NCBI RefSeq assembly: GCF_006345805.1
Contig: NC_043011.1
Span: forward strand, 24,440,464-24,504,463
Direction of reading: 5' to 3'
DNA: 64,000 nucleotides
Source of the DNA: Octopus sinensis
Taxonomy: Eukaryota
Position numbers and translations under genes: made by a program. Under the pieces are notes generated by a model, which was not told the origin of the DNA, did no database searches, and was given only the letters and a program-made list of their open reading frames with translations. Positions 1 to 64,000 of this stretch are shown here, piece by piece. Position 1 is the stretch's first letter, and each line of letters begins with the position of its first letter.

Positions 1-720
1 TCAATTTGACAAAAAATTTCATGAAAAATGTTTCATGGGTATAAACAGACAGCTTATTACTGGTAATCTATTTAGCATTTGCTAATTTTTCATTTCAATG
101 CGAATTGTTTTGATTTGCTAGAACTTATTATTCCAATTCGTTGTTTTAATTCCTTAGTGTTTCAGGTTTTGATTAGGTAAGACCATTTTATTTCTCAAGC
201 AAAATTTAGGCACTTTGCGCACCAGCCGTCATGACATCAATTTGACGAAATCCGTCGCAAAGCCTAAAATTTCGCCATTTTGGCAACATGCACAAAAATG
301 ATGACAACACAGGTTCACTACCAGACTTTGCTCAGTTTTTCGTCAAATTGGTCCTACCCATTAATATAGATTTTAAATTCTTGAAAAATGTAGAAATTTG
401 ATGAAAAATGTTTCATGGCTATAAACAAACATCTTATTAATGGTAATTTTTTACTGGGTACCTCAGCTAGTTATTAATATAATATACATATATATATATA
501 TATAATTTTTTTATCATATTGAACTGTTAATCCTTAAACATTTTTTCTCTCTCTGTTTTTTTTTTGCATTCTCTCTCCATTTTATTATTCTCAACCCTTT
601 CTGTTGAAGAGCATAGGATCGAAATGGCAAAAACTTTTCCATTCTTCCCAAGCATCAAACTTTTGTTTTCTGTAAATTTGAACTATATGTGTGATCATTG
701 CCCCATTCAAGCATAGTTGT

Positions 721-1018
721 TGCCAGTACTGCTTGACTGGTTCCTGTGCTGGTGGCATGTAAAAAGCACCATTTGAGCATGATCAATGCCAGTGCCGCCT
801 GACTGGCCCCCATGACAGTGGCATGTAAAAAGCGCCAACTACACTCTTGGAGTGGTTGGTGTTAGCAAGGGCATTCAGCTGTAGAAACCTTGCCAGATCA
901 GATTGAAGCCTGGTGTAGCCTCCTGGCTTGCCAGTCCTCAGTCAAAACATCCAACCTAGGCCAGCTTGGAAAGTAGATGTTAAACAATGATAATGATGAT
1001 GATGATGATGATGATGAT
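721..1018 (+). mobile_element. SINE-like retroposon, working family C (GGCACGTAAAAAGCACC repeat units, (GAT)n tail)
   Basis: Two GGCATGTAAAAAGC units, then GAGTGGTTGGTGTTAG..AAGGGCATTCAGCTGTAGAAA..GTTAAAC and a (GAT)n tail. The same body recurs at about 4000, 22630, 30950, 40320, 43690, 49930 and 56620. Confidence 0.8.
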
Positions 1019-1052
1019 ATATATATATATACATACACACACACATATATCA

Positions 1053-1198
1053 TGCAGGTGTGGCTGTATGGTAAGAAGCTTGCTTCCCAACCACATGGTT
1101 CCAGGTTCAGTTCCACTGCTTAGCATCTTGAGCAAGTGTCTTCTACTATAGCCTTGTGAGTGGATTTGGTAGATGGAAACTGAAAGAAGCCCGTCATA
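1053..1198 (+). mobile_element. tRNA-derived SINE, working family A, 5' half
   Basis: A-box-like GTGGCTGTATGGTAAG, B-box-like GGTTCAGTTCC, then TTGAGCAAGTGTCTTCTACTATAGCC...GGAAACTGAAAGAAGCCCGTC. More than 10 copies in the window. Confidence 0.8.
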
Positions 1199-1599
1199 TC
1201 TTTCTATGCCCTTCAGTTTGTCACCCACAGGCCCCCACAAAACAAACATAATGCTTACAACAAACCCAAAAGTGGTGTCACCCCGATAAAGGTGCTGCCT
1301 AGGTCAGACGCCCTTCCACCCACCTCTAGCTACGCTAATGCTCTTATATCAACATATCAACCAACTGATTTCTTACTCTTATTCCTAATCATTAATTAGA
1401 CTGAAGTTCTTCATTAAGTCCAGCATTTGCTATTCTCACTTCTCTGTATCAAGCTATTATGTTTATGTCATTAAGTGACGCTAAAACACTTAATGTAATG
1501 AGAACAGTGCATTGTAAGTAAATTAAAATTACGCTCATAATGAACAGACATTGGAATGATTGAGAATTTGCTTTTCAGCCGCATGGTTTGGGGCTCATT

Positions 1600-2620
<1,021 letters not shown>

Positions 2621-3121
2621 ATATGGGTACAGCACACACCAAAAAAACGTCGAACACAATGAGAAGCGAAAACATAAACACAAAACCAAAGAAATGGACA
2701 TTTTTCTTGAACAACGAAAAAATAGAGTACAGGACAAACAACACAAGGAACATTCCCCTTCTTCAGCCGCCTCTATTTCATCTACCCCACGTTTCGAAGG
2801 TATATATATACATATAAATTTAACATGGGCGTTTCTTTCTTATCTTGGGATTCACAGTCAAATAGGTGGGTGGAATTGCGCGAAAAATTACACAGATATG
2901 TAGAATGTTCCAGTGGTGAAGCTGGGCTTTGTATTTTTTCATAGCTCCCATGGTTACCAAGATAATCTACTATAATAATACTCTTGTGTTTATGAATGAG
3001 AAAGGAAGGGGTGATAGATGAATAAGGAAGGAAGTGGGTGATGTCATACTTGGTAGTGGAATAATGAAAATTGTACACTGAAAAAAAATCAGTGTTTCAA
3101 CTCTGTGCGAATATATATGTG

Positions 3122-3155
<34 letters not shown>

Positions 3156-3299
3156 CATGTATGCACACAATGGAAGTGAGATGGTTCATCTTTGTTCACT
3201 TAGTATTTAGGTTTATTTTTTGATTTGGTTTAATCTTGGTTGGGTTTTTTTTTTGTTGGTTAGTTATTTTTAGTGTTTTGACAGAAAAAGTCATTCTAA

Positions 3300-3407
3300 A
3301 ATTGTTTTTTAACGTAAGCGTGCCCAAACAAGTCGAATGCTTACACAGATCAGGTTTTACGGCCACATCATCCAAACCAACTGGGTGAAACCGGGCTTAG
3401 CTACTAG
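3300..3407 (+). mobile_element. Helitron-like non-autonomous element, 3' terminus
   Basis: Ends GGGTGAAACCGGGCTTAGCTACTAG|T, a GC-rich subterminal motif followed by CTAG and T, as at Helitron 3' ends. The 5' end was not identified. Confidence 0.4.
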
Positions 3408-3780
3408 TATACATATACATATATATGTATACATGAATATATGATTCTGTGCATTTATGTGTGTATGAATGTGCATGTGTGTATATGTATGTGTCTGCAG
3501 AGGCGCATGCGAAATGAACAACCACCATTTTTAAAAGCATTAGTTAAAAAGTATTACTTTTGAACATTACAGCAATGCAACCTCATATCTTTGCTTGTAT
3601 GGAGTTTAAGGTGTTTATGATAATATTAACACAGGAACCAGAAATGAAATCAAAAACATGAGTTTGAAGCAGCTATATTTGCAAGTGTCATTCAGAAGTG
3701 TTTTTAAACAAAGGAACATAAAGATAAGCGTTTTCTTAAAAACTTTCATTTCATATTTCATATATAATATATATATATAT

Positions 3781-3815
<35 letters not shown>

Positions 3816-3989
3816 ATTGGTATCTAGAAGACTCAAAGAGTGACAGGTAAGGCTAAGTGCTATAGAAAGACTGTAGTCAAACTCTTGGTTCGATAGTGAT
3901 ACGAGTAAGGAGTCTAATATGGATGCTTTTACATAGCACAGCCACACACACACACACACACACACATACACACACATTCATATATATAT

Positions 3990-4224
3990 GTGGTGTCACA
4001 TAAAAGTACCTATGTGGTGCTATGTAAAAGCATCATGAAAGCACATAAAAGCACCCAACTCACTCTGTAAAGTGGTTGGCATTAGGAAGGGCGTCCAGCC
4101 ATAGAAACCATGTAAAATCAGACTGGAGTCTGATGTAGCTCCCCACCATGCTACCTCTAGTCACACCGTCCAACCCATGCCAGCATGGATAATGGATGTT
4201 AAATGATGGTGATGATGATGATGG

Positions 4225-4255
<31 letters not shown>

Positions 4256-4280
4256 GGTGATGATGATGATGATGATGATG
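3990..4280 (+). mobile_element. Degenerate family C retroposon with expanded (GAT/GGT)n tail
   Basis: TAAAAGCACC units and GTGGTTGGCATTAGGAAGGGCGTCCAGCC...GGATGTTAAATGATG. Confidence 0.7.
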
Positions 4281-4329
4281 ATCAAATGCTTGTGCTGTAC
4301 ATTAGCTTACTCCCTGCATTGCCTATACA

Positions 4330-4490
4330 TGTGCATGGTGTGCCGCACATCTGACTTTAAAGGGATCATAGAGCAACATGAAATAATGTTTTGCTCCAAG
4401 AACACAACACATCACCTGGTCCAGGAATCGAAACCAGAACCTTGTGATTGTGAGTGCAACACCCTAACCACCAGGCTATGTGCCCTCACA
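4330..4490 (-). mobile_element. tRNA-derived SINE head, working family E
   Basis: Reverse complement reads GGCACATAGCCTGGTGGTTAGGGTGTTGCACTC...GGTTTCGATTCCTGGACC. Homologous to 18605-18890 and 21520-21710. Confidence 0.6.
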
Positions 4491-4930
4491 CACACATTCA
4501 CACACACGTGTGTGTGTGAGGTTCTACCTCTTTGTCCTAACAGCAGGTTAATTGTAAAACAAGTACCATCATATTAGTAGTACTTTTTGTTGGCAAATTT
4601 CTGTGGAAGCATGTCCTGACTGGGTAAAAATATTAACTCGCTTGGGAACAAGTGAGGGTGGGTGATAGGAAGAGATTTTTTGATTGTAGAAAATCTGCCT
4701 GAAGTCTGCCCATCACATGGATAGCAGTGAAGATGTCTATCTCCCACATAAACAAAACTGTCCAGTAGCTGGGCAGTTTGGTATTCAATGACCAATGAAT
4801 GAAATATCTTACCTAAACAGGCATGGGTTAGCATGAAGAGCAGCATCTGGCTTGAGAAGTCCTCTTCACAAAGACTCGTTCATCCTATATCAGCACAGAA
4901 AAAGTGAATATATAAACGATGATGATAAAA

Positions 4931-5148
4931 TTGGTTTCAAATTTTGGCACAAGGCCAGTAATTTTAGGGAAGGGGATAAATTATTTACATTGACTCCAGT
5001 GTCCAACTCGTACTTATTTTATTGACTCCAAAAGAATGAAAGGCAAAGTCAACCTCAGTGGAATTTGAACTCAGAATGTAGAGATAGACAAAATGCTGTT
5101 AAGCATTTTGCCCATCATGTTAATGATTCTGCCTTCTCACTGCCTTAC
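4931..5148 (-). mobile_element. tRNA-derived SINE, working family B
   Basis: Reverse complement carries GAGTTCAAATTCC (B box) and a GACTTTGCCTTTCAT.C..TT.GGAGTC.ATAAAATAAGTAC central domain. Confidence 0.75.
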
Positions 5149-5180
5149 AATGATGATGTTAATATTAACTAATGTATAGG

Positions 5181-5480
5181 AACAGGTGTGGCTGTGTGGT
5201 AAAAAGTTTTCTTTCCAACCTCTTGGTTCTGGGTTCAGTCCCATAGCATGGAACCTTATGTGTGTGTTAGTGTGTGTGTGTGTGTGTTTGTGTTTGCATT
5301 TGTCTCCTTGACAACCAGTGTTAGTTTGTTTGTGTCCCTGTAACTTGGTGGTTCAGCCAAGGAGAATAATAAAATAAAAATCAGGCTTTAAAATATAAGT
5401 CCTGGAGTCAATTCATTCAACTAAAACCTTTTCAGTTGGTAACCCAGCATGCCAGCAATCCAAGTAAAGGATAAAAGATA
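5181..5480 (+). mobile_element. Family A SINE with internal deletion
   Basis: Family A head, (TG)n, then the 3' half CTTGACAACCAGTGTT...CAAGTAAAGGATAAAAG. Confidence 0.7.
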
Positions 5481-5530
5481 TTGTACACCCTTAACTTTTT
5501 TTTTTTTTAAGCAATCGGTATGCCATGACT

Positions 5531-5902
5531 GTGGAGGCGCAATGGCCCAGTGGTTAGGTCAGCAGACTCGCGGTTTCGATTCCCAGACCGGGCGTTGTGA
5601 GTGTTTATTGAGCGAAAAAAACACCTAAAAGCACCACGAGGCTCCGGCAGGGATGGTGGTGATCCCTGCTGTACTCTTTCACCACAACTTTCTCTCACTC
5701 TTACTTCCTGTTTCTGTTGTACCTGTATTTCAAAGGGCTGGCCTTGTCACTCTCTGTGTCACGCTGAATATCCCCGTGAACTACGTTAAGGGTACACGTG
5801 TCTGTGGAGTGCTCAGCCACTTACACGTTAATTTCACGAGCAGGCTGTTCCGTTGAACGGATCAACTGGAACCCTCGTCGTCGTAACCGACGGAGTGCTT
5901 CC
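5531..5902 (+). mobile_element. Young tRNA-derived SINE, working family G, with 11 bp target-site duplication
   Basis: A box TGGCCCAGTGGTT and B box GTTTCGATTCC. TSD ATGCCATGACT at 5520-5530 and 5903-5913. CpG-rich, with a near-identical copy at 63418-63800. Confidence 0.9.
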
Positions 5903-6349
5903 ATGCCATGACTAGGGAGATTTAGCTAATATTTCTAGCACTTTGAGTGACTCAGTAGAGACTCTCCTTCTCTCTTTCGTTGGCCAAATGAATGGAAGAC
6001 GTAATACTTCAATGAACAGTAGCTAAAAAGCTATATAACAAAAAAATATTTTTAAATACACAAGAAATAAAAATGAGACGATAAAAATGGTAACTTGATT
6101 CCAATGTGACCAATTCCAGCAAATTAAAAGATATCCCCAATTACCTTACCATGAAATCACTCTGGTCTCCATATAACAATGTGTATATATAAATTCTTTC
6201 ACTTTTGGGACACTATGCAATGTCTAAATTTCCCTACAAACAGTCTCCAAGTGTTTCTTGCTTCAGTGATCAGAATGTCTCCACCAGAGTAGCATAACAT
6301 GCTGAAATTCAATTAGAAAGTGAAATATTAATCTTCAATGTAGAAATAA

Positions 6350-6423
6350 ATCATGGATGTATATATGTGTGTGTGTGCGCGCGCGTGCGTGTGTGCAAAT
6401 GTATGTACGCGTATCTGTATAGT

Positions 6424-6478
<55 letters not shown>

Positions 6479-6753
6479 GCACACATACATGTATGTATGA
6501 ATATCCATACAAAGAAAAGAAGACACTCATATACACATGTATACTGATATAACTTCTTTGTTTCTCAGGCTGGTTGGCTAGCGTTCTCACTTTTCCCACC
6601 TCCACGTTTTCTCTCTCTTTCCATTTCCATACACGCATGCATGTATGTTTGTATATGTGTATGTGTGCATTTGTGTGTTTGTGTATGTATGTGTGTGTGT
6701 GTGTGCGTGTGTGTGTGAATATATATCTGTATGTGTATATGTGAATGTGTACG

Positions 6754-6847
<94 letters not shown>

Positions 6848-6907
6848 TATATATATGTTTGTATATAAATGTAAATATGTATATGTATAGTTATATTTGT
6901 ATAACTG

Positions 6908-6972
<65 letters not shown>

Positions 6973-7074
6973 TTTATATTTATATATACATATATATATA
7001 CATATATGTATATGTATATATATACATACGTACATACATATATGTTTATATATGTGGGAATGCAAAATTATTTT

Positions 7075-7112
<38 letters not shown>

Positions 7113-7671
7113 GCATATGAAGATACATTAGCACATGTGTGCATGCGTGCATGGATATGTATACATATGTAAGCTACATGAATGTGTGTATGTGTGTTCA
7201 GATGTGTGTTTACATGTGTGCATGCATATACATTTAGGTATGAATGCGCATACCAGTTAGTACCAGGAGAAATCGGAGAAGAAAAAGAAAGATGATCACC
7301 AAACAACCATTGGATTGGTCTATATTCTTTCTTGGGAACAGAGATATTGATTCCAGAAATCATAACAAGAGAAAAAAAAAAAAATGGAAATTTAACCCAA
7401 AAAGAGAAAGAAAGAAAAGTCATGTAAAAAAAAGGAACGGGAGTAAAACAGAAAAAGATAGTACACTTTATATAATATATAACAATGATAAATTACATTC
7501 ATTAACCATGTTAAAGATTTGTATTCCTAAATACAATTTGATTTATATACATGTACCAATATATATATATATAATATATATATATATATGCAGATATATA
7601 GTTATTATATTTATGTATGCATGAGTATACACACACACACGCATGCACATACACACATGCATATATATATT

Positions 7672-7704
<33 letters not shown>

Positions 7705-7984
7705 GCATGCATTTATATATATATGTCTATATATATATATATTATGTATGTATATTTGTATAACTCTTTTTATATAAATATCAATGTCTCTATCTACCCC
7801 CCTCTCTCTCTTTATGAATATATGTGTAAAATGTGTGTGTATGTATATATGTGTGTACATATATATGTATGTGTATACATATATTTGTATATATTATGAT
7901 GATGATGATTTATATGTATATATTTATATGGATATGTATGAGTGTATATATGTTTGTGTGTGTATGTATATGTATATATATATA

Positions 7985-8023
<39 letters not shown>

Positions 8024-8304
8024 CTTACAACTTGGTATATATGTGTGTGTGTGTGTGTATACACAACTTGCTGATATTTGAAAGTAGATTGTGCTCAAAA
8101 AAAATATTGATAGGAACAAAATATAAATGAAATGAAGTCAATATTTTTATTAACTCAGAATAATTGTTTTAAAGTTTTTTTATACCGAGTTTTACACACA
8201 TACACACACACACACTCTCTCTCTCTCTTGCACATATGCACACATACCCATCTATGTATGTATGTGTTTATGTATGTATGTATGTATGTATGTATGTATG
8301 TATG

Positions 8305-8343
<39 letters not shown>

Positions 8344-8640
8344 GTGTCTGTCTTTGTATATGTGTGTGTGTGTGTGTACATATAAACATGTATACAGTGT
8401 ATACATATATACATGTATACATATATATGTATACATGTATACATATATATATATACTTCAATGTCTGTCTTGTCTCTATTTATGCATTTTATATATATAT
8501 ATATGTGTGTGTGTACAGTATATATATGTATATTTATCTATCTATCTATATATATGTATGTATGTTTGTGTACACACACACATACACATACACACACACA
8601 CATGCACACACACACACAAACACACACATACATATGTATG
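6350..8640. repeat. Compound (TA)n/(TG)n/(TATG)n/(TATC)n microsatellite field
   Basis: Directly visible di- and tetranucleotide tracts with short unique islands at about 6545-6630, 7250-7540 and 8070-8190. Confidence 0.95.
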
Positions 8641-8739
8641 ATGTTCTTTTCTTATGTGAGTATCTTTTTAATCAGGAAGTTAATCTGTGGCCTGAGAAAC
8701 ATCAATATATGTATACTTATAGATTTCCAGATTCCATGA

Positions 8740-8944
8740 GATGAAACACCTCCTCCACCACCAACACTATCAGTGTTTTATCATCATCACAACCACCAAC
8801 GCCTCCATCACCACCATCACCGCCACCACCACCGCTGCCACCATCATCATCATCATCATTGTCATCATCATCGTCGTTGTTGTTGTCATCATCATCATCA
8901 TCAATATCATTATCATCATCATCATCATCATCATCAATATCATT

Positions 8945-8978
<34 letters not shown>

Positions 8979-10371
8979 ATATCATTACCATCATCGTCGT
9001 CGTCGTCGTCATCATCATCATCATCATCCTCATCATCAATATCATTATCATCATCGTCATCATTGTTGTTGTCATCGTCGTAGTCGTCATTATTATCATC
9101 ATTACTGGTAACCTCGTTTTGTTTGATTAGTCTCTTAGAAGTAACAGCCAACTCCCTCTCTTTCTCTCTCAAATCATGTCTTTGAAAAGAAGGCATTGCG
9201 TAATGTGGCTTAAAGTTCTCTGCTTATGAGATTAAGATGAGTTGGCCACTGTTGGAATGTCTATCATTATGGGTCTGCTTGATCAGTGTTGATCTGATTT
9301 AAGCAAGAACAACTTTCATTACCGTGTTGATCAACCTAAACATTGTAACTGCTGCCACAACCACCACTACCACCACTACAGTAACCACCACCACCATCCT
9401 TCCTCTGCCTCCCTCTCCTTCCCTTCCTCTTCATCATCCCCTTCATCTTTTCGTCTTTCTCTTCATTCTCATCATTCACCATTGCAACCATTGGCAATAG
9501 TGCTATCATGACAACCACCACAACCATTAGCACCTCCCCGTACACACATCCTCACCATCATCGTCATCATCATCGTCATCGTCGTCGTCATCATCATCAT
9601 CATCATCATCATCATCAACATCAACATCATCATCATCATCATCATCATCAATATCATTACCGTCATTGTCACCATCGTCGTCGTCGTCATCATCATCATC
9701 ATCCTCATCATCAATATCATTATCATCATCGTCATCGTTGTCATCATTTTTGTTGGCGTCATCGTCGTTGTCGTCATTATTATCATCATTACTGGTAACC
9801 TCGTTTTGTTTGATTAGTCTCTTGGAAGTAGCAGCCAACTCCCTCTCTTTCTCTCTCAAATCATGTCTTAGAAAAGAAGGCATTGCGTAATGTGGCTTAA
9901 AGTTCTCTGCTTATGAGATTAAGATGAGTTGGGTACTGTTGGAATGTCTACCATCATGGGTCTGCTTGATCAGTGTTGATCTGATTTAAGCAAGAACAAT
10001 TTTCATTACTGTGTTGATCAACCTAAACATTGTAACTGCTGCCACAACCACCACTACAGTAACCACCACCACCATCCTTCCTCTGCCTCCCTCTCCTTCC
10101 CTTCCTCTTCATCATCCCCTTCATCTTCATTTTTGTTTTTCTCTTCATTCTCATCATTCACCATCACAACCATCACAACCATCACCAATAGCACCATCAT
10201 GACAACCACCACAACCACCACGACCATTACACACATCCTCATTATCATTGTTATCATCATGTTCATCTTCATTTCCATCTTCATCTTCCTCTTCATTTTC
10301 TGCTTCATCCTCACCACTACCACCACCAATATCCTCCTCTTCCTCCTCCTCTTTATCATCATCATCACCAA

Positions 10372-10405
<34 letters not shown>

Positions 10406-11830
10406 TTCATCTTTTTCTTTCAACTCATCCTCACCACCACCACCACCACCACCAGCAATACCATTATCATCACCATCATCATCATCTTCCTCTTCCTCCT
10501 CACAATCACCACTGATATCACCATTGACAGCCCCACCACCACCACCAACACCACCACCAACAACAACAGCAACAATAATAATACTACCAACAGCAAAACC
10601 ACGTATACTACCTCCAACACCACCACCACCATCTTGAGTACCATAACCCTCAGTACTACAGCTACTAACATCATTACTACTAGTACTCTCACTACCACTA
10701 CTACAGCATTAACATCATTACTGCAATGCATTCCTCACTGCTCTTGTTTTAATGATGGTCTTCAATGCATCACTACCACAGCAACTACTACCTCCATCAC
10801 CACCACCACCACCACAATAATCATCATCTCCACTGTAACTTCTACCATTACCACCAACACTAGCATCATTGCAACCATCAATATCGCCACCAACACCACC
10901 AACACCATTAACTCCACCACTACCACCATCACCATCACAACCACTACCACCACTACTACCACCAACACAAACATCAACACCACCACTACCACCACCAACA
11001 CAACCACCACCAATGCAACCACCACTAACATCACAACTGCCATCACCACCACCACCATCAACACCACTACAATCACCACCACTGCCACCACTACTACCAT
11101 CACCGCCACTACCACCACCAACACCAACACTACCACCACTTCTACCACCATTGCCATTGCCACAACCATCACTCTCTCCACTATAACTACCACCACCACT
11201 TTACTATCAATCTCACCACCAACAGCACTTCCACCACCACCATCATCATCATCAACACCATCACCACATCTATCACAATCTCCACCACTGTCTCCACCAG
11301 CATCTCCACCACCTTAATTCCATCTACGACAAACACCACCACTCTTACTGCTACTTCTGACATCAGTGTCACTACTGCTACTACTACATCACAAGAGAAA
11401 TGATGACAGAAATGATTGTGGAACAGTGGCATTGGTAATGATGATGATGATGATGATGAGGAGGAGGAGGAAAAGAAGAGGATAAAATGATGATGACAAG
11501 GGGGAAGGGCAGAGAGGCAGGAAAAGGAAGAAGATGAAGAAGAGATGATGATGATGATAAGTGGAAGAAGATGGAGAGATGACGATGAGTAGTAGTAGTA
11601 ATAGGAGAAGAAGAAGAAGAAGAAGAGATGATGATGAGGAAGAAAGAGGAAGGAGGAAAGGTGAAGTAGGAGGAGGAAGAGATGAGAAGGTGGAGATGAT
11701 GACAACAATGATGATGATGATCATCATGATGATCATCATGATGTTCATGATCATGATCATGATGATAATAATGATGACAATAATGGTGATGATGTCGGAG
11801 AGGAGGCAGTCAACAATGAAGATCATGTCT
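8740..11830. repeat. Trinucleotide low-complexity mosaic, (CAT/CAC/CTT)n switching to (GAT/GAA/GAG)n, with a ~690 bp tandem duplication
   Basis: Visible triplet repeats. The unique core 9100-9360 is repeated at 9787-10047 (offset 687). Confidence 0.9.
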
Positions 11831-12178
11831 GTTCTGCTTTGCCAGAAAAAGGCATGATGGCTCCTGTCCATTTTCTAATCCATCTTTTCTTATTGGTTTT
11901 TCTTTGGCTCAAACTTCTAACTTCAGTAAAATACCAATTTACTATGATGTCTTCATTATTACTTAGTGTTTTCTTCTCTAAAATCTAGACTTATTGGACA
12001 GCTGCAATGCCATTCTTCATATTCAGACATAAAAACATTTTTCTTATACATGTTTTCTTTTTCTGTTTTTATACCCTACTAGCAGATTCTTTTTTTTTTT
12101 ATATTTTTTCTATTAACATTAGTTAGGGTGAAAAGGACAGTGTTTAAAACATGACACTTCTTGATATTCTAGGAGTCT

Positions 12179-12390
12179 TAAGGTGGTGAACTGGCAGAAT
12201 TGTTAGTATTTTGGGCAAAATATTTAGTGAAATTTCATCTGTGTTTATGTTCTGTGTTCAAATCCCGCCAAGGTTGACTTTACCGTTTATCTTTTCGGGA
12301 TCAATAAAATAAGTATCAGTTGAACACTGGAGTTGATGTTATTCACTTACCCTTTTCCCCTTGGCCTTGTACCAAAAAATTTGAAACCAG
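12179..12390 (+). mobile_element. Family B SINE
   Basis: AAGGTGGTGAACTGGCAGAATTGTTAG...GTTCAAATCCCGCC...GGTTGACTTTACC...GATCAATAAAATAAGTATCAG. Confidence 0.75.
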
Positions 12391-12774
12391 TATTTTAGGC
12401 TTCCAAGACTAGTGGAAAAGAGGAAGATTTTTGACCCCACACTGGGAACCTAACCCAATGCCAAAAAGAAATGCCAAAAACATGAATTCTGCTAAAGGCA
12501 CACGGCGACCAGGATATGATCTAAAACTGGGTGATTGGATTAAAAGTACCACCCAAGAACTTAGAGCAGAAACAGATGGAACAAATGTTCCTAAACACCT
12601 TGAGTGTCTTCTACAGCCTTGTGAGTGAATTTGAAGACAGAAGCTGAAAGAAGCCCATATATACATACCTACATAGCTGTGCAAATTGTCACCATTTTAT
12701 ATTTTATATTTCGTGCATGTGCATTGTTGGTTTTTGATGTTGTTGACTACACAGTATAGTAGGGTCAGTTGGGC

Positions 12775-13566
12775 ACCGTCTGTGTGAAAAACAGCACCAT
12801 GACGCAATTATGCAATTTATTCTGCCAGAAATTTGTAAATGACATGCTGTACTGCTTGGCATTCATGCTGGAAGCTCCAATATGAACATTTCAGAGTGTT
12901 TGGTTGTGAATCAGAGGACAGTGCAATCTAAGGACATGTACTTAGAGTGATAAAAATCAAACATCCAGTCAGCATCATGGTGTTTGGAGTGATCGCTAGT
13001 GATGGCAACGTTATGCCTCCTTTCATCTTCCAATACGACCTCAGACTCAATATGGAGGCCTACATCAAGTGCCTGGAGGAAGTAGTGCTGCACTGGGTCA
13101 AGAGGGTGGCTGCTGGAAGACCCTGTATCTGGCAACAGGACTCTGCACCATACCACACAAGCAGGAGAACTCAGTCATGGCTGTCAGACAATTTCTGTGA
13201 CCACACCATGCCTAAAATCTGACCCCCTAACTCCCCAGACAGCAACCCCCTTGATTATTATGTGTGAGGTGCAGTTGAGCAAGAGACCAACAAAATACCT
13301 TGTAACACCAAAGATGAACTGAAGGCAAAGATTATAGCAGCATTCACCAACTTAAACAAGGGGACTGTCCAGAAGAGTTGCAAGAGCTTTTAAAGTCGTC
13401 TGGAGGCTGTGGTTGAAGCCAATGGCGATTGTATTGAACAAATTTACTCTTTAGTATTTCAAGATATTTTTATATAATTTTGATAAATATATCTGTTAAA
13501 ATAAGATGTCAGTGTTATTTTCATTTTTGCATCATTTAGACAACAGTTTATTCACCACAGTCTGTA
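12775..13566 (+). mobile_element. Tc1/mariner DD37D (maT-type) transposase remnant, internally deleted
   Basis: Translation MVFGVIASDG...WQQDSAPYHTSRRTQSWL...(W>*)PPNSPDSNPLDYYV*G has 37 residues between the second and third catalytic D. In-frame stops are present. Putative right terminus TTTATTCACCACAGTCTG-TA. No left TIR was found. Confidence 0.88.
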
Positions 13567-13783
13567 TACATATATATATATTTCTTCATTGTATGCTTTA
13601 TTTTCCTTGTTCTTTGTATTTTTCTTATTTTTCTTAATTACTTCCTGTTTGTATCTATAGCTTCATATCTAAATCTGTTCCTAACCATTTCTTCTCAGTG
13701 TATTTAAGCTATGACTACTAACATCATGCTTTAGTGAATCCAAACAACCAAAACATTGTTTACGTAACAAGGTACATTATTAT

Positions 13784-13896
13784 ATCACCTGATGAGATGC
13801 TTCTGCACTGTGGGGTGCAGCAAAATTAATTATATAGTTTCCCACCCACGAGGGAGAGATGAAAGATTTGTTGAAACGATTGTTGTGATCAATAAG
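13784..13896 (+). ncRNA. Decayed type I hammerhead ribozyme of Penelope-like (pLTR) type
   Basis: Stem I ATCAC/GTGAT, core CTGATGA (13789-13795), GAAAC (13873-13877), near-palindromic stem III ACGATTGT, cleavage triplet GTT, then AATAA. The three departures from the canonical fold are all C>T at CpG positions. Confidence 0.65.
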
Positions 13897-13934
13897 GTTT
13901 TCTGCATATTCCATTTTTCATCTCTCATTTCTGT

Positions 13935-13978
<44 letters not shown>

Positions 13979-14514
13979 AAACAAGCTAGTTTATTTTGTC
14001 TCTTTGTCTTCTCTCCTGGTGCTGTATGAACATTTAATGTGGTTTTAGAGTCAATTTTTGGCTGGTATATCTAGCATAGTGGTATCTTTTAGATACCCTT
14101 AATCATAATTTTAATAATAATTATTACCTATGAGGTTTTTATTCCCATGCTAGCCACTTGATATGATTGGCATTTTAAATATCAGTATTATCCTTATTAA
14201 TATAAATTTTTATGTATGTATATATATATATATATATTTATTTATTCATTTATTATTCTTCTACAAGAATGTTGTTGACATTGATTTTGAAGTTTTGGCC
14301 AGCTAAGCCATCGTTGGACAAAGTTACTGTCAATAGCATCCTTGTTTAAGAATAATAACTTTGTACTCTACCAAAGAATAGAGTAACCCATCAGATCAAT
14401 GTAAAATTGTTTTTTTTTATTTAGACTAGAGTATAAAAACATAAAAGCAAACAATAATATACACAAATACACACACACACATTGATGTATATATGTATGT
14501 ATGTGTATGTATAT

Positions 14515-14790
14515 ACTTGTGTGTGTATCTCTTTGTGTGTACTCTTGTCTAGACATAACATGATGGTTGTAAATGCACACCATCATCATCATCATCATCC
14601 TACAAGCAAGCCTGCTTGTTTCCAGTCTTCTGTGAAAAATATGTCTAACTGTGGGGAGAATATTACCTGGTTTGGAAACAGGTGAGAACATCAACAAGAA
14701 GAACATCCAGTTGTATAAAATCTGCCTCAACAAATTCTGTCTGACCCTTGGAAGCATGGAAGAATGGAAATTAAATGGTGATGATTATAA
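14515..14790 (+). mobile_element. Retroposon, working family D (C-like tail variant)
   Basis: GGAAACAGGTGAG...AAGAACATCCAG.TGTATAAAATCTGCC...GCATGGAA...TTAAATG.TGATG. Homologs at 19880-20105 (-), 25590-25860 and 48665-48870. Confidence 0.6.
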
Positions 14791-15032
14791 TGATTCTAGC
14801 AATTCTGCCAACCAATTGATCTGAAGTGGTATTATATTTCATTAACCATGGAAGATGAAAGACAAAGTTGACTCTGATGTGATTTGAACTCAGATTCATT
14901 TTGTCTTATGCTTTAACAAATCTGTTGTACAATATTATCAAATGGTTAAACAGTTAAGGAGTTTATTTCCCAAGCATAAGATCCCAAGTTCAATCCTACC
15001 ATGTGACCCAAGCCTTGTGAGTGAAATTTACC

Positions 15033-15437
15033 TTTTACTTGTTTCAGTAATTGGATTGAAGTCATGCTGGAGCACTGCCTTGGAGGGTCTTATCAAACAA
15101 ATTGACCCCAGTACTTATTCTTAAGTCTAATATTTATTCTATCATTCTCTTTTGTCAAACTGCTAAGTGATAGGGATCTAAAAAGCCAACACCAGTTGTC
15201 AACCAATGGGATGGAAAAAAGACACACACACACACATAAATACATACATACAGTTATATATATATGTATGAATCTATATTACAGACTTCGACATAGTTTA
15301 CATGTACCAAACTCACTCACAAGATATTGGTTAGCCTAGAGTTACAGTAGAAGTGACTTGCCCAAGGTGCTGTACAGAGGAACTGAACACAAAACCACAT
15401 AGTTGCGAAGCAAGCTTCTTAACCACACACCCATGCC
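15033..15437 (-). mobile_element. Degenerate full family A SINE
   Basis: TTTTACTTGTTTCAGT..TGCTGGAGCACTGCC (reverse complement of the tail) through GCAAGCTTCTTAACCACAC (reverse complement of the head). Confidence 0.7.
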
Positions 15438-16789
15438 TTCACCTAAATCTATAATTTAAAGGTCAAATTTGGTCACACTATATTATGCTGATTCTGCCTG
15501 AGAATCAAGCATTATAACATACATACAAGCATTACACTTGTGTGTATGTAGAATGTTCAGCCACTTACTTCAATGGGCAGGTTGTTCAGTTGATCAAACA
15601 GTTGAACGCTCATCATCAAAATTAACAAAGATCCATTTACTTATCAATAACTCTGCAAATTTGTTGTTTTGCTACTGATAAGGAGGCAGTGGAATGAATA
15701 TGGCAAAAGTGAATTCAAAGACTCACAGGTATCTGGTCAGAAGTGAAGCACTATTATTTAGAGCTCTCTCTGTCCAAAATAGATGTTGTTGTTGAGCAGC
15801 AGATCAGCGAAGATCCAGCATATCTATGATCAAAAGCATTCTGTGACCATCTTGTTTTATTTCCTATTTGCAGATAACTTAGGATCACATTGTCCATGTC
15901 CAAATGAGACCAAAGACTTGCTTTTTGAACCCAATTATTTTTGGTGCTGGCTCTATCCGAGATAAATGTTGCTGTTTAGCACCAGGTTAGCCCAGATCAA
16001 GCAGATCTTTGATCAAAAGCATTCTAATTGTAACCATTTTGTCTGTTTTCTTATATGCAGGTAACTCAAGGTCACATTGACTATGTGCCTTTTATTTTTT
16101 TAAATAGTGATTTGAAGGAGATCCATATCAAAGTTTTTTCACTATCTCATTTCTACCATATTTTCCTTCACACAAGTCAAATTTTTTGGACTGAAATTCA
16201 CAGCCTAAAAAGGTAGGTTGACTTATACACGAAGACAACTTTGTAGGACCAAAAATTCTATGTGAAATACCACAGGTTAGGAAAGACAGTGATGATGTTT
16301 GAACGTTTGCATTACATGTTTACTCCATATATTATGTTGACTAGTATGCTGAAAAATATGGTAATTTTGAAGACAGCACCAGTAATGATCCTATGTAGTA
16401 GTAATGGTAGAGAAGATTGTCACTAGATGTAACAGTTCATCAAGCGTCTTTCAGTTCAACTGTGCTGCATACTTGTCGATAATATCATTATAAGACTAAA
16501 TCTAATTATTATATCTTACATATGCGCAAGACAGAAATTCTGGTGGAATGAGTGAACAGCTGTATAAATTTATCCAGTCCTAGTACCTGACAGGTATTTA
16601 TTTTATCAAACCAGAAGTAAGTAAATAGATCTCTCTCAGTATCAACAGTGAGTACTCATTTGTTTGATCAACTGAGTGAAACATCCTCTATTCACTGAAT
16701 CAGCATGGAAGTAGCTGAGTATTCCAGACATCATGGTCATCATCATCATCATCATCATCATCATCACCACCACGATGTACGTATCTTTT

Positions 16790-17245
16790 TATCATTTTAT
16801 CCTTTAATTGTTTCAGTCATTAAACTGTGGCCATGCTGGGGCATCACTTCGAAGAATTTTTAGCCAAATGAGTCGACTCCAGTACTTATCATTTTTAAGC
16901 CTGGTACTTATTCTTTCAGTCTCTTTTGCCAAACCACTAAGTTACTGAGATGTAAACACACCAACACCGGTTGTCAAGTGGTGGTGGGAGACAAATACAG
17001 ATACAAAGACACATACGCAAGCATACACACATGTACATGCACTCATATATGCACACACACATACACACACAAACACACACATACAACAGGCTTCTTTCAG
17101 TTTCCATCTATCAAATCCACTCATGAGGCTTTGGTCGGCCCAAAGCTATAATTGAAGATACTTGCCCAAAGTGCCACACAGTGGGACTAAACTCAGAACC
17201 ATGTAGTTGGGAAGCAAGCTTCTTACAACACAGCCATGCCTGTGT
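16790..17245 (-). mobile_element. Full family A SINE
   Basis: Both halves and the internal (CA)n spacer are present on the minus strand. Confidence 0.8.
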
Positions 17246-17439
17246 CTATATATGCAAAATATATATGTACATATGAAGATATATGTATATATGAAATGTA
17301 ATGATATATAAAAATTAGTTAGTTTCTTACGGAAACTGTCCACAATTTTTCAGTGATCTCACTACTCATATTGGTGAGCTGTTACACTTTTTGTCACTGG
17401 CTCACTGTCCAATAAGAGGATAAAGTAATTGCTACTACA

Positions 17440-17700
17440 ACGATACTCCTAAGGTCTCATGAAAAGACTTCCACATCTCCCAGAAGTGTAGAATAAGAAC
17501 CTTGCTGTTGATAGATCTGTATGGTGCACTCCCATGAAGTAAAGTGCCATAGTGTCTGAGCAGGCTATGAGTAGATGAACTTAGCAGAAAACAGAACTGA
17601 GGCCATATCTGGTTGAGCATCAAAGAAAATGTAGGATGACTTGTCGACCCTTCCTCTATGTCCTGAATGCAGCCACGAGTGTTGTCATGGCTATCATCCA
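17440..17700 (+). mobile_element. Highly decayed RTE-clade LINE 3' end
   Basis: Frames give NLAVDRSVW (cf. RTE-type ..DRSAWR) and LCPECSHEC (terminal Zn-finger-like), with many stops. Confidence 0.4.
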
Positions 17701-17708
17701 GTTAGAGG

Positions 17709-18476
17709 CAGTAGTTCTCAACTATTTTTTACCTATGGACTCTTTTGATTACAATTTTACTCTAGTGGACTCCCCTCCCCCATCGCCATCCAATATTTAA
17801 AAACTAGTTTTATAGATACTTCATTTGAAATTTCTATTTTGTTTTTTTTCACACATTAACTTGTGTAGGTTTGCAAAAGTGTTCTCTGAGAGAACATGTT
17901 TCAATAGCTGCAAACATGTGGAACTGTGTCAAGCATTAGAGTAAGACATCTAGTTGCCTCTTGTAATATATATTCTTTTATTTGTTTCAGTCATGTGACT
18001 GCGACCATACTGGAGCACCGCCTTTAGTCGAGCAAATCGACCCCAGGACTTATTCTTTGTAAGCCTAGTACTGATTCTATCGATCTCTTTAGCCAAACTG
18101 CTAAGTTACGAGGGACAACTGCTATGTTGAGGAGACAAACACAGACACACAAACATATACATATATATATATATATATGACGGGCTTCTTTCAGTTTCCG
18201 CCTACCAAATCCACTCACAAGGCTTTGGTCGGCCCAAGGCTATAGTAGAAGACACTTGCCTAAGGTGCCACACAGTGGGACTGAGCCCGGAACCATGTGG
18301 TTGGTAAGCAAGCTACTTACCACTCGGCCACTCCTGCCTATATCTCTAAAGCATAATGTTTTCATGTACCATAAAATACCACTGTGGACCCACAATTTAC
18401 TATTTTGCTTCTGTGGACTCTCTAAAATTCTGTATGAATCCTCAGGTGTCATAGGGACCCCAGCTGAGAACCACTG
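17709..18476. mobile_element. hAT (Buster/Charlie-type) MITE interrupted by a family A SINE (17975-18340, minus)
   Basis: TIRs CAGTAGTTCTCAA and TGAGAACCACTG. Flanks AGTTAGAG and ACTTAGAA (6/8 match, nnnTAnnn). Confidence 0.7.
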
Positions 18477-18604
18477 ACTTAGAAGGACAAATGATAAATC
18501 TATCATCATCATCATTTTTGTTATTATTTTAATAACCATTTTGCATGGGTCCAGATTATTTGCTGAGGCATATTTTCTCTAGCCAGATGTGTGTGTGTGT
18601 GTGT

Positions 18605-18890
18605 AAGGATGCATGGCCTAGTGGTTAAGGTGTTGTACTCACAATCATGAGATTATGGTTTCAGTTCCTAGACTGGGTGGTGTGTTGTGTTCTTGAGCAA
18701 AACACTTCATCTCACCTTGCTCTGCAATCACTTCAAACACCTGACATGTGGCACACTATGCACCTGTTCAGACAACGTCGTTTTGATGGAGAGAGAGAGA
18801 GTGAGTTTAATGCGTGACACAAACATTTGATCACAATAAGCAAATCAATTGTTTAGGTCGTTCGGCAAAAGCTGAACACTCATATGTTGT
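18605..18890 (+). mobile_element. Family E tRNA-derived SINE
   Basis: GCATGGCCTAGTGGTTAAGG (A box), GGTTTCAGTTCC (B box), TTCTTGAGCAAAACACTTCATC. Confidence 0.65.
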
Positions 18891-18951
18891 CTTTGATGCG
18901 AGAGTCCATCATATATGTGTGTGTGTGTGTGTGTGTGTGCGTGCATGCGTA

Positions 18952-18990
<39 letters not shown>

Positions 18991-19014
18991 ATGTGTGTGT
19001 GCATGTGTGTGTGT

Positions 19015-19260
19015 TTGAAGGTACAGGCATAGTCGTATGGCTGTGTGTGTGAGTGTTAGAAGGTACAGGCATAGTCATGTGGCTGTGTGTGTGTGTGTAT
19101 TTGTATGCGTGTTAGAAGGTACAGGCATAGTCATGTAGCTGTGTGTGTGTGTGTTAGAAGGTACAGGCATAGTCATGTGGCTGTGTGCGTGTGTGTTTGT
19201 GGCTGTGTGTGTGTGTGTGTGTGTGTATGTTAGAAGGTACAGGCATAGTCATGTGGCTGA
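19015..19260 (+). repeat. Five tandem copies of a ~29 bp SINE-head-like unit separated by variable (TG)n
   Basis: TTAGAAGGTACAGGCATAGTCATGTGGCTG at about 19015, 19056, 19112, 19154 and 19230. The last copy runs on into a degenerate family A head. Confidence 0.85.
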
Positions 19261-20405
19261 GTAGTCTATTTTACCACAAACACGTGGTTTTGCTTTCAAT
19301 CCCACTGCATGACACTTTACACAAGTCTTTTACTATAAACTCCAGGCCCAACCACAAGCCAACATTGCAAAATGGACATTAACCAAAAGAAAAGTAACTC
19401 GAAATGGCCCAGACTTGTTCTTAATGAAGGCATATTCAGTCTAATGGAACACTGTTGTATTTCTCTTGTAAAGTTATCTTTCATGTAAGAAATAAAATTG
19501 TTTTCCAATACATTAATAATAGCCCAGTGTTTAATGCACTGTGCTAGAGATAGAAGGCACTCACTATTAATAGTATAGATCATAATTTAATTTGTAAATG
19601 ACATATGTCTAATTCAAGCATATTAAATAAGAACACAGGATTACGTAAATGTGAAAACAGTTTTATTTCATTTGAAACTATTATTGAACAGAATAATATA
19701 TTATCTTTTATTCATGAAATGCTTTAATTCTTAAAAATGAGAAGAAAGCAGAGTGTCAGGCGGTGAGTCACCCATCATCACCACCACGACCACAATCATC
19801 AGTAGCAGCAGCAGCACCACCACTACTATCATATCACCACCACACCCACAACCACCACTGCCATTACCATCGTCATCATTTTAAATCTACTTGTCCAAGC
19901 TTGCATTGGTTGGACGGAGTTTTATTGATGCAGATTTTTATACAACCTGATGTCCTTCATGTTGCCAACCTTCACCTATTTGCAAGCAAGGTGACATTGC
20001 TCCATGGCCAGACATGTTCTTGCAGAACATTGGAAATGAATGACATTGCTTCGGTGACAGCGAAGTCATTCTACAACTATCACACTTTGTCGGAACAAGG
20101 AGACAAAAACACATGTACACACACACATATGTATGTACGTATGTATGTATGTATGTATGTATGTATGTATGTATGTATGTATGTATGTATGTATGTATGT
20201 ATGTATGTATGTATGTATGTATGTATGTATGTATGTATGTATGTATGCATGCATGTATGTGTGTATGTATGTATGCATGTATGTATGTATGTATGTATGC
20301 ATGTATGTGTGTGTGTATGTATGTATGCATATGTGTGTGTGTGTGTGTGTCATTTAAAACTGTTTGGTTCAGTTCCGTGCAACTTCAAGTTTTACAGACC
20401 TTTAA

Positions 20406-20625
20406 CCGTTTCATTACCAACCCGGCTGAAACCGGCTCTGGCTCTGAGTACAAATGTCTTGTTTTCATAAGTTTTGAATTAAAATCTTCCACCAAACCTT
20501 AGTCAGAATTTATGCATCTAACACTAGCTGAATGATAACTAAGTTATTATACTAAATATTTTGTTATATTTAAAGTAATTGAAAGAAACACAGAGCATCT
20601 AAAAATAAATACAATAACGAAAGGG
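20406..20625. mobile_element. piggyBac-type MITE
   Basis: TTAA on both flanks, with ends CCGTTTCATTAC and ATAACGAAAGGG (imperfect TIR). The same end recurs inverted at 22852-22925 after TTAA. Confidence 0.7.
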
Positions 20626-20891
20626 TTAACAGGAGCCCGACTCTTTCAGACTTTGGATTGCTGAATGAAGAGATACAGGAAATCTAAGATGGTTACTAGA
20701 ATCTATGCCGCTTTTGGTCAAGGTGTATCACATGATGTTGTCAAAGAATATTATCAAAAATATCAGTTCCCTAGCGACAGCAATTCCCCCAGGAAGCGAA
20801 ATTTCCTTGACCACATGGCTTGACAGGAAGCTAATGACATCTATGTGTCTGGATACGGCAGCAGTAAAGGTGGGTGAGTTTGCTTGTTTGT

Positions 20892-20922
<31 letters not shown>

Positions 20923-21073
20923 AAGCCACATTGAGCTGAATTAAGCTGTTTTAAATAATACATGTAACTCGTACTAAAGGTATTTAGTGCCCCTTTCATT
21001 TGTCCACTTACTCATATAATATGTGTGTGTGTATGTGTATATATATATATATTTATATATATATGTATGTCTG

Positions 21074-21127
<54 letters not shown>

Positions 21128-22624
21128 TTTGGTGATGCAAACAGGAAAAATAAAGTCAAAATATGTGTGTACACATACACACACACACATGCATATATAT
21201 ATGATGGGATTCTTTCAGTTTCCATCAATCAAATCCACTCAGAAGGCTTTGGTCAGCCAGGGGCTATAGTAGAAGATGCTTGCCTAAGGTGTGACACTGT
21301 GGGACTGATCCCAAAACCATGTGGTTGCAAAGCGAACTTCTTAACCATGCAGCCACACCTGACAATAAAGTAATTCTTATGATGAAACCAAAGTGCTGAC
21401 AAGAAATCCACATACCCAAATATTGGATCCACAATACTTTAATAAAGAAAGATCTGTGTTGAGCTTCTGGATATTACTGTCTTGAGTACTAGGACCAGTT
21501 ACTTGGTTTCCAAGGGTTATAAGTAACCAAGGTCACAACATTCCGTTTGAATGGAATTACAGTCCATTACAGGATTACTCGTTTACAGCTCAGAGAACTG
21601 AAGCAACATGAAATGAAGAGTTTTGTTGAAGAACACTGCACACTGTCCAGTCAAGGAATAGAAATGGTGATCTTATGATCATGAGTGGAACACTCTCTAA
21701 CCACTAGGCTTTACAAGCCTTACAAGCCCCAGTTTATATATTAGATCTGTACCCATCGTAATCTTAGTAATTGTGAATACTGTCATTTCAGTACCTCAGT
21801 ACCTGCGGTTTTTTCAACAATAGCATGAATAAAGAGATTATGGTGACTTCTAGCACTTGGGAATCTTACATTAGATTCGCCATTAGTAAAGCATCAATTA
21901 GCGAAACTGGCCATTACCAATTCCTCAAGAGGCTGTCCAGCAACTGTCAATATTTGTTCATGTGATATATTGATTGACAAGGATGGCAAAGATTATCTGT
22001 TTGGAAACTGAAGTCTACTAAATTGAAATTGTACCCAAAATTCAACTCATACCAATATCTATTGATGCATCCAGTGAAATTTAGTTGTCTTGATGATGTG
22101 TGGCATAAACTTCTTAACTTCATGCATAGCTTGTGACTCATTGAAATTTTGCTGCACTGTTTATGAGGATCCTTTTTCAACTGGTGTTGTAGGCTTTAAG
22201 GTTCCAGTGAATTTAAAATTTTGCAGGATAATGAGCCATTTCTTTCTTACACACAACAGTATCTTTTGATTAAGTGAGTATGATTATCTTCTGGAGGTAT
22301 CTGCAACAGCTGCCAGTTGATGTTGTAGACCCAAGTAATTTCTTTTTGACACAGCCACTTTTGTGCTCATTAACAACATTGCAGATTGAGGAACACCTTT
22401 GATGTAAATTCACCTGCTGTCTTAAACATTGTATTCATAGTGCTATTACTGGATTCATTGTGCCATTACTGAAGGAAGGAAATCTTTCCTCTCCAACTTA
22501 TAAGAAATTTTAGCCAAAAGACCAGACAGATGCTCTCCAAAACATTTGCCCCTCATGTTTACTTGAGAAGATGCATCAAGCTAAATAAAATCACAGTTAT
22601 CCATACATACAGGTATTTCTTTAA

Positions 22625-22848
22625 CAGGTGCTGGTTCCCCATAAAATGCACTCATGCTGGTGCTGCATAAATGCACTTGTGCCAGTGACATGTAAAAAGC
22701 ACCCAGCACATTCTGTTAAGTGGTTGACATTAGGAACAGCATTCAGAAATAGAAACCATGCCACAACAGACAATTGGATTCTAGACAGCTTCCTGGCTGG
22801 CCAGCTCCTATTAAACCAGCCAACCATGCCAACATAGAAAACAGATGT
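22625..22848 (+). mobile_element. Family C retroposon followed by a piggyBac MITE end (22852-22925)
   Basis: GACATGTAAAAAGCACCC...GTGGTTGACATTAGG...GATG, then TTAA-CCCTTTCGTTAC. Confidence 0.65.
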
Positions 22849-23239
22849 TAACCCTTTCGTTACTGTATTTATTTTGAGATGTTCTGTGTTTCTTTCAATT
22901 ACTTTAAATATAACAAAGAATTTTGGAAGGAATGTGGCAGCAACACCTGAAAATTTAACTGTAATAATTATGCATTTATGTTAATAAATGAAACAGAATG
23001 ACTTTCCAGTTTCACTATTGACATCAACAAAGCAATATTCAAACATAGAAACCTTACCAAAACAGGCAGTTGAGCTTGGTACAGTCTTCTGGCTCACCAG
23101 CTCCTGTCAAACCATCCAACCTATGCTTTATGGAAAATAGATGTTCAATAGTGATGTTGATGACGATAATAAATTTACAACGGGGTGCTAAAATGTTCTT
23201 GGCTTTAAGGATATTGCAAAAGGCCAGCTTGGAGACCCA

Positions 23240-23380
23240 ACTTTCTGAGTTCTTTTACAGGGCTTAGTAAAACTGATCAGCATGTGAATCTGAGAGGAGA
23301 ATATGTTGAATAAAATCATAATTAACCGATCCTCTTGTATTTTCTTTTACCCAGATCAGTGACTTTTCAGCAACCTCTCA
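23240..23380 (+). mobile_element. Mariner 3' end fragment
   Basis: Reads ..VNLRGEYVE* (mariner transposase C-terminus-like) and ends GACTTTTCAGCAACCTCTCA-TA. Confidence 0.5.
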
Positions 23381-24156
23381 TATTGATGCAGTTTCAGTTA
23401 AGATGGGCTGGTCATGTTATTAGGATGAATGCCAAAAATTCTCACTGATGGCCAATTTCAGGTAAGAGTGTGAAGAGTAGGAAAAACTCTTCTTAGAAAC
23501 AAAGCTAAGCTGAATAATAAAATCAAAGATATTGGATAATAAAGGCATCAGAATTTGAGGAATGTGCTGCTGACCATAATAGGCAGATAAAAATCTGCCA
23601 AAATGGCACCAGGAGCCATGTTAATACAAGGATCAAGCACTTAGGTGATCTAGGGCAAGGTCAAAGGATTGGAGTTTTTTTTCAACATTTTGTGTGTAGA
23701 GGATGTGGTCTGGTTTGCAAAGACAGAGCAGGTCTAGTATCCCACAGAAGACACAAATGCTAAAATATAAAGTATAAAGACAGAAAGTATAATTCTTTGG
23801 CCCTCATATGTTTAATACAACAAGAAAGTCCATCATATATATATATATGTATATGAGGCCTTGGGATATATATATAAGTAACTCATTTTTAAGTGCATAT
23901 TATCTCAATACATATGACTAATATAGGTAAAATGAGATACCTTTATCTACAGGCTGAAACAGCTGTAAGATCCATTTTATATGTATTATTTTTATGGTAT
24001 TATCTTACTTATTGATGTATATTGTTTTATTCTGTTGGATTTGGATGTTCCTATTTAAGTAGTTAATAAATAATATGAATTGGTATTATCTGTAAGTTGA
24101 TGATTGAAAGGAATCTGTTCCTCCATTTTCTTATTTGTATTATATATATATATATA

Positions 24157-24490
24157 TAATGGAAGAAAAGAAGGGTAAAAATACTGCTTGCTAAAAATTA
24201 AAGTGACAGCTTAAAAAAATCACCAATCTTACAATAAATATATACACAAGCAATGTAATGAACATTTAAAAAAATAGGCTTACCTTCAGAATGGAATACA
24301 AAGATAAATAATACAGGTATTATATGGGATATGTATTATTTATCTTCGCATTCCATTCTGAAGGTAAGCCTATTTTAAAAAATATTCAATACATTGCTCG
24401 TGTGTATATTTATCGTAAGATTGGTGGTTTTCTGAAGCTGTTGCTTTGATTTTTAACAAGCGGTATTTTTACCCTTCTTTTCTTCCATTA
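24157..24490. repeat. Foldback (palindromic) MITE-like element, ~160 bp arms and 16 nt loop
   Basis: TAATGGAAGAAAAGAAGGGTAAAAATAC...GATAAATAATACA is mirrored by TGTATTATTTATC...GTATTTTTACCCTTCTTTTCTTCCATTA. Loop at 24316-24331. The left end abuts (TA)n. Confidence 0.9.
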
Positions 24491-24576
24491 TTGTATATTG
24501 TACCTGTATAGGTAGAAGTCTTGCTAGCCACCTCATTATTACTGTTTATAACAGTAATAATACTTCACATATTAAA

Positions 24577-24632
<56 letters not shown>

Positions 24633-24920
24633 ATATATATATCTATATATATATAGATATATATATACACACACACACCGCACACACATACACATACATT
24701 TATTCTCCCTCTGTTTATTTCCTCATGTTCCCTTCTATTGAAGAGTGTAGACTCAAAACGTATAAGACTTTCTCACCTTTCTGAGTGTTGAACTAATACA
24801 CCTATTTGTTGTTTATACACCTGTCTTCATCTTTTGTTTTTCTGTAGGTTTGAGCTATAAATATATATTATATATATATATATATGTATGTAGGTAGTGG
24901 ATAGTGATTTTCTTCAATAC

Positions 24921-25280
24921 TTCAGGGAGTGACGACCCAGCCTGACACGAGTCCTAGGTTCAGCTGACTCCGGCTGACAGCACCCGGTATGGGCCCCTAT
25001 CCAGGGTTACGGAAAGGAGAGTCCTGTTGGTGGTTTAGTGTTCGACTCGACACTGTTCCAGAAGCTCCTGCAACCAAGCTGGTGCCAAACGTAATGCTCT
25101 GCACTCCTTTGGACTACGTCAGCAAGGTTTGAGAGAGGAATCCGGATGATTGGGCTACCCAGGATTTTCTTACATCTAGCCCAGGCTTGCGCAAAACTGG
25201 AGAGGATATGAAATGTAAAAACCAGACTGGATTAGTTTATGCACAACTCCATTGTCTCCCGAGATAAAAGGATGCCAACA
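24921..25280 (+). mobile_element. Probable 5' region of an RTE-clade LINE
   Basis: GC/CpG-richer 360 bp island between TA tracts. Assignment is by recollection of octopus RTE-like 5' ends and is not verified. Confidence 0.35.
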
Positions 25281-26363
25281 ACAAATATGTATATATATAT
25301 ATATGTATTGTATGTATGTATGTATATATATATGTATGTATGTATTGTATGTATGTATAAATGTAGTCCATTTATATAGAGAGAGCTTTATGGGTGTGAA
25401 ACCAATGGTCATTCTCTGACCGGCTATAACAAACAACCTTCTATGTATATTTATCTATTTATCTATCTATTTATCTAGCTATCTACATAGCTATCTATCT
25501 ACATCTTGTGTGTGTGTGTGTGTATACATGTATCTACATGTGTATGTATATGCATATTTATTTGTTTGTGTGTATATGTATGTGTGTGTGTTTCCTTATC
25601 TTGACATCATTGTGATAGTTGTAATTGAGTGTCACCATTATTCAAGTGATGTCATTCATTTCTCGTCTTCCATGAAAGCATATTCAGCCATGAAGAAATA
25701 TAATTTTTCTTGGAAACGTGTAAGGGTTGGTGAGAGGTAGGGCATCCATCCAACTGTGGAAAATCTATCTCAAATGAATTCCATCTGAGACATGCAAGCA
25801 TAGAAAAGTGGATGTTAAAATGATTATGATGATGGTGATAATGATGATAATGATGATGATGTCACCATAGAGACCATGATCCATCTGGGCCTTAACAATA
25901 CATGAAACATTCTTTCTCCCTAGGGTCTGGAAGCTTTGCGGCTATAATGGAATCAATTGATTGGAGTGAATTTCATTTTATCAATCAAATTGTGTGGATG
26001 GGCAAGCTCACATTTTTTTTTCAAGCATTAAGTGATGGAAATATCATTTGTAGTTGATCCTAGCATGAAAGACTGCATTTGGTTGTGATTGCAGTTTGAA
26101 CTTGCATCTGCAAAACATGACTTATCACTTGAATTAATCAAAATCAGTTGATCTGTCAACGTCAGCAACTTTCAAGTCTCCTATTACAAAAAAAAGTATA
26201 AAATATTACCTTGCAAACCATCGAGAGAGATAACAATAGACCGAGAGAAAGAGCGAGAGAGATTAAGACTTGAAATAGCAAAGCTTTTAATGGGGAACAG
26301 GAAAACTAGGAACAGAAAGCACTGGTTTAACAGTGGAGAAGTAGTAATAGCTACTTACTAAAG

Positions 26364-26599
26364 CAGTGGTTCTCAACTGGGGTCCATATAAGATTTTATT
26401 GTTAAAATCTAGCTGCAATAAAATGGTTATACTTGTACAATACACAAAATATTTCAACAATTTTTTGATGCAGTTCCTAATAAAAATATAATAAAAAATA
26501 TAATAGGATTTTTTAAAAAGTGAATGACTAGCAGGGTACATCCAAGGAAAATAAGTATCAGAGGTGTCCATAGGTAAAAGATGGTTGACAAAAATACTG
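26364..26599. mobile_element. hAT (Buster-type) MITE
   Basis: Left TIR CAGTGGTTCTCAAC after TACTAAAG, and a degenerate right end GTTGACAAAAATACTG. Shares GGGGTCCATATAAGATTTT with 57491-57770. Confidence 0.6.
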
Positions 26600-26774
26600 T
26601 AACTAATGAAAGATGGAGAGAAGATGGACAGATACACACATGTACGTATACATACATGCATTATAGATGTATGTGTGTGTGTGTGCATGTGTGTTTGTGT
26701 GCGTGCATGTGTGTTTGTGTGTGCGTGTGTATGTGTGAATGCTTGTGTATGTACATATGCTTGTATGCAGGATC

Positions 26775-27135
26775 CCTGCATGCTATATGGGGAACTGCAT
26801 GCTATATGGGGAACTTGTGAATGGAAAGAGACCCCGGCAGAAACCAAGGCTGTGATTTAAGGACTGTGTCAAGTCATTAAATCCCTGTGATTTGCAGGAG
26901 AGTGACTGGAAGAGCAATGCTTGTCATCGCCACAGATGGAGAAAGCAGGTTAAGGTGGGGGGTCAGCACCATTGAGAGAGCACATATTCTGCATGAAGAA
27001 CTTAAGCATGCTGTTTGAAAGCACACTGCTAGTGTAGTGAATGGGGAAAGCTTCGTTTGCAATGTTTGCAGTTGTGTATACTTGTCAAGAGCAGGGCTCA
27101 TTAGCCACCAACAGAGCCACAAATGCAAAATATTA
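26775..27135 (+). mobile_element. RTE/BovB-like LINE 3' fragment with C2H2 finger
   Basis: LYGELVNGKRPRQKPRL*FKDCVKS...DWKSNACHRHRWRKQVK...FVCNVCSCVYLSRAGLISHQQSH matches the RTE C-terminal pattern. Confidence 0.8.
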
Positions 27136-27239
27136 GTTAGTCTAGAGTGCACAGTGTTCCTGAAGGTCAGCAATGATCTTCCTTGGTCACAAGTGGATGG
27201 CCATCACGTATGTGTACCTGTATATATGCATGTATTCAG

Positions 27240-27770
27240 TTACAAAACTGAATACATAAACAAGTGCCTGTCCAACAGTGATTGCATCATCCATACTCTC
27301 AACAATGTGCCCTTAAATATGGTTTCTGATTATAAATATCTTGGGTCATACATATCATCATCTGGAAAAGACTTTCTAACTAGAAAGGGTATGGCCTGGT
27401 CAGCCTGTAATGACATGCATAAGATCTGGTCATCAAATCTAAGTAGAGACTCTCGTGGAAGCGCCATCCAACCAAAATGCAAATATATGGGAAACTACCA
27501 CCTGTGTCATCTCTTGTGAAAGGTAGGAGAGTCCAGTTTGCTGGACATTGTTGTAGAGCTGAAAAAGAAGTAATTTCTACTCTTCTCCTCTGGAAGCCAT
27601 CTACTCGCAATACCAGAGGGCGCACACTCTCCTACCCTGATGTAATCTCCAGGGATACAGGCATCCAGCAACAGGACCTCCGTAATGCCATGATGGACCG
27701 TGAAGTCTGGCGTAGCATGGTAAATTCCATTGTCTCGACCACGGTCGAACACTGATGATGATGATGATAT
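27240..27770 (+). mobile_element. Second RTE-clade LINE 3' fragment with internal deletion and (GAT)n tail
   Basis: VSDYKYLGSYISSSGKDFLTRKGMAWSAC / deletion near 27452 / IYGKLPPVSSLVKGRRVQFAGHC...DREVWRSMV, then TGATGATGATG. Confidence 0.88.
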
Positions 27771-27939
27771 ATGCATGTTTGTGTGTATGTATGCATTCTT
27801 TTTCTCATTTAATTTAGAGTTAATTTTGACTGGCTACCTACTTGGTAGCAATGTTGTTAGGGAAAGCATTTTGTTTTATTCATCATCCTTTAAATATTAA
27901 GAAGATATAACAGATTTTTATTGTCCCAGATATAGTGAA

Positions 27940-28830
27940 CATTTGTAGTGTATGAATTCAGGAATTGCATTCTCTCCTCACTAACCCAAGTCCAGCCATA
28001 TTTTTATCCAGGTAGGTTGATACTCTTCCTGTTACTCTAAAAACTGGGTATGAAACTGAAAGTGTAACTTGGGCACTGGATTTGAAAACTCTTTATCAGT
28101 GGGCCATAAATATTTTCTCTCCCTTGAATTTTTCTAACCACATTCGTATTCAGAGAACAGCTGATTTCCACAACAGAACATATCCTTTCTTTCTGGTCCC
28201 CCACACAACAATATCTGGCCGGTTGTGTTTTAATTTAGGGGTTGTTTTAATTTTTAACTTCCACCAATATTCTTTTGACCCATCAGTTTCAATATAGTCG
28301 ACATTGTCTGTTAATATTTGTTGTTGTTTTCTTATCCTGTTTCAGACTATTCTAGCCACTGCATCATGCCTCATAGGAAAATAATATCTAGAAGATATTG
28401 GCAATAAAACTGGTTGACATCATCAGTTTTAGTTTTGCACAGCCTGCTTTTGTTGTCTTAATGTTTTCTGCCTTTTATGAAGCAAATACATGGTGGAACT
28501 CTCTTATTCTTCAATTGCATGGATGTAGCCTTCAAAGTGCAATGTCATAAACTTGTCAGTACTACATGCTAAGCTTTAATATGATTTATTCCCTCTATGA
28601 CTTGCATTTTACATGATAAGTACTCATGCACTACTTTCTTGGTGTTGGGTGCATTTAAAAAAAATGTTGTTCTGATAAATAGAGTTTCCCAATGCTCCTT
28701 AGGGAAAGATCTGCATCACCTCTTATTTCATGCCTCTCCTCAAGTTTATTGGCTATTCTAATTATGCTGCTGATTTCGTGCTTGTGATCTTAAGCAAGCT
28801 TTCAAACTGGCATTGGTTGAACAAGTCATA
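27940..28830 (-). mobile_element. Decayed R4/Dong/HERO-type non-LTR retrotransposon, zinc knuckle plus restriction-like endonuclease
   Basis: Minus-strand frames give FEGYIHAIEE, RLCKTKTDDVN, SSRYYFPMRHDAVARIV, EYWW, HNRPDIVVW, CSVVEISCSLNTNV and NIYGPLIKS. There are multiple frameshifts. Confidence 0.8.
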
Positions 28831-28871
28831 TGTGTGTGAGTGTGTGTGTGTGTGCATGTGTTTGTGTGTGA

Positions 28872-28902
<31 letters not shown>

Positions 28903-29055
28903 AGTGTGTGTGTGTGTGTGTGCATATGAGTGTGTGTGTGTGTGTGTGTGTATTATATACTTATGGGTGAGTTATGATCTTCTGACCCTGATGGAAGACA
29001 GTATTGATTTGTCCAACCCACGATAGCAGAAAAAGCAGATATAAAATGACAACTC

Positions 29056-29621
29056 TTGGGTTGTCTGGAAAGTTTGTGCCAATTTATAACAGCTTACCTT
29101 TTGACTTATCTTAGAACATGGTTGAGTCCATAAAATAGGATTTGACTACACCTCCATTTAGAGCACAGTTTAAGCTAACTTTTCGTGGAAGAAGGTTTAT
29201 GTTCCTATAACCTGTGTTAATTCTGTAACCCTTTAAAATGGAAGATAAGAAAGTTCATTTTTGCCACTTGATGCTTTGGGAACCAGACAAAAATTGCTGC
29301 AGCTCGGCTCGGATGTATTACCCCACCCTCCATATTCACCAGATATTGCTCCTTCAGATTTCCACTTATTCAGGTCTCAGCAGAATAGTCTTAATGGTAA
29401 AAATTTCAATTCCTAGGATGATGTAAAAAGATACCTTGATGAATTCTTTGCCTTGAAACTACCCCAATTCTGGGAAGAGGGTATTTTCAAGTTAAAGGAA
29501 AGATGGAAACGCCTTGTGCAACAAAATGATTCATATTTAGTTGATTAAAAATGTAATTGCAAGTATTTATTGACCTTTTTCTTTCTTTTAAAAATCGGCA
29601 CGAACTTTCCGGACAACCCAA
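29056..29621 (+). mobile_element. Complete non-autonomous mariner (DD34D-type) deletion derivative with both TIRs
   Basis: TIRs TTGGGTTGTCTGGAAAGTTTGTGCCAATTT and AAAATCGGCACGAACTTTCCGGACAACCCAA-TA. N-terminal MEDKKVHF is fused to DVLPHPPYSPDIAPSDFHLFRS...KERWKRLVQQNDSY. Confidence 0.9.
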
Positions 29622-29639
29622 TACAATGATGATTTGAGT

Positions 29640-30100
29640 ATTAAATCATTATGTATCTCACCTATCTATGACTTTCAGGTGACTTAACACCCAGTGCAAT
29701 GAGGGCTCTTTGCCACAGTAAACCAAGCTCTTTGCTGCAGTAAACCAGCAAACAGAACACATACATTGAACACATGCAGCTGATAATGTTTACAAGACTA
29801 TCACTACTTTTAATTCATTACAGAATTTAATCTTATGCCTGCATCATCACAGCATGCCAGCAAATAGGTTTTACACTGTTTATATATAGCCAATGACCAG
29901 TTCGTCGCTGGTTCAGCTCAGGTACAAAATTGATGAAATATTGCTATCCATCATTCCTGAATGGAATCCTTTGCCTGTCTACGAATTTCAAGTCTTTTAA
30001 CACCCAGTGCAATGAGGGAACCATCTTTCAAGCACTTTAGCACAGCAAACCAGTAGACAAGCAAAATACATACAATGAGGGTGTGTGGTCAATAATGTTT
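29640..30100 (-). mobile_element. Possible Penelope-like element remnant
   Basis: Partial direct repeat TTAACACCCAGTGCAATGAGGG at about 29685 and 29998. The minus frame RRQAKDSIQE*WIAIFHQF/VPELN loosely resembles a GIY-YIG C-terminus. Confidence 0.3.
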
Positions 30101-30101
30101 C

Positions 30102-30159
<58 letters not shown>

Positions 30160-30293
30160 ATATATATATATATATATATATATATAATGATTACTGGAAC
30201 AGCTGTAAGCCAAATTTGCTTTAATAAAGCAAAAATATGTGATGACCATTATTTATTTATATCTTGTCTTATATATTTATATATGTAGGTATA

Positions 30294-30373
<80 letters not shown>

Positions 30374-30951
30374 CCTATCTCACTACCATAGCTGATAGAT
30401 TAGCAAAGGGAACGACCCCTCCTCACCACAAGCACAATTTTCAAAATGGCGCCTTTTCAATAATTTTGTTTTGTTTGATAAAAGTTAAATCTTCTTTTTT
30501 TTCATTTATCGCATGGCCTTGATAGAACTTTCTGGAGTCATTACTTTATTTGACCAACCTCCCTTGTTTTTTGAACTGTCTGCTCAATCTCCTCTGATGT
30601 GTCGGCAGCCGCTGACATCTGAAGAACTGAAACAAACCCTGACGTCATAACCTCTTCTTTTTCATGTCTCTTCTATGTCTGAGAGTTGTAAGTTTCATGC
30701 ATAATGACAACGTTACTGAGACATGAAATTAATTAATGTAGAATACAATTACATATATTATAACTAATGAAATATTTTGCGCAATATAAGAGGAGTTAAA
30801 TGACTTAAAACTTGTTTGGTATGAGTAATGGCGCCTCATTTTTATGTGCTCACCCCCCTAACTTTAGAACCTGGCTATGCCTCTGATCTATATATCTGCC
30901 TGCTTGCCTGCCTATCTGTCTGTCTACTTCTCTATCTCTCTCTCTCTCTAT

Positions 30952-31215
30952 CATCATCATCATCATCATCATCGTTTAACGTCCGCTTTCCGCGCTAGCA
31001 CGGGTTGGACGGTTTGACCGGGTCTGGGAAGCCAGGGGCCGCACCAGGCTCCAGTCTGAATCTGGCAGAGTTTCTACGGCTGGATGCCCTTCCTAACGCC
31101 AACCACTCCGTGAGTGGATTGGTGCTTTTTACGTGCCACCTGCACAGGGGCCGGAGGGTCCGGCATCGTCACGATCGGTTCGAGCATTTTAACGTGTCAG
31201 CGGCACATGGGCAAC
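30952..31215 (-). mobile_element. Very young (CpG-intact) family C retroposon 3' body with (GAT)n tail
   Basis: Reverse complement reads GGCACGTAAAAAGCACC..GGAGTGGTTGGCGTTAGGAAGGGCATCCAGCCGTAG...GCGGAAAGCGGACGTTAAACGATGATG. It keeps CpGs that are lost in most other copies. Confidence 0.88.
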
Positions 31216-32027
31216 GAGGTCCGGGGTACTTTGGGGATCCGGGGTACTTAGAATGAGTAGGGGGTATGTGGAATTGCTGCAGAAAGCAGCCCGGGTCTTG
31301 TAGTCACAGCATTTATCATCACTGAGTAACGTAATTAGGTAGAGGAAAGAATACAGATATTCTAGAGTTGAGTTGGGGAGGGGGAGGTCCAGTTGAGGCG
31401 GGTAATATAGGAGGGCAACCAGTGGAAGGTTGGGGTAAGGAGGAACGATGGCAGGAAGGGTTGGTGTAGGTTCCTAAGAAATAAAGACATTCGTTATCGT
31501 CACTGAGTAACGTTATTAGGTAGAGGAAAGAATACAGATATTCGAGAGTTGAGTTGGGGAGAGGTGGGGTCCAGTTGAGGCGGGTAATATAGGGGAGCAA
31601 CCAGTGGGGAAGGTTGGGGTAAGGAGGAACGATGGCAGGAAGGGTTGGTGTAGGTTCCTAAGAATAAAAAACATAGGATATTACGAGGCGGGAGGGTGCT
31701 AAAGGGGATAGTCGGAATGAGGCAGTGTCAGGAGGAAGCATAAGATCGGTGGGCAGTTTATGAGCTATGGCGCTAGCAGCTTGTCTTTTCACAGTGAAAG
31801 CATATGAGGAGAAGGGGTAGTGGGGGGAGGGGGAGGGAGTAGAGCGTACCCGGTGTAGATGAGTAAGGCGTATCCGTGTGTAGATGGTGAGGACAGGGTA
31901 TACTGGTATTGGTGGTGGGAGGTGAGGAACAGTGTTCACCGTATTGGTGGTGGGGGTGAGAACAGTGTTCATCGGTATTGGTGGTGGGGTTTGGTGGTGG
32001 GGGTGGTGGGGTGGGGGGCGGTCGCGA
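31216..32027. repeat. Purine/G-rich linker with a 181 bp direct duplication, ~33 bp repeats and G-tracts
   Basis: CACTGAGTAACG...GTTCCTAAGAA at 31320 and 31501, GGTATTGGTGGTGGG three times at 31906-31990, and a G-run tract at 31980-32020. Confidence 0.85.
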
Positions 32028-35000
32028 CCGCCAATGGCTGAAAGATGAGAAGAGATGGGAAGAGATGGGAAAGATAGGATTACGGCTTGAGGTAGCCTGG
32101 CCTAAGGTTAAATTTTGTAGAGAGAGATAGAACGATAAATCAAGTTATGGCGAAGGCTTGAAAGTAGCCTAAAAGGTTAAATTTCGTAACAATGTATGAA
32201 GAAACGTAGTAACAACGAATAAAATAGTAAATATAAATTTTTAAGAACTTGCTGCGGACATCGAACGGGATTTGAAATTGAATTGGGAATTAAATTATAG
32301 AATCGTAATGGTGAGAGGAGGAAAAAAAGGAAAAAAAGACCGCCAATGGCTGAAAGATGAGAAGAGATGGGAGAGATGGAAAGATAGGATTACGGCTTGA
32401 GGTACCTGGCCTAAGGTTAAATTTTGTAGAGAGAGAGAATAGAACGATAAATCAAGTTATGGCGAAGGCTTGAAAGTAGCCTAAAAGGTTTAATTTTCGT
32501 AACAATGTATGAAGAAACGTAGTAACAACGAATAAATAGTAAGATAATTTTTAAGAACTTGCTGCGGACATCGAACGGGAGTTGAAATTGAATTGGGAAT
32601 TTAAATTATAGAATCGTAATGGTGAGAGGAGGAAAAAAAAGGAAAAAAACCGCCAATGGCTGAAAGATGAGAAGAGATGGGAAGAGAATAGGGAAGAATG
32701 GATTACGGCTTGAGGTAGCCTGGCCTAAGGTTAAATTTTGTAGAGAGAGAGATAGAACGATAAATCAAGTTATGGCGAAGGCTTGAAAGTAGCCTAAAGG
32801 TTAAATTTTCGTAACAATGTATGAAGAAACGTAGTAACAACGAATAAATAGTAAGATAAATTTTAAGAACTTGCTGCGGACATCGAACGGGAGTTGAAAT
32901 TGAATTGGGAATTTAATTATAGAATCGTATGGTGAGAGGAGGAAAAAAAGAAAAAAAGACCGCCAATGGCTGAAAGATGAGAAGATGGGAAGAGAGAAGA
33001 GATAGGATACGATTACGGCTTGAGGTAGCCTGGCCTAAGGTTAAATTTTGTAGAGAGAGAGATAGACGATAAATCAAGTTATGGCGAAGGCTTGAAAGTA
33101 GCCTAAAAGGTTAAATTTTCGTAACAATGTATGAAGAAACGTAGTAACAACGAATAAAATAGTAAGATAAATTTTAAGAACTTGCTGCGGACATCGAACG
33201 GGAGTTGAAATTGAATTGGGATTTAAATTATATGAATCGTAATGTGTGAGAGGAGGAAAAAAAAGAAAAAAAGACCGCCATGGCTGAAAGATGAGAAGAG
33301 ATGGAAGAGATGGGAAGAGATAGGATTACGGCTTGAGTAGCCTGGCCTAAGGTTAAATTTGTAGAGAGAGAGATAGAACGATAAATCAGTTATGGCGAAG
33401 GCTTGAAAGTAGCCTAAAGGTTAAATTTTCGTAACAATGTATGAAGAAACGTAGTAACAACGAATAAAATAGTAGATAAATTTTAAGAACTTGCTGCGGA
33501 CATCGAACGGGAGTTGAAATTGAATTGGGAATTTAAATTATAGAATCGTAATGGTGAGAGGAGGAAAAAAAAGGAAAAAAAGACCGCCAATGGCTGAAAG
33601 ATGAGAAGAGATGGGAAAGATGGGAAGAGATAGGATTACGGCTTGAGGTAGCCTGGCCTAAGGTTAAATTTTGTAGAGAAGAGATAGAACGATAAATCAA
33701 GTTATGGCGAAGGCTTGAAAGTAGCCTAAAAGGTTAAATTTTCGTAACAATGTATGAAAAACGTAGTAACAACGAATAAAATAGTAAGATAAATTTTTAG
33801 AACTTGCTGCGGACATCGAACGGGAGTTGAAATTGAATTGGGAATTTAAATTATAGAATCGTAATGGTGAGAGGAAGAAAAAAAAAAAAAGACCGCCAAT
33901 GGCTGAAAGATGAGAAGAGATGGGAAGAGATGGGAAGAGATAGGATTACGGCTTGAGGTAGCCTGGCCTAGGTTAAATTTTGTAGAGAGAGAGATAGAAC
34001 GATAAATCAAGTTATGGCGAAGCTTGAAAGTAGCCTAAAGGTTAAATTTTCGTAACAATGTATGAAGAAACGTATAACAACGAATAAAATAGTAAGATAA
34101 ATTTTTAAGAACTTGCTGCGGACATCGAACGGGAGTTGAAATTGAATTGGGAATTTAAATTATAGAATCGTAATGGTGAGAGGAAAAAAAAAGGAAAAAA
34201 AGACCGCCAATGGCTGAAAGATGAGAAGAGATGGAAGAGATGGGAAGAGATAGGATTACGGCTTGAGGTAGCCTGGCCTAAGGTTAAATTTTGTAGAGAG
34301 AGAGATAGAACGATAAATCAAGTTATGGCGAAGGCTTGAAAGTAGCCTAAAGGTTAAATTTTCGTAACAATGTATGAAGAAACGTAGTAACAACGAATAA
34401 AATAGTAAGATAAATTTTTAAGAACTTGCTGCGGACATCGAACGGAGTTGAAATTGAATTGGGAATTTAAATTATAGAATCGTAATGGTGAGAGGAGGAA
34501 AAAAAAGGAAAAAAGACCGCCAATGGCTGAAAGATGAGAAGAGATGGGAAGAGATGGAAGAGATAGGATTACGGCTTGAGGTAGCCTGGCCTAAGGTTAA
34601 ATTTGTAGAGAGAGAGATAGAACGATAAATCAAGTTATGGCGAAGGCTTGAAAGTAGCCTAAAAGGTTAAATTTTCGTAACAATGTATGAAGAAACGTAG
34701 TAACAACGAATAAAATAGTAAGATAAATTTTTAAGAACTTGCTGCGGACATCGAACGGGAGTTGAAATTGATTGGGAATTTAAATTATAGAATCGTAATG
34801 GTGAGAGGAGGAAAAAAAGGAAAAAAAGACCGCCAATGGCTGAAAGATGAGAAGATGGGAAGAGATGGGAAGAGATAGGATTACGGCTTGAGTAGCCTGG
34901 CCTAAGGTTAAATTTTGTAGAGAGAGAGATAGAACGATAAATCAAGTTATGGCGAAGGCTTGAAAGTAGCCTAAAAGGTTAAATTTTCGTAACAATGTAT

Positions 35001-38000
35001 GAAGAAACGTAGTAACAACGAATAAAATAGTAAGATAAATTTTTAAGAACTTGCTGCGGACATCGAACGGGAGTTGAAATTGAATTGGGAATTTAAATTA
35101 TAGAATCGTAATGGTGAGAGGAGGAAAAAAAAGGAAAAAAAGACCGCCAATGGCTGAAAGATGAGAAGAGATGGGAAGAGATGGGAAGAGATAGGATTAC
35201 GGCTTGAGGTAGCCTGGCCTAAGGTTAAATTTTGTAGAGAGAGAGATAGAACGATAAATCAAGTTATGGCGAAGGCTTGAAAGTAGCCTAAAAGGTTAAA
35301 TTTTCGTAACAATGTATGAAGAAACGTAGTAACAACGAATAAAATAGTAAGATAAATTTTTAAGAACTTGCTGCGGACATCGAACGGGAGTTGAAATTGA
35401 ATTGGGAATTTAAATTATAGAATCGTAATGGTGAGAGGAGGAAAAAAAGGAAAAAAAGACCGCCAATGGCTGAAAGATGAGAAGAGATGGAGAGATGGGA
35501 AGAGATAGGATTACGGCTTGAGGTAGCCTGGCCTAAGGTTAAATTTTGTAGAGAGAGAGATAGAACGATAAATCAAGTTATGGCGAAGGCTTGAAAGTAG
35601 CCTAAAAGGTTAAATTTTCGTAACAATGTATGAAGAAACGTAGTAACAACGAATAAAATATAAGATAAATAATTTTTAAGAACTTGCTGCGGACATCGAA
35701 CGGGAGTTGAAATTGAATTGGGAATTTAAATTATAGAATCGTAATGTGAGAGGAGGAAAAAAAGGAAAAAAGACCGCCAATGGCTGAAAGATGAGAAGAG
35801 ATGGGAAGAGATGGGAAGAATAGGATTACGGCTTGAGGTAGCCTGGCCTAAGGTTAAATTTTGTAGAGAGAGAGATAGAACGATAAATCAAGTTATGGCG
35901 AAGGCTTGAAAGTAGCCTAAAAGGTTAAATTTTCGTAACAATGTATGAAGAACGTAGTAACAACGAATAAATAGTAAGATAATTTTTAAGAACTTGCTGC
36001 GGACATCGAACGGGAGTTGAAATTGAATTGGGAATTTAAATTATAGAATCGTAATGGTGAGAGGAGAAAAAAAAGGAAAAAAAGACCGCCAATGGCTGAA
36101 AGATGAGAAGAGATGGGAAGAGATGGAAGAGATAGGATTACGGCTTGAGGTAGCCTGGCCTAAGGTTAAATTTGTATAGAGAGAGATAGAACGATAAATC
36201 AAGTTATGGCGAAGGCTTGAAAGTAGCCTAAAAGGTTAAATTTTCGTAACAATGTATGAAGAAACGTAGTAACAACGAATAAATAGTAAGATAAATTTTT
36301 AAGAACTTGCTGCGGACATCGAACGGAGTTGAAATTGAATTGGGAATTTAAATTATAGAATCGTAATGGTGAGAGGAGGAAAAAAAGGAAAAAAAAGACC
36401 GCCAATGGCTGAAAGATGAGAAGAGAGGGAAGAGATGGGAAGAGATAGGATTACGGCGGCTTGAGGTAGCCTGGCCTAAGGTAAATTTTGTAGAGAGAGA
36501 GATAGAACGATAAATCAAGTTGGCGAAGGCTTGAAAGTAGCCTAAAAGGTTAAATTTTCGTAACATGTATGAAGAAACGTAGTAACAACGAATAAAATAG
36601 TAAGATAAATTTTTAAGAACTTGCTGCGGACATCGAACGGGAGTTGAAATTGAATTGGGAATTTAAATTATAGATCGTAATGGTGAGAGAGGAAAAAAAA
36701 GAAAAAAACCGCCAATGGCTGAAAGATGAGAAGAGATGGGAAGAGATGGGAAGATAGGATTACGGCTTGAGGTAGCCTGGCCTAAGGTTAAATTTTGTAG
36801 AGAGAGAGATAGAACGATAAATCAAGTTATGGCGAAGGCTTGAAAGTAGCCTAAAAGGTTAAATTTTCGTAACAATGTATGAAGAAACGTAGTAACAACG
36901 AATAAAATAGTAAGATAAATTTTTAAGAACTTGCTGCGGACATCGAACGGGAGTTGAAATTGAATTGGGAATTTAAATTATAGAATCGTAATGGTGAGAG
37001 GAGGAAAAAAAAGGAAAAAAGACCGCCAATGGCTGAAAGATGAGAAGATGGAAGAGATGGGAAGAGATAGGATTACGGCTTGAGGTAGCCTGGCCTAAGG
37101 TTAAATTTTGTAGAGAGAGAGATAGAACGATAAATCAAGTTATGGCGAAGGCTTGAAAGTAGCCTAAAAGTTAAATTTTCGTAACAATGTATGAAGAAAC
37201 GTAGTAACAACGAATAAATAGTAAGATAAATTTTTAAGAACTTGCTGCGGACATCGAACGGGAGTTGAAATTGAATTGGGAATTTAAATTATAGAATCGT
37301 AATGGTGAGAGGAGGAAAAAAAGGAAAAAAAGACCGCCAATGGCTGAAAGATGAGAAGAGATGGGAAGAGATGGGAAGAGATAGGATTACGGCTTGAGGT
37401 AGCCTGGCCTAAGGTTAAATTTTGTAGAGAGAGAGATAGAACGATAAATCAAGTTATGGCGAAGGCTTGAAAGTAGCCTAAAAGGTTAAATTTTCGTAAC
37501 AATGTATGAAGAAACGTAGTAACAACGAATAAAATAGTAAGATAAATTTTTAAGAACTTGCTGCGGACATCGAACGGGAGTTGAAATTGAATTGGGATTT
37601 AAATTATAGAATCGTAATGGTGAGAGGAGGAAAAAAAGAAAAAAAGACCGCCAATGGCTGAAAGATGAGAAGAGATGGAAGAGATGGGAAGAGATAGGAT
37701 TACGGCTTGAGGTAGCCTGGCCTAAGGTTAAATTTTGTAGAGAGAGAGAGATAGAACGAAATCAAGTTATGGCGAAGGCTTGAAAGTAGCCTAAAAGGTT
37801 AAATTTTCGTAACAATGTATGAAGAAACGTAGTAACCACGAATAAAATAGTAAGATAAATTTTTAAGAACTTGCTGCGGACATCGAACGGGAGTTGAAAT
37901 TGAATTGGGAATTTAAATTATAGAATCGTAATGGTGAGAGGAGGAAAAAAAAGGAAAAAAAGACCGCCAATGGCTGAAAGATGAGAAGAGATGGGAAGAG

Positions 38001-39837
38001 ATGGGAAGAGATAGGATTACGGCTTGAGGTAGCCTGGCCTAAGGTTAAATTTTGTAGAGAGAGAGATAGAACGATAAATCAAGTTATGGCGAAGGCTTGA
38101 AAGTAGCCTAAAAGGTTAAATTTTCGTAACAATGTATGAAGAAACGTAGTAACAACGAATAAAATAGTAAGATAAATTTTTAAGAACTTGCTGCGGACAT
38201 CGAACGGGAGTTGAAATTGAATTGGGAATTTAAATTATAGAATCGTAATGGTGAGAGGAGGAAAAAAAAGGAAAAAAAGACCGCCAATGGCTGAAAGATG
38301 AGAAGAGATGGGAAGAGATGGGAAGAGATAGGATTACGGCTTGAGGTAGCCTGGCCTAAGGTTAAATTTTGTAGAGAGAGAGATAGAACGATAAATCAAG
38401 TTATGGCGAAGGCTTGAAAGTAGCCTAAAAGGTTAAATTTTCGTAACAATGTATGAAGAAACGTAGTAACAACGAATAAAATAGTAAGATAAATTTTTAA
38501 GAACTTGCTGCGGACATCGAACGGGAGTTGAAATTGAATTGGGAATTTAAATTATAGAATCGTAATGGTGAGAGGAGAAAAAAAAGGAAAAAAGACCGCC
38601 AATGGCTGAAAGATGAGAAGAGATGGGAAGAGATGGGAAGAGATAGGATTACGGCTTGAGGTAGCCTGGCCTAAGGTTAAATTTTGTAGAGAGAGAGATA
38701 GAACGATAATCAAGTTATGGCGAAGGCTTGAAAGTAGCCTAAAAGGTTAAATTTTCGTAACAATGTATGAAGAAACGTAGTAACAACGAATAAATAGTAA
38801 GATAAATTTTTAAGAACTTGCTGCGGACATCGAACGGGAGTTGAAATTGAATTGGGAATTTAAATTATAGAATCGTAATGGTGAGAGGAGGAAAAAAAAG
38901 GAAAAAAAGACCGCCAATGGCTGAAAGATGAGAAGAGATGGAAGAGATGGGAAGAGATAGGATTACGGCTTGAGGTAGCCTGGCCTAAGGTTAAATTTGT
39001 AGAGAGAGAGATAGAACGATAAATCAAGTTATGGCGAAGGCTTGAAAGTAGCCTAAAAGGTTAATTTTCGTAACAATGTATGAAGAAACGTAGTAACAAC
39101 GAATAAAATAGTAAGATAAATTTTTAAGAACTTGCTGCGGACATCGAACGGGAGTTGAAATTGAATTGGGAATTTAAATTATAGAATCGTAATGGTGAGA
39201 GGAGGAAAAAAAGGAAAAAAAGACCGCCAATGGCTGAAAGATGAGAAGAGATGGGAAGAGATGGGAAGAGATAGGATTACGGCTTGAGGTAGCCTGGCCT
39301 AAGGTTAAATTTTGTAGAGAGAGAGATAGAACGATAAATCAAGTTATGGCGAAGGCTTGAAAGTAGCCTAAAAGGTTAAATTTTCGTAACAATGTATGAA
39401 GAAACGTAGTAACAACGAATAAAATAGTAAGATAAATTTTTAAGAACTTGCTGCGGACATCGAACGGGAGTTGAAATTGAATTGGGAATTTAAATTATAG
39501 AATCGTAATGGTGAGAGGAGGAAAAAAAAGGAAAAAAGACCGCCAATGGCTGAAAGATGAGAAGAGATGGGAAGAGATGGGAAGATAGGATTACGGCTTG
39601 AGGTAGCCTGGCCTAAGGTTAAATTTTGTAGAGAGAGAGATAGAACGATAAATCAAGTTATGGCGAAGGCTTGAAGTAGCCTAAAAGGTTAAATTTTCGT
39701 AACATGTATGAAGAAACGTAGTAACAACGAATAAAATAGTAAGATAAATTTTTAAGAACTTGCTGCGGACATCGAACGGGAGTTGAAATTGAATTGGGAA
39801 TTTAAATTATAGAATCGTAATGGTGAGAGGAGGAAAA
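32028..39837 (+). repeat. Head-to-tail satellite array of 25 monomers, consensus ~317 bp
   Basis: Monomer starts (CCGCCAATGGCTG) counted at 32028, 32340, 32650 ... 37964, 38281 ... 39540, with the last copy slightly truncated. Differences between copies are mostly 1-3 bp deletions. Confidence 0.98.
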
Positions 39838-39847
39838 TATATATATA

Positions 39848-40030
39848 CTCTTTACTCTTTTACTTGTTTCAGTCATTTTGACTGCGGCCATGCTGGAGCA
39901 CCACCTTTAGTCGAGCAAATTGACCCCAGGAGTTATACTTTGAAAGCCTAGTACTTATACTATTGCTAAGTTACGGGGACGTAAACACACCAACATCGGT
40001 TGTCAAGCGATGTTGGGGGCACAAACACAA

Positions 40031-40066
<36 letters not shown>

Positions 40067-40621
40067 GACGGGCTTCTTTCAATTTCCGTCTACCAAATCC
40101 GAGGCTATAGTAGAAGACACTTGCCCAAGGTGCCACGCAATGGGACTGAACCCGGAACCATGTGGTTGGAAAGCGAGCTACTTACCACACAGCCACTCCT
40201 ACGCCTATAAATATATATATATACAGAGAGAGAGAGAGACTCTATATGTATATATATGTATATATACAAAATAAGAAATAATACAAAATAAGAACCCCTA
40301 TCTCACTTTGTACTTCATCATCATCATCATCATCGTTTAACGTGCGTTTTCCATGCTAGCATGGGTTGGATGGTTCAACTGGGGTCTGGGAAGCCAGAAG
40401 GCTGTGCCAGGCCCAATCTGATCTGGCAGTGTTTCTACAGCTGGATGTATACTTATATACATATAGCTGGATGTCTACTTATATGTATATATATAGACTC
40501 TTTTGCTCTTATTTGTTTCAGTCATTTGACTGCGGCCATGCTAGAGCACCACCTTTAATCGAACAAATAGACTCCAGGACTTATTCTTTGTAAGAGGGAG
40601 GGACAAACACAGACACACAAT

Positions 40622-40654
<33 letters not shown>

Positions 40655-40790
40655 GACGAGCTTTTTTCATTTTCCGTCTACCAAATCCACTCACAAGGCT
40701 TTGGTCGGCCAAGGTGCCACATAGTGGGACTGAACCTGGAACCATTTGGTTCGTAAGCAAGCTACTTACCACACAGTCACTCCTGCATAT
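39848..40790 (-). mobile_element. Cluster of minus-strand SINEs: family A (39848-40205), family C tail (40316-40445), family A (40500-40790)
   Basis: CTCTTTTACTCTTTTACTTGTTTCAGTC tail, reverse-complement head GCTACTTACCACACAGCCACTCCT, and (CAT)n-CGTTTAACG. Confidence 0.8.
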
Positions 40791-42476
40791 ATCTATATAT
40801 TTATTTATGCATATATATATATATTTGTTTTTCAGTCTGGGTTGTACATGTGTGTGTGTGTGTGTGTACAGCCTAGTTGGTCATTTCACAAATCTGTCTT
40901 AGATAGAAACAGCACCAAGTACATTAGGTGCTTGAGGACTGACGACATAACCTTAAGTTCAAAACTTACAACAGCTATAATGTTGCGTACAGTTACATAA
41001 CTCTGCCTCTGTACACAACTTTTTGCTTGAAACGAACAAGTTGACCTCCATGCAGTTGCTCAACTTGCTAGAAATACCAGCCAAATCCCCTTAAACTCGC
41101 ATTACATCATTCATAGCCTATATTTCAAAAAAGGAAAAAGACACATTAGATAATATAGTCTGAAAACAGGTTTCCAGCTATGAAAACATGACCGTTTGAC
41201 AATAATATAAAACTTTGTATTTCAGTGTCTGCTATGTTGTATTTGTAATATTTTGCCACTTGAAACAGAAGCCTGCCAGCTTAGATCTTACTAAGGCTAT
41301 CCAATAACAAACAGCAATATTTCACAAGAAATCAATTACTGTTGTATTGAAAACAGTTTTTAAAACCATTTTTCAGATAACAATTTTTTCCCTCTCTCTC
41401 TCTCTCAAGACAAAATGAATAAACCTCAATACTGGATGTTTTTTGAGTTTTCAATATTTTAGTTTTATCTTCAGATTTATTCATAAAAAATGTAGAGAGA
41501 AAATATTTTGAACCAATATTTCGACAGAGTGTGGTTTCTTTCTTTTATTTATTGATCCAGCTCTTATTTTGTTATTGTTGTTGTTGTTGTTTTGTATTGG
41601 TTTCTTCTTTTATATCATTGTTCTTTTTCTTTTATAAATAAATGATCTATATTTGTGAGTATGAATGGGCATATGTGCATGCATGCGTGTGTTTATGTGT
41701 GTTTGAGTGTGTGTGATTAAGAGAAAGTGAGTGCAGGCATGTATGTTTGTGTGGATGTAGTTGTGTATGGATATTTTTGTGTGTATGTTGTGTGCATATT
41801 TTGTGTGTATTCAGCCATGTGACTACATTATGGCTGAATGGTTAAGAAGTCTGCATCACAATCATAAGGCCCCAGGTTGGATATCACCTTTTTAGCATTT
41901 CAGACAAGTACTTTTTTATTGCTAAAACTTCAGGTCAGCCCAAGTCTTGTAAGTGAAATTAGATAGGTGGGACTATAGAAAAGACCACCGGATTGTTTGT
42001 ACTTGTGAACTCAAAGGTCAGATTTGTTATGTATTATGTCACTCACACTGATTCTGGCTTGGGGTTTTTCTTTTTAATCTTCAATCCAAGAGAGACAGGC
42101 AGTGTCCATAACCCTTTTTCCAAGGTCTCCAACACTCTGCTATGAGGTTGGGAGTGAGAAAGATATCCCCTAACTGAGACCTGGCCTAAATGCCTGTGAT
42201 AGAGGGGTCTCTGCTAAAGGCACCCAAGAACCAGTTGGTGGTTTTAAATCAGGCAGCAGATTCAGTCTACTCCTTAAGGAACATTGAGGATTCATATCTC
42301 AGTTGATTGAACAATTGAACACATGTCACTGAAACCAACAGAGATTCATTTGCTTAAATGCACTGGTGTATCTCAGGCAACATGGTTATGGATAATATAA
42401 TAAGACTCTGAGGATAACCTTGTTGGTAGTTGTTAGGATTAGGTTTACTTTTACTTATATTTTGGTGTTTATTTTG

Positions 42477-42763
42477 TTGCATCTTGGGAGGGTCATTATG
42501 CTGACAACAAACACATGCACAGGTTCTATCTCACTTCTTTTATTAGTCGACCATTTAGATTTGTCAAAGTCCTTTCATTACCATTCATGACCTCATCAAT
42601 GACATACACTCTCTACTCCAGGTTTGCTCAATTAATGAAATAGTCAAGCAATCAATTAGTTAACTTGTTAAACAGTTAATTAATTGATTAATAGTAATAA
42701 AAGAAGCGAAATAAAACCAGTGCTTGTGTTTATCATTGGCAGAACAGCCCTCCTAAGATACAA
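42477..42763. mobile_element. Long-TIR MITE, same family as 56535-57165
   Basis: TTGCATCTTGGGAGGGTCATTATGC..AAACACATGCAC..TCACTTCTTTATTA is inverted against TAATAAAAGAAGCGAAA..GTGCTTGTGTTT..CCCTCCTAAGATACAA. Confidence 0.7.
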
Positions 42764-44949
42764 CAAAATCTGTTTCAAATATTGTGTATATATATGTTAT
42801 ATTTGCATGCATTTATATTATATGTTTGTGTATGTATATTATATATATTTAAATCATATGATTGTGTGTGTATATCACATATTTTCATTATATGCTTGTG
42901 TTTGTATATTATATATATTTGTGTGTGTGTGTGTGCATTTTTATGTTCGTGTAAGCAAATATATACGAGTGTTGTATTTTGTTACTCATGTTAAGTTCAG
43001 TAACCATAGTCAGCATTATCTTATAGACTTACAATACAGAGGTACTCAATAGAAGACTAGTTCTGTGGAATGCTTTCTGTGTCTCCATTACATCTGTAAT
43101 ATAAAGGCATGTTATGCAATTGAGACATTTAGCACTTAAATATGCTGGTGCTTGATGTGAAGCTTTCTGACACCATACAGAACAGGTCAAGCAATTATAT
43201 AAAAATTCCTTTTCTGGTTGGTTAAGTTCATCGATGTAATTGTTGTAGTTTAATCCTAAGTTAGCTCTGATCCAATAGATCTATCATCAGTTGTAATGTA
43301 ATGCCTGAGATTTATGCTATTCAAAGTGTCAATCCCTTTTTCTTTTCCTTTTTAAGACAAATGGATTTGATTTCAGAGAGATTTATCTGTTAATTCTAAG
43401 AAATCAAGAGACTACACAGTCTCATCTTTTGTTGGTTCGAGCAATCCTGTAGAGGTTCTTTTACTGGCTTATATATATATTGACTTCCCTATTAGCTCAT
43501 GTAGAGACTGCTCTTTGGCTCACAGTCTCTTTAGTTGAATTGTGTAAACTCCAGCATTGACTTTCTGAAACTTTCTCATTGGTTCATATAAAAGCTTTAT
43601 CATTGTGTCATGTACAACACCTCTGATGGATACAACAACAACAACATCATCATCATCATCATCACCACCATCACCACCACCACCATCATCATCATTTAAC
43701 GCCCGTCTTCCATGCTGGCATAAGTTGGACAGTTTGATAGGAGCCAGCCAGACAGAAGACTACACCAGACTTCTGTGTCTGTTTAAGGCATGGTTTTTAC
43801 AGCTGGATGCCTTTCCTAACAACAACCGCCCTGCAGAGTTAACTGAGTGCTTTTTATGTGGCATGAGCACAATTGAGGTCAGTTTTGGCATGGTTTTTAT
43901 GACAACCACTTTGCAGTGTAGACTGGATACATGTAGAGATTTTTTTTCATTTAGTTGTATAAAAACTCTCGTTTGCTCATGCAATGACTTCCTCATTGGC
44001 TTATGTAGAAACTCCTACACTGGCACACTCACACTTTGACTCAAGTAGAAGCTCTTCTTCACACAGTATTTTTTGTTGTATCATATGGAGACTCACCTAT
44101 TGGCTTTTGTAGAACCTCTCTAATTGGTTCAAGTAGAGAATACTTCATTGGTTTATTAAGTTGATTGACGATTCAGTAGGTGAAACTTGAACCCTCTCTA
44201 ATTTTTGTTGTAAGCAGTAACAAATACTTCAGCAATGATATTTGAAAACAAACCACACATTTGTTAAATTACAGTAACCATTGTTATGTTACTTCTGTTT
44301 TGCTGCAGACAACAAAATAGCAGGAGGGACTTTCAAAAGATTGCACACTACAATAGATTATCCTTATACAATGCCAAGCCATTGTAAATTATGCAATCTC
44401 AATAAATTATGATTTCAGAAATATTTTTTTCTTTCTCTGTTTTTATTTGTTAGAGATATTTTTCACAAATCTTAAAGAAGTAAAACCAGAATTGGGAAAA
44501 ATTATTTTCTACATTGCATTACAAAACATCAATGCTTCTGGATTTATTCTTCATTAGCAAAAGTCAAGGAAAATAACTTGTTTTGTGATCTTTTCACTAT
44601 GAAGGCAAAACCAGCTAGATCACAAAATTTGTGCTGTGGAACAAAGTGTCTTGTAATTCAAAATTCTTACTTTTTTTTTTTTTTCTGAATTAGTTTGGTA
44701 AGAGTCTAGCAAAACTGAAATACAAAAGCAATACCTTATTCTTCAGAAAGGAATGAAGTAGGGATTAATATCTTACAGAAATAACCTTGAATATGAAAAT
44801 AGGGTTTGTTAGTCCATGTTTTTTAATGACCAGTATTCTGTGTCTGAGGTAAAGACACATAATTCTGAATAGCCTAGTTGAAGCAACTGAAATGGGTTGT
44901 TATTGTTGTTGCTTAGACCCAGGGCAATCTTGATCCACTAGACCTATAA

Positions 44950-45150
44950 TGGTTTCAAATTCTGGCACAAGGCCTGCAATTTCAGGAGACGGGGTAAATC
45001 GATTACATTAACCCCAATACTCAACTGGTACTTATTTTATCGACTCTGAAAGTATGAAAGGCAAAGTTAACCTTGGTGGAATTTGAACTCAGAATGTAAG
45101 GACAGACAAAGTGCATTTTGCTCAAAAAGAAAACAATTCTGCCAGCTTGC
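44950..45150 (-). mobile_element. Family B SINE
   Basis: GGTACTTATTTTATCGAC...GAAAGGCAAAGTTAACCTTGGTGGAATTTGAACTCAG. Confidence 0.75.
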
Positions 45151-45261
45151 TGTCTTCTCTAGACCTATAATAAAAGACAATCAAGCTATAGTCATCCTGT
45201 CTTTTCTAGGACTACCCAGGTCTACATTATTTAATACAGGGTGAATCAAACGTTGACCTAC

Positions 45262-45373
45262 CTCCATATCATTCTTCCTGTCACTTTGTTTATAAGTTAG
45301 CACACTTGTTATGCTTTGCTTTATTTCCACTACTCTTGCTTGGGTCAAGTCATCATAAATTGATGGTAGAGTC
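45262..45373 (-). other. Candidate 112 nt exon of an unidentified gene (TLPSIYDDLTQARVVEIKQSITSVLTYKQSDRKNDME)
   Basis: Non-repetitive, open in one frame, bounded by GATAG| and GAG|GTAGGT. No protein family was recognised. Confidence 0.3.
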
Positions 45374-45994
45374 CTATCAATCCAGAACACATATAGAGAG
45401 TTGTTTAAGGAACATTAAATGATCTTTAAGAAAAATTTTATTTTGTATGTTATTATATTTGTGAATCCTTAGTTTACTCATGCCTTTCTAGCTAGCCTTT
45501 TTATAATAGTAGCTTTGCTTGGATGACTATAATGGATTATTATGATGCATCACACTTTCTGGTTTTAGTGTATCTGTACCATATATTTCTGTACCTTATC
45601 TCTTATATATATATTCAAATTTACTTTTTACAATTGTATAAGGAATATGTTTAAGCGAATCTATATATATTTGTTTATATAAGAAAATCATATATATTAA
45701 TATTAAATCATTGTATTCATATTTCATAAACCAATTCAATTGTTATTGCTTTTTATTTGATCCATTCCAATCATAAACAGATGTTAATGACAAGGATGAT
45801 GTTTGAACAGAAATTGATCTAGCTACAATGAAACTTCATCATGAATAATAATTTTTCACCAAAAAACTAATACAAGAATTTATCTTACAATAATGAATGT
45901 ACCAGAAAGTATTGTTGCATTTCATATGATACTCTGTGATGAAATAATGCTATTCAGAGCAGTAGAAATTATTTTCTAAATATAAAATATAAGA

Positions 45995-46241
45995 ATGCAG
46001 GCATGTCTGTGTGCTAAGAAGCTTGCTTCCCAACCATTTCGTTCTGAGTTCAGTCCCACAGCATGGAACCTTGAGCAAGTAAGTGTCTTCTACTATAGGC
46101 TTGGACCAACCAAAGCCTTGTGAATAGATTTGGTAGACAGAAACTGAGTATATATATATATATAGGTATAGTTGTCACTTTAGTGATGACTATACTTGTT
46201 GTCTTGTGGTTCTAAATTGCGAATAGCCACCTTGATAATGT

Positions 46242-46283
<42 letters not shown>

Positions 46284-46757
46284 CACATGCATACATACAT
46301 ATGTATATATATATTTGTGTGTTTGTTCCCCACCACTGCTTGACAACCAGTGTTGGTATGTTTACATCCCAGTTACTTGGTGGTTCAGCAAAGAGAGAGA
46401 GATAAAATAAGTACCAGGTTTAAGAAATGTGCTAAAAATAACATCTTAATAGCCCTTAAATCATACAGCAAATTTTTATTTTAGTTTGGTTTTTGCATAA
46501 CCATATGAATTCCCATATTCTTTTATTTGCTTCAGTCTTTTGATTACAGCCATGACAGAACACTCCCTTAAGCACTTTTTTGTTGAAGAAATCAACCACA
46601 GGACTTATTCTTTATAAGCCTAGTACTTATCCTATCAGTCTCTTTTGCCAAACTGCTAAGTTATTGGGATGTAAACACACCAACATCAGTTGCCAAGCAA
46701 TGATGTGGAGACACACACAGACACAAAAACACACACATACAAATATCTATCTGTCTA

Positions 46758-46814
<57 letters not shown>

Positions 46815-46820
46815 ATATAT

Positions 46821-46863
<43 letters not shown>

Positions 46864-48451
46864 GATGGCTTCCTTTTAGTTTCCATCTACAAAATTCACT
46901 CATAACGTTTTGGCCGGCCCGAGGCTATAGTAGAAGAAACTTGCCCAGGGTGCCATGCAGTGGGACTGAACCTGGAACCATGTCGCTGGATAGCAAACTT
47001 CTTACCACACAGCGATGCATCATATGTAGAATGCAAATTCACAAAAATTTTCTCAAAATTTCAAAAAGTATAAGAGTTACAAGGGGTTATATGCCATGTA
47101 TATAGCAGAATTCTGTTAAAAAAAGGGGAAAAAATAAACTCAGTTACATTATATACTTTATTGCTTTTTTTTTTTTTGCTGTTGTCATTGTTGTAATTTA
47201 GCTCCTTTGAAGCAGACCTTTAATCAAAGACATTCCATTTCTGACCATCCTTTTTAATTTTTGCATAGGCACATTCTTGACTGTGGTTATGATGGTACTT
47301 TCCAACCACATGACACTTTCCAGTTTGGGTTCAGTCTCTCAGCATGAGATCTTGAACAAACATCTACTGCTGCCTCAGATCAATCATCACCTTGTGAACG
47401 GCTTTGACAGACAGGAATGGAAAGAGATCAGAAGGCTTTTAATCTTGCTTCAGTTGTTAAACTGTGGCCATACTGGAACACCACCTTGAAGAAGAATTTC
47501 AGTTGGACTTATCAACCCCCAGTACTTATTACTTTATTGTAAAGCTTGATACTTATTCTATCAGTTCACTTTTGCTGAACGACTAAGTTACGGGGATACA
47601 AATACACAAACACCAGTTGTCAAGCAGTGATGAGAGACACACACACATGATGGGCTTCTTTCAGTTTCTCATTTCTTTATTGGCCACAAGGGGCTAAACA
47701 TAGAAGGGACAAACAAGGACAGACAAAGGGATTAAGTCGATGACATCGACCCCAATGCATAACTGGTACTTAATTTATCGACCCCGAAAGGATGAAAAGC
47801 AAAGTTGACCTCGGTGGAATTTGAACTCAGAACGTAGCGGCAGACGAAATACAGCTAAGCATTTCGCCCGACAAGCTAACGTTTCTGCCAGCTTGCGCAT
47901 CTTTCAGTTTCTGTCTACCTAATCCACAAGGCTTTGATCAGCCAAAGGCTATAATAGAAGAGACTTGCCCAAGGTGCTTTGCAGTGGGACTGAATCTGGA
48001 ACCATGTGGTTGGGAAGCAAGCTCCTTACCACACAGCCACACCTGCACCTTTGTTTATATGTATTTATATGTATGTCAGTCTCAGTGTATGACACTCTGG
48101 GCAAGTGGCTTCTGCTAGAGTTCCAAATTGACCAAAACCATGGGGGTGGGTTTGGTCAATGAAAACTGAAAGAAGCCTATCATACATGTGTGTGTGTGTG
48201 TGTGTGTTGTGTCTTTTATCTTTTATCTTTTACCTGTTTCAGTCATTAGACTGGGACCATGCTGGAGCACTGCCTTGAAAAAGTTTAGTTAAGCAAATCA
48301 ATCTCAGCACTTTTTTTAAGCCTGATACTTATTCTATCAATCTCTTTTACCAAACTGCAAAGTCATGGGGATGTAAACACACCAACAACAGTTGTCAAGC
48401 AGTGGCAGAGGACAAACACAAATACAAAGATACACATATACACAGACACAG

Positions 48452-48489
<38 letters not shown>

Positions 48490-48870
48490 GATGGTCTTCT
48501 TTCAGTTTCCATCTACCAAATCCACTCACAAGGCTTTGGTTGGCCTGAGGTTATAGTTGAAGACACTTGCCCAAGGTGCCATGCAGTGGGACTGAACCTG
48601 GAACCATGTGGTTGGGAAACAAGCTTCTTACCACACAGCCATGCCTGCATGCGTAAGTTGGTGTCTCCTTAGCTTAACATTACATGATAGTTGTAAACAA
48701 GTGTCTCCATCATACGGCAGTGTTCTTTGTTTCCAGTCTCCCACGAAAGCATGTCTTGTCTTTGGAGAAATGTTTCCATTGTTGGAAACTGGTGCATGTA
48801 GCCATAGAAAATTCTCAACAAATTCTCTCTGACCCATGCAAACATCGAAAAGTGGATGCTAAGAAGAAGA
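45995..48870. mobile_element. Dense nest of family A SINEs in both orientations, with a young family B SINE (47670-47899, minus) inserted with a 13 bp TSD, and a family D copy
   Basis: Family A (+) at about 45995-46145, 46310-46430, 47270-47430 and 48080-48200. Family A (-) at about 46520-47020, 47440-48050 and 48210-48650. TSD TCTTTCAGTTTCT at 47657-47669 and 47900-47912. Confidence 0.8.
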
Positions 48871-49688
48871 TGATAATGGTGATGGCAGTGGAGGAAGAGG
48901 AGGAGGAGGAGAAGAAGAAGAAGAAGAAGAAGAAGAACTACACTGTCCAGTGTAGGCTTTCTTTATTTAAAATGTTTGTTTGCAATTTCAGGAGGATTCC
49001 AGCCATGACCATGCCATCTTTTTGTATGTCAGGGACTATCTTATCTAGCATCTTTCTCTTTATTCAAGATTCTTGCTGCGTGTGATTTGAAGGAAATTCA
49101 GTTGCTATTTCTAGCAGGTCATGTAGCAGGCATCTTGCAATTGCTTCCTCAGTATCTTTCAGATGCAGGTGATATGCACAAGAATTGGTGATGAAAAATA
49201 CTACTCAACACAGATTCAATCAAAACGTCTCTACACGATACTCACAATGCCCACCCAGCCCTCCATTATCTCATTAATATTCCAGATATTTCCCATCCTA
49301 ACCATGTGTTGATTGCAACATGAAATGTCCATGTACATTAAAAGATTTCTCTTGAAGAACAATCATGCTTCACATTGTTAAAGGTTCCTTTAATAATTTC
49401 CATTCTTCTGGATGGAATTTTACCAGAAATAACATTCTAAAAATAATTTTTCAGTTCTTATTTTTATTTGTTTTATATTTTTTTTTCATATTACATTTTT
49501 CTTTTTCTATTCCAGTGGAAGGAGATTTTTATTAAATTGAATGAAATGAAACATTTTTCTCTCTCCTGTAATTAAATAATAAATTTCAAAATTTAGTAAA
49601 ATGAAAAAAAATTTTTTTTCACATTAATGAAGTGAAAATAATTTGTTCCAAACTGGAAATTATTTAAATTCAAAAAATATTTTCTTGC

Positions 49689-49725
<37 letters not shown>

Positions 49726-49929
49726 CATATTTATGTATAAATGTTTGTGTGTGTGTGTATGTATATATATATATATTATATATATATATATACATACATA
49801 CACACACAAACATTTATACATAAATATGTATATATATATATACATACACATACATGTATATATATACACATACACACACAAATATTTATATATAAATATG
49901 TATACATATATATGTGTATATATGTATAT

Positions 49930-50403
49930 ATATACTGACTGGCTCCTAAGCTGGTGGTATGTAAAAAGCATCATCCGAACATATACTGACTGGCTCCCAT
50001 GCCGGTGGCATGTAAAATGCACCATTTGAATGTGGCCAATGCCAGTACCCCCTAACTGGCTCTTGTGTCGATGGCACATAAAAAGCACCATCTGAACATG
50101 GCCAATGCCAGTACCCACTGACTTGCCCCTGTGTCGGTGGTACATAAAAAGCACAATCTGAACGTGACCGATGCCAGGCCTGCCTAACTGGCTCCTGTGC
50201 CAATGGCACATAAAAAGCACCGACTACATTCTCAGAGTTATTAGCATTAGGAAGGGCATCCAGCTTTAGAAACATTGCCAGACCAGATTGGAGCCTGGTG
50301 CAGCCGCTGGCTCTGCAGATCTCAGTGAAACCGTCCAACCCATGGCGCATGGAAAACGGATGTTAAACGATGATGATGCTGATGATGATGCTGATGATGA
50401 TGA

Positions 50404-50405
<2 letters not shown>
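49930..50405 (+). mobile_element. Family C retroposon with five internal ~50-62 bp units
   Basis: CTGACTGGCTCC..GGTGGCA(C/T)(G/A)TAAAAAGCACC is repeated five times at 49935-50222, followed by the C body and (GAT)n. Confidence 0.85.
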
Positions 50406-50456
<51 letters not shown>

Positions 50457-50619
50457 TATACATGTATGTATCTTTGTATGTATATATGTTTAAATTTTTA
50501 TTTTGATTATAAAACTGTATATGTTTTGGGATTCTTGTACACAGGAATAGTAGTAAATTTTCAACATGTGCTGAAGCCATGAACCAATTCTAATTCCTAG
50601 CTGTTTTTTTTTTCCTCTT

Positions 50620-51250
50620 TTTTCCACATCTCTCAATCTTCTGCTGCCATCTGTGAGTCAACAATATTGAGGCTTGTCCATTCTTTGATGTTATAAATCC
50701 AACTTTTCTTAAGCTTGCTTTGCTTTCTCCTACCTTGCACAATGCTCTGAAGAATTGTCTTTGCTAGGCTTCTGGAGCTTCTTGTGAAATAGTCATAACC
50801 ATATTAGTTGCTTTGTCTTTGAAATTGTCAGTAGACCCGTGTATGGTCCAGTAGCCTGGGTCATGCTCATCTTAACTTCATTATTCATAATGTGTTCTTT
50901 GTATGAAAAACCTAGGGACTGTCTGTAGCATCTCATCTCCATTGCACTTACCTTTTCCCAGTTCTGCTGTTAATGTCCAAGTCTTGCAAGCATATAGGAA
51001 AATATAAATCACAATTTTGCAAGTGTTGTCATTATGAGATGTCTGGCCTGGATCCTTCATCAGTGATCACAGCTCCCAGGTATTTGAATTTGCTGACAGT
51101 TTCTAGTGTTTGTCTGTTCACTGTGATGTCATTTGTGGTGCATTCTGTGTTACTGTTGGCTATGATTTTGATTTGCTCCACACTTATTTCCAGTCTATAT
51201 GCCTTTGAGTTACTTTCAAGCTATTTCAACCAAACTTGTTAAATTAACAT
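50620..51250 (-). mobile_element. Decayed RTE-clade LINE 3' fragment
   Basis: Minus frames give SKAYRLEISVEQIKII, LETVSKFKYLGAVITDEGSRPDI and FLYACKTWTLTAEL. Confidence 0.82.
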
Positions 51251-52084
51251 TTGAGTGGTTGCATATTCCAACCATTTGAATCACATGTATGTATCCAAAG
51301 TCTTTCACACAATCTCTGTCAATCCAATTTTATTCGTCCAATATGAGGTCAAATCCTTTTTTGGATTTGGTGACTTGTGGGCCTCAATGATCTTTAGAAC
51401 TTTGCCGATGAAGTACAAGCTCCTGATAGGGCCTCCCATGCTGGACAGGTCAAAGGATAGTGGCCAGACAAATATGAATCATCTCTCCCAGAGGTTAAAA
51501 TGTGCTTGTATTGAGGCAACACTCCTACCTAGAAAAAAAGCAAAGTTACAGAAGCCTTGATGACAATTCAAAACCAACAAGACCTAGAAGAGGAAGGCCT
51601 TCTTTGCTCAGAGAAACCAGCATCCTGCATTACCCACAAGGGAGGAAGAAGAGAAGATACCCTAAATATAGCTAGAGGTAAGATACTTAGGCAGAGCTGA
51701 AAAAGTAGGAATCCAACTGGAGAAAAGCAGGAAAGACAGCCAAGAGTCAAGAATGAGGGAGAAAAGTCATTGAGGATCTATACTTCATAGAAAATAATAA
51801 AGGGCTTTACATAGGAGACATGAGTTGATCCAATGTTGTGGGATTGAACTTGTGATCTCATGACTGGGAAGTGAACTTCTTAACCATTCATTACTCCAAC
51901 ATCAATCAATTTCTCTGTAGAGTAATAATGTTTTGGATCTTTTCCAAGTCCCCTTAAAAGGTGCAACTCTTTTGTGAAAGATATTCAGCTTATCTTGATC
52001 TAAGATACTTATGTTTTTCCTCTGAGGATTGGCAAAGTCTTGCAGCAACTGTTTGATCCTAGGTTTTTCTTTGTCACATCTCTC

Positions 52085-52292
52085 ATTGGCAACTCTGGCA
52101 GCTTGTCTTTGTCTTGCATCCTTTAAACGTTTTTCTCTTTCTGTTTTTGAATCTTGGCTCCTGTGGATTGCATTTTGTTGATGTAATTGTTCTAACTGTT
52201 TTTCCTTTGCCTCTTGTGACTCATTGGCCTTGCATGCAGCAGCTCTCCTTTGGTCATTTTCATGTCTTTGCTGTCATTATGCAGTGGTCTCT
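52085..52292 (-). pseudogene. Decayed coding fragment with three 23-aa STPR-like repeats (Helitron RepHel N-terminus-like)
   Basis: ETTA**QQRHENDQRRAAACKAN / ESQEAKEN.LEQLHQQNAIHRSQ / DSKTEREKRLKDARQRQAARVAN. One frameshift, and the TAA/TGA stops fit C>T decay. Confidence 0.6.
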
Positions 52293-52509
52293 AGTGACCT
52301 TACTCTGGCTACCTATACTCATCTTTGCTTCACTATACAATACTGATCATATACATCTACCCTGTCTCCTCTGGTAAAAGTGAGAACATTCTTCTTGGAA
52401 ACTTTTTAGAGAATGAAAATGGGGATTAAGTGAAAAAATCAGTGAAAGTTACATGAACATCTTCACAAGAGTGATTGAAATAAATGGCAATCGTGCAATG
52501 CCGCATGCA

Positions 52510-52515
52510 TGTGCA

Positions 52516-52555
<40 letters not shown>

Positions 52556-53488
52556 CACACACACAAATACATTCAGTATCAAACATCAGTGTCTCTTTCT
52601 CTTCTGTTTTCCCCCTCTCTTTGTGATGGCTTTCTTTCACCTTCACCTATAGAACATAGATACAGTATCAAACATCAGTGGCTTTCTCTCTCCTGCTATC
52701 TCTCTCTCTCTTTCAACATCTCCTATAGAAACTTATTTTCTCTCTTTGTTTCTTTCTTTCTTCTCTCTGTCTTTTTCTCATTCTGAGTTTCTTTCGCTCA
52801 CACATATTCTCTCTCACTCTCTGTAATAGTTCCTTTCTTTTAGTCTGTTTCTTTTACTCTCTCTTTCTAACTTACTGACACACCTACACTATTTACATTT
52901 CTCCCTCTGTTGAAAAATGTTGTGATGAATGAGGAGATGGAGAAGGAAAGAGCAACTTCTTCACTTTGCTTCTGTGTTTCTTTCTCTCTCTTCTCACTCC
53001 CTCATTGGCATTATGCACAGACATACAAATACACAAACATCTGCTAATGTATAAATATAGGTGTGATGTCATCATCGTAGTGGTATAAAATATTGTTTAT
53101 GATAGTTGACTTATAGAAAGATTATAATGTTAAATTTTTGTAATGCAAATATATAAATGAAAAATAAAGTTCATATGGTAGCTGAAAGATTACTGAATCT
53201 TTTGATACCCTATACATCAAAATTGGCTACTAAGTTTTTGAAACATATATAGATATAGATGTGACGTTGTCGTCGTCATCGACGTGGTATAAAATGTTGT
53301 TTATGATAGTTGACACATAGAAAGATTATAATGTTAAATTTTTATAATGCAAATATATAATGAAAATAAAGTTTATTTGGTAGCCGAAAGATTACTGAAT
53401 CTGTTGATACCCTATACGTCAAAATCGACAGCTAAGTTCTGAATGCATAAGGAGCATATGCACAAACACAGACACACACACACACACA

Positions 53489-53521
<33 letters not shown>

Positions 53522-54460
53522 CACACACACAAATACATTCAGTATCAAACATCAGTGTCTCTTTCTCTTCTGTTTTCCCCCTCTCTTTGTGATGGCTTTC
53601 TTTCACCTTCACCTATAGAACATAGATACAGTATCAAACATCAGTGGCTTTCTCTCTCCTGCTATCTCTCTCTCTCTTTCAACATCTCCTATAGAAACTT
53701 ATTTTCTCTCTTTGTTTCTTTCTTTCTTCTCTCTGTCTTTTTCTCATTCTGAGTTTCTTTCGCTCACACATATTCTCTCTCACTCTCTGTAATAGTTCCT
53801 TTCTTTTAGTCTGTTTCTTTTACTCTCTCTTTCTAACTTACTGACACACCTACACTGTTTACATTTCTCCCTCTGTTGAAAAATGTTGTGATGAATGAGG
53901 AGATGGAGAAGGAAAGAGCAACTTCTTCACTTTGCTTCTGTGTTTCTTTCTCTCTCTTCTCACTCCCTCATTGGCATTATGCACAGACATGCAAATACAC
54001 AAACATCTGCTAATGTATAAATATAGGTGTGATGTCATCATCGTAGTGGTATAAAATATTGTTTATGATAGTTGACTTATAGAAAGATTATAATGTTAAA
54101 TTTTTGTAATGCAAATATATAAATGAAAAATAAAGTTCATATGGTAGCTGAAAGATTACTGAATCTTTTGATACCCTATACATCAAAATTGGCTACTAAG
54201 TTTTTGAAACATATATAGATATAGATGTGACGTTGTCGTCGTCATCGACGTGGTATAAAATGTTGTTTATGATAGTTGACACATAGAAAGATTATAATGT
54301 TAAAATTTTTATAATGCAAATATATAAATGAAAATAAAGTTTATTTGGTAGCCGAAAGATTACTGAATCTGTTGATACCCTATACGTCAAAATCGACAGC
54401 TAAGTTCTGAATGCATAAGGAGCATATGCACAAACACAGACACACACACACACACACACA
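52510..54460. repeat. ~967 bp near-identical tandem duplication bounded by (CA)n, each unit holding an older ~198 bp tandem duplication
   Basis: CAAATACATTCAGTATC at 52564 and 53530. Inner repeat GTGA(T/C)GT..GTGGTATAAAAT at about 53063/53261 and 54030/54227. Confidence 0.92.
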
Positions 54461-54544
54461 CACAAACCTCATATGTGTGTATGCATGTGTTTGTGTGTGT
54501 GTGTGTGTGTGTGTGGTGTGTATGTGTGTTTGTACTGATATTTA

Positions 54545-55370
54545 CCAGAAGCAAAGCAGTGAGCTGGCAGAATCATTAGCATGCCAGGCAAAATGCTTAG
54601 CAGTATTCCACCTGTCTTTACATTCTGAGTTCAAATTCCACCATGGTCAACTTTGCCTTTCATCCTTCCTTGGTAAAATAAGTACCAGTTGAGGACTGGG
54701 GTCAATATAATCGGCTTGTCCCCTCCCCCAAAATTGCTGGCCTTGTGCCAAAATATTTGAAACCAGTTAGCAGTAGCAACAAAGTAACTCAAGGGCCAAG
54801 AGTTTTGTGCATTAGCACTTATGAAACTTCCTATTTGCTTGTTTCCATCACCAAACTTACACACACACACACACACACGCACACACACACACACACACAC
54901 ATGCACACACATATTTGTTTTTTATAATGCACATGTTTCACTTTTCTTTTTTATCTTTTTCTTTTATTTGTTTCAGTCATTTGACTGTGGCCATGCTGGA
55001 GCACCACCTTTAGTTGAGCAAATCGACCCCAGGACTTATTCTTTGTAAGCCTAGTACTTATTCTATAGGTCTCTCTTGCCGAACCGCTAAGTCATAGGAA
55101 TGTAAACACATCAGCATCGGTTGTCAAGCGATGTTAGAGGGAAACACAGACACACAAACATACACACACACACACACACATAAACACACACACATATATA
55201 TATATATATATACGGCAGGCTTCTTTCAGTTTCTGTCTACCAAATCCAATCACAAAGCTTTGGTCGGCCCATGGCTATAGTAGAAGACACTTGCCCAAGG
55301 TGCCACGCAGTGGGACTGAATCCGGAACCATGTGGTCAGTAAGCAGGCTACTTACCACACAGCCACTGGA
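54545..55370. mobile_element. Family B SINE (+, 54545-54770) and young full family A SINE (-, 54960-55370)
   Basis: GAGCTGGCAGAATCATTAG..GAGTTCAAATTCC, and a well-conserved family A copy on the minus strand. Confidence 0.8.
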
Positions 55371-55445
55371 AAATTTTCATTTGTATAATTTTTAAATATG
55401 AATATTGGTCAAGATATGCTGTGCATACACTTCATGCAGAGTAGC

Positions 55446-55499
<54 letters not shown>

Positions 55500-56534
55500 T
55501 ACAGTAACAGCAGCAGCAGTGGTCAACTAGGAGTCTGCATTGTCATGCTTCATTAAGCTTGTGCTGTTGCAGGCAAGAAACACTTTTCTATCTTGCTAGT
55601 CAATGTAAGCGACTTAAATAATCAAACCACCTTCAATCTCTCTCCTCATCTTTCCTCCAACCCTGTTTCCCCCTTCTTCCCATCTCACTCCCTCCGACTC
55701 TCTCTCTCTTTCTCTCTCTCTCTCTCCTCTCTTCTTTCTCTGTATTCTTTGGTTCCTCTCATGGATACTTTGGTTTCTCTCTCAGATACATGTTTCTTCA
55801 TTAATGAGCTTCATTTTCTTTACATCTTTATTTAAATTAAATTTCCTATTAAAAATTTACTTTATTTTTGCCATTCTTTTAATTGTATTTTCACCAGCAC
55901 AGCAAAAAGACATAACTCATTATTCTTTACTCTTTACTCATTAATCTTTACAGCTCAGTGCAACCAGTCATTAACAGGTATCATGGTGTGGTACTGAAAG
56001 GAGAGAGAGCACCACCAAAGTTGCTGTTTCATTTGCTCACTGCACAGAGCTGTTGTTTTTGGTTGTTTATCCTCAGCTTGACCTTGATTGGGTAGATTTA
56101 GGATCAAAGGCTTTGTAGCAGTCACCACCTTGTCCTGTTTTCATATATAGCATTACATTACTCGGTGTCTCCTTCCTAGGATGTAATTTGTGGAAGATTT
56201 GACTGCTGTTCTTAACTGATTTACTAACCATGTAGAAGCCTCTTTATTTGCTAATGGTAGACTGCATTGGTTCTTTGGTGAATGCCATGTAATTGATCCA
56301 ATGGTGTCTAAAATATACTGGATATTACTCAGGATAGCTATTTCATTCTGATGCATTTTTTAGCAACTAAAGGAACTTCTGGAGATCCCTAGTTCTAGAA
56401 ATCAGTGAATCACATGTATAATGAAAACAAATCATCTAAAGGGAGATGTTCTTTGATGATGACAAACAACAGCAATCAGATATTCATATGTGAATCTGCC
56501 AGGACCAACATATTAAGAATGAATGGGTGTGTTA

Positions 56535-57165
56535 CTCTATTGTATCTTGGGAGGGTCATTATGCCAATAATAAACACACACTGGTTCAGTTTCACTTCTT
56601 TATTATTATTCTTCAATTACCACATAGAAAGAACCCAGTACATTCTGTGGAGTGGTTGACATTAGGAAAGGAATCCAGCCATAGCCAGCCATAGAGACCA
56701 TGTCAGAACAGACAATGGAGCCTGGTGCAGCCCCGGCCTTGCCACCTCTGGTCAAACCATCCAATCCATGCCAGCATGGAAAACAGGCATTAAATGATGA
56801 TGATAATGATGATGATGACGACGACGACGATTAGTTATTTAATCAACTAATTAATTGGTTGTCTGGTGAATCACTCAATCAGTTGTGTTTGCCAAAGTCC
56901 TTTCATTGCCATTCATGACCTCTTCTGTGACATGCCCTCTATACTCTGGTCAGTTTTTGGTCTTTCTCAGGGCCTCTCATCGAAGAGGTCATAAATGGTG
57001 ATGAAAGGATTTTGGCAAACACAACTGATCGATCAATTAACTGAATAATTAATCAAACAATTAATTGACTAAATAGCTCACTGATTCACAAAAACAATAC
57101 AGAAGTGAAATTGAACCAGTGCATGTGTTTGTTATTTGCATAATGACCTTCCTGAGATACAAAAA
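56535..57165. mobile_element. Long-TIR MITE interrupted by a family C retroposon (about 56615-56830)
   Basis: Outer arms TGTATCTTGGGAGGGTCATTATGC and GCATAATGACCTTCCTGAGATACA. Inner 45 bp inverted pair CAGTTGTGTTTGCCAAAGTCCTTTCA... and ...TGAAAGGATTTTGGCAAACACAACTG. Confidence 0.75.
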
Positions 57166-57490
57166 TATCTGGTTCATCACACAAGTTCCACATCAAGAAT
57201 ATTGCAAATCAAATAAAAGATGTTTGTATTCTTGTTGTTCTGCATGTACCCTATGAATTAGTATCTGTTTGGCAGACATTTGCAATGCATCAGCAAATAT
57301 TTTATTTACTAATTTCTATAAAAAAAATTGTAGTCTTGTGAGATTCATGAGTCTGGCTATTGTGTTGCTTTGACTGAGGAGACACACAATGAGGTTTAAA
57401 CACTACAGTATTTCAAAGTCCCCTTACATCTGTGCACCAGTGAATCATGTATTGAACACATGAGTCAACAAATCAGCTGAGCCATTAGAG

Positions 57491-57770
57491 CAGTGGTCAT
57501 CCATCAGGGTCTATATTGCCCCTGGGGTCCATATAAGATTTTGGGGGGTCTACACGACAAAATAGTAAATTAGGACTCCACAATAGTATTTTAAGGGCCC
57601 CTGAGAAAATGTTGCTTTAGATGTGTGTATTGGTATGTATTGCAAGAAACAGCTGGGTTTCTTTCTCCAACAAGTATCTATAAAACTAGTTTTTAAAAAC
57701 CAAATGGCTGTGGGGGTCCACCAGAATAGTAATCAAAGGGGTTCAGATAAAAAGTGGTTGAGAACTCCTG
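57491..57770. mobile_element. hAT (Buster-type) MITE
   Basis: Ends CAGTGGTCATC and GTTGAGAACTCCTG. Flanks CATTAGAG and ATTTAGAG (6/8 match). Confidence 0.7.
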
Positions 57771-58284
57771 ATTTAGAGTATTGGTTTAAATACCTTGTAG
57801 GTATTTGTCCCCACTCTTTGCACTTTGAGTTCAAATCCCACTAAGGTTGATTATGTCTTTCATCTTTTCAGAGTCACAAAATAAAATACCAATCCATAGT
57901 AATGGATTTGTGGAATTTTGGGGGTATCTATTCCAGCACTGTATTCTGAGTTTAAAATCCTACCTTGAATATCATTATGATAAACATATCTCATCCAGTG
58001 AGTGTAATATCAAAACAAAAAAAGTAAAAAATCAAAATAAAGAACACTAAAACCCCAAAGAGTATGTTTGTAATCAGTAAGGATGGTCTAGGGGCACAAA
58101 GTGCTTAATTGATAACAAAGAGGATGATGATGATGATAATGAGAGTGATGGCAATGATATTGATGTTGATGATGATGGTGATAGTGATGACGGTGATGAT
58201 ATTTTCATGCATAAATTTATATAGAACTTTATAACATTGGTTTATTATTATATAGTTATGGTTGTTTAAAGCATAACACTCAAG

Positions 58285-58472
58285 TAAGAATGAAATGCTT
58301 AGCAGTATTTTGTCTGCCACTACGTTATGAGTTCAAATTCCACTGAGGTTAACTTTGCCTTCCATCCTTTTGGAGTCGATGAAATAAGTACTAGTTACAC
58401 ACTGGGTCGATGTAATCGACTATCCCCCTTCCCCACAAAAATTTTAAAGGCCTTGTGCCTAGATTAGAAATA
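58285..58472 (+). mobile_element. 5'-truncated family B SINE flanked by a perfect 41 bp direct repeat
   Basis: ATTATTATATAGTTATGGTTGTTTAAAGCATAACACTCAAG at 58244-58284 and 58473-58513. Confidence 0.85.
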
Positions 58473-58559
58473 ATTATTATATAGTTATGGTTGTTTAAAG
58501 CATAACACTCAAGCTAGTTTAACTACATTAAAAATTTCAGTTATGTCTTTGATTTCACT

Positions 58560-61245
58560 CCATAGTTAAGACTGTTTATACTGTAATATTTGTCCTCAGC
58601 CATCTGGATGACTTCTCACAAATATGGTCATCTATGAAATTAACTGAACAACTCAAAGCATTCCATTGCTGCACCACCAAGAGGATTGCTTCAAGGTGAC
58701 TGATGAACTGCTGGACGAGACTGAAAGAAATAAAACTCTATTCTTTAGAGCAATGGTTCTCAAGGTGCACCCAGGCATACTGGTGCACCCAGAAGGAACA
58801 AAATATGAATGACTCTGCAACAGCCAAGTGTGTGAAAGTGTGGCACTTGCAGGTGGTGGTAGCAAATGTGGTGTTTTTATTGAGTTAAACAGTCATTCAG
58901 AGTGGAAATGTTGTTACTTTCACTTGCAAAAAGTACACCCATACAAAATGGATAGGTTTCTTATTAAAAAGAAGTGCAATATTAATGAATGTGAACCTAG
59001 AAGTGAGCAAAGCTTAAGTGAAACAAGTAGTTCAAATAAGAAACTGAAACCGTGGCCTACTCGTAAGTACGTTATAAGTTATTTAAGTTTTGGTTTCACA
59101 TGGACTGGAAGTGAAGACCATTTTTGACGTTATGTTTAGTATGTGGAAATAAAATGTCAAATGGATCATCGCTTTCTAGTGAACTGAGCAAACATTTAAA
59201 AACTAAACATCCTCATTTACAAGATAAATCTACAAATTATTTTAAGAGATTGTCTGAACAGCAAACTAAAATGGCAAATTCTTTCATAAATAAAATGATT
59301 GTCTCTGAGAAAACTCAAATTGCTTCCTACCAAGACTCAGAACTGATAGCACAAAATATGAAAGCTCATACTATAGGCGTCACTCATTTTTGCCTGCGTA
59401 CAAAAAGGTAGTCTCAACAATGCTTGGGAATGAAGAAGCAAAAGAAATAAGCAAGATTCTACTGTTCAACAATACAGTTCACAGGTGCATTTTAGAAATG
59501 TCTTCTGATATCGAGAAAAATTTATGTAGTAATAAACTTTAAGTATTCCCCTTTTGCATTGCAAGTTGATGAGTCAACAGACATTACCAGCAAGGTGCAA
59601 CTCTTAGCATTCATTTGTTTTATCGATGAAGCTCAAATAGTAAATCAGTTTCTTTTTTGCAAAGAATTAAGTGTCACTGCAAAAGGAGAGGACTTTTTCA
59701 ACATTCTGAATACAGACTTTGATAAATGGCAGTTATCATGGAAATCATGTGTGGGTATTTGTACAAATGGAGCCCCTTCCATGGTAGGCTGTGTTAAGGG
59801 TCTCACAGCTTTTGTAAAAAAACAAAATGAGAATGTTAGTGTTACTCACTACTTTCTTCAATGAGAGGCCTTGATGGCAAAAATATTAGAAGAGGAACTA
59901 AAAGAAGTTTTATATCAAGTTGTTCAGATGGTAAACTTTATTAGAACAACACCTGTCAAATCTCATATATTCGAACAGTTTTGTACCAATATGGATTCTC
60001 AACACAAATGGCTGACAAGAGGAAAAATACTTACCCATGTACACGAGCTATGACACAAACTTCCTGCGTTCTTTGAAGAAATGAAACAATCTAATTTGTG
60101 TGACCTTTTTCATTCCAAGTTTTGGATTGCCAGGTTACAGTTTTTGGCCAATATATTTCAGCTGCTCAATATTTTAAATACTAGCATGCAAGGGAAAGAA
60201 GAAAACATTCTAATGTCCACTGACAAAATGAAAGCTTTCCAAAAAAACTTAAGATTTGGAAATGAAAAGCTGTCGAAAGGAATTTGGAAATATTTCCTTT
60301 GTTAAGTCAAAGTGAAGCAGGTATAAATGAAACACTCCCATTAATAGTTGAGCATTTAGCAAGTTTAGAAGCAAATTTGAGTTCGTATTTCCAATCACTG
60401 AAAACTGAATAATATATACTGAATCAGAAACCCTTTCGTGGAAACTCCCAATGATTTCAAATTAACATTGATAGAAGAAAAGGAACTCGATGCTATATCT
60501 ACTGACTGTGGATTAACGATGAAACAAAAGGAATTGTCACTTGAAGCTTTCTGGATTTCTGTAAAAGATGAATATGTTTCGCTTTCTAAAAAAGCTCTTA
60601 CAATTTTGCTGCAATTTTCAACTTCATATCTATGTGAATTGGGATTTTCCACTCTTTCTACTATTAAGGACAAAAAGCGAGGAACACTTACATGTATTGA
60701 TGAAGAAATGCGAGTTTGTCTTTCAAACATACGCCCAAACATTGAAGAAACTGCCAAGACACATGGAGCTAATGTTTCCCATGAACTCAAAAATGAAGAA
60801 TTTTAAAGTATGCATTATTTTCTGTTATTTAGCTTAGAAATTTGCATATGGTGCACCCACAATTATTTGTAGGGGTTCAAGTGCACCCTGACCTCAAACA
60901 AGTTGAGAACCACTGCCCTAGAATGAAGACCAGAAAGGTATGTAGTGATATATGTCTGGAAAATCCTCAAAGAGTTGGCACCAAACTTTGAAACTGAAAG
61001 CTAGTAAAATCTCTGTAAATGATCATACTGCATAGAACCAAAAATTCCCTAGAATTATGTCCACATAATGTCATAGGTCTCAAAGGCTCATAGTTCTTCA
61101 ATACTCTACCAAAAGGCTTGGAGTATAAATGATGCTTTCAAGAGCTAACTGTACATTTTATTATCTGAGATTCTAGATGCCTTTACCTCATGGCAAGAAA
61201 TGCAAATGAGAGGAGCAACATTGCAGCAGTGAACTCTCTCATTCA
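58560..61245 (+). mobile_element. CR1/Jockey-group LINE 3' fragment in two pieces (about 58560-58750 and 60916-61245), split by the hAT element
   Basis: VLSHLDDFSQIWS...NCWTRLKEIKLYSLE | SLE*RPERYVVIYVWKILKEL... rejoins across the insertion. Confidence 0.75.
58751..60915 (+). mobile_element. Near full-length hAT Buster/Charlie-family DNA transposon with a disrupted transposase
   Basis: TIRs CAATGGTTCTCAA and TTGAGAACCACTG, with 8 bp flanks CTTTAGAG and CCCTAGAA. BED finger CLVCGNKM..LSKHLKTKH, catalytic-region motifs QVDESTDI and ICTNGAPSMVG, and dimerisation region FSTSYLCELGFSTL..EEMRVCLSNIRPNI. Many stops and frameshifts. Confidence 0.93.
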
Positions 61246-62160
61246 CAAAAAAAACAAACAATCAAAGTGGGAGGGTGAGTAAAAGTGCAGCAACAACAAC
61301 GATAGTGCCATAGCATGGCCACAGGACACAGGCTCAAATAGGTATTAGGTTGCCAAGAAAGTTCTGATTTATTTCATAGTTAAGGTTGTTTATAACATAA
61401 CACTTGAACACATTCTAGGTGTGACTAGCAAGACCGTATTATAGACTTTTACTTCAGAAGAATTAGAACTAAATGGATTCAATTTTGTTTCTCATTCAAC
61501 AACCAAACAGGAAATGAAACAAACTTTGAATGAATGACAATCCTTTAATGTGGTTACTTGATCTGCTAGAAATACCAGCTAAACTCTTCTCAAAGCACAT
61601 CACCTTACTATCATTAAAAGAATATAAAAGCAACGACACAGGATAATGCAGTTCTACATTCACTTGCTATGTTTGAAAATAGGAAATAAGATGAGATGGT
61701 CATAGCTGGAATTCTTTGATCCTTGGTCTGCTTTATCAGAGCTGACCTGACTGAAAAAGCAACAAATGATGACGATAACGATGACAACAGCAGCAGCAGC
61801 AGCAGCAGCAACAACAACAACAGAATAACAATAAGAACAAAACAACAGAGACATCAACAACAACAACAACTACAAAAACAAAACAACAGAACAACAAATG
61901 CATCAACGACAGCAAAAGCTAAATCAACAACAACAGCACAAAAAACAACTCCCCTTTTACCAAACAGCAAGCACAACAAAGCAACAACAATCAAACAAAC
62001 TTTGATATTTAGAAGAGAAAACATCTGTTCATATCAACAACTTTATAACAGACGGCTCTCTAGCTCATTATTGATTTGAACTAACACTGAATAGAGAGGG
62101 CCAAAACCAATCTTGATATTGGATTTCTGTAGGCTTATGATCATTTGAAACATTTAACAC

Positions 62161-62229
<69 letters not shown>

Positions 62230-62274
62230 GTAGTGTAATCTTGATATTTTATTTAGTGATAAATATAAAAATGT

Positions 62275-62740
62275 AGGTGTAGGCATGGCTGTGTGGTAAG
62301 AAGTTTGCTTCCCAACCACATGGCTCTGAGTTCAGTCCCACTGAGTGGCACCATGGGCAAGTGTCTTTAGCTATGGCCACAGGCCAACCAAAGCCTTATG
62401 AGTGAATTTGGTATATGGAAACTGAAAGAAGCCTGTCATGTGTGTGTGTGTGTATATATATTATATATATTTATACATATGTGCATACGTGTGTATATGC
62501 GTACATGAGTGTGTGTGTGTGTGTGTCTTTGTGTCTGTGTTTGTCCCCCACTACTGCTTGACAACCGGTATTGATGTATTTATGTCCCTGTAACTTTGTG
62601 GTTCAGCAAAAGAGACCAATAAGATAAGTAATTGGCTTAACAAAAAAATAAGTCCTGAGGTCAATTCATTTAACTAAAACAAAATTCTTTAAGGTGGTTT
62701 CCCAGCATGGCCACCGTCTAATGACTGAAACAATGAAAGA
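62275..62740 (+). mobile_element. Full family A SINE
   Basis: Head GGCATGGCTGTGTGGTAAG, (TG)n spacer, and tail GACTGAAACAATGAAAGATAAAA. Confidence 0.8.
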
Positions 62741-62811
62741 TAAAAAATAATTTCATTGACTCAATGCTTTCCAAAGGTCTGTCTACTCAACAAGATGATT
62801 TTAGTAACTAA

Positions 62812-63410
62812 CTAGCAGAGCGACCCAGTGTTGCTCAATATTAAAATGGCATTGTTTGTGTTCATATATTATAGGTATGTTGAAACAGGTGATACAGAAA
62901 AGTGCAGCATTGACAACAAAACATTTGTGGAGCAAATTTTGAAGCTTTGCATAAAATGACAATTTGAGCTTCGCACACCAATTTGGACAGATTTATCATT
63001 TTTTATAAGAATGGGATAGGTCATATCTGAAAGCAGCAGCTCCAGGTGTTGTGAAGAATGAATTTGCACATTGTCTGTTTCTGAGAGCTATTCTATTGGA
63101 CCACCGTGTAATCTGGTGTGCTAAACATTGCTTTAATGATTCAGCATTAAGTGCTGCAACATATCTTTGCTGACCTTGGAAAAGTCTCATCTCCCTTCTG
63201 TCTTGGGACTCCATCAGACATGCTGTAGCATGCTTTTGCTGATGTTGTGAAAGTCTCTTCCCCTTTCTCTCTTGAGACTGTATTTAAGGTGCTGCTGCAT
63301 GCATTTGATAATCTTTGGAAAGTGTCATATCCCTTATGCCTTGAGACTCTCACCTTCAGTTTTCTGTGTTCCTCCTTGCTTTATAGGTGTTTCTGGAGAG
63401 ATTACAGTTT
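62812..63410 (-). mobile_element. Helitron deletion derivative with decayed 23-aa STPR-like repeats, a Zn-finger-like motif and a CTAG 3' end
   Basis: 69 bp repeats (ESQGIRDMTLS../QSQERKGKRLS../ESQDRREMRLF..), then AAAFRYDLSHSY and SVQIGVRSSNCHF/CKASKF..MFCC. Terminus GAGCAACACTGGGTCGCTCTGCTAG|T at 62812. Confidence 0.7.
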
Positions 63411-63417
63411 ATCTTAG

Positions 63418-63800
63418 TGGAGGTGCAATGGCCCAGTGGTTAGGGCAGCGGACTCGCGGTCGTAGGATCGCGGTTTCGATTCCCAGACCGGGCGTTGTGA
63501 GTGTTTATTGAGCGAAAACACCTAAAGCTCCACGAGGCTCCGGCAGGGATGGTGGTGATCCCTGCTGTACTCTTTCACCACAACTTTCTCTCACTCTTAC
63601 TTCCTGTTTCTGTTGTACCTGTATTTCAAAGGGCCGGCCTTGTCACTCTCTGTGTCATGCTGAATATCCCCGAGAACTACGTTAAGGGTACACGTGTCTG
63701 CGGAGTGCTCAGCCACTTACACGTTAATTTTACGACCAGGCTGTTCCGTTGATCGGGCCAACCGGAACCCTCATTGTCGTAACCGACGGAGTGTTTCCAA
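63418..63800 (+). mobile_element. Young family G tRNA-derived SINE
   Basis: Near-identical to 5531-5902 with intact A and B boxes. TTTATCTT is repeated on both flanks. Confidence 0.9.
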
Positions 63801-64000
63801 CATTTTATCTTTGGTGGTATATTTTTTCAATATTTCAAACAAAAAATTATGAACATAGAAAAAATATACATTAATCTCTTTTTGTAAGCAGTTTTATGTA
63901 GTATGTCTATATTTTTGTATGCAGTGTAAATTAACCAAATATAAGCAAATTGTAAATACCCTGCAACCTTGCAACTACTGCGATAATTATGAACTGTTAA

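What the first reader, a model, noticed from the sequence alone, without database searches (positions are those of the whole stretch)
30952..39837. Possible composite element: 25-copy 317 bp array + G-rich linker + young retroposon tail
Seen in sequence, read on the minus strand: (TA)n, 25 near-identical monomers, an ~810 bp C/T-rich linker, a CpG-intact family C body, then a (GAT)n tail. Array and linker share one strong purine/pyrimidine strand bias. The monomer keeps 11 CpGs and the tail keeps its CpGs, unlike the decayed repeats around them. Inference: these may have formed or moved as one recent unit, by analogy with VNTR-bearing SVA elements or L1 5' monomer arrays. I do not recognise the monomer. 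Caveats: no clear TSD, and copy differences are mostly small homopolymer deletions that look like long-read errors, so true copy number and divergence are uncertain.
Basis: partly seen in the sequence, partly recalled or inferred. Interest (0 to 1): 0.75.

Follow-up and report, generated by a model that had tools for sequence, protein, structure and literature searches.

The report
Young 316-bp tandem array in octopus
A stretch of octopus DNA holds 25 almost identical head-to-tail copies of a 316-base unit next to a G-rich spacer and the tail end of a jumping gene; the array is real and young, but whether the three parts travelled together as one mobile element could not be shown.

Summary
Window 32026-39837 is 25 head-to-tail copies of a 316-bp unit with 11 CpGs. 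The copies differ by 12 substitutions and 110 small indels, and the indels recur at the same homopolymer positions, as long-read errors do. To the left lie a 0.78-kb G-rich spacer, itself built of older tandem duplications, then about 275 bp of 'family C' and (GAT)8.

New here: family C is the 3' UTR and tail of a LINE. In one Octopus bimaculoides locus the same tail follows a LINE ORF remnant, and the window's other copies are 5'-truncated. The (TA)5 more likely belongs to the flank of a neighbouring SINE. A 16-bp perfect GC palindrome sits on the spacer/array junction.

The SVA-like composite reading is neither shown nor excluded. Against it:
- there is no target-site duplication;
- base composition changes sharply at the C/spacer junction;
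- this C copy is no closer to its family than the others at non-CpG sites;
- CpG retention also covers independent neighbouring elements;
- no other C copy carries spacer or monomer.

The decisive test, other genomic copies, was out of reach. Most likely this is a macrosatellite amplified in place and bracketed by unrelated retroposons (about 0.5); composite retroposon about 0.2.

The parts
30952..30975 (-). (GAT)8 microsatellite tail of the LINE-derived 'family C' fragment
   Evidence: Read in sequence. Every other C copy in the window and in L003 ends in the same (GAT)n.
30976..31249 (-). 'Family C' body: a 5'-truncated 3' UTR of a LINE, including about two 66-bp units. It keeps 23 CpGs. It ends in a 12-bp duplication (31220-31231 and 31238-31249).
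   Evidence: Matches other window copies and the L003 LINE tail at 82% over 203 bp. CpG o/e 0.94. Non-CpG branch length 0.096.
31250..32025 (.). G-rich spacer ('linker'), found nowhere else in the window. It contains a 181-bp duplication (31313-31490 / 31494-31674, 93%), 24/34/13-bp tandem repeats at 31837-32010, and the window's only canonical G-quadruplex motif at 31814-31837.
   Evidence: No similarity to the monomer or to the C 66-bp unit beyond shuffled controls. CpG o/e 0.69, purine fraction 0.67.
32017..32032 (.). Perfect 16-bp GC-rich palindrome GGCGGTCGCGACCGCC straddling the spacer/array junction. Its right half is the first 7 nt of monomer 1 plus one spacer base.
   Evidence: Among perfect palindromes of 12 nt or more with GC of at least 0.3, the four of 16 nt or more other than this one consist of short tandem repeats. 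The other 24 monomer starts are preceded by an A run instead.
32026..39837 (.). Array of 25 head-to-tail monomers, consensus 316 bp. On the + strand each unit ends in an A-rich run. The last unit is cut to 300 bp inside that run. The monomer contains a (AGATGGGAAG)~3.8 sub-repeat and a roughly 33-bp internal duplication.
   Evidence: No ORF of 40 aa or more in the consensus. No Rfam or tRNA hit. No excess RNA structure on either strand.
39838..39850 (.). (TA)5-6 boundary microsatellite, probably the flank or target of the neighbouring SINE rather than part of the unit
   Evidence: The SINE at 39851-40207 has TA-rich sequence on both sides. Other copies of that SINE also abut TA-rich sequence.
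39851..40207 (-). Neighbouring SINE 'A', with a tRNA-like B-box judged by eye. It is not part of the unit but defines its right border. It is relatively CpG-rich (13 CpGs, o/e 0.74).
   Evidence: ARAGORN finds no tRNA.

Best explanation
This is a young large-unit tandem repeat (a macrosatellite-type satellite array) that grew in place.

Proposed sequence of events:
1. A 316-bp, CpG-rich, purine-rich unit lay beside a G-rich segment that had already undergone several tandem duplications.
2. The unit was amplified by unequal exchange or replication slippage to about 25 copies, which are still practically identical.
3. The array starts exactly at a GC-rich palindrome, a kind of junction known from mollusc satellites.
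4. The LINE 3'-tail fragment on the left (family C) and the SINE on the right are separate retroposon insertions that happen to bracket it.

Nothing is encoded. Any effect would come through chromatin or transcription of the repeat.

Shown: the anatomy, the homogeneity, the junction features, the LINE origin of C, and the absence of retroposition hallmarks around the block.

Inferred: the amplification mechanism, amplification at this locus, and the independence of C.
For: - The monomers differ by 0.15% substitutions. One variant (a missing T at about consensus position 220) is shared by the adjacent monomers m03-m05. Indel differences increase toward the spacer-side edge (Spearman -0.70, p = 1e-4). 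Decayed edge monomers are expected for arrays maintained by unequal exchange (PMC5139131).
- From the C 5' end to the array, the segment is a series of tandem duplications of falling age. The 34-bp units are 62-82% identical, the 181-bp pair 93%, and the 316-bp monomers about 99.8% by substitutions. This suggests a locus prone to duplication.
- A second, unrelated young tandem duplication (966 bp, 99.2%) lies 13 kb away.
- A palindrome sits exactly at the junction. Palindromes mark some mollusc satellite junctions (PMC5139131).
- No target-site duplication for the block or for C alone.
- Composition changes sharply at the C/spacer junction.
- C is an ordinary 5'-truncated LINE tail, like 7 others in the window with lengths of about 90-390 bp.
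- Independent neighbouring elements also retain CpG.
Against: - The monomer (CpG o/e 1.40) and the spacer (0.69) are far richer in CpG than the surroundings (mean 0.29 in 1-kb bins). They are also richer than the other young duplication of resident DNA (0.40). The progenitor was therefore either a recent arrival or protected from CpG decay.
- The left edge of the CpG-rich block coincides roughly with a retroposon tail.
- Array and spacer are unrelated in sequence yet share the same C and T fractions. That would fit a single transcript or element.
- No other copy of monomer or spacer could be examined, so origin at this locus is unproven.
Confidence: 0.5

Rival explanations
1. Composite non-autonomous retroposon. 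On the minus strand a transcript of monomers, spacer and LINE 3' tail is reverse-transcribed by the partner LINE, which recognises the C tail and (GAT)n. The monomer block behaves as a VNTR that can expand before or after insertion.
For: - C is the 3' UTR and tail of a LINE, the recognition module that passengers of such LINEs carry. Octopus RTE-type LINEs have microsatellite 3' ends (PMC9115989).
- All three parts keep their CpGs in a CpG-poor neighbourhood.
- The minus strand of monomer and spacer has no AATAAA. This is trivial given the base composition.
- The 5'-most monomer is truncated to 300 of 316 bp.
- The second 66-bp unit of this C copy is strongly diverged from the other copies yet CpG-rich. 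That would fit a separate master lineage.
Against: - No target-site duplication.
- The (TA)n more likely belongs to the neighbouring SINE's flank.
- Composition breaks at the C/spacer junction.
- The C part is not closer to its family at non-CpG sites.
- CpG retention also covers independent neighbours.
- None of the 9 other C copies seen carries spacer or monomer.
- An 8.9-kb non-coding passenger with 25 identical units is long for trans-mobilisation.
Confidence: 0.2
2. A germline-unmethylated, CpG-island-like domain of about 30.4-40.3 kb with a function of its own, for example a promoter or enhancer repeat, or the source of a long non-coding or small RNA. Everything inside it, whatever its age, escapes CpG decay. 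The array would then be comparable to CpG-rich macrosatellites.
For: - CpG retention spans several unrelated elements: 30.4-30.9 kb, the C body, the spacer, the array and SINE A1.
- The C copy shows about 10% non-CpG divergence while keeping 23 CpGs.
- In the 181-bp spacer duplicates, 93% identical, only one of about 13 differences is a CpG-to-CpA change.
- 30976-32025 has GC 0.51-0.60 and CpG o/e 0.7-0.9.
- Every monomer carries a CCAAT motif.
Against: - No evidence of transcription, no RNA family hit, and no structure signal.
- In O. bimaculoides, satellites are reported as relatively more methylated than other repeats (PMC9476566).
- Other CpG-richer patches occur elsewhere in the window.
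Confidence: 0.15
3. One-off chimeric retrocopy or other single insertion. Either the LINE reverse transcriptase started on a C-tailed RNA and switched to a transcript of a satellite locus, or an extrachromosomal circle of the repeat reintegrated here.
For: - Abrupt junctions between three unrelated sequences.
- A palindrome at the spacer/array junction and a 12-bp duplication at the C/spacer junction, which could be template-switch scars.
- CpG-rich DNA in a CpG-poor context.
Against: - No target-site duplication.
- No donor locus is known.
- Nothing distinguishes this from the other readings with the data at hand.
Confidence: 0.08
4. Partly an assembly artefact. The array exists, but its copy number and the near-identity of its copies were produced by the assembler collapsing or expanding a repeat.
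For: - Indels recur at fixed homopolymer positions. This shows the region kept unpolished long-read errors.
- Error density changes along the array.
Against: - Both junctions are clean and unique.
- A variant shared by three adjacent monomers looks like real sequence.
- This reading explains the copy number, not the anatomy.
Confidence: 0.07

Closest known systems
Large-unit tandem arrays: macrosatellites such as human D4Z4 and DXZ4, and euchromatic satellite-like arrays of molluscs (PMC5139131)
   Same: Head-to-tail units of hundreds of bp. Very high homogeneity. CpG-rich units. Abrupt junctions. A palindrome at the junction and more variable edge monomers, as described for some mollusc satellites.
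   Different: The unit is 316 bp with no ORF, whereas D4Z4 is 3.3 kb with a gene. Genome-wide abundance and location are unknown. Only one array was seen.
SVA and LAVA composite VNTR retroposons of hominoids
   Same: The order is a repeat block, then unrelated sequence, then a retroelement-derived 3' module with a tail. It is non-coding. Copy number of the repeat block can vary.
   Different: In SVA the VNTR is internal, with units of 35-50 bp that vary between copies, and target-site duplications and thousands of dispersed copies define the family. Here the array is terminal, the units are 316 bp and identical, there is no target-site duplication, and no second copy is known.
5' monomer arrays plus tether of mouse and rat L1
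   Same: Tandem monomers of a few hundred bp at the 5' side, a non-monomeric linker, and a truncated outermost monomer.
   Different: L1 monomers precede ORF1 and ORF2 of an autonomous element. Here no ORF lies between array and tail, and 25 units far exceeds typical L1 arrays.
Satellite-like arrays carried by Helentron or pearl-type non-autonomous elements in bivalves (PMC7492417, PMC5139131)
   Same: A mollusc. A tandem array embedded in a possible mobile unit. A palindrome near the repeat junction, as in DTC84.
   Different: Those arrays are short (up to about 6-10 units of about 160-170 bp) and lie between defined element ends. No Helitron or Helentron ends, TIRs or LTRs were found here.
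5'-truncated LINE 3' ends with microsatellite tails (RTE-type LINEs of octopus, PMC9115989)
   Same: The C segment ends in (GAT)n, occurs at many lengths in the window, and follows a LINE ORF remnant in O. bimaculoides.
   Different: This applies to the C segment only, not to the spacer or array. The clade of the partner LINE was not determined.

Membership tests
Satellite / macrosatellite tandem array | Many head-to-tail copies of one unit with high mutual identity | tested here: met
   25 copies, 96% matches by TRF. 12 substitutions in 7.8 kb.
Satellite / macrosatellite tandem array | The family is present as arrays at one or more genomic sites (abundance, location) | not testable with these tools
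   No octopus genome could be searched by DNA. The monomer is absent from the rest of the window and from about 50 kb of other Octopus DNA, which says little.
SVA-like composite retroposon | 3' module and tail that the partner LINE can use | tested here: met
   C plus (GAT)8 is the 3' UTR and tail of a LINE.
SVA-like composite retroposon | Target-site duplication flanking the whole unit | tested here: not met
   No shared word of 6 nt or more in the 60-nt flanks. Caveat: the flanks are microsatellites, and other C copies also lack clear duplications.
SVA-like composite retroposon | Multiple dispersed copies with the same architecture | not testable with these tools
   None in the window or in L001 and L003. 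Protein-route and pattern searches cannot reach octopus non-coding DNA.
SVA-like composite retroposon | All parts on one transcribed strand | not testable with these tools
   No expression data. Strand bias is shared by array and spacer but not by C.
LINE with 5' monomer promoter array (L1 type) | Monomers lie upstream of the LINE's own ORFs | tested here: not met
   No ORF above 104 aa in the block. tblastn with the L003 LINE protein finds nothing in the window.
LINE with 5' monomer promoter array (L1 type) | Monomers have promoter activity | not testable with these tools
   Needs a reporter assay or CAGE.
Helitron / Helentron-borne array | 5' TC and 3' hairpin plus CTRR ends, inserted between A and T | tested here: not met
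   The only hairpin-like palindrome (32017-32032) is followed by CTGA after 5 nt and then by A, not T. That motif recurs in every monomer. Nothing fits on the other strand.
DNA transposon or LTR element carrying the array | Terminal inverted or long terminal repeats at both ends | tested here: inconclusive
   Repeat search within each flank found no LTR- or TIR-like repeat. A short-word comparison across the two 60-nt flanks (same strand only) also found nothing. The flanks were not compared across the block at full length or in reverse complement.
tRNA-derived SINE (for the C segment) | tRNA-like head with A and B boxes | tested here: not met
   ARAGORN and Rfam are silent. The longest copies run into 66-bp repeats and, in L003, a LINE ORF remnant.
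LINE 3' end (for the C segment) | Contiguous with LINE coding sequence in full-length or long copies | tested here: met
   In L003 18055-20498 the order is an EN-like ORF (weak Exo_endo_phos hit), an RT N-terminal region, a C-terminal ORF, about 125 bp, 66-bp units, the C body and (GAT)n. This rests on one instance only.
Structured non-coding RNA gene array | Match to a known RNA family, or folding energy beyond shuffled controls | tested here: not met
   No Rfam hit. Fold z-scores -0.64 and +0.15.

The most novel reading that the evidence does not exclude
The block is one copy of a cephalopod counterpart of SVA. This would be a non-autonomous retroposon family that joins an expandable 316-bp monomer array and a G-rich spacer to the 3' tail of a (GAT)n-tailed LINE, is mobilised in trans by that LINE, and is recently active.
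Probability: 0.2. Interest if true: 0.65.

Novelty: new member of a known kind. Interest (0 to 1): 0.3.

Why it matters
As it stands, this is one more young tandem array in a repeat-rich genome. It is useful mainly as a marker of how fast large-unit repeats arise in octopus, and as a warning that this region of the assembly keeps long-read errors.

It would matter more if the three parts prove to be a family. VNTR-bearing composite retroposons are known almost only from hominoids. An independent invention in a cephalopod, riding on a microsatellite-tailed LINE, would show that this architecture recurs. It would also give a tractable, recently active non-autonomous element in a lineage where transposon activity is much discussed.

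Identifying 'family C' as a LINE 3' end rather than a SINE is a small but concrete annotation gain.

Tried and rejected
1. External copies by the protein route. Translated monomer ORFs, spacer, junction and C ORFs and an exact look-up of the 104-aa spacer ORF all returned nothing. The error-free monomer has no start-to-stop ORF above 39 aa, so it cannot appear in any protein collection.

2. Exact DNA patterns. A monomer 26-mer is absent from the metagenome and viral contig collections. A conserved C pattern is also absent from the metagenome collection, so that collection holds no octopus DNA and the monomer result says nothing.

3. Sampling octopus DNA through annotated genes. This gave L001 (O. 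vulgaris) and L003 (O. bimaculoides). L002 and L004 proved not to be octopus. There was no spacer or monomer match. The sample is far too small to count as a negative.

4. RNA gene array. No Rfam, tRNA or folding signal.

5. Coding element. No ORF of note and no LINE protein remnant in the window.

6. Spacer as decayed monomers or decayed C units. Alignment scores do not exceed shuffled controls.

7. Helitron or Helentron, TIR or LTR element. No matching ends.

8. Target-site duplications, for the block and for C alone. None.

9. A guess that 30410-30862 is a MITE with inverted ends. The repeat finder did not confirm it, so it was dropped.

10. Literature search for a described octopus satellite or composite element. 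Nothing specific was found.
Full report
WHAT IS THERE

Tandem Repeats Finder reports a single array at 32026-39837, period about 313, 25.0 copies, 96% matches, score 14577. No other long-period, high-copy array exists in the 64 kb. Cutting at the monomer start gives 25 units of 300-317 bp. The consensus is 316 bp, GC 0.367, with 11 CpGs and CpG o/e 1.38.

Against this consensus the 25 copies carry 12 substitutions and 110 indel events in 7812 bp. 63 of the indels are single-base changes within runs. The same positions recur in non-adjacent monomers: G34, T92, A152, A203, T220. That is the signature of systematic long-read error, so the true copies are close to identical.

Two features look real. 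A missing T at about position 220 is shared by the adjacent monomers m03-m05. Differences also become denser toward the spacer-side edge (Spearman -0.70, p = 1e-4).

The monomer has a 10-bp sub-repeat (AGATGGGAAG, about 3.8 copies) and an internal duplication of about 33 bp. On the + strand it ends in an A-rich run. The array begins at the first base after that run and ends inside it, so the last unit is 300 bp.

THE FLANKS

To the left lies a 0.78-kb segment, 31250-32025, with base fractions G 0.41, C 0.11, A 0.26, T 0.23. It is not a plain linker. It holds:
- a 181-bp direct duplication at 93% identity, 31313-31490 / 31494-31674;
- tandem repeats of 24, 34 and 13 bp at 31837-32010;
- the only canonical G-quadruplex motif in the window, 31814-31837.

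It shows no similarity to the monomer or to the 66-bp unit of family C beyond shuffled controls. It has no other copy in the window.

The spacer/array junction lies inside a perfect 16-bp palindrome, GGCGGTCGCGACCGCC (32017-32032). The other four perfect palindromes of 16 nt or more in the window consist of short tandem repeats. The other 24 monomer starts are preceded by the A run instead.

Further left come about 275 bp of 'family C' and (ATC)8, which reads (GAT)8 on the minus strand.

To the right, the array abuts (TA)5-6 and then a SINE, which I call A (39851-40207). By eye it has a tRNA-like B-box on the minus strand. This SINE has TA-rich sequence on both sides, and other copies of it also sit in TA-rich sequence. 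The (TA)n is therefore more likely that SINE's flank than the head of a composite.

WHAT FAMILY C IS

The window holds seven other C copies, all ending in (GAT)n and truncated at different 5' points, with matches of about 90-390 bp. The longer copies run into tandem 66-bp units.

The same tail occurs twice in 21 kb of Octopus bimaculoides chromosome CM046608.1, fetched as L003. At L003 18055-20498 the following lie on one strand, in this order:
- an endonuclease-like ORF, with a weak Pfam Exo_endo_phos hit below the curated cut-off;
- a reverse-transcriptase N-terminal region;
- a C-terminal ORF ending near 19925;
- about 125 bp of further sequence;
- five to six 66-bp units;
- the C body;
- (GAT)n.

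Family C is therefore best read as the 3' UTR and tail of a LINE, and the window copies as ordinary 5'-truncated insertions. This rests on one long instance, and the LINE clade was not determined. Microsatellite 3' ends are described for an octopus RTE-type LINE (PMC9115989). No protein remnant of this LINE is present in the window.

CpG AND COMPOSITION

CpG o/e values:
- flanks: 0.26-0.28
- C body: 0.94
- spacer: 0.69
- array: 1.40

In 1-kb bins outside the block the mean is 0.29, sd 0.19. Where this C copy has CpG, the other copies have TG or CA.

Three qualifications apply.
1. Retention is not confined to the proposed unit. The 200-bp windows starting at 30400-30800 score 0.5-0.9, and the neighbouring SINE A scores 0.74 with 13 CpGs.
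2. At non-CpG sites this C copy is not closer to its relatives than the decayed copies are. Its star-tree branch is 0.096 against 0.10-0.18 for the others. Either it belongs to a separate, recently active subfamily or it is old but shielded from CpG decay.
3. Purine fraction jumps from 0.50 to 0.67, and GC skew from 0.09 to 0.59, at the C/spacer junction. Spacer and array, though unrelated in sequence, share C 0.09-0.11 and T 0.226.

In O. bimaculoides fewer than 10% of CpGs are methylated, mostly in gene bodies. Transposons are largely unmethylated, and satellites somewhat more methylated (PMC9476566). The strong CpG depletion of the surroundings is therefore itself a local feature.

TESTS OF THE COMPOSITE-RETROPOSON READING

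Met:
- a genuine LINE-type 3' module and tail;
- a truncated outermost monomer;
- all parts CpG-rich.

Not met:
- no target-site duplication of 6 nt or more around the block, and none of 7 nt or more for C alone;
- no second copy of spacer or monomer next to any of the nine other C copies seen;
- no compositional continuity across the C/spacer junction;
- the (TA)n head more plausibly belongs to the neighbouring SINE's flank than to the unit.

Not testable: dispersal in the genome and transcription.

I tried to reach other octopus sequence in four ways.
- Translated ORFs of the monomer, spacer and junctions gave nothing. The error-free monomer has no ORF above 39 aa, so it cannot be in a protein collection.
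- A monomer 26-mer is absent from the metagenome and viral contig collections. A conserved C pattern is absent from the metagenome collection too, so no octopus DNA is held there.
- Octopus loci could be fetched only around annotated genes. This gave about 50 kb in all, without a match.
- The literature searches found no described octopus satellite or composite of this kind.

OTHER READINGS TESTED

- No Rfam family, tRNA or excess RNA structure on either strand.
- No coding capacity.
- No Helitron-type ends.
- No terminal inverted or long terminal repeats within either flank.

MOST LIKELY EXPLANATION

The stretch from the 5' end of C to the end of the array is a run of tandem duplications of falling age. 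The 34-bp units are 62-82% alike, the 181-bp pair 93%, and the 316-bp monomers about 99.8% by substitutions. A second, unrelated tandem duplication of 966 bp at 99.2% lies 13 kb away.

Abrupt junctions, a palindrome at the junction and more variable edge monomers are all described for mollusc satellite arrays (PMC5139131).

I therefore favour a macrosatellite-type array that grew in place by unequal exchange or replication slippage beside a duplication-prone G-rich segment. The LINE tail and the SINE would be independent insertions on either side. Confidence is about 0.5.

The weak point is CpG. The other young duplication of resident DNA has CpG o/e 0.40, whereas the monomer has 1.40. The progenitor was therefore either newly arrived or protected from decay. 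That keeps three rivals alive:
- the composite retroposon (about 0.2);
- a germline-unmethylated domain with its own function (about 0.15);
- a one-off chimeric insertion (about 0.08).

Copy number, and possibly the near-perfect identity of the copies, may also owe something to assembly (about 0.07, not exclusive of the others).

VERDICT

The array is young, array and spacer plausibly belong together, and the tail is a real retroposon 3' end. That the three moved as one unit is not shown, and several hallmarks are missing.

The decisive computation is a genome-wide search for the monomer, the spacer and the two junctions, together with the orthologous site in sister species. Interest is modest unless that search finds a family.

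Noticed in passing
window 52514-54467: A very young tandem duplication with a 966-bp period and two copies at 99.2% identity. Each copy contains an older internal duplication of about 200 bp (86%). CpG o/e is 0.40. TRF missed it because the period exceeds 500 bp.
   Followed up: partly
window 58813-60803 (+): A frameshifted remnant of a hAT-type transposase (ZBED5 / FAM200 / GTF2IRD2-like; Pfam PF14291, PF27073 and PF27046 in its relatives). The best database relatives are 73% identical.
   Followed up: partly
L003 18055-20498 (O. bimaculoides CM046608.1): An internally deleted LINE (endonuclease-like ORF, RT N-terminal region, C-terminal ORF) followed by 66-bp tandem units, the family C body and (GAT)n. 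This links 'family C' to a LINE 3' end. The clade is undetermined.
   Followed up: partly
window 32017-32032: A perfect 16-bp GC-rich palindrome, GGCGGTCGCGACCGCC, exactly on the spacer/array junction. Its origin is unexplained: a template-switch scar, a recombination site or a binding site.
   Followed up: partly
window 40439-40491: A 26-bp tandem duplication that copies the 5' end (AGCTGGATG) of the truncated C fragment at 40315-40447 together with 17 bp of flank.
   Followed up: no
window 27019-27752 (+) and 12932-13219 (+): By eye, a LINE reverse-transcriptase C-terminal remnant with a C2H2-like motif, and a mariner-like DDE fragment. Pfam gave no hit for either, so both are unverified.
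   Followed up: partly
window 30400-30900: An unclassified segment of about 450 bp between the (TATC)n microsatellite and the C tail, with moderately retained CpG (o/e 0.5-0.9). My guess that it is a MITE with inverted ends was not confirmed by the repeat finder.
   Followed up: partly
window 8842-9063, 9547-9747, 10887-11150, 20128-20350: Long trinucleotide and tetranucleotide microsatellites, (CAT)n, (CCA)n-like and (TATG)n. They create spurious long ORFs of up to 394 aa.
   Followed up: no
window 39851-40207 and 40497-40807: Two copies of the same SINE in the same orientation, about 650 bp apart. Each lies to the right of a C fragment. The first is markedly richer in CpG (13 against 6).
   Followed up: partly
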